Shown: piece by piece, positions 1 through 64,000 of the stretch
How the letters are laid out: each line of letters begins with the position of its first letter
Position numbering within the stretch: the first letter of the stretch is position 1
Source of the DNA: Hypanus sabinus
Lineage: Eukaryota
Length of the DNA stretch: 64,000 nt
Direction of reading: 5' to 3'
NCBI RefSeq assembly: GCF_030144855.1
Contig: NW_026778903.1
Span: 372,001-436,000, forward strand
Program-made: the position numbers and the translations under genes
The notes under the pieces: model-generated
Told to the model about the DNA's origin: nothing
Seen by the model: the letters and a program-made list of their open reading frames with translations, nothing else
Database searches by the model: none

Positions 1-658
1 GAGAGAGGCTGAACATTGGGGTTTTATTCACAGTAGTGTTGGAGACTGAGAGAGGTGCATAAAATTTGAGGGATGTAAATAAGGTGAATACATTCTTCCT
101 AACCCTGAGTTGTGGAATCAAGGAAACGGGGGTTTAAGATGAGAGGAAACATTTAAAATGGAGCACAGGGTTGAGAAAAATCAGCCGCTGTTCAAATGGC
201 AGCACAGACTCAATGGGCTGAATGGCCTTATGCTGCTCCTCTGCCCTCTGTTGTCAAACTGCCCAGCACGGCAATGGGGAAAAGAGCAGGAGGAGGGGAG
301 AGACCCGCTCACTTCTGGGAGTCATTTAAACCTCACCTCGAATTCCCATCAGCACATTAAAGTCCCACGATTCTGCTCTTTTGGAACTGTCCGTCCTAGT
401 GGACACAATCTCAGAATTCGTCACCGGTGGGGAGGTGGACGTCCCGTCTGCCACTGTCTCCTGTCTGAGACTCTCCGAACCTGTCGAACATGATGGGAAC
501 ACCTCAGTGCTGAGCTGCTCTCCCCAGTTCCCCAAGTCTTTTGGGCCAAAGTGCCTGTTCCAAGTCCAGAGTGTCCCTCGTGGCACGGAGAGAATGTACA
601 TCAGAATGGAGTATCAGACCCTCCCTCTCCCATCAGCACTTACCCGATGTGTTGTAGA
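1..658 (+). repeat. Segmental/tandem duplication, copy 1 (continues off the left edge)
   Basis: Base-by-base comparison with 63331-64000 gives 5 substitutions and one 12-bp indel in ~660 bp; offset 63342 after the indel. Confidence 0.97.
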
Positions 659-1253
659 CCTCACAATAGACAGTGTGAGGGATACCCTGGGTGTAGTTCA
701 GGGTGACACCGCCAGCTACCACCCTGGCCTGGCTGGCGATCCGACAGTGGAGTTCGTTGCCTTTGCCTCTGGTGCAGTTATCCCGGAACTGTCGGAGGTT
801 GTGAAGCCGCAGGATCTGGGACCTGGACATGGTGCAGGGACAGCTGAGGGAGATGGGTTTTTCAATGAACTTACAGGGGCCGTGATCACCTGCCGGGAGA
901 GGAGTGTCAGGGTTAGTGGGTTCAGAGGGAGGTCATCCTCCCCTTCATAGAGTGGTTCCTCATACACTGCCCCATCACAGCCCCAGGGTCAGACAAACAA
1001 TGAATCTCTCCCTCCCCCTACCGTCTCATAATACCATACTGGAACCAGATACAAGGTGAAATTCCCTCTACAATGTCGCATCGCCCACTCCATGGGTCAG
1101 ATGAAATGCAGTTCCCTGCAGACTGTCCCATCACAGGGATCAGACACAGAATGATTCTCACTCAACCGTGGACACAGAATCTCCCTCTATGCTACGTTGT
1201 ACTTACGAGCAGCAGATCCGACCGTGAACAACAACAGACAGATTGCGATGGAC
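337..1253 (-). CDS. Cys-domain membrane receptor gene A, 5'/middle part: leader exon 1207-1253, six-Cys domain exon 644-889, stalk exon 337-480; TM and tail exons lie off the left edge
   Basis: Canonical AG/GT sites (tttctcctcag|G..C|gtaagt; ctcccggcag|GT..G|gtaagt; gttcgacag|GT..G|gtgagg) and compatible phases (2-1, 1-1, 1-1). Translation: xSIAICLLLFTVGSAAR-DHGPCKFIEKPISLSCPCTMSRSQILRLHNLRQFRDNCTRGKGNELHCRIASQARVVAGGVTLNYTQGIPHTVYCEVYNTS-GSESLRQETVADGTSTSPPVTNSEIVSTRTDSSKRAESWDFNVLMGIR. The start-codon exon was not found. Confidence 0.8.
644..889 (-). CDS. 246-nt phase-1/1 exon encoding the six-cysteine ectodomain of gene A
   Basis: Open frame, consensus splice sites, and the same length as the homologous exon at 17069-17314. 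Confidence 0.85.
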
Positions 1254-1479
1254 CTGAGGAGAAAGATAGGTCGAGGTGAGGAGTGAACTCTGCAGAATGT
1301 GATCCCACCTCAGACTAGAATTGTCAACAGCGGTCAGTTTAGTCATGAACAGCTGGAACTGTCCAGCCAGTAGCCTGATTTTAAATGTTCCTTTGGGATT
1401 GGATTTAATGGAAAATCATGGCCAAATCGGGGTCAGTCAGGCTGTTCTTGTGTGGTGTCAGTTGCGTGATTTTGACTCG

Positions 1480-1745
1480 ATTTTGTTTTTTGACAAGGTG
1501 GAGGGTGACTGATGGAGTATGGACAGTAGTTATTATCTACATGGATTTTAGCAAGGCCTTTGACAAAGTCCCTGATGGGAAGCTCATCCAGTTTAAGGGG
1601 CGCGGGATGGAGAGTGAATCGGCTGTTTGGATTTAGAACTGGCTTGCCTACATCAGACAGAAGGTAGTGGTTGAGGGGATGTGTTGTGACTGGACGTATT
1701 TGACCAGTGGTGTTGAGCAGGGATCCATACTGGGACCTCAGCTGA
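1480..1745 (+). mobile_element. CR1-type LINE RT fragment
   Basis: Encodes IYMDFSKAFDKVP and SGVEQGSILGP motifs; degenerate. Confidence 0.8.
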
Positions 1746-1939
1746 ATGAAACTGGATGTATGGGTCAATATCCTTGGGGACGATGGTCGATGGAATCCAG
1801 TCCAGGCAAGTGTGCGTTATTGGGTGTTTGTGAGATCATATTTAAAGGACCAGTGCATGTTAATGGCCAGACCTTGCTGAAATCCGTGTCGGCAGCATCT
1901 GCGCACTCGCCCCCTATCGCGTGCGCTCACAGGCATTTC

Positions 1940-3810
1940 AAACGTGATCTCGCTGTGCAGAAACACCGGCTTTCTGCTTCTAGTCATTCCTTGTCAACGT
2001 TCAATGAAACCATACCTTGATGCTGTTTTATCCCCCACTTGTTCAAACCCTTCAACCTATGTTCGTGACACTTCTCACGCTCTGAATTTTTTCAATGATT
2101 TTAAGTTCCCTGGCTCCCACCGCCTTATTTTCACCATGGACGTCCAGTCCCTATATACCTCCATCCCCCACCAGGAAGGTCTCAAAGCTCTGCACTTCTT
2201 TTTCGATTCCAGACCTAATCAGTTCCCCTCTACCACCACTCTCCTCCGTCTAGCGGAATTAGGCCTCACTCTCAATAATTTCTCCTTTGGCTCCTCTCAC
2301 TTCCTCCAAATCAAGGGTGTAGCCATGGGCACCTGCATGAGTCCCAGCTATGACAGCCTTTTTGTTGGCTTTGTGGAACAGTCCATGTTCCAAGTCTATA
2401 CGGGTATCCGTCCCCCTCTTTTCCTTCGCTACATTGACGACTGCATTGGTGCTGCTTCCTGCACGCATGCTGAGCTCGTTAACTTCATTAACTTTGCCTC
2501 CAACTTTCAAATTTACCTGGTCCATTTCTGACACCTCCCTCCCCTTTCTTGGGCTTTCTGTTTCTGTCTTGGGAGATGGCTTATCTACTGATAAGCCTAT
2601 GGTCTCCCATAGCTACCTAGACTATTCCTCTTCCCACCCTGTCTCTTGCAAAAATGCTATCCCCTTCTCACAATTCCTCCGTCTCCGCCGCATCTGCTCT
2701 CAGGATGAGGCTTTTCATTCCAGGACAAAGGAGATGTCTTCCTTTTTTAAACAAAGGGGCTTCCCTTCGTCCACTATCAACTCTGCTCTCAAATGCATCT
2801 CTCCCATTTCACGCACATCTGCTCTCACTCCATCCTCCCGCCACCCCACTCGGGATAGGGGTCCCCTTGTCCTCACCTACCACCCCACCAGCCTCTGGGT
2901 CCAACATATAGTTCTCCATAACTTCCGCCACCTCTAACAGGATCCCACCACCAAGCACATCTTTCCCTTTCTGCTTTCCACAGGGATCACTCCCTATGCG
3001 ACTCCTTTATCCATTTGTCGCCCCCATCCCTTACCACCGATCTCCCTCCTGGCACTTATCCTTGTAAGTGGAACCTGCCCTTACACTTCCTCCCTCACCA
3101 CCATTCAGAGCCCCACCTGTGAGTTGGCTGGTGTGGTATACTGCGTCCGGTGCTCCCGGTGTGGCCTTCTAAATATTGGTGAGACCCAACGCAGACTGGG
3201 AGACCGTTTCACTGAACACCTGCGCTCTGTCTGCCAGAGAAAGCAGGATCACCCAGTGGCCACACATTTTAATTCTACGTCCCATTCCCACTCTGATATG
3301 TCTGTCCATGGCCTCCTCTACTGTCAAGATGAAGCCACACTCAGGTTGGAGGAACAACACCTTATATACTGGCTGGGTAGCCTCCAACCTGATGGCATGA
3401 ACATTGATTTCTCTAACTTCTGTTAATGCCCCGCCTCCCCTTCTTGCCGCATCCTTGATTTATTTATTATTTCCTTTTTTCCTCTCTCTCTCACGACTTG
3501 CCTACTTTCCATCTTCCTCTGGGCTCCCCTCCCCCTTTCTTGCTCCCTAGGCCTCTGGTCCCATGATCCTCCCAACAGAGATCTTCTCCATCTCTGTATC
3601 CCTTTTGCCAATCAACTTACCAGCTCTTAGCTTCATCCCACTTCCTCCTGTCTTCTATCACTTCGGATCTCCCCCTCCCCATACCAGTTTCAAATCTCTT
3701 ACTATCTCTTCTTTCAATTAATCCTGACAAAGGGTCTCAAACCGAAACGTCAACTGTACTTCTTCCTATAGATGCTGCCTGACCTTCTGCGTTCCCCCAG
3801 CATTTTGTGT
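1940..3810 (+). mobile_element. Penelope-like retroelement (RT + GIY-YIG endonuclease), 5'-truncated and frameshifted
   Basis: ORF 1944-2531 has FTMDVQSLYTSIPH, GVAMG and FLRYIDD. ORF 2350-2937 has the thumb region (YLDYSSSHP..CKNAIPFSQFLRLRRICS). ORF 3124-3426 has VVYCVRCSRCGLLNIGETQRRLGDRFTEH. The typical 3' tail (gatgctgcctg...cagcattttgtgtg) follows. Confidence 0.92.
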
Positions 3811-4134
3811 GTGTTGATTCAATGAAACTTCCTGTGACCCAAACCTGGTTGGGCCTCACGGGGAGTGTCCTCTCCACGCCCACAGTGCACACGGGCTTTT
3901 CAAACACGAGCTTCGTGGCCAGAAACGTCAACAGCGCTTCTCCCTATAGAAGCTGCCTGGCCTGCTGTGTTCCACCAGCACTTTGTGTGTGTTGATTGAA
4001 TTTCCACCATCTGCAGATTTCCTCGTGTTTGCCTTTTCAAACACAATCTCGCTCTGCGGGAACACCGGCATTCTCATTCTGGCCCCCGCCAGCTCCTTGA
4101 TGCAATTCATGTGATCCCACCCCCACCACCGCTT

Positions 4135-4454
4135 TACATTAGAATCAGGTTTCTTTATAAAGGTGATATCTGTTGTTTTGCACAACGGTACAGTGTGATG
4201 GCTTAGAAATCTATAAATGATATGGTGTTGTGATCCAATAACAAACAAGAGAAATTCTGCAGATGTTGGAAATCCAAGCAACACATACAAAATGCTCAGG
4301 GAACTCAGCAGGCCTGGCAGCATCTATAGAAAATATCATAGTCAAAATGTCGGGCCGAAATCCTTCAGTAGGTCCTGTTTACCCAATTTGTGCCTGTGAC
4401 TTTTCATGCCCTAACCAATCAGAGTTTTAAATATCTCAATGACTTGACCTCCAG
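4135..4454 (+). repeat. ~320-bp block essentially identical to 24087-24406
   Basis: Direct comparison; the ORF track gives the same 60-aa ORF at 4217 and 24170. Confidence 0.9.
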
Positions 4455-5058
4455 CCAGCCCAGACAGTCTCTTTCCATCCCCTTCCAGAAGTTAGAGATA
4501 CAGAAATGTGACATCACGTACCACCAGACTCAAAGACAGCTTCTGCCCTTCTCTCTTCAGACTGTTGTGTGGTTCCTCAGTGCAGTAGATTGACTCGGTC
4601 TCATTATGATCGGCACTTTATCGTTTGCCTGCACTGCACTTGCTCTGTTCTGCTCCCTGTCATTATTTTACCCTGTTCTATTGTGTAATGATCTGATCTG
4701 CATGAACAGTGGGCAGGACAAGCTTTTCACTGTCTCGGTACACATGACATAATGAACCAGTGCTGATTTCTAATATGATGAAGGCATTCAGGAACCTCTT
4801 AGAAACTAATGTGATTGGGCAGAGAATGGAGGGATTTGGACCATGTGTAGCCAGGAGGGTCCGTTCAGTTATGGGGTTCATTACTGGTTTAATTGATTTG
4901 ACAAAGTATTTTGGGCCACAGTGCCTGTTTGTGTGCTGAACTGTTCTAAGTCTGGAAACCAGAGTCTCCCTCTAGTGGCACGGAGAGAATGTACATCAGA
5001 ATGGTGGCAGTCTGGAGTATCAGACCCTCACGGTACTTCCTCTCCCCTTGGCACTTAC

Positions 5059-5295
5059 CCGACGTGTTGTAGATCTCACAGTAGATGGTGCCAGGGATAA
5101 CCCGTGGTGTAGTTCAGGGTGAGACCAGCAGCTTCCATCCTGGACTGGCTGGCGATCTGACAGTAGTGCCAGTATCCTGGAACATTTGGAGCTTGTGAAG
5201 CCCCAGGCTCTGCTCAGCAACTGGGAGCCAGGATATTGGGCAGGGACAGGTGAGGGAGCTGGTGTTTGGAATGAAATTACAGGTGCCCTGATGAC
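5059..5295 (-). pseudogene. Pseudo-exon B: disrupted copy of the six-Cys domain exon
   Basis: Splice sites are retained (ctcccgatag|GT..G|gtaagt). Reads GHQGTCNFIPNTSSLTCPC..., then a ~22-nt deletion and a compensating 1-nt insertion enclose a TGA (5114-5116), and the native frame resumes as RVIPGTIYCEIYNTS. The downstream intron (4900-5058) is homologous to 535-643. Confidence 0.85.
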
Positions 5296-5469
5296 CTATC
5301 GGGAGAGGACCATTAAATGCTGCTGATATATTAACGCTGTCATCTCCAGGGTCATTCCTGTGATCCTCATCTGGACTCTGTGACAGATCGCCGTTTATTG
5401 GGTATTCGTAACAAAACAAAATCAGTTTAGTCCACTGTAAGGAAAGGGGAGAATGAAGAACAAATGACG

Positions 5470-6260
5470 GAAAATGAACAAAGATGTATTACGGGAAAGT
5501 TACGAGCGTGGATAGAGCATTGGCTCTTGGGTGGAGGCAAAGAGTGGGAATTAAGGCTGCCGGTCTCCAGTGATCTGCACCAGTCAGTTTTGGGACCACT
5601 TCTCTGTACGTTGTATGTAAATAATCTGGATGACGAAATTGCTGATTTTTGTGCCCTCGCTTGCCAATGTTGGGTGGAGGGGCAGATGGAATTGAGGTAG
5701 CAGGGAGACTGCAGAAGAGCTGCACTGATTCACAGAATGGGCAAAGGAATTACTGTTTTCTAAATGGGGAGAGAATTCAAAAATCGGAGATTTTGCTGAT
5801 ATTGGAGATGGATCATTATAATTATCCCCGTAAGTAAAGGCTTGTCTTAGGAGGAGCGTTTGACGGCTCTGGGCTTGTACTCGCTGGAATTTAGAAGAAT
5901 GAGGAGGATCTCATTGAATTCTATCAAATGTTGAAAGGCCAAGATAGAGTGGATGTGGAGAGGATGGAACCTGCAGTGAGGGAGTCTGGGACCAGAGGAC
6001 ACACCCTGAGATGCTCATGTTTAATGGAGATCTGGAGGAACTTCCTCAGCCATACAGTGATGAATCTGTGGAATTTATTGCCGCAGGTGGCTGTAGAGGC
6101 CAGGGTGTATTTAAGGTGGAGGTTCACAGATTATTGATAAGTCAGGACATGAAAGGTTACGGGAAGAAGGCAAGTTAATGGAGTTGAGAGGGAAACGGAT
6201 CAACCACCATCAAATGGTGGCGCAGACGTGATGGACCGAATGGCCTAATTGGTTCCTCTG
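5470..6260 (+). mobile_element. Degenerate CR1 LINE 3' portion
   Basis: SVLGPLL..LYVNNLDD, YEERLTALGLYSLEFRRMR-like and CR1 3'UTR (tgggccgaatggcct..) remnants. Confidence 0.75.
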
Positions 6261-6659
6261 TCTTATGGTCTAAGTCGCCTTGCTCACCACGCCCTCTCCT
6301 CATTACTGCTGTGAGGGAGGAGGTAGCAGAGCCTGAGGACGGACACTCATCATGGACAGAACAGTAGCATAATGGGTAGCAGGTCACTATTACAGAGCCA
6401 GTGACCCGGGTTCGATTCCCACCACCGTCTGTAAGGAGATGTATGTTCTCCCCGTCTCCGCACGGGATCCGATGGGTGCTCAGGTTTCTGGTCTCCTCCC
6501 AGCTTCCAAAAGGGACAGATTTGTCTGGAGTAATACACAGTGCAGGTTTCTCCAGTTGGAAGGGCCTGTGACTGTGCTTTATATCTAAATAAAAATTTAA
6601 AAAATACCTTTTCAGTACAACTTCCAGTTTACCATCAGATTTCTGAATAGTCTGTGAAG

Positions 6660-7560
6660 CTGTGGTCTACCTCACTATTTTCCTCCTTTCTCCTGGTTAT
6701 ATCCCGCTTTGTTGACTGTCCCTGTCAATCCAAATCCCCAATCAACCAGTCCCGATAATACCTTTTCATAACTTGTCCACCACTGATGTCGACTCACTGG
6801 CCTATAATTTCCTGGATTATTCTCAGAGTCTTCCTTAAACAGCAGAGCAACAGTAGCCATTCTCCAGTCATCTGGTACCTCATCTGCTCTAAATATCTCT
6901 GCCAGGGCCCCTGCAATTTTTGCACTTGCTTTCCAAAGGGACACCTTGTCAGGCCCTGGGGATCTGTCCACCCTGACTTGCCTCAGGACAACAAACCCCT
7001 CCTCCTCTGTAATGAGTACAGATTCCACGGGCTCGATGCTGCTTTGCCTCTCTTCCATCGACTCTGTCCACCTCCTGACTGAATTCATATGCCACACGTC
7101 CATTTAACATCTCCCCTCATTGCTTTTGACTCCACACTGATTACCATTCTGATCTTCCAGAGGGCAAATTTTCTGCCTTGCAATCATTTTGCTCCTTCAC
7201 CTTGTCTGCTGGAGCAAGCTCATGCCTTCTTTTAGCAACCTGATTTCTTCTTTAATGTTCTTCTGCATTTCTCCTACTCAACTACCTATCTGCGATGCAC
7301 CTCCTTTTTTTCCTCAACCAGGACAGCAATATCTCTCAAAGCAAGCTTCCCTAAACCTGTTAACCTTGCCTTTTATTCTGACCAGCAGATACAAGCTTTG
7401 TCCTCTGAAAAGACCTCCCACTTATGAAGTTACCTTTGCCAGAAAACATCATGTCCGAATCCACACTTGCTAGATCCCTTCTGATACATCCAAGTTGCCC
7501 TTTCTCCAATTTAGAATGCCAATCCCAGGACCAGAGTTACCCTTTTCCATAATTACCTTG
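6660..7560 (-). mobile_element. Degenerate CR1 LINE ORF2 fragments
   Basis: RSPGPD, VPDDWRMATVALLFK..NPGNYRPVS and SDHNVISF motifs. Confidence 0.75.
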
Positions 7561-8219
7561 AAACTAATGACATTGTGATCACTGGGTACAAAGTATTCCC
7601 CTGCACAAACACGTGTTTTACTTCTCTGAGTTAAACTCCATCTGTAGTTGCTTGATTCAGTTTCCCAGGTCATCTGGAACTCACTATAATGTGAGATAAC
7701 ACTCTTCACTGCCCACTACCTCACCAATTTTGGTGATATGTGCAAAGTTATTTGAACAGGATGAGGGTGTCTGTAGATTGGGTGTTTGTAAACCTGTGAC
7801 GTATGGTATCATAAGCAAAAATGAGGAAATCTGCAGAAGCTGGAAATTCAAACAACACACACAAAATGCTGGTGGAACACAGCAGGCCAGGCAGCATCTA
7901 TAAGGAGAAGCACTGTCCACGTTTTGGGCCGAGACCCTTCGTCGGGACTAACTGAACTGACTAACTGAAAGGAAACTAAATGGACGTTTTGCATATGAAT
8001 TGAGTCAGGACATGGACAGAGTCAATGCAAGAGAGGCAGTTAGTCCTGACGAAGGGTCTCGGCCTGAAACGTCGACAGCGCTTCTCCCTATAGATGCTGC
8101 CTGGCCTGCTGCGTTCCACCAGCATTTTGCGTGTGTTGCACATATGGTCTCATGTCTCATGTTATTTGAACAGGATGAGGATGTCTGTAGATTGGGTGCT
8201 TGTAAACTTGTGACGTATG

Positions 8220-9130
8220 GTCTCCTGTCTGTTCTCACTCCCTAACTGTTTCCAATCATTCTGTGAGCTTGTCTGCACCTTCTCCCTGTGGTTACCCCAG
8301 TTTTAGCCCATCAGAGACATCCTCCACCCCCACTCCCCCCTGCAGTTCCACAAGCAGAATTTACAATTTACCTGCTTCTCCATTTTGATAATTGCTTTAT
8401 TATTCTCACTTGTACTGAGGAACAGTGAGGAACTTTAATTTGTGTCCTGTCCTGTCCTGAAAGATCAAGCCTACATCAGCACATCAGTGCAGTGCAAATG
8501 GGAAACGGAATGCGCAATACTGTTAGAGTTACAGAGAAAATCGGGTGCAGGTAAACAATCAGGGCCACAATGTTCTCATTGGAAGATCGGGAAGTCACAA
8601 GACTCATACCACAGCTCCCACAGTTGCTGCCTGACCTGCTGAATGTTCCCATTATTTCCGGATTACATTTCCAATCTCCATCCCCCACTCCCTCACTCTG
8701 GGCGGAACACTTTAATATAACCATAATATATTGCCATTAATACAAGTTAACTACAATAAATATTTACAACACTGATCCCTCTCACACAGGGAGGGATAGT
8801 TGGTGTTCACATCCCAGAAAGCAGACTTTGCCATTCCCACATCCAATCCTTTGAGAGATGTGTGGAAAGGTAGGAATTACTCCCATGGGATTGTGGATTG
8901 TGTGAAAAGCCTAGGCTTACTATCTGCAGTTGAATGCCTGGAAGCCAGGTTTTACATAACTGACCCATGGGTGCCCATGCACCTAGGGGTCCAGAGTTTC
9001 CCCCATACATCGGATGCCTGGTAGACAAACAACCATCAATTCCAAACGGGAATTGGTTGGCCTGGAATGTCACAGAACTATACAGGCCCTTCAGATCCTC
9101 CTTGCACAGGAGAATTCAACACCCTCCCAT
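8220..9130 (-). repeat. Copy of a locally repeated ~0.6-0.9-kb module (possible terminal exon/3'UTR); other copies at ~11180-11960, 12540-13060 and 37090-38000
   Basis: Shared blocks (cacaacactgatccctctc, gttcacatcccagaaa, ggaatgtcacagaactata), a conserved ..ttccag| acceptor-like site, and a minus-strand AATAAA at 8396-8401. Confidence 0.7.
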
Positions 9131-10011
9131 GAGTTTTTTTAAGGAGGTGACTATAATGATTGGCAACAACAGTGAGGTAGATGTTATGTGCATACAGTTT
9201 GATCAGATCTTTGACAGGGAGAGCTGGTTCATGGGCTCTTGACGTCTGAGGTAAGCTGGTTAATTGGATCCAACATTAACTGGTGATCAGAAGTTGAAGG
9301 TAGAATTGGGAGGTTGCTTTTCTGATTGATGTCTGTTCCTCTGTGATGTATCAAAGGGTGACTCGTGTGATATGATAACAACTGAGTTGTGAATGGTGAA
9401 GATATAATTGGCAGGTTTGTGGCAAAGACAATGTTGATGGTCCTGTGGATGGGAGGAAAGTTGGCTTGGATACAGATCGGAGGGAAAGTTGTGCAGGGAG
9501 AGGCAGATGGAGTTGAATGCAAAGGAGGGCAAGGTGATGTGTTGTGCCGTGATGGAATGGTAGAGTAGACTCAATGGGCCGAGTGGCCTAATCCTGTCCC
9601 TATGTATGATGGTCCAAGTGTAAAAGTGGACTGGCTCCTAGTCTAATGTATGAGAGATATTGGGGTGCAGATCCAAAGCTCGCTGACTGTGGATATGGTG
9701 GTTAAAAGGCTAAACTGGTAAACTCGTTGATAATTTAGTTTATTATTCACACATTTCCGAGGTACAATGAAAGTTTTTCTTCGGCACGTCCGTATGAATC
9801 ATTTCACTACAGCAAGGCAGAACAGGACAACTTGGCACGTGTGCGTGTGTGACGTCCCCTCTGAGTGTTACTATCTATGTGTGTCTCTGTGTCTGTGCAT
9901 GAAGGGGAAAGGGTGTTTGGGGGCAAAAGGAGTCTGTGTGGGAGGTGGGGTGGTGAGATGGGTTTGGGGTGTCAGTGATGGGAGAGGGAGAGGAGAATGT
10001 CAGGTATGTGG

Positions 10012-10370
10012 GATCCCAGCCTGTAACCTACTCCCAGCAATCTGTTATTCTGTATATAAACCCCCCAATCCCCTGGATTAGACCCCAGCCTGTAACCTAC
10101 TCCCAGCGATCTGTTATTCAGTATATAAACACCCTAAGCCCTTGAATTAGACCCCAGCCTGTAACCCACTCCCAGCGATCTGTTATTCAGTATATAAACA
10201 CCCTAAGCCCTTGAATTAGACCCCAGCCTGTAACCCACTCCCAGCGATCTGTTATTCTGTACATAAACCCCCCAATCCCTGGATTAGACCCCAGCTTGTA
10301 ACCCACTCCCACAATCTGTTATTCTATAAATAAACCCCTGAACCCCTCGATTAGACCCCAGAAGGTAACC
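10012..10370. repeat. Minisatellite, 68-69-bp unit, ~5 copies
   Basis: gaccccagcctgtaacc(t/c)actcccagcgatctgttattc... starts at 10081, 10150, 10219 and 10287. Confidence 0.95.
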
Positions 10371-11189
10371 CATTACTGCTGTGTGTGGGGGCACTCCCAC
10401 ACCAGATTCCACCTATGTTGCAGGTGCATTCTCCTGCTCCATCCCTCTGTGTTACTCCCTCCATATGATACAAACAGCTCCCTCACCACCTTCCAAGAGC
10501 TGATGTGGCCCCTGAGGCTGGGGGTCCCAGTCACTCCATTATGAAGTTGAGGGGTCATTGAGCCCTGGGAGATGACCAACCCCTGGATTAGATGCTGATT
10601 TCTAACCCACACCTGATGATGGGTTATTAAACACACTCCCACAGATCTGTCATTCTTTATCTACAACCCTGAACCACCGGATTATATTTCAGCCTGGAGC
10701 TCACTCCCGGGGGATCTGGGGTGTTCCCCAGCCACCATGCCTCTGCCCTCGTACTTCTGGCCTGAGAGAGACTGGAGCGAGACACTGTGGGAGTAGCCGG
10801 GCGGGTGCCTTCTGTCGGCAGTCTGCACTGCAGCCACTGTGGAGGGAGGGGACGATTAGAATGAGTGCGGGGTGCTGATCGATCGGGCAGCTCTGTCCCA
10901 GACAGTGCTGTGCTTCGAGGATTGTTGGAACTGAAAGTGGACAGTGCTGTGTCACACTCTGATTTATTCTGAACCTGCAGCAGTGCACGAACGGCATTGA
11001 GACAAGATTATTCTGATTTTGAGACTGGAGAGAATTGTCGATGGCAATCTGCCTTTTATACTTTTATTAATAGGAAAATAGTGAATACATGTCAATAATC
11101 AGCAGGACATTCCTCTTCCTTAAAAAGTGCATATTTATTGTTATAAATTAATCAATGATAAACTCTGCTGAAAATTACAATGGCAAACG

Positions 11190-11450
11190 AGAGAGTTCTC
11201 TTTAGAACATTACTCCCCTTTTTGCCCCCCCCCCCCCCCAATACACTGGATGCCTGGGAGAACCGTCATTTCCAACCCGGAATAGATTGGCCTGGAACGT
11301 CCACACAAGAGAATTCTCTTTGGAACATTACTCCCCTTTTTGCCCCCCCCAATACACTGGATGCCTGGGAGAACCGTCATTTCCAACCCGGAATAGATTG
11401 GCCTGGAACGTCCACACAAGAGAATTCTCTTTGGAAAATCACTCCCCTTT
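11190..11450. repeat. 111-bp tandem duplication
   Basis: Acceptor-like sites at 11291 and 11402; a 37-aa repeat is visible in the ORFs on both strands. Confidence 0.92.
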
Positions 11451-13059
11451 TTGGCACAAGTGATCAAAAAGGTTCACCACCCCTCATTTCCACCATTGCC
11501 TGATTCTATTCCCAATCTCTTTGCACAGTAACTAACTCCAGGCTGAACACTTTAATAACGTATTGTCATAAATACAAGAATAATTTATAACCATAAATAC
11601 TGAAATTAATATTTATAACACTGATCTCTCTCACACCAGGGGTAGCTTCTGTTCACATCCCAGAAAACTACATCCGTTATTCCCACAGATTTGGGAAAGA
11701 GGCAGGAATTACTTCCAGGAGATCCCGGACTGTGTGCAAATCCCACACCTGGGCTTGCTGAGCTGAGCCAGAGGTGCATACCCACCCAGGGGTCTGCAGA
11801 TTCCCTTATACATGGCACACCTGGGAGATGTGCAATTTACAAGGGACGATCGTGGATCCGACTGGCCTTTGGCTGGGAAAGTCACAGAAGTTCCCAGATA
11901 CAGGCACTTCAGCTCATCTTTGTAGAGTTAATTCCTGTCCATCTAATTTGCCTGAGCTTTTTAAGGTGGTAAGGTTTTTTAAGGCAGGGGGTTATATGGG
12001 AGGCAGGGTTTGAGGGTTGGCACAACCTTGTGGGCCAATGGGCCTGTAAAGTGCTGTATTATTCTATGTTCTACGTAAATAAAAGGATCAATAAGGGGAG
12101 TGAGGTAGATGTTATCTACGTACACTTTAGTAAAATCTTTGATTATGGAGGACTGGTCTGGAAGGCACGTGGAGTCCAAAGTGAGCCAGATAATTGGATC
12201 CAACATGGCTGCTGATCAGAGTTTGAATGTTGTGGTGGGCGGATTCTTGTCTGATTAATGTCTGACCTGTGGTTTACCACAGGGTACCAAATGTGTGATT
12301 TGTTACCAACTGATTTGTGAAGGTTGCAGGTATGATTGGCAGGTTTGTGCTAAGACTTTGGTGGTGTTGTGGAGGGTTGGGAAGGTTATCAAGAAATCAC
12401 CTTCATTGTCCAACAGAACTACCAGGATGAACGATATCTTTCAGTTTGCTGGCAGCTTCCCTGAGTCAGGGGGATCACAGATGGAGTGTTTTCAAATGGA
12501 AATGTTTACTCCGTGTCTCCCCCCCACAGATGCTGTCTAACCAGCTGAGTGATTCCACCATTTCCTGATTACATTTCCAATCTCCATTCCCCACTCCCTC
12601 ACTCTGGGCCGAACACTTCAATATAAAAATAATATATTGTCATAAATACAAGATAACTACAATAAATATTTACAACACTGATCCCTCTCTCAGCAGGCAG
12701 GGCTAGTTGGTGTTCACATCCCAGAAAACTGACTTCATCCTTCCCACATCTAATTCCTTAAGAGGTGTGGGAAAGGCAGGAATTAGTCGCATGAGATTTT
12801 GAACTGTGTGAAATGCCTGTACTTCGTGTACACAGTCCAATGCCAGGGTTTACATAGGTGACCCAGGGATGCACGTACACCCAGGGGTCTAGTGTCCCCC
12901 CCCACCCCCCATACATTGGGCGCCTGGGAGAACCATCAAATCTAACCCAGAATAGGTTTGGCTGGAATGTCACAGAACTATACAGCACAGATAAAGGTCC
13001 TTCAGCTCATCTTTCCACAGGGGAATTCCTCCCCTCTGCAAGTGTTTTTTTGAGGAGGT

Positions 13060-13580
13060 AACTATAAGAATTGACAAGGTTGGCTAGGATACAGATCGGA
13101 TGGAAAATTGGGTCGATAGAGACAGATGGAGTTTAATACCAATGGGGACAAGGTGATGTATACTGGGATGTCAAATTCTGGTAGAACATCCAGAGTTTAT
13201 GATGGGACACCGGGGGTGTGGAACGGAGAGTCAGTGGGATACAATTCCAGAGACCCCTGAAAGCAACTACACCATGGGACAGGATGCTGAAGAAGTTGTA
13301 CAGTGCAGTTCCCTTCTGAGATCAGGGGATGGAATGGAAAAGCTGGGATGTTATGTTAGAACTTGACAAGATACTGGTCAGACTGCACTGGGATCACTGT
13401 GTACAGTTCAGTTGACAGCACTACAGGAAGGCTGGGGTCACATTGGAGGGAGAGCCGAGGAGATACACTATGATGTTGTTGGGATCGGGTGGTGGGGGTT
13501 TAGTCATGTGGAGTGATTGGACGGGTTGGAGCAGATTCCTCTGGAGTGTCGGAAGCTGAGGGGAGACCTGATGGATGTGC
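13060..13580 (+). mobile_element. Old CR1 3' fragment (also duplicated at ~38000-38490); its antisense strand supplies the end of gene C's last coding exon
   Basis: YKSWDVMLELDKILVR.HW.HCVQF and LE.RKLRGDL remnants. Confidence 0.7.
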
Positions 13581-16500
13581 TGCTTGAGGTATCAACACTG
13601 CTGACAGTGGGATCTCCCTGTGCGTCTCCATCTCGACCGATCTTCTCCCGCGTTGCCACCTGGAGGTACAACAGAGGGGAAGGTCACTGAGAGTCTGTTC
13701 ACTGAGCAACAGAGATGGGTCACGGAGGCGGTGAGCGATGTGGGGCACTGGAGGGACAGTGAGTGAGTTGAGAGAACTGAACACTAGGATTCCCCAAGAA
13801 GCAACGAGGTCACTTACCGCAGAATGAGCACCAGGACACCAATTAAGACTACCAGCACCACTGTAGAATGGAAATGTTACAATTAGACTGGTTTGACCAG
13901 AAGCATACTCAATCGAAATGGGAAAGTCTGATACCCATCCTCCTCCCCACTCCCATGTCTGCATCAGCATCCACACCCATCCCGGCCGTACCTCCATCCA
14001 TCCCATATTCCCACTTACTCCCCATCTTCACTGCCTTTTGTATCTCTCCATCTTGTCTCTAAATTGCAAGTACAGGGTTCTGTAAACATGGTGTCACCGG
14101 TAGACGGGATGGTGAAGAAGGTGTTTGACACACTGGCCTTCATCAGTCCAGGCACAGAGCACAGAAGCTGGAACATTACATTGCAGTTGTACAAGACACT
14201 GGTGAGGGTTCGTTTGGAATATTGTGTTTCTAGTTACTTTGAATGAAAGGTGCCACTCCGGAGGTCAGTCCAGAAGTTCACAATAACTACTGGGAATGAA
14301 AGTGTTAACAAATGAGAAGTGTTTGATGTTTCTAGGCCTGTATTTGCTGGAGTTCAGAATGATGAGGGAAGGGGGTCTCATTGAAGCCTCCTGGATACAG
14401 AAAGTCCTGGGACGCAGGGAGGACCTTCCCATCAGCAGGAGATTCCAGAATCCAGGAAACAGTGACAGGATAAAGGGACACACACAAAATGCTGGAGGAG
14501 CACAGCATCTATGGAAAAGAGTAAACAGTCAACGTTTCAGACCGAGACCCTTTATCAGGAATAGTTTACTCTTTTCCATAGATGCTGCCTGGCCTGCTGA
14601 GTTCTACCAGCATTTTGTGTGTGTTGCTTCGATTTCCTCTTGTTTGTGACAGGATAAAGGGAAGTTACTTTGGAAATCAGATGAGTAATTTCACCATTCT
14701 GAAAGTGTTGAATTTATGAATTGAGACAAAATCATTAGATGGACAAAGTAGCCACTGAGTGTATGTACATGGTCTCTGCTGCTGTCACACATCCACTTCA
14801 AGGTTTGACATCTCATGTGTTCAGAGATGCTCTTCTGTGCATCACTTGCAATGTGTAGCTTTTTGACTTACTGTCACCCTCATGTTGGCTTGAACCAGTC
14901 TGGCCATTCTCTTCCGACCTCTCTCATTAAAGCATTTTCACCCACAGAACTTTGCTCACTGGATTTTTTTTTTGTTTTGTGTTTTCACATATTCTGTGTA
15001 AACCCTGAATAATGCTGTGTGAAAATGCCAGGTGATCAGCAGTTTCTGAGATACTCAAACACCCTGTCTGGCAACAATCAGTCCACACTTTCTACCAAAG
15101 TACATGACCATACACTTCCCTACACCGTGTTCCATCTGCAACCTTCTTTGCACATTCTCCTAATCTGTCCAAGACCTTCCACACACTTCTTGTTTCCTCA
15201 ACACTACCTACCCCTCCACTTATCTTCACATCATCCAAACCTGGCCACAAAGCAATCAATTCCCTCAAGCTAATTATTGATATACGAGAAAAGAAGTGGT
15301 CCCAACATCAAAACTTATGGAACACCACTACTGACTGGCAGCCAAGCAGAAAAGGTCTCCCTTTATCCCCCCCCCCCCATAATTCTTTGCTTCCTGCCAG
15401 TCAGCCAATCTTCTACCCATATCAGAGCCTTTCCTGTAATACCATGAATTTTTATCTTGTTTAACAGCCTCTTGTGTGGCAGCTTATCAAAGGCCTTCTG
15501 AAAATCCACTGACAACACCCACTGACTCTCCTTTGTCGATTCTGCCTGTTATTTCCTCAAAGAATTCCATCAAGATTTCCTCTGAAGGAAACCATGCTGA
15601 CTTTGGCCTATTTTATCACGTGCCTGCAAGTATCCAGAAACCTCATCCTGAACCTTCCCAACCAATGAAGTCGGGATAACGGAATGATCATTCCCAATGC
15701 CTCAGTGTCTTCAGAACCCTGGTGTATCGTCCATGGTCCAGGTGACATATCTACCTGCAGACCTTCCAGCTTCCCCGTCACATTCTCATTAGAAATAGCA
15801 ACACTCACTTCTGCACCAACACTCTCAGATTTTTGGCATACTGCTGGTGTCTTACACACTGAAAATGCATGCAAAATACTTGATTTGATTGGCAATTTAT
15901 TTGCCCCCCATTACTACTTCTCCAGCCTAATTTTCCATTGGTGCAATATCCACTCTTGTTTCTCGTGAAGGTGGGAGGATGGGACTGAGAGAAAAAAAAA
16001 TCAGCTGTGCTAGAATGGATCAGAGGATTCAATGGGCTGAATGGCCACATTCTGCTTCTACATCCTAGAACAGCTCACTTCAGTCTTCAGGAATGGAAGG
16101 GGAAGGCTCACCTGGAATTACTATCGACACACGCACCCTCGTAGTGGTGTCCTCCACCTCTCTTCTGTCTGTCCTGGTGGTCACTGGCTTCCGAGATGTC
16201 ACCTTTGGTGGCGTAGACAACTGGTCTACTGGTGTCCTCTGCCTGGGACACTCCATGCCTGCAAAACACAGCGGGTACCCCTCAGAGTCCTTAGATCTGC
16301 GTGTGATTCTCTGAGGTTGGACGAGTCCTGTGAGGAGGAGTGGTGAGCTCGGTGCAAAGGGAGCAAGGGGTGAGCCTGTCCACCAGAGCTGGTCTGTCCC
16401 AGGACCCAGAGTCACAATCACACACCGGGGAAACATGCACCTTGGGGCACAAACCAACAGAGCCAGTCCCATTGGCTTGCATTTGTTCCGAAACCTTTCC

Positions 16501-19348
16501 CATCCATGTACCTTTCTGAGCAACTTAAAAGTTGTTATTGTACCTTCATCAAACACTTATTTTGGCTGCTCATTCCAGGTATTGACCACCTGGGTGAAAA
16601 TGCTGCTTAAAACTCTGCATAACCCGGGAAGAAAGGCCATGTATATTCACCACATCCATGCCCCTCGTCATGATAAATAGATACAGAGATAGACAGAAGA
16701 CAGCCACATCATTTACCCCATTGTCGAGATATCTAATACTAGAGGGCAGACATTTAACCAAAATTGGTAACTTTTAATAAAATTTTTGGAAATCGCAGTT
16801 AGTGATGGACTGCTGGAATATGCTGCCAAGGGTGATGGGGAAAGCAGATACAATATAAGGGTTAAAGTGTCTTTAAATAGACACATGAATGTATGGTGAA
16901 TGGACGGATATGGACATTGTGCAGACGCATTTAATTAAGAGTTCTAATTTCAAGAGGGAGCACAGAATGGCTTTCATGGATGGGAGATGGGAGACAGGGG
17001 AATCACGGATATTAAACTATCGGAATAGTGAGATCCCGGAGTGTCGGACCCTCTCCCCCAGCACCTACCTGACGTGCTGATCTCACAGTAGATGGTGCGG
17101 GGGATAACCCAGCTGTAGTTCAGGACAACGCGGTCAGCATCCACTCTGGCCTGGGTGGCGTTTTGACAGCAGAGTCCGTTCCCCTCCCCTCTCGAGCAAT
17201 TGTCTCGAAAGACTCCTGCAAGGTTGTGAAGGTGCAGGCTCTGTGCACCAGAGGGTAAACAGGGGCAGCTGAAGGAGCTGGTGTTGGGAATGAGATCGCA
17301 GGTGCCCTGCTGACCTGTTGGGAGAAATATGTTCCTGGACAATGGGGCCGGGGGAGGGGGAAGGACGTCAACACCCTTAACTCCCCACATCCCATCACAC
17401 ACCCCCGGGGTCAGACACAGAGTGAAGCTCCCCCCACACCGTCCCATCACACACTCCCGGGGTCAGACACAGAGTGAAGCTCCCTCTACACAGTCCCATC
17501 ACACACTCCCGGGGTCAGACACAGAGTGAAGCTCCCCCCACACCGTCCCATCACACACTCCCGGGGTCAGACACAGAGTGAAGCTCCCTCCACACCATCC
17601 CATCACACACTCCCGGGGTCAGACACAGAGTGAAGCTCCCTCCACACCGTCCCATCACACACTCCCAGGGTCAGACACAGAGTGAAACTCCCTCCACACC
17701 ATCCCATCACACACTCCCGGGGTCAGACACAGAGTGAAACTCCCTCCACACCGTCCCATCACACACTGCCGGGGTCAGACACAGAGTGAAACTCCCTCCA
17801 CACCGTCCCATCACACACTGCCGGGGTCAGACACAGAGTGAAACTCCCTCCACACCATCCCATCACACACTGCCGGGGTCAGACACAGAGTGAAACTCCC
17901 TCCACACCGTCCCATCGCACACTCCCGGGGTCAGACACAGAGTGAAGCTCCCTCCACACCGTCCCATCGCACACTCCCGGGGTCAGACACAGAGTGAAGC
18001 TCCCTCCACACCGTCCCATCGCACACTCCCGGGGTCAGACACAGAGTGAAGCTCCCTCCACACCGTCCCATCGCACACTCCCGGGGTCAGACACACAGTG
18101 AAGCTCCCTCCACACCGTCCCATCACACACTCCCGGGGTCAGACACAGAGTGAAGCTCCCTCCACACCGTCCCATCACACACTCCCGGGGTCAGACACAG
18201 AGTGAAGCTCCCTCCACACCGTCCCATCACACACTCCCAGGGTCAGACACAGAGTGAAGCTCCCTCCACACCATCCCATCACACACTCCCGGGGTCAGAC
18301 ACAGAGTGAAGCTCCCCCCACACCGTCCCATCACACACTCCCGGGGTCAGACACAGAGTGAAGCTCCCTCTACACAGTCCCTTCACACACTCCCGGGGTC
18401 AGACACAGAGTGAAGCTCCCTCCACACCATCCCATCACACACTCCCGGGGTCAGACACAGAGTGAAGCTCGCTCCACACCATCCCATCACACACTCCCGG
18501 GGTCAGACACAGAGTGAAGCTCCCTCCACACCGTCCCATCACACACTCCCGGGGTCAGACGCAGAGTGAAACTCACTGCACACCGTCCCATCACACACTC
18601 CCGGGGTCAGACACAGAGTGAAACTCACTGCACACCGTCCCATCACACACTCCCGGGGTCAGACGCAGAGTGAAACTCCCTCACACCGTCCCATCACACA
18701 CTCCCCGGGTCAGACACACAGTGAAGCTCCCCCCACACCGTCCCATCACACACTCCCGGGGTCAGACACAGAGTGAAACTCACTGCACACCGTCCCATCA
18801 CACACTCCCGGGGTCAGACGCAGAGTGAAACTCCCTCACACCGTCCCATCACACACTCCCCGGGTCAGACACAGAGTGAAGCTCCCTCCACACCGTCCCA
18901 TCACACACTCCTGGGGTCAGACACAGAGTGAAGCTCCCCCCACACCGTCCCATCTCACACTCCCGGGGTCGGTCACAGAGTGAAACTCCCTCCACACCGT
19001 CCCATCACACACTCCCGGGGTCAGACACAGAGTGAAACTCCCTCCACACCGTCCCATCACACACTCCCGGGGTTAGACACAGGGTGAAGCTCCCCACCGT
19101 CCCATCACACTCTCCCGGGGTCAGACACAGAGTGAAACTCACTGCACACTAGGGTAAACTTACCAAGAACAGATCCGACTGTCATCACCAAGACAGAGAC
19201 TGCGAGGGACCTGCGGAGGGAGAAAGGTTGAGGTCAGGAGTGAGCCGTGGAATCGGACCAGACCTGTCCAGGTGCGGGTTCAGGGCGGCAGGTCCGGTCA
19301 CCCCCTCCCAGGATATTTCACAGCTCCTGTCCCTCACCCACTGAACAT
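13500..19348 (-). CDS. Cys-domain type-I membrane receptor gene C (~240 aa). Exons: 19338-19348 (tentative), 19164-19210, 17069-17314, 16112-16327, 13818-13860, 13500-13659
   Basis: Every internal exon has AG/GT consensus sites and chained phases (2,1,1,1,2); total 723 nt = 240 aa + stop. Protein: MFSGSLAVSVLVMTVGSVLG|QQGTCDLIPNTSSFSCPC..FRDNCSRGEGNGLCC..VVLNYSWVIPRTIYCEISTS|GLVQPQ..S/T/P-rich stalk..RVSIVIP|VVLVVLIGVLVLIL|RWQRGRRSVEMET..PITPHD*. Signal peptide, 20-aa hydrophobic TM and basic stop-transfer residues are present. An alternative first exon is 19796-19815 (MERASE-R). Confidence 0.8.
14800..15070 (-). mobile_element. Tc1-like DNA transposon remnant (related piece at ~47700-47890, + strand)
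   Basis: ttggcttgaaccagtctggccattct..ctctcatta matches the reverse complement of ttaatgagagggcagactggttca at ~47735; the family assignment is from recall. Confidence 0.5.
15350..15970 (-). mobile_element. Degenerate CR1 RT fragment
   Basis: Reverse strand shows DFQKAFDKLPH-like and KLEGLQVDMSPGP remnants. Confidence 0.7.
17069..17314 (-). CDS. 246-nt phase-1/1 six-cysteine domain exon of gene C
   Basis: tttctcccaacag|GT...TCA G|gtaggt; open frame; aligns with exon 644-889. Confidence 0.88.
17385..19150. repeat. 52-bp minisatellite, ~34 copies, filling the intron between gene C's leader and Cys-domain exons
   Basis: Unit acaccgtcccatcacacactcccggggtcagacacagagtgaagctccctcc; period checked at 17461 and 17513. 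Confidence 0.98.
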
Positions 19349-19989
19349 GCAGAAAACACAGAAAATCCTTCAGGAAACAGACACAGCAAAGAGCTAGGAG
19401 ATAAAGACGTAAAATTCTTGAGAGAACACAGTCAGTCAGACAGCAGTTCGGCTGCCTGAGGCTAATCAGTCAGTGGCTCGTCGATGAAGGCGAGCTCTCA
19501 GCCAGACTGCCTCAATCTAGACAGTCATCCGGAACCCTGCCCTCCCAAAACGTCTCTTTCTCTCACTCTCCCTCTCTCCGTCTCTATCCCTCCCTCTCTC
19601 TCCCTCTCTATTTCCCCATCCTTCTCCCTCTCCCTCCCCCCCCCCCCAGTTGACTGCCTTTCAATTTCTCTCTCTCTCCACAATCGGAGCACAGACAGAC
19701 AAATGAATATCTCCTCGCGCAAAAGCGACTCCGTGCCCTTCACTTCTATTACTACATCTTCTCTCCAGTAGCAAAGCGCCGGGTCCGACAAATACCTCTC
19801 AGACGCTCTCTCCATACCCCGTCACCGATTCTGTTGTCTGCCTCTCAATTTCGCTCCCTCTCTCTCTCTCACTTTCCACAGTCGCCGCGCCGACTGACGA
19901 ACCCTTCTCTCTACGTCCATGCCGGACGGGCTCAGCCCCGTATAATTCTACAGTATTACTCTCTCGCCCTCCCAAAACCTCCCCTATCT

Positions 19990-21415
19990 CTCCCTCGCCC
20001 TATGTGTCCCCTTCTCTCTCCCTAACTCTCGCTCCCTCTCCCTCCCTTCCTCTCCTTCCTTCTCACTCCCTCTGTCCCTCTCGCTACCCCTGCCTCTCCT
20101 CTCAATCTCTCTCCCTCTTCCTTACTTCCTCCTATCCCTCCCCCTCCCTCTCTCTCTCCCTCTGTCACTCCTTCTTTCCACCCCTCTCCCTCCCTCCACT
20201 GCCGCTCTCACTCCACCTCTCCCTCCCCTCTCTCTCGCCCTCTCTCACCCTGACTCTCCATGCCCCAACACCCCTCACTGTCTCTCTCCCTCTTTTCTCC
20301 CTTTCTTTCCCTCGCTGCCCCCTTCCCCTTTCTCTCTGTGAGTGTGTCTGTGGGTTGTGTGTTTGGTGTGTGAGTGTCTGTAGGTTGTGTGTTTGGTGTG
20401 TGAGGGTTTCTGTAGGTTATGTGTTTGGTGTGTGAGGGTTTCTGTAGGTGTGTTTGGTGTCTGTAGGTTGTGTATTTGGTGTCTGTGGGTTTCTGTAGGT
20501 GTGTTTGGTGTCTGTAGATTGTGTGTTTGGTGTCTTGAGTTTCTGTAGGTGTGATTGGTGTCTGTAGGTTGTGTGTTTGGTGTGTGATTGGTGTCTGTAG
20601 GTTGTGTGTTTGGTGTGTGAGGGTTTCTGTAGGTTGGGTGTAGGTTGTGTGTTTGGTGTGTGAGGGTTTCTGTAGGTTATGTGTTTGGTGTGTGAGGGTT
20701 TCTGTAGGTTGGGTGTTTAGTGTGTGAGGGTTTCTGTAGGTTGGGTGTAGGTTGTGTGTTTGGTGTGTGAGGGTGTCTGTAGGTTGGGTGTTTGGTGTGT
20801 GAGGGTTTCTGTAGGTTATGTGTTTGGTGTGTGAGGGTGTCTGTAGGTTGGGTGTTTGGTGTGTGAGGGTTTCTGTAGGTTGGGTGTTTGGTGTCTGTAG
20901 ATTGGGTGTAGGTTGTGTGGTGTCTGTAGGTTGTGTGTTTGGTGTGTGAGGGTTTCTGTAGGTTGTGTGTTTGGTGTCTGTAGGTTGTGTGTTTGGTGTG
21001 TGAGGGTTTCTGTAGGTTGGGTGTAGGTTGTGTGTTTGGTGTGTGAGGGTTTCTGTAGGTTGGGTGTTTGGTGTCTGTAGGTTGTGTGTTTGGTGTGTGA
21101 GGGTTTCTGTAGGTTGTGTGTTTGGTGTGTGAGGGTTTCTGTAGGTTGTGTGTTTGGTGTGTGAGGGTGTCTGTAGGTTGGGTGTTTGGTGTCTGCAGGT
21201 TGGGTGTTTGGTGTCTAGGTTGGGTGTAGGTTGTGTGTTTGGTGTCTGTAGGTTGTGTGTTTGGTGTGTGAGGGTTTCTGTAGGTTGGGTGTTTGGTGTC
21301 TGTCGGTTGGGTGTAGGTTGTGTGTTTGGTGTGTGAGGGTGTCTGTAGGTTGGGTGTTTGGTGTGTGAGGGTTTCTGTAGGTTGGGTGTTTGGTGTCTGT
21401 AGGTTGGGTGTGGTA
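19990..21415. repeat. CT-rich low-complexity tract (19990-20335) followed by a GT-rich compound minisatellite (20335-21415)
   Basis: Modules gtgtgtttggtgtgtgagggtttctgtaggtt and gggtgtttggtgtctgtaggtt repeated in varying order. Confidence 0.95.
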
Positions 21416-21974
21416 TGTGAGGACAGGACAGAATTAGAGTGTTTTCTTAGGAGTGAAGGGGGCTGGGAAGCTCAGTTTTTTTTAAATAATCAGGGGTGTT
21501 GGTAAATCACAGAATATTCCCCTGGGTGGGGTGGGAGTAGAAAATGGACTGCAACACTGTCTGGTATGGGGGGTGGGGGGGCTACTGCACAGAGAGTTGT
21601 GAATCTAGACGGCTCCATCTGGGGTGCAAGCCTACAACTTACCAAGACATTTTCAAGGAAAGGCAGCGTCCATTATTAAGAAGCTCAGGATTTCTCGCAC
21701 AGTCCAAAGATGTAGATAAATAGATCATTATAAATTGTCCTGTTATTCGGCGATGGTTGAATAGGTGGATTACTGAGAGTGCGGCTGAGTTGTATCTTGA
21801 AATAAATAAAAATTAAACAATATTTACCATCCTCATTACCTTCATAAATCTGTCACCCTTTCCCCGCATTCCTCTCTGACCCTTCTCACTTTACTACTAC
21901 CTCTGACCTCCTGACCCTTTCCACCTCCCTACTCACTCTCTGCCATCCTCTGTGCTACCTCCACTCCTCTTGTG

Positions 21975-22145
21975 GCCTCGCCTGCCTCTCCCCCTCCCTC
22001 TCTGACCACCCCCTCTCCCCCTCCCTCTCTGACCACCCCCTCTCCCCCTCCCTGACCACCCCCTCTCCCCCTCCCTGACCACCCCCTCTCCCCCTCCCTG
22101 ACCACCCCCTCTCCCCCTCCCTCTCTGACCACCCCCTCTCCCCTC
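21975..22145. repeat. C-rich short tandem repeat (accaccccctctccccctccct(ctct)g)
   Basis: Direct inspection, ~6 units of 23-27 bp. Confidence 0.9.
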
Positions 22146-22429
22146 ACTGCTTTAGTGGCATGAGCATCGGACTTCAAGGCCAGAGGCTTTCCATCCGGAA
22201 AAACAGACAATTGCTAAGGAAACTGCAAGCTAACTCCAGACTGTCTTTCCTTAATCTCCGGGCCCGCCTCCAGATCTCTCTCTGGCAGTATCAACATCCT
22301 TTCCACCTCATTTCCCCTACCCTTTCGCTGTGGCCAATTCATAGATCGCACACTGCAGGTCAGTCCTGGTTCCGAAGTTATTCCCGCTGAGAAACTGAAA
22401 TACGAACCTGAGGCCGAACCACCATTGGT

Positions 22430-22710
22430 AGGAAGCGTAAGATGGGCGGGGCTTGCGTGGACAGCCAATAAGGAGCCGGAACCGGAGGGGCGGGGATTAT
22501 TATGGCGCGAAAATAACAGCGTGGGGAAGTTTCATCTTGTTAGAAGGTGAAGACTCAGGACTCTGCAATCCTGCGCCGAATGGAGATAACAGATGGCTCT
22601 GTGTGTCCAGGAATCCCGGAGAGCGTTCATGCCGGAATTCCTGAAAGGCTGGGGGAGCTCAGTGGGAACGGCAGTGACTGGAGGCAGAGGGGACTCTCTA
22701 CGTTCCGGGT
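22430..22710 (+). promoter_or_regulatory. CpG-rich promoter-like module and putative first exon (GC box - CCAAT - GC box - E2F); paralog of 56770-57040
   Basis: GGGCGGGG 22444 and 22488, CCAAT 22465, GGCGCGAAAA 22504, ATG 22580; same order and spacing in the second copy. Confidence 0.6.
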
Positions 22711-23372
22711 CAGACCCTCCCAGTGGGTCAAGTTGAAGGGATGCGAGATGGAATTTCTGCTGTGTATGTGAGAGAGGCTCGTCCCCCAGTGAGGTTCTGT
22801 GAGAACGAGAGACTCCATCCCGGTGACGGACTGGTCTCGGCCCGAAACGTCGACAGCGCTTCTCCTTATAGATGCTGCCTGGCCTGCTGTGTTGTTTGAC
22901 GGACTGTCTGTGGTTCTTTCTGCGACGAATGCCTCCCGCCTGCGGAGCTGGCGTTCAGCTGTAGCTCCGCTCGCTGGCGTTCAGCTGTAGCTCCGCTCGC
23001 TGTCCCATCTCGGAATTACAGCGGCTTCACCCTCTGCGTTGGAACAGCAACTGCGGAAAATGTCTCCCGGCTGAGAGAAAAAATGACGGGTTGCAAATCC
23101 GACCCCGGGCTTTAGGGCCGGTAAGCGAGGGGAGTGCACATTGTCATCCCACTACAGGTACATGACCATGGATTGGAGGGGGCGGGAGTGGGGAACGTTC
23201 AGAAGGAAGGAAAACGGGAGCCGTGTGATCGGTGCAACCAGCGGAGGCTGGGGTTGGGCCGGCATGATGAGCGGTCAGAATCCCCGTCAGCAAGGCGGAA
23301 CCCCGGGGGTGAATTACCCCGGAGCTGAGACAGTAATAAGCTGAGGGTTTTTGTCTGTTGGCTGCGCATTAG

Positions 23373-24091
23373 TGTAACCCCCTGGGTCGCCTCAGGCTGG
23401 CTCAGCTCGTTTCGTCTAGGCCCAGGGGGAGCAGCCTTCGGCCCCGCCAAACTGGGTAATCAGCTGGTGTGGATGCTGTGTGATGTCCCCGCCTCGCCCA
23501 AAAACAGACAGTACACCATATGCGATTAAATTACAATTTATAAAGGTTACTATAACTAAGTGATTAATAACGATACAGTATATATGAAAAAAATAAAGAA
23601 AACGCGCCAAACTTATCAAAGTCCAAACCACTTCGTGCACAACCGTTGGAGCTCAATTACTGAAGTCTTCTGGCCACCATTCGATCCCCTCCGAACTCCT
23701 CGACTCGCAGCTCAGGACCCTCCGAACTCCTCGATTCTCCAAACAGCTCAGGACCCTCCGAGTGGTCAACCAAGCACATCTAGCTTCATCCCCCCTCCTC
23801 GGAGTACCTCCCGGCCTCGGACCCCCGCTTGGGGTCCGATCCTCGCCCAACTTACAGCATTGCGACCTCTCTCTCGACCCCCTCGCGCCGATCTGCCCCA
23901 AAGCCCGTCAACCAAAGCTAACAGACTCAGAGGAATGAACATTAATCCCCATTTGGTTTACAAAGGAATACCATTCTCGTTATCAGTACATTGTAACAAA
24001 CAAGCTTCCAGCACTCTCTGGCAACAAAGAAACATTCCTGCTGTTAACAAAGAAACCCTTTCCCAACAGTACCAAAAAAAACCCCTTTACA
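23373..24091 (+). mobile_element. Solo LTR (TGTAAC...TTTACA) with 4-bp TSD TTAG
   Basis: TG..CA termini; TTAG at 23369-23372 and 24092-24095; internal AATAAA; second copy inverted at 43349-44049. Confidence 0.9.
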
Positions 24092-24514
24092 TTAGAATCA
24101 GGTTTCTTTATAAAGGTGATATCTGTTGTTTTGCACAACGGTACAGTGTGATGGCTTAGAAATCTATAAATGATATGGTGTTGTGATCCAATAACAAACA
24201 AGAGAAATTCTGCAGATGTTGGAAATCCAAGCAACACATACAAAATGCTCAGGGAACTCAGCAGGCCTGGCAGCATCTATAGAAAATATCATAGTCAAAA
24301 TGTCGGGCCGAAATCCTTCAGTAGGTCCTGTTTACCCAATTTGTGCCTGTGACTTTTCATGCCCTAACCAATCAGAGTTTTAAATATCTCAATGACTTGA
24401 CCTCCACAGCCGGCCATGGCGATAAATTCCACAGAAATCCATTCTCATTTCTGTTCTAAATGAACGTCCATCTATTTCGAGGCTATGCCCTCTGGTCCTA
24501 GACTCCCGCACCTC

Positions 24515-25000
24515 CTGAGGAGAAAGATAAGTTGAGGTGAGGCGGGAACTCTGCAGAATCGGATCCCCCCTCAGACAGGAACTGTCCAGGGGGGCCATCT
24601 GGACTTAATTATACTTTGGGGATTGGATTTAATGGAAAACCATGCCTGAATTGGGGTCAGTCAGCCTGCCTGTGTGCGGGGTAAATTGTGTGTTTTTGAT
24701 TTGATTGAGTTTTTTTTTACGAGAGGGACTGATGAAGTCTGAGCTGTGTATGCTGCCGACATGGATTTTAGCAAGGCCTTGATGGGAGGCTCATTGGGTT
24801 TAAGGTGCGTGAGATCCCGAGTGAATCGGCTGTTTGGCTTCAGAATTGGCTTCCCCACATCAGACAGAAGGTAGTGATTGATGAGATGTATTCTGACTGT
24901 AAGTATTTGGACTAGGGGTGTTGTGCAGGGATCCGTACTGGGACGTCAGCTGGATGAAACTGTGTGTCAATATGCTTAGAGACGATGGCCCCTCTGGATT
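24515..25000 (-). pseudogene. Relic of gene-A-type upstream intron and leader-exon acceptor; the exon itself is replaced by CR1 sequence
   Basis: Homologous to 1253-1790 (tctttctcctcag| acceptor retained), but followed by gaggtgcgggagtctaggaccagaggg (CR1) instead of the leader exon. Confidence 0.65.
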
Positions 25001-25189
25001 GTTGTGTTAACTTCTGGTCACCCAATACAGGAAGGGTGTGAAGCACAGGTTAACCAGGGTGTTGCCTGGATTGTTGTATACATGCAACATGGAGAGGTTG
25101 GACAAACTGGGATTGTTTGGGGAGATCTGATAGAAGTTTATGACGTTTCCAAAGGCATAGAGAGAGCAGACAGCCGTTAGCTTTTCCCG

Positions 25190-26190
25190 AGGAAATCTGC
25201 AGATGCTGGAAATTCAAGCAACACACACAAAATGCTGGTGGAACACAGCAGGCCAGGCAGCATCTATAGGGAGAAGAGCTGTCGACGGTTCAGGCCGAGA
25301 CCCTTCGTCAAGGCTAACTAAAAGAAAAGACAGAGTAGGAAGGGGAAATCCAAAATGATAGGAGAAGCCAGAACGGGGTGGGGTGAACCTAAGAGCTGGA
25401 AAGCTGATTGGCAAAAGGGATAAAGAGCTGGAGAAGGGAAAGGGTCATGGGACGGAGGCTGAGGGAGAAACAAAGGGGGAGGGGAGCACCAGAGGGAGAT
25501 GGAGAACAGGAAAAGAGTGACAGGGAGAGAGAGATTAAAAAGGGGAGGGGAAATAAATCAGGGATGGGGTAAGAAGGGGTGGAGGGGCATTAACGGAAGT
25601 TAGAGAAATCAATGTTAATGCCATTAGGTTGGAGGCTACTCATGCAGTATATAAGGAGTTGTTCCTCCAACCCGAGTGTGGCCTCAACTTGACAGTAGAG
25701 GAGGCCATAGATAGACATTCATGCCATCAGGTTGGAGGAACAACATCTTGTATGCTGTCTGGGTAGCCTCCAACCTGATGGCATGAACATTGATTTCTCT
25801 AACTTCCGTTAATGTCTCTCCACCCCTTCTTACCCCATCCCTGATTTACTTCTCCCTCCCCTATTTTTTTCTCTCCCTCAATATCAATCTGTGCATGTTC
25901 TCCATCTCTGTCTGGTTCTCCCTTCCCCATTTCTTTCTCCCAAGGCCTCCCATCCCATGACCCTTTCCCTCTCCAGCTCTGTATCCCTTTTGCCAATCAC
26001 CTTTCCAGCTTGTAGCTTCACTCCAGCCCCTCCTGGCTTCTGCTATCATTTTGGATTTCCCCCTCCCCCTCTCAAATCTCCTACTATCTTTTTCTTTCGG
26101 TTAGTCCTGATGATGGGTCTTGGCCCGAAACGTTGACAATGCTTCCTCCTATTGATGCTGCCTGGCCTGTTGCGTTCCACCAGCATTTTG
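25190..26190. mobile_element. Two Penelope 3' ends in inverted orientation (25190-25735 minus; 25735-26190 plus)
   Basis: Both contain the GIY-YIG C-terminus (EEQHL...LGSLQPDGMNIDFSNF) and the Penelope tail. Confidence 0.75.
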
Positions 26191-26459
26191 AGCCATTAGC
26201 TTTTCCTCGGGGTCGTAATGTCCAACACGAGGAGACGTGCAGCTATAAAGTCAATGTGCGCGTAAGTTTTCCTTGGTGGCGAATTCCTGGAATGTGCTGG
26301 TGGAGTTCCATATGACAAGTGTGTAAAAGGCTCGGAGAGATATACATGGACAGGGATATAGACCAATGAATCTGAATCTCTGTGCATCTTATCTATCTTT
26401 GGTGCTGCCGGAACAGAAGCTGATGAGATAGTGCGGCATAATATCGCATGTGGGTCACT

Positions 26460-27500
26460 ACTTGGGCACAATAACAGTTGCCCGCCCAGGGACAAGGCTA
26501 TTCCTCCGCTCGCTGCCCCTCCTCCTCCTACACTCGCTCGCTCTCTGCCCCTCCCTCACTGGCGCAAACTGGGTTCTTGGTCTTTCTACAGACACATTGA
26601 AATGCTACAGCAGCTTACAGGCCTTTGGCTCCCAAAGCTGTGCTGAACATCAAGGCAAGTCACCTTTTATCGTCATTTCGACCTAAACCGCTGGTACAGT
26701 ACACAGTAAAAACGAGATAACGTTTTTCAGGACCATGGTAAGGACATGTCCTTACTGTTATGTTGTTTGTACTTTCGATTAATAAAAGACTTTACTCCCT
26801 TTAACTTCATTCACTCACGAGAACTGAGAATCTGGACAATTCCGTTCCAGGTACGCACATAGATTCGCTAAACACAAACACTACCCCCATCCCGCGACCA
26901 GAGCCCAGCTCCCTGTGTGGGAAATATCGCCGGTGTGGGTGTCTGTCCCCATCGGCAACCCAACCTGTCACGACTCAACAATAACGGTCCAGTAGTGTCC
27001 CAGCAGTACAACACCACCGTCATGGTCCCGGGAATTTTACCTGAGGATATTCGGCTGTGTGATAATCCCATACACCCGGAGCAGAACCGCTCCAAACCCC
27101 ATCGCGAACGCTGTGGAGAGACTCCCGCTCTCTGCTGCTGGGCCAGCTCCGGTATGATGTTCCATTGCAGGCCCCCCCCGAGTTGAGAAATCTGGGGACC
27201 GATTGGCACAGCTACTGTACTTCGTGCAGTCTTAAAGTGGTAGTCACAATAGGACATGGGTTTTAGGGTCTGTTGGTAGGTACAGAGGAGTTGTCAGGGG
27301 TACCTTTTTTTACTCAGACCGTGGTGAGTGCGTGGAATGCGGTTCCGGCAATGGGGGTGGAGACGGACATGATAGGGTCTTTTGGATAATTACATATTGC
27401 TTAGAAAAATGGAGGGTTAAGGGTAAGCCTAGTAATTGATGTGGCAGGGACATGTTCGGCACAACTTTGTGGGCCGAAGGGCCTGTATTGTGCTGTTGGT
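26460..27500. repeat. Local duplication, paralogous to ~31120-32530
   Basis: Shared blocks cacaataacag.., gacacattgaaatgcta.., aataaaagactt..ccctttaacttcattc, ggctgtgtgataatcccatacac. Confidence 0.85.
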
Positions 27501-28029
27501 TTTCTATGTAAACCTGATGATCCTGTCTCGTTCCACAGGAGTAGATCCCTTATTGCATACTCTACTGTTGGGACATAGTCATAGAAGTTTACAGCACAGA
27601 ACCAGGCCTTTTGGTTTATCGAGTGATTCTAACCATCTACTCCCATTGACCTGCAAACATAGAGTAGGCCATAGATAGACATTCATGCCATCAGGTTGGA
27701 GCCCTCTTCTACTGTCAAGATGAAGCCACACTCAGGTTGGAGGAACAACACCTTATATTCCGTCTGGGTAGCCTCCAACCTGATGGCATGAACGTTGATT
27801 TCTCTAACTTCCGTTAATGTCCCTCCACCCCTTCTTACCCCATCCCTGATTTATTTCCCCCTCCTCTTTTTTTTTTCTCTCTCTCTCTCTCTCTCAATAT
27901 CACTCTTTGCCCGTTCTCCCTCTCCATCTGGTGCACCCCTCCCCATTTCTTTCCCCATCTACTCCCATTACCTGCATACAGACCATAGTCCTTCATACCC
28001 CACCATCCATTCAGCCATCCAAATTGCTC

Positions 28030-28380
28030 TGAAACATTGAACTCAAGCTGGCATTTACCGCTTGTGCTGGCAGCTCATTCCCCACTCTCGCAACCCTCGG
28101 AGTGAATAAATTTCCTCTTTTGTTCCCCCAAACTTGTCATTTTTCACCTTTAACCCATGACCTCTAGTTCTGGTCTCATCCAACCTCAGTGGAAAAAGCC
28201 TGCTTGCATTCACCCTATCTATGTCACTCTTAATTTTGTATACCTCTATCAGATCTCCTTCCAGTCTTTTATGCTCTAAGCATTGAAGTCCAAATCTTTT
28301 CATTCATTCCATACAACTCGCGTCCTCCAGTCCTGGTGACATCCTTGTAATTTTTCCCTGTACCCTTTCAACCTTATTTA
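28030..28380 (-). mobile_element. CR1 3' fragment
   Basis: LEHKRLEGDLIEVYKI..IDRVNASRLFP..TRTRGHGLKV. Confidence 0.85.
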
Positions 28381-28429
28381 CATTTTCCGTTAGGTAGATG
28401 ACCAAACATTTACATTTTCCTTTCGGTAG

Positions 28430-30960
28430 ATGATTCGGAGCAAGAAGGCTGCAAGTGAATGGCTGATTTCGGGAGCAAAGGCAGTTACTATTCAGGGTGG
28501 AAGGGAGGCAAGACTGCGCAGATGCGGGACATCAGCCAGTAGAGTGCAGAAGTTGTAAAAAGAAGACTGTGCTATCCAGCAGGCCGCAGGGTGATAGGGC
28601 TTTGACTCAACGGGACAAGGCGACGTAGGTTTACCCGTGTTAACTGCAGAAAAGAGGAAGTATGTGTGTGAGGCCGGTGTTCTGGGCTCTATGTCAAATG
28701 TGGGAGGACCTGGAGTCTCCCAGCCTCCTGGACAGTCATATCTGCACCTGGTGTGCTAAGCTGCAGCTCCTATGGGACTGAGTTAGAGAACTGCAGGTGC
28801 AGCTAGACAACCATCTTGTCAGGGAGAGGGAGGAGGGGATAGAAGGGATTTATAGGCAGGTGGTCACACCGGGGCCATGGGAGACAAACAAGTGGGTCAC
28901 AGTCAGGAGGGGGATGGAGAAGAGTCAGGTACCAGAGAGTTGCCCCTGTGGCTGTACCTCCTGACAATAAGTACTCCTGTTTGAGTACTGTTGGGGGACA
29001 GCCTATCTGGGGGAAGCAACAGTGGCTGTGCAACTGGCACAGAGTCTGGCCCTGTGGCTCGGAAATGTAGGGAAAGGAGGAGGAAGGCAGTAGTGATAGG
29101 GGACTCTACAGTTAGGGGGTCAGACAAGCAATTCTGTGGATGCAGGAAAGAAACTCGGATGGTAGTTTGTCTCCCAGGTGCCAGGGTCCGGGATGTTTCT
29201 GGTCATGTTCAAGATATCCTGCAGTGAGATGGAGGAAAAGGGAAGAGGTCCTGAAAGCAGACGACAGGGAGTTGGGAAGGAAGTTGAGAAGCAGGACTGT
29301 GAAGGTAGTAATCTTGGGATTACTGCCTCTGCAACGTGACAGTGACTATAGGAATAGAATGAGGTGAAGGATGAATATGTGGTTAAAGGATTGGAGCAGG
29401 GATTCAGATTTTTGGATCATTGGGACCTCTTTTGGGGCTTACACTTGAATCCCGGGGGGGGGGGGGGGGGGGCTAATGTCCTGGCGGGGAGGTTTCCTAA
29501 GGCTACTGGGAAGAGCTTAAACTAGAATTGTTGGGGTGTGGGACCCAAACCGAAGAGACTGGGGAGGAGGTGGCTGACTCACAAATAGAGAAAGCTAAGA
29601 GACTCTGTGTGTGTGTGTGTGTGTGTGAGGAATGGGGACAGGATTGGACCCAGATGCGGGACGCAGGCACTGAAGTACGAGGGGTAGGACAGGATGGGGA
29701 TGCCATGGCATGTAAGGGGTTGTGCAGGCGGGGCTGGATCCCGGAGGTCAGGCGTGGCAGGCAGGAGGATCCCAGAGTTGGTGGCAGACAGGAGGATCCC
29801 TCATAGCGGGCCGCATGGATCCCGGGCAGGGCCGCCTCCCAGGTGGAAACACGGAGTTGGGCAAAGCGCGGACCCCTGGGCAGGTGCAGGGCACAACTCA
29901 TGTGAAACGAGGGGAGGAAAGGGTAGGAGACCTTAGGGCGGGCCGCATGGATCCCAGGCGGAAAACACGGAGGCCTGGGCAGGTGCGGCAACCAGGGCAG
30001 AACCGGAGCTGGTACAGAGCGGGTTAAACCAGCTTCGGAGCAGGAACGACCCCACAACCAGGCTCAGTCCCCAAGCCCCTTATAAACACCTGCTCTCTAA
30101 TAGGTGACAGGTGTACCTCCAAAGATGATCCAATGACTCCGGGTGACAGGAGGGCTAGCTGCAAGGCCTTGAGTCCGGAGTCCACGGACCAGAGCAAGAC
30201 CCGGAAGCCGGACACCAGACCGGACCCTAACAGTAAGGGAGGAGAGGCAGGTGATAGAGAAGGGATGCACTCAAACCAAAGGTTTGAGATGTGTCTATTT
30301 TAACACCAGGTTTGTTGTGAACAAAGCAGATGAGCTTTGAGTGTGGATCGGTACTTGGAGATGTGATGTGGTGGCTATTACAGAGACTTGGATGGCTCAG
30401 GGACAAGAATGGTTCCTTCAAGTGCTGGGCTTTAGATGTTTCAGAAAGGACAGAGAGGGACTGGGAGGCAAAAGAGGTGGGAGTGTGGCACTGTTTCTAA
30501 GAGAGAGTGTCACCGCTGCAGGAAAAGTTGACTTTATGGAGTTATTGTCTACAGAGTCTCTGTGGGTGGAGCTTAGGAACAGGAAAGGGTCAATAAATTT
30601 ACTGGGTGTTTTTTATAAGGCGCTCAATAGTAACAGAGTTATCAAGGAGCAGATTGGGAAACAGATCCTGGAAAGGTGTAATAATATCAGAGTTGTTGTA
30701 ATGGGGGATTTTGATTTCCCAATTATGGATTGCAATCTCTCCAGAGCAAGGGGTTTGGATAGGATGGAGTTTGTTAGGTGTGTTCAGGAAGGTTTCTTGA
30801 CACAGTATGTAGATAAGCCTACAAGAGGAGGGGCTGTACTTGATCTGGTATTGAGAAATGAACCTGGACAGCTGTCAGATCTCTCAGTGGGAGAGCATTT
30901 CGGAGATAGTGATCACAATTCTATCTCCCTTACAATAGCATTGGAGAAAGATAGAAACAG
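28430..30960 (+). mobile_element. 5' part of a CR1 LINE (ORF1 Zn-finger/SGNH-esterase and ORF2 APE endonuclease), interrupted at ~29625-30232 by an LTR-like insert
   Basis: VVIGDSTVRGSDKQFCG..VVCLPGARVRDV (esterase); DVVAITETW, VVVMGDFDFP and LDLVL..GDSDHNSI (APE). Confidence 0.85.
29625..30232. mobile_element. GC-rich LTR-like insertion within the CR1
   Basis: Interrupts collinear CR1 sequence; TG...CA ends (..ccctaaca); internal direct repeat gggccgcatggatccc. Confidence 0.5.
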
Positions 30961-31229
30961 GCAAGTTAGAAAAGCAACACACTCAAAATGCTGGTGGAAC
31001 ACAGCAGGCCAAGCAGCATCCACAGGGAGAAGCACTGTCAACATTTTAGGCCGAGACCCTTCGTCAGGACTGACTGAAAGGAAAGATACTAAGAGATTTG
31101 AAAGTAAGAGGGGGAGGGGCACAATAACAGCAGTCCGCCCGGGGGCAAGGCGATCCCTCGGCTCGCGCTCTTCCCCTCCTCTTGCTCCTCTGGCTCACGC
31201 TCTGCCCCTCCTGCCCCTCCGGCTCGCGC

Positions 31230-31620
31230 TGTGCCCCACCTCTTGCTCCGCTAACTCACGCTCTGCCCCGCTGGCTCACTGCCAGCTCGCGCTCTGCCCC
31301 TCCTCTTGCTCCGCTAACTCACGCTCTGCCCCGCTGGCTCACTGCCAGCTCGCGCTCTGCCCCTCCTCTTGCTCTGCTAACTCACGCTCTGCCCTCTGCC
31401 CCTCCCGCCCCTCCGACGCGCTCTGCCCCTCCTCTTGCTCCGCTAACTCACGCTCTGCCCCGCTGGCTCACCGCCAGCTCGCGCTCTGCCCCTCCCCTTG
31501 CTCCGCTAACTCACGCTCTGCCCCGCTGGCTCACCGCCAGCTCGCGCTCTGCCCCTCCCCTTGCTCCGCTAACACATGCTGTGCCCCGCTTGCTCACCGC
31601 CAATTCTCGCTCTGTCCCTC
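31230..31620. repeat. GC-rich 63-bp tandem repeat (~6 units)
   Basis: ctaactcacgctctgccccgctggctcactgccagctcgcgctctgcccctcctcttgctccg at 31251, 31314 and onward. Confidence 0.93.
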
Positions 31621-34019
31621 CTGCCCCTCCGGCGGGAACTGGTTCTTGGTCTTTTCATGGACACATTGAAATGCTACTCCACAATACAGGCCCTTCGGCC
31701 CACAAAGCTGTGCCGAACATGTCCGTTCTGTCATGCTTTTGTAGTTTATCGCATGTTTGGTGATACTTTAAATTAATAAAAGACTTCACTCCCTTTAACT
31801 TCATTCGCTCACAAGAAGTGAGAATCTGGACAGTTCCGTTCCAGATTCACACAGAGATTCGCTAAACACAGACACTACCCCCATCCCGCGACCTGAGCCC
31901 AGCTCCCGGTGCGGTAGGTGTCGCCGGTACGGGTGTCTGTCCCCGTCGGCAACCCGACCTGTCACAACATCCACGTCTCGGCAATAACTGTCCGGTAGTG
32001 TCCAGCAGTACAACACCACCGTCACGGTACCGGGATTTTTACCTGAGGATAATCGGCTGTGTGATAATCCCATACACCGGGCAGAGAACCGCTCCAAACC
32101 CCATCGCGACCGCAGTGGAGTGACAGACTCCGGTTCTCTGGGGCTGGACCAGCTCAGCTATGACGCTTCATTCTATAACGCCAGTTGAGAAATCTGTACA
32201 GATTGGTACAGCGTTGAGAGCTGCTTCCGCATCTTTCAATGACGTATATTGGGACAACATATTAAAGTGGCTGCCACAAGAGGGCACAGATTTATTGTGC
32301 TGGGGAGTAGGTACAGAGGAGATGTCAGGGGTAAGTTTTTTACTCAGAGTGGTGAGAGTGCAATGGGCTGCCAGCATGGCGGATACCATCGGGTCTTTTA
32401 AGAGATTTTCGGACAGGTACATGGAGCTTAGAAAAATAGAGGGCTATCGGTAAGCCCAGTAATTTCTAAGGTAGGGACATGTTCGGCACAAGTTGGTGGG
32501 CTGAAGGACCTGTATTGTGCCGTAGGTTTTCTGTATTTCTAACCTACACATAATACTCCAAATTAGGCCTCAACTATATCATTCAACATCTCCATAACGT
32601 CCCTTATCCTGTACTCAATTTATGAAGGTTAACTTGCCAAAAGTTTTCTTTCCAACTCTGTGTGACTGACTCCTGAGTAAATACATATGCAAAAGCTCCA
32701 TTTAAGATCTCCCACATCTCTTTAGGCTCCACACGGCTTACCAACTGATCTTCCAGGGACCAATTTTGTCCCTTGCAATCCTTTTGATCTTAACATACCT
32801 GTAGAATCCTTTACGATTCTTCTTCATGTCTGCTTCAGCAATCTTGTGTCTTAGCTCTCCCAATTTTTTTTTAAGCATTCTTACATTTCTGTACTCCATA
32901 AGTACCTCATTTGTTCCTACCTGCCTCTACCTGCTATGCAATGTTTTTTTTATTAACCAGGGCCCCAGGATCTCTTGAAACTCAGGGTTCTCCCAGCCTG
33001 CTATCGTCACAATTATACTCTGACACACACATAAGTTTTGAACCGCAAGCTAGAGAAAATCTGCAAATGTTGGAAATCCAAGCAACACACACCCTATCTC
33101 TGGTGGGTGGGCGGGTGGATCGAAAGGATACAGGTGAGGACAATGTTGATGGTAGAGTGAGGGAAGCTCATTTCTTTGAAGAAGGAGAACATGTAGAAAT
33201 GCCATCCCCTTCTCTCAATTCCTCTATCTCCAATGCACCTGCTCTTGGAATGAGCCTTTTCATTCCAGAACTGGACTACTTCTTTGGTAATGACTCTCCA
33301 ACCCACACAGATGAGCCCTTCTTCTGTCTTCAACCCTCCTTCTTTTCCTCAACACCCCAGTCTGGTCTTCTGCCTGCACTGGATATTTCCATTGTTAACT
33401 GCTGACAAGACATCAACTGTCTTCACCTCTCTCAATTCTAACCTCACTGCTTTGGAATGCAATGCTCTCCTCACTCACCACACTAATCCTAACCTCACCA
33501 TCAAACCTGCAGGTGGTATGGGGTGGAAGTACTGTAATAGTTTGGAGGACTGACTTCTACCTTGCTGAAAGCAGGTGACAACTCTCAGATACTTCCTCTT
33601 ACTTATCACTTGAAGAGGACTCCGCTAAGGAGCACAAGATCCATTGTCTGCCATACCCTCTGACCCTATCAACTGTAAGGATCTGCCTTCAACCCCACAG
33701 TTCCCTTACACTGCATGTCCTGTTTTAACCTCATACCCAAAATCCACAAACCTACCTGTATAGGTGGACACATTGTTTCTGCTTGTTCCTGCCCCACCAA
33801 ACCTGTATCTGCATACCCCTGTTTCGGTCTGTTCCTGCCTACATCCTGCTGACATTTTTATAGAACGTCAGGTTCTATTGCCCCGATCATCTTATTTTCA
33901 CCTCCAGACCCAGCCAGTTCCCCTCCACCAACAATCTCCTCCATCAGGCAAAAATGGTGCTCACTCTCAATAATTTCTCCTTCGGTTCTTCCTATTTCCT
34001 TCAAACCCAAAGTGTAGCC

Positions 34020-34790
34020 ATGAGCACTCTTCCATTTAGAAATCAGATGGCGGAGGGGAAGAAGCTGTTCCTGAGTTGCTGAGTGTGTGCTGTCAGGCTT
34101 CTGTACCTCCTATCTGATGGTAATAGTGAGAAGAGGGCATGCCCTAGGTGCTGGAGGTCCTTAATAATGGATGCTGCCATTCTGAGACACCACTGCTTGA
34201 AGGTGTGCTGGGTACTTTGTAGTCTAGTACCCAAGGTGGAGTTTCTAACCCTCTGCAGCTTCTTCCTGCCTTGTGCATTACCCCCCCCCCCCCCCATACC
34301 AGACAGTGATGCAGCCTGTCAGAATACTCTCCACGGTACATCTGTAGAAGTTTTTGAATGTATTTGTTGACATACCAGATCTCTTTAAACTCCTAATGCA
34401 ATATAGGTCCCCAGGTTAGGTCCTCAGAAATCTTGACCCACGGGAATTTGAAACTGCTCACTCTCTCCACTTCTGATCCCTCTTTGGGGATTGGTATGTG
34501 TTCCTTTGTCTTACTCTTCCTGAAGTCGACAGTCAGCTCTTTCATGTTACTGACGTTGACTGCCAGGTTTTTGCTGCGATACCACTCCACTAGTTGGCCT
34601 TTCTCGCTCCTGTATGCCCTCTTGTCACCAACAATTGTTGTATCATCAGCAAATTTATAGATGGTATTTGAGCTAAGCCGAGCCACACAGTCATGTGTAT
34701 AGAGAGAGTAAAGCAGTGGGCTAAGCATACACCCTTGATGTGCACCAGTGTTGAGGAGATGTTATCACAGACATTTCCAATGGTCTGATA
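34020..34790 (-). mobile_element. Rex/Babar-like (L2-related) LINE 3' RT fragment
   Basis: [45 protein letters not shown]. Confidence 0.85.
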
Positions 34791-36739
34791 TTAACTCTCG
34801 CTTCTCTTGTATTTCAGGAAAAACATTTAGTACCCTCTTGTATATTATTGGCTGTCTTACCTTCATATTTCAACTTCCATACCCCTCACCCCCCATGTGT
34901 TTTTGCTGCATTCTGTTGGTTTTTAAAGCTTCCCAATCATTACATTTCCCACTAATTTTTGCTCTGTTTTCAGCTTTTCTGCTGTCTTTGATTTACCTCC
35001 TCAGCCACGGTTCCCTCGTCCTCCCTTTAGAATACTTCATCTCTGGGACTCAGGATCCACATGCGTAATGTTGCATGAACACTATCAGCAAAGCACTCTG
35101 GTGCAATATTGGCTCCATTTTGCTACAACAAGTAAAGTATATTTCCACATCTCCTTTTTGTCATTTCAAGACAGCACTACATTTCACCCAACAGAGTAAT
35201 TGAAATATGTGTATATGTATATAAAGCAATGATGCCGTTTCAAAGCCCTATCCAAAATTCCCTTTTCATCTGTGTTTGTAAGTACAGCAACACAGGAGAC
35301 CCTTTCTCTGAAAGATCAGAATCCCAAGCCACTCTGCTCTGTAATGCTACTGTATGAGCAGCCATCGGTTCTGCGACAACTTGGTTAATGCTTATTGGGT
35401 TTGATCAAATGCATGTGGAGTTTCATTCATTTAGCACCAGCTGCTCCCTCCCTGTCCCAGAGGCATTCCCTTTATGCTCGGACACCATTGGGCGCTCCCA
35501 CCCTGGCCCTAATCCACCGAGACCTCACCACCAGCCCGACATACACTATCACTACTGATTCTGCCGTATCACCTCAACGTCTACCAGAGGCATCACAATG
35601 ATGATGCCAGGAACCGTAGTTCAAAGAGTTCCATCCGGCCAATGGAAGATCATCAACTCATTAGGAGCTTGTTGGTTTTAGGTGACGTACTGAATCTCTA
35701 CAAACTTCTAAGAAAGTAGATGTGCTGTGGTGCCTTTGTGATGAGGCTCATGTGCTGGTCCCAGGACAGATCCTCTGACATGTTCACCCCAAGGAACTAC
35801 AGCTAATTGACGCTCTCCACCTCTGATCTCTTAATGATGCGTGGGTCATGGACCTCTGATTTCCTCCTGCTGTAGTCAATAATCAGCTCTTTGGTGTTGC
35901 TGATGCTGAGTGAGAAGTTGTTGTGCCACCATACAGAGACATTTTCAAACTCCTTCCTTTATGCTGAATCATGACACCTTCCAATCGGCCCACATTGATG
36001 ATGTCGTTATTTACCTTTAATATCTTTTCATGTTGACAAATTCGCCCATGTTGACCAACAACTTTTAATGCTGGCAAATTCTACATGTAGGATGTAAAAT
36101 AACTTTTAACATTTACAAATTATGCATGTAACTTTAATGACTTTTACTGTCAGCAAATAATACATGTAGCCTTGAATTATCAATGTAACAAATTCTACAT
36201 CTAAATTTGACAATGTAATTTGCACATGTACCTTTAACGACTTAATGTTGGCAAACTCCACATTGAGGGTTCACAACTTTTAATGTTGGCTAGAAGCTAC
36301 AGAGAACAGTAGAAGGAGTGAGAGCTATTACTGATACAGCCGTTACAATGATTGAGGGACATCTACAGGAGGTAATGTCTTGGGAAGGCAACATCCATCA
36401 TCACGGGTCCTCACAAACCAGACCATGTCATCAGACCAGAGGTATGACAGCCTAAAGGCAGACATCTCAAGGTTCAACGACAGCTTCCTCTCCGCTGCTA
36501 TCAGGTTCTTGAACCTACCTACAAAAAAACCCTGTCACTGTCTCTGATTGTGTCTTCCCCACCTTCAGCCTGCACTGATGTTTGAGTAATTAATTAGTAA
36601 TTTATCAACATAATTGCATCAACATGTACCATCTTGGATTTGTGGTCTTACAGCCAGCCATAAAACAAGAAACTCAAAATAACCCATTAAAAGAAACAAC
36701 AAACACGCAAACAAACAAGCCTTCTGAAGGCTTCGCTCT

Positions 36740-38700
36740 TACCAAGTACACCTTTGCTAGAAAACATCTCGTCTCAATCCACACTTGCTAGATCCTTTCC
36801 AATACCATCAAAGTTGCCCTTTCTCCATTTAGAGTGTCAATCCCAGGACCAGACTTACCCTTTTCCATAATTACCGTGAAACTAATGGCACTCTGAAACC
36901 TAGTGTGTTACTTGTCTGAGTTCAACTGCATCTGCAATTCCTTGATTCAGTTCCCCAGGTCATCTGGAACTCACAAAAATGTGAGATAACACCCTTCACT
37001 GCCCACGAGCTCACCAATTTTGGTGATATGTGCAAACTTACTTGAACAGCATGAGGGTGCCTGTAGATTGGGTGTTTGTAAACCTGTGATATGTGGTCTC
37101 CTGTCTGTTCTCACTCCTGAACTGCTCCCAATCACTCAGTGAGTTTGTCTGCACCTTCTCCCCATCAGAGACATCCTCCACCCCCACTCCCCCCTGCAGT
37201 TCCACAAGCAGAGTTTACAATTTACCTGCTTCTCCATTTTGATAATTGCTTTATTATTCTCACTTGTACTGAGGAACAGTGAGGAGCTTTAATTTGTGTC
37301 CTGTCCTGTAAGATCATGCCTACATCAGCACAGCAGTGCAGTGCAAATGGGAAACAGAATACACAATACTATTAGAGTTACAGAGAAAATCGGGTGCAGG
37401 TAAACAATCAGGGCCACAATGTTCTCATTGGAAGATCGGGAAGTCACAAGACTCATACCACAGCTCCCACAGTTGCTACCTGACCTGCTGAATGTTCCCA
37501 TTATTTCCGGATTACATTTCCAATCTCCATCCCCTACTCCCTCACTCTGGGCCGAACACTTCAATGTAACAATGATATATTGCCATAAATACAAGATAAC
37601 TACAATAAATATTTACAACACTGATCCCTCTCACAGCAGGGAGGGATAGTTGCTGTTCGCATCCTAGAAAGCAGACTCCATCATTCCCACATCTAATTCC
37701 TTAAGAGGTGTGGGAAAGGCAGGAATTAGTGGCATGAGATTTTGAACAGTGTGAAATGCCTGTGCTTGTATACACAGTCCAATGCCAGGGTTTACATAGG
37801 TGACCCAGGGATGCACGTACACCCAGAGGTCCAGTAATTTCCCCCCCCCCCCCCCCGATACATTGGACGCCTGAGAGAACCATCTATTCTAACCGGGAAT
37901 AGGTTGGGCTGGAATGTCACAAAACTATACAACACAGGTAAAGGTCCTTCAGCTGGTCTTTCCACAGGGGAATTCCTCCCCTCTGCAAGTGTTTTTTTTT
38001 AAAGGAGGTAACTATAAGAATTGACAAGGTTGGTTCGGATACAGATCGGATGGAAAGTTGGGTCGATAGAGACAGATGAGAATTTAATACAAATGAGGAC
38101 AAGGTGATGTATTCTGGGATGTCAAATTCTGGTAGAACAACCACAGTTTATGATGGGACACCGGGGGGGTGGAACAGAGAGTCCGTGGGATACAATTCCA
38201 GAGACCCCTGAAAGCAACTACACCATGGGACAGGATACTGAAGTCATACAGTGCAGTTCCCTTCAGAGGTCAGGGGATGGAATGGAAAAGCTGGGATGTT
38301 ATGTTAGAACTTGACAAGATACTGGTCAGACTGCACTGTGATCACTGTGTGCAGATCAGCTGACTGCACTACAAGAAGGTTGGGGTCACATTGGAGGGAG
38401 AACCGAGGAGATACACTATGATGTTGTCTGGATCGAGAGGTGGGGGCTTTAGTCATGTGGAGTGATTAAACAGGTTGGAGCAGATTCCTGAGGGCAGACG
38501 ATGGACATGCTGCTTGAGGTATCAGCCCTGCTGATTGTGGGATCTCACTCTGCATTGGCACCCTGTGCACGTCCATCCAGGCCAACATTCTCAGACATTT
38601 TTTCCGATGTCTCCTGGAGGGACAACAGAGGGGAAGGTCACAGAGTCTGTTCACCGAGCAACAGAGGCGGTGAGCGATGTGGGGCATCGGACAGCACATC
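36740..38700. repeat. Mosaic duplication of the region downstream of gene C (matches ~7420-9130 and ~12540-13750)
   Basis: Collinear high identity; ORFs 37325-37594 vs 8476-8724 and 37701-37883 vs 12758-12988 are near-identical. Confidence 0.9.
38466..38613 (-). pseudogene. Orphan cytoplasmic exon paralogous to gene C's 13500-13659; no TM exon found upstream
   Basis: Acceptor cttcccctctgttgtccctccag|; phase-2 frame RHRKKCLRMLAWMDVHRVPMQSEIPQSAGLIPQAACPSSALRNLLQPV*. Homology to gene C's intron ends at ~38695. Confidence 0.65.
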
Positions 38701-38929
38701 TTGAGTACTATCATTGCTACAGCTAACTTACAACACATCAGGGTATTCACTTCAAATCTTATCTCTATCTTGTTTAGCCTCTTCACTTCAATTATCTTGA
38801 TTATGAATTGCAGCAAGTGAGCAAGCCGGTAACTCAGTCTTCACCATTTCAGTAACAATCTGAATATCCTTCTTTAATCAATATTGAAATATTATTAGCC
38901 CTAGGAATCTGCCCCCATCTTTCTTTTTC

Positions 38930-41730
38930 AATCTTTTTATTATTGTTATTAATATCAACAAAATACAATTGATACATAGATAATGGGATTACAAACATAC
39001 ACATTTCAACTGCACATGAAAGAATACATAAGCAATGATTACAGTATAAATGAGTATTCCCAAATCATGGATGATACAATATATATATAAACAAGGCAAT
39101 TCTAGGTATATCATAATATATAATAAAAAAACAGTAAAAAGAAAAAAAAATATGCAAAAAACTAATCTAATAATCTAATAACGAAAAAAAAGCAAAAAAG
39201 GAAAAAGAGAAAAAGAAAAAACAAGGGCTGTTTATAATATCGCACAAGAATACAAAACCATCAGTGTCGTCAACTCCAATCCTCTCAACATAAATAAAAT
39301 CAAAACTGGAAGATCAAATAGGCTTGAAACGGGTCATATTATATCATATGAAAATATTGAATAAATGGTCTCCATATCTTTTCAAATTTAATAGAAGTAT
39401 CAAATACATCACTTCTAATTTTTTCTAAATTTAAACATAACATAGTTTGAGAAAACCAATGAAATACAATAGGAGGATTAATTTCCTTCCAATTCAACAA
39501 CATAGATCTTCTAGCCATTAGAGTAAGAAACGCAATCATTCGGCAGGTGGAAGAAGATAAATGAAGTGTGTCCATCATTGGTAAACCAAAAATTGCGGTA
39601 ATAGGATGGGGTTGTAAATCAATGTTCAATACCGCAGAGATAATATCAAAAATATCTTTCCAATATTTTTTCAAAAGCAGACACGACCAGAGCATATGTG
39701 TTAAAGACACTATTTCAGATTGACATCTATCACAAATAGGATTTATATAGGAATAAAAATGAGCCAAGTTATCCTTGGACATATAGGCCCTATGTACAAC
39801 CTTAAACTGTATTAATGAATGTTTGGCACATATAGATGATGTATTAACTAATTGAAGAATTCTATCCCAATTCTCAATAGGAATAATAAAATTAAGCTCT
39901 CTTTCCCTATCATTTTTTGTCTTATAAAGGGGCTCAGAACGTATCTTCATAATTATATTATAAAGTTTTGATATAAGCCCTTTTTGAAAAGGGTTTAATT
40001 CAAACAAACTCTCCAAAATACCTGAAGACACAAAATGTGGAAAAGTAGGAAGTACAGTATTTTAAAAAATGCCTAATCTGTAAATATCTAAAAAAATTAA
40101 ATCTAGGCAAATTATATGTATTAGATAATTGCTCAAAAGACATAAAACAATTGTCCAAAAATAAATCAGAAAATCGTAGTAATCCCTTAGTCTTCCAAGT
40201 CGAATAAGCTTGGTCTACAATTGAAGGGTGGAAAAAACAATTGGATACAATAGGAATATTTAAAACAAACTGAGTCAACACAAAAATTTTCGAAATTGAA
40301 ACCATATACGTAAAGTATGTTTAACTATCGGGTTGTCAATTCGCTTCGGCAATTTAGAAAGAGCAAAAGGGAGAGAAGTCCCCAAAATGGAACCCAGTGC
40401 AAAATCTGGTACCGATTTAATTTCCAGGCTCACCCAATGAGGGCTAAAAGATCCATCCCAATCTTTCAACCAACATATCAAATATCTAATATTAACTGCC
40501 CAATAATAAAATCTAAAATTAGGCAATGCTAACCCACCTTCCTTCTTTGCCTTCTGTAAATATATTTTACCTAACCTGGGATTTTTATTCTGCCATATAT
40601 ATGAGGAAATTTTTGAATCAACATTAGTAAAAAAAAGATTTCGGAATAAAAATTGGTACCGCTTGAAAAATATATAAAAACTTAGGTAGGATTATTGCTA
40701 TTAAGATGGTTATTTTACCTATCAGAGATAAAGATAATGGTGACCACTTAGTAAACAAGCATTTAATCTGATCAATTAAGGGTACAAAATTAACTTTAAA
40801 TAAGTCTTTATGGTTTTTTGTGATTTTAATCCCTAAGTAAATAAAAGAGTCATTAACTAATTTAAAAGGTAAGTTTCCATAAATTGGGACCTGTCTATTT
40901 AAAGGAAACAATTCACTCTTATTAAGATTTAATTTATCCCCAGAAAAATCACTAAATTGAGCCAACAATGATAAAACTACTGGAATAGATTTCTCAGGAT
41001 TAGAAATAAATAATAATAAATCATCTGCATACAAAGATAACATGAGTATCTGTCCCACGATTAATACCAAGAATATCCTGTGATTCTCTGATAGCAATTG
41101 CCAAAGGTTCTAAAGCAATATCAAATAATAGTGGGCTAAGAGGACAGCCTTGTCTAGTGCCCCGAAATAAACGAAAAAAGGGAGATCTTTGATTATTAGT
41201 AAACACCAGTATGATAAATCAGTTTAATCCAGGAAATCCAGGACTAAAATTAAACTTCTCCAATATATTAAATAAGTAAGGCCATTCAACTCTGTCAAAT
41301 GCTTTCTCCGCATCTAATGAAATAACACATTCTGAAATATTATGTGAAGGAGTATACACAATATTCAATAACCTCCTAACATTAAAAAAAATTAACGATT
41401 TTTAATAAAACCGGTTTGATCTTCCGAGATAATTTGGGGTAATACCTTCTCCAACCTGGATGCAAGTAACTTGGAAAAATCTTGGAATCTACATTCAATA
41501 AGGATGCGCAATCAGTAGGGTCTTTATCTTTCTTCAATATTAAAGAGATGGAAGCTCTATAAAAAGATTGTGGCAAATTGCCCAATCTAATTGCTTCTTC
41601 AAAAACCTTACATAACCAAGGAGAGAGAGTAGCGAAAAAACATTTTTAAAATTCTGCTGTATACCCATCCGGACCAGGTGCTTTCCTTGAATTCATGGAG
41701 GAAATAACCCCTTTGATTTCTGCCGCCATC
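38930..41730 (-). mobile_element. L1 LINE, 3' half of ORF2, frameshifted and 5'-truncated
   Basis: GKAPGPDG, LFRGTRQGCPLSPLLF, LYADDLLLF, and C-terminal FKVVHRAY..CDRC..LTHMLWSC; A-rich 3' end near 38930. Confidence 0.92.
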
Positions 41731-41984
41731 AACCACCGTATTTTAATCATTCCCCAATTACCTCCAAGTTTAATACCGCTCTGATCCTATCAGAATACGA
41801 CCACCCATAAACCTTTGTCGCAACCTTCACTACTTTCCCCACCACCGCCTGTGCCCTTTTAAACTGAACACGGCGCGGAGCTCGCCGATTGTACTTCTTA
41901 AGGAACGAACCAGTCGCTGTCAATCACAGGTGTATAGCCAATCAGATGGGTGTATCAGACAGACCCCAGTGCATTGATTGACGG

Positions 41985-43050
41985 AGGTGTTTGTGCCGGC
42001 AGGGTCTGCATTGAATGATGTGGAGAGGTCTGGAGAAAGGTGAGAAGTCGTCTTTCATTGTTCATCCCGAGCAGTTGCATGACAGAGGACTCTCCCATCG
42101 CCGGGCTGTTCGCAGGGACACACAAGGAGACGGACATCAAGCGCAGCTGGCAGATCATCAACTCGGTGAAAGGCGCCATTTGGTCCGCCCGGACCCCACT
42201 GGTCATCGAGATGTCCGTGGATGGGAGCTGCCGTCTGGCGACAAGAGACCGTGCTGAGGGAGGGGCTGAAGCTTGGCTCGGGCACCGCAGGGCTCGGTGA
42301 GGAAGGGGTCCAGTGCAGTGTTCTTTCACTACTGGAGAGGGAGGGGCCGGGTTGGGTGAAGAAGCCCCTCAATTGTTGTAGTAGTGTACGTGAGTGACAA
42401 CGATCCTATTGGTGTTAAGGAATGGAATCGAACACTAATGAAAGCTTTGACTAAGAATTTAAGAATGAAAGGCCGCTTGTTCTTGTGTTTTTTTAAAATT
42501 ATGAATAAAGATATTCTTCAACTATAAAAACGTTGACAAACCTTTGGAAATCCTTCTAAGTCAACACATCTCACCACAAATCCATCGGGCAGTGGTCTGC
42601 GCGGAACTATCTGCAGACACTGCGGGACAGCGGCCGTGGGGTGAATCGCTGAGCAAACGGCAGAATGCCTCATCGCCAGATCGCAGTGACAAGCACAGAG
42701 TCATGCTGGGCTGGCGGTGAAAGTGTCCCTCCCGGTAAGAATCTTCCTCCATCATGACCACCACACGTTACCTTCGGGACGGCTGTGATCGAGAACAGAC
42801 GGTCAGCGCCTCTTCGCAGACCGTGGATTCGCTCGGAGGGTGTGGAGACAGAAGCAAAGGTCTGAGTACCGGTTCATCCCCATCAACTGTGAAACGAAGG
42901 ATTCTCTGAGAAACAGACTATTTCCTGATCACACACAGACAGGCATCAAATATTGCTGGAAGATGATCAGCTCCATGAAGGACGTCCTTTGGTCTGTCGG
43001 GACTCTGTTGGTCTCTCCTGACGGTGAGATGTCGTTGGGAGAAAGTTGGT
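41985..43050 (+). mobile_element. Two Tx1-like LINE 3' fragments (41985-42400 and 42590-43050)
   Basis: GLF.GTH.ETDI..W.IINSVK.A.WSAR..LV motif, seen twice. Confidence 0.7.
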
Positions 43051-43082
43051 GATTGGCACAGTCCAGGCCGCAGGAGGACGGA

Positions 43083-45446
43083 CTAAGGAAGTGTCCCGGG
43101 TCCGCCAGCAGTGCTCCGCCACTGTCTCCGTCCCTTCAGAGTCCGCACATTACGGAACTGAACTGGGTGCGCTGGTTCGCTCTTGCTCTTTGGGAGCCGA
43201 TACGCGGTGGTCAGGAATAGCAGTGCGAGCGCCTTCAGGCTGAGCAGGATGTAAAGAGGCAGTGGCTCCCGGGGAGAACCTGAGAGTAAATCGGAGTTCA
43301 GAGTGAGACGGTTCACCGAGGCGAGCTAGGGATGGGATGTATTCCGAGTGTAAAGGGCGGGTTTCTTCTTTTTTCTTTGTTACTGTTGGGAAAGGGTTTC
43401 TTTGTTTTGTTTACAGGAATGTTTATTTGTTGCGAGAGAGTGCTGGAAGCTTGTTTGTGAAAATTTACTGATAACAAGAATGGTATTCCTTTGTAAACCA
43501 AATGGGGATTAATGTTCATTCCTCTGAGTCTGTAAACTATTGTTGACGGGCTTTTGGGCAGATCGGCGCGAGGGAGTCGAGAGAGAGGACGCAATGCTGT
43601 AAGTTGGGCGAGGATCGGACCCCAAGCGGGGGTCCGAGGCCAGGAGGTACTCCGAGGAGGGGGGATGAAGCTAGATGTGCTTGGTTGACCACTCGGAGGG
43701 TCCTGAGCTGCGAGTCGAGGAGTTCGGAGGGGATCGAATGGTGGCCAGAAGACTTCAGTAATTGAGCTCCAACGGCTGTGCACGAAGTGGTTTGGACTTT
43801 GATAAGTTTGGCGCCTTTTCTTTATTTTTTTTCATATATACTGTATAGTTATTAATCACTTAGTTATAGTAACCTTTATAAATTGTACTCATTTAATCGC
43901 ATATGGTGTGCTGTCTGTTTTTGGGCGAGGCGGGGACATCACACAGCATCCACACCAGCTGATTACCCAGTTTGGCGGGGCCGAAGGCTGCTCCCCCTAG
44001 GCCTAGACGAAACGAGCTGAGCCAGCCTGAGGCGACCCAGGGGGTTACACGAGGGTTCAGGGGTTTATGTATAGAATCACATTGCTGGGAGTGGACCACA
44101 GGCTGGGATCTAATCCGAGCGTTCAGCGGGATAATATATATGAAATAACAGAACTGGACATGCGGTCCAATCCCAGGAGGAATCAGGGAAGCGGCGGTGG
44201 AAAGTGAACCAGGGGAGAGATACCGGAGACTCACCTCGTACCAGGAGCACGGTCCCGTTCCCTCGGAGCAGCAGCTGCCGGTCGGGAAGGTGAACGGACG
44301 CCAGGCAGCGGTAGGTGTTGGAGTGGCTCGGGCGGAGGTGCCGGAGTTGGAGGGAGAGTCCCGCGCCGATCTCACTCTCAGGTAGGGCGGCTTCCTGCTG
44401 GGATTCCTTGGGGGGCGGGTAGACGACACGTTCCTCTTCCCCCTCCCCCGTCCCGCCGATCACCCAGTAGGGGTAGATTATCACCCGGGGTTCCGTCAGC
44501 CCCAGAACTTCGCAGTGCAGCGTCACGTTGGAGCCACTCGGGACCTCCAACCTCTGAGGCCACTGGGACACGTGGAGGGTGGCGAGGGAGCTGTCTGTAA
44601 CACAGTGAGGGAGGGAGAATGGTGAGGCAGCGTCTGTATCTCAGAGAGGGAGGGAGTGTAGTGAGGTAGCGTCGTAACACATGGAGTGTGGGAGAGGTAG
44701 TGAAGGACTGTCTGCACACAGGGGAGAGGATAGGAGTGCAGAGAGTAAACGTGGAGTGATAACTGTAAGGAAAGAGTTAAACATTATTCGTTCTTGGTAT
44801 GTGCTGAAATAAAAAGGAAGTCTGTCAGACAACATGGTGTTAACCCGGAGTGGAACTGATTTGAGAAGGTTGAATGAGTACCAGTCTCCAGCCTGGAGAG
44901 TAGATCATGCTGAATTCAAATTTGTGTCGGGAAGGCGAGGCCTTTGTCCAGGCACCAAATAGCGTTCTGGTGTAAGAGTTATGTTAAGAGTAAGAGTTTT
45001 AAAGGGATATTGAAGAATATTAATACGGGTAAATCGTTTTGTAAATGGGGAGATTTTTCCATCAGACCACGTTATGACCAGTGATAACGGTAAGAGTTGG
45101 GGAAGATGCGGTGAGGGAGCGTCTGTAACCGGTGAGGGAGCGGAGCGGGGCAGAGAGTGACCCGGATGCAGTGTCCAGAACAGCTCGAAGTCAGGCAACC
45201 TCTGCCCAATATCAACCAGTTCCTCTGCCGACGACCCCTGACCTTTCCCGAATCCATGACATTCCTCTGTCAACAACACGCGCCCCTTCTCCTTCACCCC
45301 TACATTGACATCCTAACTCATTCACCCCAAAACGACGGAATTTCTTCCCAACACTCGGCCCCTTCATGCGTACTATCACTCAATGGGGAACGGGGCCCCA
45401 CAGACACAGACTCTTTCTGTCATTTGCTCCATCTTTTAATCTCTCT

Positions 45447-45499
<53 letters not shown>

Positions 45500-45567
45500 C
45501 CCGAGCAGTAAGAGAAGTTCTTACCCAGTAGCAGGAGCAAGATCAGTTTCCGAAGCTGCGCCCTCAT
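43083..45567 (-). CDS. VJ-type IgSF receptor, NCR3(NKp30)/TMIGD2(CD28H)-like (199 aa). Exons: 45525-45567 leader, 44235-44594 V domain, 43083-43279 TM/cytoplasmic
   Basis: MRAQLRKLILLLLL|DSSLATLHVSQWPQRLEVPSGSNVTLHCEV..YW..LSLQLRHLRPSHSNTYRCLASVHLPDRQLLLRGNGTVLLVR|GSPREPLPLYILLSLKALALLFLTTAYRLPK..TLP*. Consensus splice sites, phase-1 junctions, 600 nt total. V-set C..W..YxC plus a J-like GNGTxLxV within one exon. Confidence 0.9.
43349..44049 (-). mobile_element. Solo LTR with TSD CGAG, inside the V-to-TM intron of the VJ receptor gene and in the gene's sense orientation
   Basis: CGAG at 43345-43348 and 44050-44053; reverse-complement copy of 23373-24091. Confidence 0.9.
44235..44594 (-). CDS. 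360-nt V(J) domain exon
   Basis: ctgtgttacag|AC...CGA G|gtgagt; canonical IgV residues. Confidence 0.93.
45449..45496. repeat. (CA)n microsatellite next to the leader-exon donor
   Basis: Direct inspection. Confidence 0.97.
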
Positions 45568-45989
45568 CGCCCAGTTAAAGTATTTTCAATGAATACAGCT
45601 CTGAGGGCGCAAAAAGAAACTTAGCACAGTCTTGCTGGGCCGAAGGGACGCAATACCTTGCTGTAGTGAAATGCTCTGAATGGACGTGCAGAACAAAGTT
45701 TTTCACTGTGACAATAATAAACCAAGTTACCAGTTACATGTTTCAATTACAATGTGCACACGTTGTCTCATTTAGGGAGCCGCGAACACAGCCCAAAGAC
45801 TGACAATCTCTGCCCAGTACCCGTCCCCAACTCTCCCCGTGACCCCCCACCCAACCCTTCCATCCATAGCCATGACATTACATTCACCCCTATACACGCC
45901 CGCTCCATTTACCACACAGTCCTCCCAGCTCCCTCTTCCAAGTCAAGGCAGTAAATAGGAAACCGATATCGCTGACATTGACGATCAGT

Positions 45990-46340
45990 GTGCGTCTTCA
46001 CGCTTCTGTACCTTCTTCATCGTGGCGGCAATGAGAACTAGGCTTCAGCTTAATGTAGAGGGAGTAGAGCAGTGGGTTAAGCACACATCCCAGAGGGGCG
46101 CCGGTGTTGTCAGCGAAGTGGAGATGTTATTTCCGATCCACACAGACTGTGGTCTCCAGCTTGGTAAGTCGAGGATCCAGTTGCAGAGGGAGGTACAGAG
46201 GCCCCGGTTCTGGAGCTTTTTGCTCAGAACTGAGGAAAGATTGTATTCAATGCTGAGCTGTGGTCAATAAACAGCACCCTGTCATGGCTATTTTTATTGT
46301 CCACGTGATCTGAGGCCGTGTGAAGAGTCTTTGAGATCGC
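45990..46340 (-). mobile_element. Rex/Babar-like LINE RT fragment
   Basis: Reverse strand reads [40 protein letters not shown]. Confidence 0.75.
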
Positions 46341-47199
46341 ATCCTCCGTAGACCTTCCTTAACCTGTCCCTTTCCAATCTACGTTTCTCTTCTCTCTCTC
46401 TCTTTCTCTCATTATTCTGCCCCCTGTTCTTCTCTTTCGTTTCCCATCCCGGGCTTTCTCCCTCCTAATACCCCAAGATATTTTTCCAGCCCACACTCCC
46501 TCCTTATGTCTCTCCCTCTCTATTCCTCACCCCATTCCCCCTCCTCTTCACTTGTCTCTTCCTCACACTGCCCCTCTCTCTCTGCTCCCTCGATTTCCCT
46601 GAAACCCCACTCACTGCTCACATCCCCCACCTCCGCCTGGTATCATGTACACCACATCCTGTTCACCTCTTGTTCCGCTCTCCCCTGTTTCGCTGTAACT
46701 AATTCACTGACCTCACTGGCAGGCCAGTTCCGTTCCGCTGTAACTGTGTGTGGTACGGACTCTGACAACACTCCCACCCGATTTGCTTCACCGCTACCGG
46801 GGTCTCACCAGCGCTTATTGATCCCGGGCAGCGGCAGGTGGCTGGCCAATTATACAAACGGGAACTGGATCCTCTTTCTGGACCAGTTACCTCACTGGTC
46901 GTGCGATCCCTCACTTGCCCTAACTCCTCACCGCCCCTCCCGCAGTGGTTCATCAGCCGAGGACTTCAAACTGATTTCCACCGAGAATCGCTATCTTTGT
47001 GCTTCAGATGAGGGAGACAAGAAACAGAGAGAGCGGAAGAACAAGAGCGAGAGTTATGAGGAGAAAGAGGGAGGGAGATGGGGACATGGAGATGTGGGGA
47101 GACAGAAAGAAGTGGTTAGGGTTAATGGAGACAGAGAGACAAGCAGATACTCATAGAACTCCAGGCCGCCATCACCTCCTCACCTGCCCCCTTCTCATA

Positions 47200-47480
47200 G
47201 GCTGGCCACTGAGTTCAGTCACCGCCTCCGACCTGTTCCTCCCTTCCCCGCCAGGCGCGCTCTCCTCTTCGTTTGGGAGCAGCCGATCCCATTGTAACCG
47301 CTTCCCCGTTGGGGTCGAGCGCTGGCGCTCCGGACGCCCGACACGAGAGGAGCAGCGGCAGCGAAAGTCAGTTCTCTGTCACGTCTGACTTCCAGTCCGG
47401 GGGCCGGACTGAATCTGACCATCCGGAAACTCATAACACTGTTCCATCGGAAGTGGGGGGCGGGTGGAATGGCCGCCCTG
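47200..47480 (-). promoter_or_regulatory. CpG-rich putative promoter/5'UTR exon of the VJ receptor gene
   Basis: GC box (gggggcggg ~47456), ETS-like GGAA cores and a TGACGT-like motif. The leader exon has a strong acceptor at 45600 (tttctttttgcgccctcag|), implying upstream non-coding exons; candidate donor CTG|GTGAGA at 46809. Confidence 0.5.
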
Positions 47481-48149
47481 AGGCGGACCGAGGGAGCAGC
47501 CTTGAAGAGGCAAAGTCACGGAATGAGCGGCAAGCAGTGAGAAAGGGACGGGGCACAACGGACACGGCTTCCCTTTCATCTACCCTCTTCCCCCAATTCC
47601 TCATCGCTCCAAAGCCTTCCTTTACCCCTCCCGACTTCTTCCACCCTCCCCATTCTACCCCACCCACACAGACAATGGTGCGAGAAACACAAAACATCCA
47701 GTAAATGGCGGTTCTGTTGGAGAAATCGCCTTGTTAATGAGAGGGCAGACTGGTTCATGCTGACGGGTTGGGGACAGTAACTCAGATCATCACGCGATAC
47801 AACAGTGTGTGCTAAATGCCCAGCACATGGAAACTTGCAGCGGGTGATGCAGGTCACGAGCAGACAGTCAGCGGCCACTTTATTAGGTACAGGGGGTTCC
47901 TGATAAAGTGGCCGCTCATCGTCAGCGGTAATGGTGATATGGTTCAAACTACTGGAATGACCAAATGACACGAAATTTGTTTAATATACATTTTATTGTG
48001 AATAAGGTTTATTTTTGAAATTAAAATCGTTCCACACACAGCTGGAGAATTGGTGGTTGAAACAAGGCCAAGTATCAAGTAGACAACGCTGAGCCTTTAG
48101 AAGACGCTAGTCAGGCCGCACTTGCTGTATTGTCGACAGTTTCAGGTCC

Positions 48150-48780
48150 CTGATCTCAGAAGGGATGAGTTGTCATTGGCGAGACTCCAGAGGAGGTTCA
48201 CAAGGATTATTCCATGATTGAAGGGGTTAACATATGAGGAGCGTTTGTCATCTTTGGGCCTGTGCTCAGTGGAATTTAGAAGAACGCGGGGGATCTGATT
48301 GAAACCTATCGAATGTTGAAAGGACTAGATTGGGTGGATGTGGAGAGGATGTTTCCTGTGGTGGGGTTATCCAGAACTAGAGGGCACAGCCTCAAAATTG
48401 AAGGGTGACCCTTTAGAACAGAGGATATTTTCGCCAGAGTAGTAAATCTGCGGAATGCTTTGCCACAGATTGCGGTGGAAGCCAAGTCTGTGTATTTAAG
48501 GTGGAAGTTGATCAGTTCATTATCGGTTAGGGCATCGAAGGATATGGCAAGAGGGGAAAAAGTTTAGGGGTAGCACGAGGAGGAACTTCATGCTTGGGGA
48601 GTGGTGGCTGTGTGGAATGGGTTTCAGGTAGAAATGGTAGAGGCAGGTTCGATTTTGTCATTAAAAAAATTGAATAGGTATTTGATCAGAAAAGGAATGG
48701 AGGGTTATGGGCTGAGTGCAGGTACGTGGGACTAGGTGAGAGTAAGCATTCAGCACGGACTAGAAGGGCCGAGATGGCCT
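48150..48780 (+). mobile_element. CR1 3' fragments
   Basis: YEERLSSLGLCSVEFRRTRGDLIETYRML motif and CR1 3'UTR. Confidence 0.8.
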
Positions 48781-48924
48781 GTTTCCGTGCTATAATTGTT
48801 ATATGTTTATATGGTTATATATCAAAGCGTGAACTGTGAAGTGCTTTCGACAGAGACATCTAGCGAATGGGAGTGTTTTCTTTGGAGTGAAGAGGGGTGG
48901 AGGGTGTACCTCGTAGTGTTTTTT

Positions 48925-49464
48925 TAAATAATGAGGAAAGGTTTAAAGTTGGATGATGCAACAAGACAATGATCCAAAACACAGGAAATAAATGGTTTAA
49001 AAAGAAGAAAATTTGTGTTTTGGAAGGGCCAAGTCAGAATCCAGACCTTAAAAATATTGGGGTGCTGTGGCATAACCTGAAGAGGGTTGTTGACACAAGG
49101 CATCCCAGAAATATTGATGAACTGAAACAGTTTTGTATGGAGCAATGGTCTAAAATTCCTGTGCATCATTGTGCAGGTCTGATCAGCAGCTACAGGAAAC
49201 ATCTGGTGGAGGTTATTGCTGCTGAAGCAGGTTCTCCCAGTTATTAAATACAAGGGTTCATACATTTCCCAGCCTGGACTGTGAATGATTTTAAAATGTG
49301 TTCAATAAAGACATGACAAGTACAATTGTTTGTGTGTTAATAGTTGAGGCAGATTGTGTTTGTCTATTATTGTGACCCAGATGAAGATCAGACCACATTT
49401 TATGAGTAATTAATGCAGAAAACCAGGTAATTGGAAAGGGCTCACAAACTTTTCTTGCAACTGT
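48925..49464 (+). mobile_element. Tc1/mariner transposase C-terminal fragment and right end
   Basis: VLEGPSQNPDLKNI..LW..LKR.V..RHPRNIDELKQFC.EQWSKIP..C..LISSYRKHL.EVIAA; ends ..cttgcaactg|ta. Confidence 0.88.
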
Positions 49465-49929
49465 ATGCATGTTGGAAAGCATTCTGACTGGTCGTATCAC
49501 GGCCTGGTATGGACACGCCAGTGCACAGGAACACAAGAGGCTGCAGAGCAGAGCGCGGTGGGTTCATCACAGGTACAAGTCTTCCACCAGCGGACATCCT
49601 CAGAAGGAATTGCCAAAGGAAGGCAATATCTATCATCAGGCCGTGCCCCTTTCTCGATGCTGCTGTCAGGAAGGAGGTGCACAAGCCTGAAGACCCATTC
49701 TCAACGTTCCAGCTTCTTCCCCTTTGGGCACGGAACGGCACAGCACAGAAACAGAATACTGTGCCAAATAGTTTTTGATATTCAATATTCACCTCAACAT
49801 TACTCAATATCTCTCTCCATATTGCTTCGCCACCCTCTCTCCCCATCCCCCTCTACTTTTTATCTTCCATCTCCACCCTCCTCCCTCTAGATCCCTTTTC
49901 CGCTGTATCCTGGTCTCAAACATTCCAAG

Positions 49930-50920
49930 GCAGCCTCTCCACACTCAACTGACTCTCCTGTACGAGGCCTGGAGGTGCTCACTCACCACCAGCTGCTCTG
50001 CCAGTCTAAGAGTCACTTTCTTCCCGGTCCGTCACCGCCTGAGGCCCCTCCCCAGGCCCAGAACCACTTACTACGTGGTCCAGCCCCACTCCCTCCCCGC
50101 TCCTCGCCACTGAGCTGTCCCATCACGGCCCAGACGCGTTCCCTTACCAACGGGCTCTCTCTCCATTCCCAGTACCGCTCCATCCTGTTCCAGAGGCGCT
50201 TTCTCATCACCGGACTCTCCACAGTCAAACTGAGCTCCATCTGAACCGCTGAATCTGCGCGTCAGTCCCACTTCTACCTGCTCGCCGGTAACTATCGTTC
50301 TGTAGAAACCACCAGCCGCTGCCAATCAGAGATCAATAGCCAGAATGACGGGAGGTGCTTGTGGCGGCAGGGTCTGCATTGAATGATGTGGAGAGGTCTG
50401 TGAGGTTCGGGACCCTGCGAAGCCAAAATGCCCTGAGGAAACATGAAACTGGGCGCTGGGAATTTAAAGGGAAACAGGACCCGGTGAGATGGAAGGAACA
50501 CACCAAAAAGGAAGTTCCAGAACACCAGAACCTCCCAGAACTTCCTGTCGTCTGTCACAGAGGTGTTAGACAACAGCAAGCGGGGGGTTTGGCGATTTTA
50601 TCAGTTCCTTTGACTGGAAGAAAACTCCGGGAAACGACGTCTGACCAGCTGCGTTGTCGTCGGCTCTGCGGGCCTGGATGAGCCGAGACTCGCTGGAAAT
50701 GTATAATACTGTGCTTCTCGCTGGCAGCCCGGGGTCAGTCCCACACTGTGCGGCTGTCATGGGGGAGAGACGGTAGCTCAGCTCTTTGAGGACCGTGGGT
50801 TTGCGAAGAGGGTCTGGAGAAAGGTGAAAAGTCGTGTTTCATTGTGCACCCCGAGCAGATGCGCGATAGAGGACTCTCCCATCTCCGGGCTGTTCCCAGG
50901 GCCTCAGATGGAGACGGCCT
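49930..50920. mobile_element. Rearranged Tx1-like LINE pieces (endonuclease region minus strand, 3' region plus strand)
   Basis: 50340-50400 and 50800-50910 match 41990-42120; family call from motif similarity. Confidence 0.55.
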
Positions 50921-51344
50921 CAAATACCATCTATAGATTCGCTGATGATACAACCATTGTTGGTAGAATCTCAGGAGGTGATGAGAGGGCGTACAGGAGT
51001 GAGATATGCCAACTAGTGAAGTGGTGTCGCAGCAACAACCTGTTACTCAACATCAGTAAGACGAAAGAGCTGATTGTGGACTTCAGGAAGGGTAAGACGA
51101 AGAAACACAAACCAATCCTCATAGATGGATGAGAAGTGGAGAGAGTGAGCAGTTATAAGTTTCAGGGTGTCAAGATCTGAGTACCCAATCTGGTCCCAAT
51201 ACCGATGTAGTTATAAAGAAGGCAAGATAGCGACTATACTTCAGTAAGAGATTTGGTAGGTCAACAAATACACTCAAAAGCTTCAATAAATGTACGGTGG
51301 AGAGCATTCTGACAGGCTGCATCACTGTCTGGTATGGGGGGTTG

Positions 51345-54300
51345 TGTCATCGGGTGGGCGTTGGGAGTGGACCCAAAAGCAAGACACAGACACTGAACTA
51401 CCAGGAACAGGACTAGGCGTGAGAAGGAAGCAAGGAAAGTGGGGAAAATAGGACGCTGGACATGACACAGGCAGGCCCTGGACGAGACAAGGAATCCAGG
51501 CCTGAGCTAGGACTTGACGAGGATAGCGGAAACAGGACTTGGAACTGGGAACTAGGAGTCTGGGCTTGGACTCCGAGCCAGAGACTAGACAAGGACCCAG
51601 AACATGGCTCTTGACGCGGGCTCGGACCCCAGAACCCGGCGAGGACAAGACGTGGCTACAGGACGAGGAGAGGCACAGGACTGGATGAGAGACTCCTGGA
51701 CGGGACAAGGGAACCCCAACACAGGACGAGGGAATCCCAGCACCGGGCTGGGCAAGGTACTCCTGGGCTGGGTGAGGCACATGGACATGATGGGAGCACA
51801 GGGTCTTGGTCGAGAGAGGACAGGAACATGGAACACCAAGCCGGGACCCCTCCTTGGCTACAGGACGTAGGGCCAGGACTCATTACACAGAACACAGAGC
51901 CGGGACCCCTCCCTGGGTACAAGAGGACTCATTACACAGAACGCTGAACACGACGAGACAGTTCCCAACGCTAGGTAGTGGCAAGATGGCCGGACCTTCC
52001 TAGCGAAGGCGTGGACATGGAGAGGCAGTTGCAAACAGGGAGAGGCTCCAGGCACTTGCAAGGCGAGGCAAGTCTCAACTGCCAAGCAAGAATTTTATGT
52101 GATCTTTCACCTAATTCGTAATATTTCAGTTTAGTTCTCATAATTACTTTTTCTGTACGATATGTCTGGAGTGTATTATATTGTAGTTTTTTATTAACAA
52201 GTTGTCTTCGTTTTTCTTCTGTCATGTATCTTTGGGATTCTTTTTCTAACTTTATGATATCTTTTTCCAATTGATCTATTTCTGCCATGTATTCCTTCTT
52301 AATTTTAGATGTATAACTTATAATCTGACCCCTTAAGTATGCTTTCATCGCTTCCCATAATACAATTTTATCCTCAACTGAATGTAAATTTGTATCCAAA
52401 AAAAATTGAATCTGTTTTTTCATAAAATCACAAAAATCTTGACGTTTTAATAAAATTGAATTAAATCTCCATCTATAAATCGATTCCTCCTTATCCATCA
52501 TTATCATTGTCATTATCAAGGGGGAATGATCTGACAGTATTCTTGCTTTATATTCCACACTTTTCACTCTATCTTGAATATTTTTTGATAATAAAAAAAA
52601 TCAATCCTTGAGTAAGTTTTATCTCTATTTGAATAAAATGAATAACTTCTTTCTCGGATTAATTTTCCTCCATATATCAATCAGGTTTAAATCTTTCATT
52701 AATGATAAAGTTAGTTTTATTACTTTTGATTTTGTAGTAATTTTTGTTGACCTATCCAAAACTGGATCTAAACAAAAGTTAAAATCTCCACCTATTAGTA
52801 TTTTATCATGTGCATCAGCCAAGTTCAAAAAAACTTCATGTATGAATTTTGCATCGTTTTCATTTGGTGCATAAATGTTCATAAAAGTCCATAATTCGGA
52901 AAAAATTTGACACTGTATAATCAGATATCCCCCCCAGAATCTATTATTACATTTTGTATATTAATTGGTAAAGATTTATTAACCAAAATTGCAACACCCC
53001 TCGATTTTGAATTAAATGAAGCTGCAATGACATTTCCAACCCAATCCCTCTTTAATTTCTTATGTTCTGTTTCTGTTAAATGTGTTTCTTGTAAAAAAAA
53101 AGCTATATCTCCTTTCATTTTCATAATATATGTTAAAACTCTTTTTCTTTTCACAGGTCCACTAATTCCATTAATATTAAAACTTAAAAAATTAAGTAAA
53201 TTAAGCATTCATAATACCTTGGGAACACTTTAAGATTCTCCATGTTGCTATGAGTTTCTCCCCAACCATCCAGGCAAAAAAGAAGAAAAATAGAAGAAAG
53301 ATAACTAATATATAAGAAAAAAAAACAAAGTACCCCCAATAATGTTGTGAATAAAAAGAACAGATTACCCCCCAATTGGGTAAAAGTGAAATTTTACCCC
53401 TTACCAAAGGAAATTATAATCAATGTCGATTAGTAACTCAATTTCGATGGTCAATAAACGGGATAAAATACTTAGGTATTAGAGTTGATTATGATGTAAA
53501 AAATGTATATAATCAAAATTATTTGCCATTATTTAAAAAAATAAAAGAGGATCTTGATAAATGGATGATGTTACCAATAACATTAATAGGTAGAGTTAAT
53601 GCTGTAAAAATGAATATATTTCCTAGATTGCAATATTTATTTCAAACTTTACCAATACAATTACCTCAGAAGTTTTTTCAAGAACTGAATAAATATGTGA
53701 GGAAATTTCTTTGGAAAGGAAAGATGTCAAGAATGTCATTGGAAAAATTGACATGTAAACTTGATTTAGTAGGGTTACAACTTCCAAATTTTAAGAATTA
53801 TCATAAAGCAAATCAAGATTTATTGTGTCTTTTTTTGATGAAGAAAAACCGGCATGCATTGAAATAGAATTAGATAAGATAGGAGAAGATATACCAGAAG
53901 ATTTTATATATATGAATGGGAATCTAAATGATACGGGAAAAAAAGAATCTCCTATATTAAGACATTTGATTGATTTATGGAATAAGGTAAATATGGACGA
54001 TGAGATAAAGAAATCTTTATTAGCAGAAAGAACTTTAATTCAAATTAGGCTTATTCCTTTTACAATGGATAATAAACTTTTACATAATTGGTTCCAAAAG
54101 GGGATTAAATATATAGGTGATTGTTTTGAAGGAGGTATATTGATGTCGTTTGATCAATTAAAAAATAAATATAAAATATCAAACAACACTCTTTTCTGTT
54201 ATTTTCAATTAAAGGCTTATTTACGAGAAAAGCTGGGTCAAACAATGTTGATGCCATAATCTAGTGAAATAGAAATATTAATTCGAAAAGGAAAAATTAA

Positions 54301-55439
54301 AAAAGTTACATCTTGTATGTATAATTTGATTCAAAAACAGACAATTAAATCAGGAATTCATAAATCGACAAAAATGGGAATTTGATTTGAATGTTAAAAT
54401 TGATGGAAAAAAGTGGTCAACATTATGTTCTGATAGTATGAGAAATATAATAAATGTTCGACTTAGATTAATACAATATAATTTTTACAGTAATTATATA
54501 TAACACCACAGAAAATAAATAGATTAAATTCAAATATGTCTGACCAATGTTTTCGATGTAATCAAGAAATTGGTACTTTTTTACATTCTACTTGGTCTTG
54601 TTTTAAAATTCAACCATTTTGGATAAATCTAAGACTTTTATTGGAACAAATTACTGGAGTACAACTCCCACACAGTCCAGTATTATTTTTCTTAGGAGAC
54701 ATTGAAGGGACAATACCGAAACTTAAATTGAATACGTTTCAGAAAAAAATTATAAAAATTGCATTGTCAGTAGCCAAAAAAGTTAACGCAGTTACTTGGA
54801 AATCTGATTTATATTTAACTATGGATCGTTGGAATAATGAAATACATAGTTGTATTCCACTTGAAAAAATTACATACAATCTAAGAAATGAATATGATAT
54901 ATATTTGAAAATTTGGCTCCCATATCTACAAAAGACAGGATTAAATACATAACTCCTTTGAAGGTAAAATTATAAAGTAATTGGGGAAGTAAAAATAAAT
55001 ATTAAAATTATTTTGAACCATGGAGCATGTGGGAATCCTCCGATATCCAGGCAATCTCTCTTTTTCTTTCTTTCTTTAGATAAGGGTTAAGGGGGGAGGG
55101 TTAATATTATTTTTCTCACTGTTTATCATCACATTTATTCTTTGTAACTTTCTAAAATTTAATAAATAAATATTTTTTTTTAAAGGCGAGGCAAGGCTCC
55201 AGGCAGAGGCAAGGCCAGGCGAGGCTCCAGGCAGGAAGATTAAGAGAAGGGATCCAGACAAGGGGCTTGGACAGGAACAATCCAGCAGGCAGAGGCTGAA
55301 TCCTGAAGCTGTTTATGAGGTCAGCCCTAACAAGAATCAGCTGCCTCAACAGAATCCTGGGAAACCGGGAAATCCTGGAATTAGGCATCTGGAGTGGACC
55401 GCGAACCGGAATGCGGATTTCACAGACCGGACCATGACA
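51345..55439. mobile_element. ~1-kb LTR-like element (TGTCAT...ATGACA), itself interrupted by an L1
   Basis: Inverted 6-bp termini; element sequence lies on both sides of the L1 (51345-52072 and 55183-55439). Confidence 0.6.
52073..55182. mobile_element. 5'-inverted L1 insertion with 13-bp TSD AAGGCGAGGCAAG
   Basis: 52073-~53373 is antisense (ORF2 endonuclease: SFNINGI, FLQETHL, LIGGDFN, LSDHSPL). ~53374-55182 is sense (post-RT region to the C-terminal CFRC..HSTWSC and AATAAA). TSD at 52060-52072 and 55183-55195. Confidence 0.9.
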
Positions 55440-56769
55440 GGGGGCTGAGCTACTGCACAGGACCGAAAGAATCTGCAGAGTGTTGTAAATTTAGTCGGCT
55501 CCATCTTGGGTACTATCCTACAAAGTACCCAGGACATCTTCAAGGAGCAGTGTCAGTGACCATTATCAAGGACCTTTAGCACCCAGTGCATGCTCTTCTC
55601 TCACTGTTACCATCAGGTAAGGAAGCGAGAAGGCACAAACTCAGCGATTCAGGAACAGCTTCTTTCCCTCCATCCGATTCCTAAATTGGACCCGTGAACA
55701 CTACCTCACTTTTTAAATATATATTATTTCAGTTTTTGCAGAATATTTAATATACGTGTATTGTAACTGATTTTCTTATTTATTTAATAATGTTTTAATT
55801 ATTCTTTCTTCCTCTTCTGCGTTACATAGTGCATTGAACTGATGCTGCTAAGTTAACAAATTTCACGACACATCCTGATGAAAATAAACCTGATTCTGAA
55901 TTATAAGGTGAACTGTGCGGCGCTGGTGAAAGTTGTAGAGCAGCGCCATCTAGCGGTAGAGGAATGTAACTCACTAACAGTGGTCACACAGATAAACAGG
56001 GCGGTGAAGAAGGTCTTTGGCCCACCGGCCATGATGTGTCAGGGAACTGAGTACAGGAGTTGGCCCGTCACGTTACAGTGTCCAAGACATTGCTGAGACC
56101 GTACTGGGAGAATTCCGTGAGTTCTGGTGACCAGCAATAGGAAGAATGTAATTAATCTGGAGATGATGCTGGTCAGTTTAGGATGTTACCGGGACTGGAG
56201 ATTTTGAAGAATACGCACACAAGGCTGCAAGAACTCAGCAGGTCAGGCAGCATCCGTGAGAAAAGAGTAGCCAACTTTTCGGGCCGTTCCTGATGAAGGG
56301 TCTCGGCCTGACCTGCTGAGTTCTTCCAGCCTTGTGTACGTATTGTTTGATCCACAGCATCTGCAGTTGTATTTTCGTGTCTGGAGATTTTGAGTTAGGT
56401 ATAAGGTTTGGATGAGACCTCGAACCTTTATTGTAGCTGATCTCTCAAGCTTCATTGTGAATCATCAGTAAACCAGTCACGATTAGAGATGGCGTTGAGA
56501 GACACAGAGTAAACAACATATTCCTTATCCCCCGTCCGCTCTTACCCTCCCTCATTCGATCCACCACTTCCAGTCCCATCTCCCAGTCCCCGTTCGCCAT
56601 CCCTTCCCCCTGCTGCTTTCCAGTCTCCTCTCCCTTCCTCAAATCCATCTCTGTCCCGCAAACATCCCCATCCCATTGCCCGAGTGAGGGACTGGGGAGA
56701 CGAACAAATTCGATTCTGCGACCGAGCTAACCCCTCCCTCCGCAATCATTGGTAACACGTGATGTATCT

Positions 56770-57040
56770 AGATGGGCGGGGATTAGGTGGGAAACCAATA
56801 GGAGACCCGGGTAGCAGGGGCGAGGATTGCCAAGGCGCGAAAATAACTCCGAGCGCGGGAAAAGTTCATCTGCTGTCAGGAAGAGAAGACTCGGGACCGC
56901 AGCCCCTCGCTGAATGGAGACAACAGATAGAATCTGTATCCAGGGATTCCGGAGAGGCTGCGGGAAATCAGCAGGTACTGCGATGTCTGTGGACGCACAT
57001 TGGACTGTCTTATGTTCCAAGTCGGACACTTCCAGTGAGT
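56770..57040 (+). promoter_or_regulatory. Second copy of the GC/CCAAT/E2F promoter module and putative first exon
   Basis: GGGCGGGG 56774, CCAAT 56795, GGCGCGAAAA 56834, GCGCGGGAAAA 56853, ATG 56914, donor CCA|GTGAGT 57035. Confidence 0.62.
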
Positions 57041-57649
57041 CAGTATGAAGGATTGCGAGACTGAACGACATGTGTGGGTGTGGGAGAGATGTCCGTGTGT
57101 GAGTGAGAAAGGTAGAATGGACCCCGGTGGCCGGCAGGGGGTGGGGGTGAAGGGGGTTGTGAGAGAGACAGAGAGATGGTATGGGGCGCAGGGTTTTGCT
57201 TGTTGCCTGCGGATCAGAATCAGGTTTCTGTATAAAGGTGACATTCGTTGTTTTGCAGATCAGTGCAATGCAAAGGCTTCAAATCTCTAAATAACAATGC
57301 AGAACGAGGTGTTGTTGACAGTTCGCGCGTCTATTCGTGCCTCTCCCTTCTCTGCGCCCCTACGGGATCTACTTCACCCCCTTCTTTGGGGAAGAAATAT
57401 TTGTCCGATAACACAGGAGGCAAAACTACTCAATCCTGTAACAGCGGTCTCACCAACGTCGTATGTAAACTGCATTATAACCTCCCAACTCCTATACTCA
57501 GCGCCCTGGCTAATGCGGAGCAGCGTCCTTCCCCACCCTGTCTACGTGTGACGCCGCCTTCAGTGAAGTATACTCGTACTTGGAGGTCCCTCTGTTCCAT
57601 TGCACTCCCCAGGGGCCGTACCATTCACTATACAAGTTCTACCCTTGTC

Positions 57650-59780
57650 TGGTCTCCTAAAATGTAATCTTGCGTTTATCTGGTTTAACAGCCATTTGTC
57701 AATGCTCGGCCTACAAAATCCAGTTCCCTTACTACAGTTCCTGTTTCGATATCGTCTGCAAACTTCCCGAGCCTTGTCGATGGGCCGGATGGCCTACTCC
57801 GGCTCCTGTTTCTTGTATTCTAGGTTCTCCGATTTCCCATCCAAATCCAGCGAGTACAGACCCAGAGCCGTCAGCAGTGAAGCCTCATAAATCCTCAGCA
57901 TCACATCCCAGCTCTTGCATTCTAGACCTCTTGAAATGAATGTTAGCATTGCATTTGCCATCCTCACCACTGACTCTACCTGCAAGTTAACTTCCAGAGT
58001 GTTCTGCACAAGGAGGCGTCCTTGCATCTTAGCATCTCTGGTATTTGAGACCCTTAGCATAAAGAACTGTCCAATCACTGATCCCTGTGAAACACCACTA
58101 GTCCCTGGCATCCAACCAGAAAAGGATCCTTTTATTCCCAGTCTCTGCCTCCTACCAATCGGCCAATGCTCTAACTATGCCAGAAACTTTCCTGAAATGC
58201 CACGCGCTCCTAACTTGCAGCCTCATGTGAGGCAGCTTGTCAAAACCCTTCTGAAAGTCCAAATATGCAGCATCCACTCTATCCCCTTCATCTAGCCTAT
58301 GTGTAATCTCCTCAAAGAATACAAGCAGGTTTGTTAGGCAAGATTTTCCCTCAAGGAAATCATGCTGCCTTTGTCCGATCTTGCCCCGTGTCACCAAGTA
58401 ATCCATAACCTCGCCCTCAAAAATTGATTCCAACATCTTCCCAACCACTCAGGTCGGAGTAACTGGTCTATAATTTCCTTTCTGCAGCTTCCTCCTTTCT
58501 TGAAGAGTGGAGTAACATTTGCTATATTCCTGTCCCCTGGCACCATGCTAGAGGCTAATGATTCTTAAAAGATCATTACTAATGCCTCCACAATCTCTAC
58601 TGTTACCTCTTTCAGAACCCCAGGGGGCAGTTCATCTGGTACAGATGACTTGTGTTCCTTTCGGTGTTTCAGCTTTTCGAGCACCTTTTAATTGCCCTCA
58701 ATTCCCTTCCCTCACACCCTTCAATATTTGCACACCGCTAGTGTCTTTCAGTGAAGACCAATACAAAATACTCATTTAGTTTATCTGTCATCTCATTGGC
58801 CCCTGGTATTATTTCTCCAGCCTCATATTCTAGTGGTCCTGTATTCACTCTCCTCTCCCATTTTTACCCAATTGAAGCAGCTTTTACTATCCACCTTGAT
58901 GTAGTTTGCTAGCTTGTTTTCATTTTTCATCTTTTCCCTCCTAGCAATTATTTTAGTTGCTATCTGTACGGTTTTGAAAGCTTTCTAATCTTTTATCTTC
59001 CCACTAATTTTTGCTTTGTTGTCTGCCCTAGCTTTCTTTTGCTTTTACATTAACTTTGACTTCGCTTGTCAGCCACAGTAGTACAATTTTTGACATTTGA
59101 GTATATCTTAGTATTTGGAATACATCTGTCCCACACCTTCCTGATTTTCCCTAGAAACTCGCACCATTGCTGCTCTACTGTCATCCCCGCCAGCATATTC
59201 CAGTTTACTCTGGCCAACTCCTCTCTCATGCCCCTGTGATTTCCCTTAATCCACAGTAATACTGCTATGTCAGACCTTACTTTCTCCCTGTCAACTTTCA
59301 AGTTTAACTCAATGATATTGCACTCCTCAGGGCTCTTATATCTTAAGCTCCCTTATCACCCCCGGTTGGTTACATAACACTCAATCCAGGATAGCTGATC
59401 CCCTAGTAGGCTCAATGACAAACTGGTTTAAAAAGCCGTCTCATAGGCATTCAACAAACACACTCTCCTGGGATCCATTTCCAACCTGATTTTCCTAATT
59501 GATCTGCATGTTGAAATCTCGCATGACTGACATAACATTGCCACTTTGAGATGCCTTTTCTATTTCTCGTTGTAATCCACAACCTCGCTGCTTTTGGGAG
59601 GCCTGGCACCAGGGTTCTTTTACCGTTCCAGTTTCTTATATCAACCTACAAAAATTCAACTACTTCCAATCCTATCTCTCATCTTTCTATGAATTTGATG
59701 CCTAATTTCCTATCCCTCCGATGCAACATGTGACCTTGGACATTCAGCTCCCAACTACAACAATCCTTCAGCCATGATTC
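57650..59780 (-). mobile_element. Degenerate CR1 ORF2
   Basis: GKSCLTNLLVFFE..VDAAYLDFQKGFDKLPH; TSGVSQGSV; EYKSWDVMLRIY. Confidence 0.85.
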
Positions 59781-60279
59781 AGTGATGGCCACAACGTCAT
59801 AGCCGATAATCTGTCATACTGCAACAAGATGATTCACCTTATTTCTTATACCACACGCATTTAGATTAAACACCTTGAGACCGTATTTACCGACTCTGTA
59901 TCCCCAATTATTTGATACTCAACTTGTTGGCTGCAACTAAGGCCCATCACCTGCCTGCCCTTCCTGACAATCTGACAGCACGTTAACTTTCTTTTTCTGT
60001 TCTATCCTGCGTCCCTTTACACTGGTTTCCAATCTGCTGCCAAAATTAGTTTCATCCTCAGCAACAGCTCCAACACACCTGACGGCGAGAACATTGGTTC
60101 CCCTCGGATTCAGGTGCAGCCCGTCACTTTTGAACAGGTCATGCCTCCCCTAGAAGAGATCCCAAATATCCAAGAACCCGAAGCCCTGCCCCCTGCACCA
60201 GCTTCTCAGCCACGCTGCTTTCGGATTTCTGTTGGGATTGTTCCCCAAGCAGCTCCCTAGTCCATCTGTCCCTCCCCAG

Positions 60280-60910
60280 TGATATCCCTGCAAGCAGAAC
60301 CAGTACAACACCTGTCCCTACACCTCCTCCTTCACTACCATTCAGGGCCCCGATCAGTCAGTGAGCAAGAGTGCCTTCGGCTCCGTCTGCGAGGAGAGCA
60401 GTCGGTCTTCAGGGTGGGGTTTCAGTCACCACGGGAACCACTTCGCGAAGCACCTATGCTCTGTCCCCCAGCAGAAACGTGATCTCCCAGTGGCCATCCC
60501 ATTCCGATATGTTAATCCGTGGCCTCCTCTACTGTCTTGATGAGGCCACACTCAGTTTGGAGGAACACCACCAATCATCCCCTTTTCCCTCACTCACCTC
60601 ATCTCCTTACCTACCATGGCCTGCCTCTGGTGCTTCACCCCCTTTTTCTTTCTTCCAGGGCCTTCTGTTCTCTCCAGTTGGACTCCCCCTTCGAGCCCTG
60701 TGTCTCTTTTCCCAATCAACTTCCCAGCTCTTTACGTTATCCCCCCTCATCCTGGTTTCAGCTTCCCTCTCCTCCTCCTCCACATATTCAATCTACTCAT
60801 CATTTTTTCCTCCAGTTCTGCCAAAGGTTCAGCCCAAAATGCCGACTTTTTTCCATAGATGCTGCCTGTCCTGTCGAGTTCCTGCAGCATTTTGTCTATG
60901 TTGCTCTGAA
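60280..60910 (+). mobile_element. Penelope 3' fragment
   Basis: SHSDMLIRGLLYCLDEATLSLEEHH and the Penelope tail. Confidence 0.75.
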
Positions 60911-61139
60911 GAACCATTTTGTCTTTAAAATTAATATGAAATTATACACTTGGTGTTGTTATGTTTATTTTGTCTAAATGCAAACAAGGCCACAGCAGCC
61001 ACTTTATTCTGATCAACATGCAAACATCGATTTTGCAGGCTTTAATGCATTGAGTTGCTGCAAATGATTGTCTGGTTAGATATTTGCATTCATCAGGTGT
61101 AGGTAAACGTGGCCACTGAGTGCAAATTCATCACTCACT

Positions 61140-62120
61140 GAAGTACAAATTGAAGTAAATATAACAAAAATTTAAATTATAAATCATAATTAGAAAATAG
61201 AAAAGGGAAAGTAAGGTAGTGCAAGTCGGGTCCGGATATTTGGAAGGTACAGCCCAGATCCGGGTCAGGATCCGTTCAGCAGTCTTATCACAGTTGGAAA
61301 GAAGCTGTTCCCAAATCTGGCCGTATGAATCTTCAAGCTCCTGAATCTTCTCCCGGAGGGAAGAGGGACAAAGTGTATTGGGATAAAGTGGGTCGTGTCC
61401 TTGATTATCCTGGGAGCTCTGCTCCGACAGCGTGCGGTGTAAAGTGAGTCCAAGGATGGAAGATTGGTTTGTGTGATGTGCTGGGCTATATTCACGATCT
61501 TCTGCAGCTTCTTCCAGTCTTGGACAGGACAACGTCCATACCAGGTTGTGATGCACCCTAGAAGAATGCTTTCTACGGGGCATCTATAAAAATTAGTGAG
61601 GGTTTTAGGGGACAGGCCAAATTTCTTCAGCTTTCTCAAGAAGTAAAGGGAATGGTGGGCCTTCTTGGCAGTGGACTCTGCTGGGTTAGACCAAGTCAGG
61701 TCATTTGTGATATTCACCCCGAGGAACTTAAAGCTTTTGACCTGTTCCACCTGCGCCCCAGCGATGTAGATGCGGTCGTGCAGTCCGCTACTCCTGAAGT
61801 CAACAACCAATTCCTGACATTGAGGGATAGGTTATTGTCTTCGCACCATGCCACCAGGTTCTTAAATTCCTCTCTGTACTCAGACTCATCATTACCCAAG
61901 ATATGGCCTACAATTGTTGTGTCATCAGCAAACTTATATATTGAGTCCGATGGAAACTTGGCTACACAATCGTGGGTGTACAATGAGTACAGCAGGGGGC
62001 TGAGTAAACAGCCTTGTGGGGCACCGGTGCTCAGAGTGATTGTAGAGGAGAGCTTGTCCCCTATCTTTACAGCCTGGGTCCTGTCTGTGAGGAAGTTGAA
62101 GATCCAGCTGCAGATCTGAG
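61140..62120 (-). mobile_element. Rex/Babar-like LINE 3' ~1 kb, relatively young
   Basis: [31 protein letters not shown]; long open frames 61265-61810. Confidence 0.88.
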
Positions 62121-62523
62121 TGCTGAGATCCAGGTTCTGGAGCTTAGGAATCAGTTAGATAGATTAGATATTTGCATTGATCGGGTGTAGGTAGAAGTGG
62201 CCACTAAGTGCAAATTTATCACTCAACTCCTCTTGCCATTTAAGGAGCAGCTCGTATCTGCTGCCTATTGTTGGTAACTGGTTTACGATTGTCACAAATA
62301 CCAAGACACAGATCACGCGTTCATCTTCTTGGGTCCCAGACGTTTGGTGATGGCGGGGCAGACGTTGTCCTTGAGTCTGGTTGGACCAGTTTGAACTGTT
62401 TGTATCTTCTGCTGACGGGCAGTGGAAGAGAGAATGTATAAGTGCCAAGGGTCCTGAATTCTGGGGATAGTGGGATCTCACTGTGCGTAGACAGCCCACA
62501 ATGTTCTGTGTGGTCCAACCTTC

Positions 62524-64000
62524 TCACGAGCCACACATTCCGCACCTGCATGTAGAACAGAAGGCCGTAAGGAGAGTCTGATCACAGGGTGACACGGGCA
62601 GGGAGTGGAGCTGAGGTGGGGAGGGGATTCACAGCTGGAGGGCAACTGAAGAACGGAAGGGGTACAGCGAAGCCACCAATGTGGAGGTCTGGAATAGAGA
62701 TTCTCCAGGAATGGATGAGGTCACTTACCAGAGAAAGAGAAGCACGGCCACAGGCACACAGACTGCCACCGTCACTGGGGAAGAGAAATACTATAATCAG
62801 AGCAAATCGACCAGAAATGTACAGTATAGATGTGGAATAGTCTGTTTACACCCACACCTCACCGCGCGGTTCCATCTATTCCATTGCGCACTGGGGATTG
62901 GGATCTATGGAACTGGGGGGGGGGGGGGGTTCTTGCTGATGTTGTTTGTTGCTCCTTCTGTTCTGATTTGTATATTTACTGCAGACACCAGAATGTGTGC
63001 TGACAATCGCAGGCTGCCCCCTGCACCTCCTTCGGCTCTTAGTCGTTAACACAAAGGATGCATTTCACCGTATGTTTCAATGTACATGGAACAAACACAG
63101 AGAATACAAATTCTCCCGCCCTATCCCACTGCATTTTGCATCAAGAAATATACCCATCCCCTTATATGTCAAGTACATGTTTTGTACGCAGTGGCACAGG
63201 TAGACAGGACCGCTGGCCTTCAGCAATCAGGAGATTTACAATATTGATTACCCTGCTATTGGACAGATGCCATTCAGCTGTAGAGAGAGCCGAGGGGATT
63301 TGACGATGTTGCCCAAGGGACTGAGCTATTGAGAGAGGCTGAACATTGGGGTTTTATTCACAGTAGTGTTGGAGACTGAGAGATGGTCTGAGAGAGGGGC
63401 ATAAAATTTGAGGGATGTAAATAAGGTGAATACATTCTTCCCAACCCTGAGTTGTGGAATCAAGGAAACGGGGGTTTAAGATGAGAGGAAACATTTAAAA
63501 TGGAGCACAGGGTTGAGAAAAATCAGCCGCTGTTCAAATGGCAGCACAGACTCAATGGGCTGAATGGCCTTATTCTGCTCCTCTGCCCTCTGTTGTCAAA
63601 CTGCCCAGCACGGCAATGGGGAAAAGAGCAGGAGGAGGGGAGAGACCCGCTCACTTCTGGGAGTCATTTAAACCTCACCTCGAATTCCCATCAGCACATT
63701 AATGTCCCACGATTCTGCTCTTTTGGAACTGTCCGTCCTAGTGGACACAATCTCAGAATTCGTCTCCGGTGGGGAGGTGGACGTCCCGTCTGCCACTGTC
63801 TCCTGTCTGAGACTCTCCGAACCTGTCGAACATGATGGGAACACCTCAGTGCTGAGCTGCTCTCCCCAGTTCCCCAAGTCTTTTGGGCCAAAGTGCCTGT
63901 TCCAAGTCCAGAGTGTCCCTCGTGGCACGGAGAGAATGTACATCAGAATGGAGTATCAGACCCTCCCTCTCCCATCAGCACTTACCCGATGTGTTGTAGA
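62524..64000 (-). CDS. Gene A' (next tandem copy of gene A), 3' part: end of Cys-domain exon 63986->64000, stalk 63679-63822, TM 62729-62774, terminal exon 62524-62545
   Basis: ..AESWDINVLMGIR|VTVAVCVPVAVLLFL|WCGMCGS*. Sites tttctcttccccag|TG..TG|gtaagtgacctc and ttctgttctacatgcag|G; phases 1 then 2 as in gene C, and the post-TM intron starts identically (gtaagtgacctc). Confidence 0.8.
63331..64000 (+). repeat. Segmental/tandem duplication, copy 2 (continues off the right edge)
   Basis: ~99% identical to 1-658. Confidence 0.97.

Follow-up and report, generated by a model that had tools for sequence, protein, structure and literature searches.

INTRODUCTION

CD28, CTLA-4 and ICOS are built from a single V-type head and a stalk cysteine and form dimers, the chains of CTLA-4 and CD28 being linked by this membrane-proximal cysteine. 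The CD28/CTLA-4 family is further characterized by a ligand-binding proline-rich FG loop and a YxxM-type tail motif. VpreB, the V-like domain of the surrogate light chain, is a soluble protein devoid of the last strand, which is provided by lambda5. Six cysteines are also found in the heads of the TIM proteins, while Ly6/uPAR domains carry 8–10 cysteines, including a C-terminal CC-x4-CN pattern, and adopt a three-finger fold. Among living vertebrates with antibody-type immunity, cartilaginous fishes are the most ancient and, to our knowledge, the surface receptors they use without rearrangement remain poorly characterized.

Here, we analyzed a stretch of 64,000 nucleotides of a batoid, the Atlantic stingray Hypanus sabinus (contig NW_026778903.1, positions 372,001 to 436,000; hereafter the window) harboring members of a family of predicted membrane proteins. 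Similar to the TIM family, CD8 and CD7, the batoid protein combines a compact cysteine-rich head with a Ser/Thr/Pro-rich stalk, a transmembrane (TM) helix and a short tail; however, the TIM, CD8 and CD7 heads are clear V-set domains of ~110 amino acids detected by Pfam, whereas the batoid head spans 82 amino acids and matches no profile. Compared to CD28, CTLA-4 and ICOS, the batoid family lacks sequence similarity, the G strand and the conserved Trp, is proposed to form three instead of two intradomain disulfides, and differs by its long mucin-like stalk and a tail without tyrosine signalling motif. As in VpreB, the head is modelled as V-like and ending with strand F, much like an unjoined V gene segment, but VpreB keeps canonical V-set residues and is soluble, and in the batoid protein the model shows no strand in the stalk.

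RESULTS

Exon structure of gene C

The window contains three paralogous phase-1 exons on the minus strand: A and C, both with open frames, and pseudo-exon B. Their homology and positions had been proposed in a sequence-only reading of this DNA, and translation in the proposed phase returned the peptides quoted there (A, 644–887; C, 17069–17312; broken B, 5059–5293). In tblastn searches of the window with A and C as queries, these were the only copies recovered (all else E > 0.1); A and C matched each other at E 2e-22 with 54.5% amino acid identity, and B matched the queries at E 1e-9 to 1e-10.

The six exons of gene C, once spliced, reproduce residue for residue the 242 amino acids of RefSeq LOC132385341 (P0022). 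The features of this gene are as follows:

32043–32104, minus: candidate alternative first exon (MGFGAV...ILR) with GT donor, phase 2; 100% identity with P0016 (LOC132385339 X1) over its first 21 residues
27041–27102, minus: second MGFGAV-type first exon copy, joining the mini-exon in phase; 86% identity with P0016 residues 1–21
21643–21728, minus: first coding exon in RefSeq (MIYLST...KMSW), 86 nt, ending in phase 2; 100% tblastn identity to P0022 residues 1–29, spliced coding sequence (CDS) equal to P0022
19338–19348, minus: previously proposed start (ATG TTC AGT GG, then GTGAGG), in phase; no support from homologues
19164–19210, minus: 47-nt mini-exon encoding the hydrophobic core of the signal peptide and its cleavage region; flanked by AG/GT and contained in the exact P0022 CDS
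17390–19149, minus: intron 1, filled nearly throughout by a 52-bp minisatellite whose sense strand is G-rich; 34 copies with 94% matches (TRF)
17069–17314, minus: Cys exon, 246 nt, phase 1-1, encoding the whole folded ectodomain; tblastn, P0022 CDS and AF2 model
16112–16258, minus: stalk exon, 147 nt (G-MECPRQ...VSIVIP), Ser/Thr/Pro-rich with one Cys, modelled as disordered; sole acceptor reproducing P0022
13818–13860, minus: TM exon, 43 nt, uncharged helix; P0022 CDS
13500–13659, minus: tail exon with stop, encoding a ~52-amino acid tail without Tyr; P0022 CDS and tblastn

The layout of mini-exon, Cys exon, stalk, TM exon and tail was thus recovered as initially described, with 47-nt mini-exons in C (19210–19164) and A (1253–1207). 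The TM exon measures 43 nt in gene C, compared to 46 nt in A', a further copy of gene A described below. Three of the four junctions predicted for gene C match the RefSeq CDS (19164/17314, 16112/13860 and 13818/13659). The fourth, 17069/16327, does not: the acceptor at 16327 keeps the reading frame, yet would introduce 23 residues without support, and RefSeq and all homologues start the stalk at 16258. Likewise, the ATG formerly suggested at 19348 lies in phase, but no homologue backs this ATG and RefSeq uses 21728–21643. MGFGAV-type first exons are also encountered in Mobula, Pristis and Hemitrygon proteins and form a first exon type conserved across species.

All 34 matches to the 52-bp repeat pattern within the window fall in intron 1 of gene C. 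Rfam yielded no match on 13000–22000, and three units of the repeat folded no better than shuffled sequences (z +0.4).

Additional copies within a duplicated 63-kb cassette

The family genes reside in a duplicated 63-kb cassette, which also holds a V-set receptor gene with a TM lysine. Positions 1–658 match 63331–64000 at 97.5%, and the stalk exon of copy A' lies at the start of the next 63-kb unit. The additional copies and remnants are:

1207–1253, minus: gene A mini-exon, 47 nt, without ATG; tblastn
644–889, minus: gene A Cys exon, 246 nt, open; 80% amino acid identity to Hemitrygon akajei P0023
337–480, minus: gene A stalk exon (GSESLRQ...) with Ser at the C-type Cys position; acceptor placed by P0023
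63679–63822, minus: A' stalk exon, coordinates obtained by shifting those of gene A by a constant offset and hence approximate to a few bases; 97.5% repeat match, tblastn
62729–62774, minus: A' TM exon, 46 nt; tblastn
62524–62545, minus: A' final coding exon, with a stop following the 7-residue tail WCGMCGS; Mobula birostris P0002 ends identically
5059–5295, minus: pseudo-exon B, splice sites kept; 22-nt deletion and 1-nt insertion with an in-frame stop between
38452–38645, minus: relic C-type tail exon, frame-broken; 79% to 13300–13747 by blastn, tblastn in two pieces

When first exons of Hemitrygon and Mobula were used as queries in a similarity search, no start exon for gene A emerged; its TM and tail exons lie outside the window, their counterparts being seen only in A' at 62774–62524. 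The stop between the two lesions of B agrees with its earlier description as broken, and no leader, stalk or TM exon was found near it. Genes A and A' and pseudo-exon B are without a protein model.

The family is detected only in batoids and carries six near-invariant cysteines

When 1.84 billion proteins were searched exhaustively with a profile, 11 relatives were recovered, all unnamed and all from batoids (Hypanus, Hemitrygon, Mobula and Pristis). Family E values, for full-length sequence matches including the six cysteines, ranged from 3e-43 to 2e-9, and gene C falls within the family. The RefSeq relatives comprise LOC132385341, LOC132385339 and LOC132385355 in H. sabinus, together with models from Hemitrygon akajei, Mobula hypostoma, M. 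birostris and Pristis pectinata; those other than LOC132385341 share with gene C the six-cysteine head, a stalk motif, a TM helix and a short tail. Placement outside any recognized family, as put forward from the sequence, agrees with this search and with empty Pfam and PDB sequence searches. Gene C is already annotated, as LOC132385341. RefSeq labels the family models "uncharacterized protein", with no name or domain attached, and their quality is uneven: P0021 looks fused and P0006 carries a dubious N-terminal extension. A literature search on six LOC identifiers of the family found no paper.

The six cysteines noted in A and C (C-x10-C-x-C...C-x9-C...C) are invariant in an alignment of 13 members, and the last one is replaced in two of the 17 members of a wider set; C has a seventh. 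A and C also share the NC[ST] and NY[ST] sequons reported before. The cysteines at modelled strands B and F lie 58–60 residues apart. In agreement with the initial description, no Trp is conserved in the alignment, strand C carrying Leu/His in the 17 members, and the Tyr precedes the F-strand Cys at –1, not –2, so that the V-set core (B-strand Cys, C-strand Trp, F-strand Y-x-C) is not present. The head is encoded by a single 246-nt phase 1-1 exon ending 4–6 residues past the YCE motif and the leader is split over two exons, as is usual for Ig-superfamily genes.

Modelled fold of the head and comparison to known families

AF2 confidently modelled the head as all-beta (pLDDT 86.9) from only 17 sequences, with no FG loop or G strand. 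When head and stalk were modelled together, the stalk stayed disordered and did not supply a G strand. No significant match was obtained with Foldseek (PDB, AFDB Swiss-Prot, AFDB clusters and BFVD), an Atlas shape search and two VIA runs; among these non-significant matches, V domains with end-to-end alignments of 76–83 residues account for ~35 of the 50 best VIA-wide rows.

Across the exons, six full-length proteins and 17 domains, Pfam gave no match above threshold and no Ig, V-set, I-set or C2 match (PF07686 / clan CL0011) at E <= 10; the true V exon of the neighbouring gene does match an Ig profile (E 3.5e-7). A PDB sequence-profile search returned 0 matches at E <= 10, and the top score of an ESM Atlas feature search (0.52) is noise. 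Aligning the family with the neighbouring V exon by hhalign gave a probability of 0.2, and a homologue search with that exon, meant to build a V-set profile, returned nothing. The highly divergent Ig fold suspected earlier is consistent with the V-like all-beta model and the phase 1-1 exon, but not matched by any Ig profile or significant fold hit.

Several known families were considered and rejected. For adenovirus E3 (PF06040), the best score was 19.5 bits, compared to a curated cut-off of 25 bits, in two of 17 members. A Ly6/uPAR three-finger domain was dismissed on the different spacing of the six cysteines, the lack of a Pfam UPAR_LY6 match and its absence among the fold matches listed. 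Membership in the CD28/CTLA-4 family was set aside given the missing FG loop and G strand, the gene C tail without Tyr and a stalk Cys confined to C-type copies.

DISCUSSION

We lean towards the interpretation that these loci represent a real, tandemly duplicated family of small single-pass type I membrane glycoproteins, detectable only in batoids and bearing a very diverged V-like head. As modelled, the head most likely is a very diverged V-type Ig-like sandwich stopping after strand F. A rather unlikely, though considerable, alternative is that the head represents a novel extracellular beta fold evolutionarily unrelated to the Ig superfamily, the V-like strand order then reflecting convergence or a model artefact. 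The end-to-end alignment to V domains, the single-exon phase 1-1 domain behind a split leader and the location of the first and last strong cysteines at modelled strands B and F all argue against such a new fold.

Gene decay or misprediction, with no functional product made from these loci, is very unlikely. Pseudo-exon B, the relic tail exon, the lack of a start exon and RefSeq protein for gene A, the fused or padded appearance of P0021 and P0006 and the loss of the last Cys in two homologues point in that direction, but open frames, canonical splice sites and the six cysteines are retained from stingrays to devil rays and sawfish, dN/dS is 0.42, and the AF2 confidence was high from so few sequences. 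Marginally less probable still is an unrecognized member of a characterized family (CD28/CTLA-4, TIM, CD3, Ly6/uPAR or adenovirus E3): despite weak structural matches to CTLA-4, CD28 and ICOS, an ECP motif after the head that recalls the CTLA-4 stalk Cys, and sub-threshold Adeno_E3 matches (E 0.001–0.02), none of these families matches in sequence, the MYPPPY / YxxM-type motif and three-finger Cys pattern are absent, PF06040 is touched by only two of 17 members below cut-off, and no adenoviral protein appeared in the BFVD fold search.

For a diverged V-like family, the signal peptide would be cut after the mini-exon, and the head would form three disulfides and carry 3–4 N-glycans on an extended, O-glycosylated Ser/Thr/Pro-rich stalk. 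The stalk Cys (ECPRQ) occurs in C-type copies only, A-type copies carrying Ser there, and would covalently link two chains, like the membrane-proximal Cys of CD28 and CTLA-4, while the 7-residue Cys-rich A-type tail may be palmitoylated or serve as a GPI signal. Because the TM helices are uncharged and the tails contain no ITAM, ITIM or conserved Tyr motif, features that do not fit a paired activating/inhibitory immune receptor, the product probably acts by binding (as ligand, co-receptor, or in adhesion/shielding) rather than by its own signalling. Of the lineage-specific immune receptor family originally envisaged, the narrow batoid range stands and the signalling motifs are absent; it is only birth-and-death evolution within the 63-kb cassette shared with the V-set receptor gene that suggests an immune role.

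A more speculative and improbable extension is that the head is a 'V without J', needing a strand from a partner (VpreB/lambda5-like) or a second chain, with the V-set/TM-lysine receptor of the cassette co-amplified as its ligand-receptor or subunit partner. In that case, the G-rich, deeply conserved 52-bp array of the leader intron would have a function at this locus.

Overall, this is a conserved and expanding ray-specific surface glycoprotein family, whose head is without a Pfam model, a solved relative or a paper. Should the head indeed be a V domain without the final strand, it would reveal the extent to which the Ig fold can shrink and provide a natural system for the study of strand complementation beyond the pre-B receptor; should the head not be Ig-like, it would constitute a new extracellular fold. 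Either way, the domain merits a definition, and the RefSeq models in their current form require correction.

Three homologous Cys exons

The sequence-only reading had described three homologous phase-1 exons encoding a six-cysteine domain, two of them (A and C) open and one (B) broken, and both translation and tblastn bear this out. In phase 1 of the minus strand, 644–887 and 17069–17312 are each open over 81 residues and carry the motifs described, whereas 5059–5293 yields a peptide related to A and C but broken. When A and C were run against the whole window by tblastn, they matched each other at E 2e-22 (54.5% identity) and B at E 1e-9 to 1e-10; no further copies were found in the window with these queries, all remaining matches having E > 0.1. 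As determined by nucleotide alignment, a 22-nt deletion has removed the C-x-RG-x-GN stretch from B and a 1-nt insertion lies farther downstream, with a stop in the frame-shifted part between them; the splice sites are retained. A and C have 42 invariant positions in common, among which are, as claimed, all six conserved cysteines and both common sequons. A seventh cysteine is present in C. Comparison of the two open Cys exons gives a dN/dS of 0.42.

Gene C is annotated in RefSeq

Every exon of the 242-residue RefSeq protein P0022 (LOC132385341) has a 100% match in the window, and splicing of the following six exons gives a 729-nt coding sequence whose translation is exactly P0022. The window is accordingly part of a 1.76-Mb scaffold of the Atlantic stingray (Hypanus sabinus), and gene C is already annotated, though nameless.

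Exons of the P0022 coding sequence (gene C)
21728–21643, minus strand, exon 1 (RefSeq)
19210–19164, minus strand, exon 2 (mini-exon)
17314–17069, minus strand, exon 3 (Cys exon)
16258–16112, minus strand, exon 4 (stalk)
13860–13818, minus strand, exon 5 (TM)
13659–13500, minus strand, exon 6 (tail)

Three of the four junctions proposed earlier are those of RefSeq. The exception is the stalk acceptor at 16327, which is in frame yet would add 23 residues absent from every homologue, ...TSG running directly into x-ECPRQ in all of them. The ATG proposed at 19348 is likewise in phase, but the RefSeq model begins at 21728, and other species conserve neither of these starts. Mobula, Pristis and Hemitrygon share a different first exon, encoding MGFGAV...ILR, of which two copies, both with GT donors and in the correct phase, lie 8–13 kb upstream of the gene C mini-exon.

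32104–32043, minus strand, first-exon copy, with 100% identity to the beginning of LOC132385339 isoform X1
27102–27041, minus strand, first-exon copy

These two copies represent alternative promoters for gene C, or else exons that have been orphaned. Between the RefSeq first exon and the mini-exon lies a complex TG-rich tandem array (20337–21422, periods 22–107 bp), which yields a spurious 412-codon minus-strand open frame of PT/HQ repeats.

Gene C intron 1 consists almost entirely of a 52-bp minisatellite (17390–19149, minus strand; 34 copies with 94% internal matches), whose sense strand is rich in G. The counterpart intron at the sawfish (Pristis) locus L001 holds 5.9 copies (17581–17887), with a consensus identical to the stingray unit at 49 of 52 positions and all three differences being C/T transitions; between the same two species the coding exon is 74% identical and other alignable intron pieces 70–73%. 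Within the window the unit is confined to this intron and, in degenerate form, to gene A intron 1. Each repeat carries one AGCT and a CTGAC that agrees with the branch-point consensus. No Rfam family matches the unit, and its predicted folding is no better than that of shuffled sequence.

Gene A belongs to a duplicated 63-kb unit

Only three exons of gene A fall inside the window.

1253–1207, minus strand, mini-exon
889–644, minus strand, Cys exon
480–337, minus strand, stalk exon

A search of the window by similarity to the Hemitrygon and Mobula first exons did not find its start exon, and the family-alignment search returned no RefSeq protein for it. The first 658 bases of the window recur at 63331–64000 with 97.5% identity, indicating that the next unit of a segmental duplication starts there; the period is about 63.3 kb, and the window covers very nearly one whole unit. 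The 3′ exons missing from gene A are seen in A′, the second A-type copy near the window end.

62774–62729, minus strand, TM exon of A′, 46 nt
from 62545, minus strand, last exon of A′, 7-residue tail WCGMCGS, then stop

This ending is also that of P0002, the Mobula birostris relative. The unit contains an A-type gene, pseudo-exon B, a C-type gene and a V-set receptor gene; it is repeated at least twice, and relic exons are scattered about. At 38151–38686 (minus strand), a frame-broken copy of the gene C tail exon and 3′ flank (79% identical), with no other family exon nearby, is the relic of a lost paralogue. The V-set exon (44113–44640, minus strand; Pfam V-set and Ig_3, E 3.5e-7) ends J-like, G-x-G-T-x-L-x-V, and had no relative at E ≤ 0.001 in a word-indexed search of 5.8 billion proteins.

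Judged by eye, long open frames resembling reverse transcriptase or LINE ORF2 occur on both strands (1400–3400, 30341–31666, 39342–41109, 52000–54950 and 57800–62150), and much of the DNA in introns and between genes consists of transposon insertions, one such place being directly upstream of the gene A mini-exon.

A nameless family in batoids

An exhaustive search of 1.84 billion representative proteins with a profile of A and C matched 15 at E ≤ 0.001. Eleven of these are true relatives (E 3e-43 to 2e-9), and the remaining four are long proteins of repetitive sequence. The 10 relatives looked up, which come from Hypanus sabinus, Hemitrygon akajei, Mobula hypostoma, M. birostris and Pristis pectinata, are all "uncharacterized protein" in RefSeq. 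Searching again with a 13-sequence family alignment brought in three further members, from Hypanus and Hemitrygon only. On these matches the family is apparently restricted to two batoid orders. No paper mentions any of six of its LOC numbers. The genes are already in RefSeq and are not undiscovered DNA, but the family is unnamed, absent from Pfam, and without literature or a solved or confidently matched structure.

Two models are probably annotation artefacts: P0021 (LOC132385355, 367 residues) looks like a fusion of two tandem family genes, and P0006 (LOC127587166) carries a 350-residue Gly/Ala/Arg-rich N-terminal extension before a normal family member.

Protein architecture and fold

The proposed order of mini-exon, Cys exon, stalk, TM and tail exons recurs identically at L001. 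The leader resembles a signal peptide and is split between two exons. It is followed by one folded head, a disordered stalk rich in Ser, Thr and Pro, an uncharged TM helix and a short, variable tail, basic next to the membrane, with neither a conserved Tyr nor known signalling motifs. Comparison of 13 to 17 members shows five invariant cysteines, along with Asp, Glu and a few hydrophobic positions; two members lack the sixth cysteine (strand F). C-type copies have an extra cysteine directly after the head (ECPRQ), where A-type copies have Ser; C carries four N-glycosylation sequons and A three.

An AlphaFold2 model of the head, built from a 17-sequence alignment, has nine short strands (mean pLDDT 86.9, pTM 0.76). 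A second model, of head and whole stalk, kept the head and gave the stalk pLDDT < 50, so that the stalk supplies no further strand. Searches with the head model returned no significant match in any of five structure collections.

Best matches of the head model (none significant)
PDB (Foldseek): V-ATPase B N-terminal barrel, E 0.086, TM 0.47
PDB (Foldseek), Ig matches: CTLA-4, TM 0.52; CD28, TM 0.58
AFDB Swiss-Prot: E 0.19
AFDB clusters: E 0.047
BFVD (viral): phage capsid proteins, E 0.03
ESM Atlas (shape search): unnamed clusters, TM ≤ 0.64

Ig-clan profiles likewise matched no family member, and profile comparison of the family with the true V exon, at a distance of 27 kb, was null. We grade the family as a single-head, mucin-stalk surface glycoprotein of probable Ig origin.

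Proposed mode of action

The head would be held by three internal disulfides, and the protein would be heavily N-glycosylated as well as O-glycosylated. C-type copies may form covalent dimers via the stalk cysteine, and A-type copies may carry palmitoylation or a GPI signal. Given its build, as predicted from sequence, the protein by itself cannot recruit ITAM adaptors or phosphatases, and on that ground we think that it most likely acts by binding, be it as ligand, co-receptor or adhesion/shield molecule, and not as a receptor that signals. Only genomic context, namely a repeated 63-kb unit shared with a V-set receptor gene and strewn with relic exons, suggests an immune role for the family.
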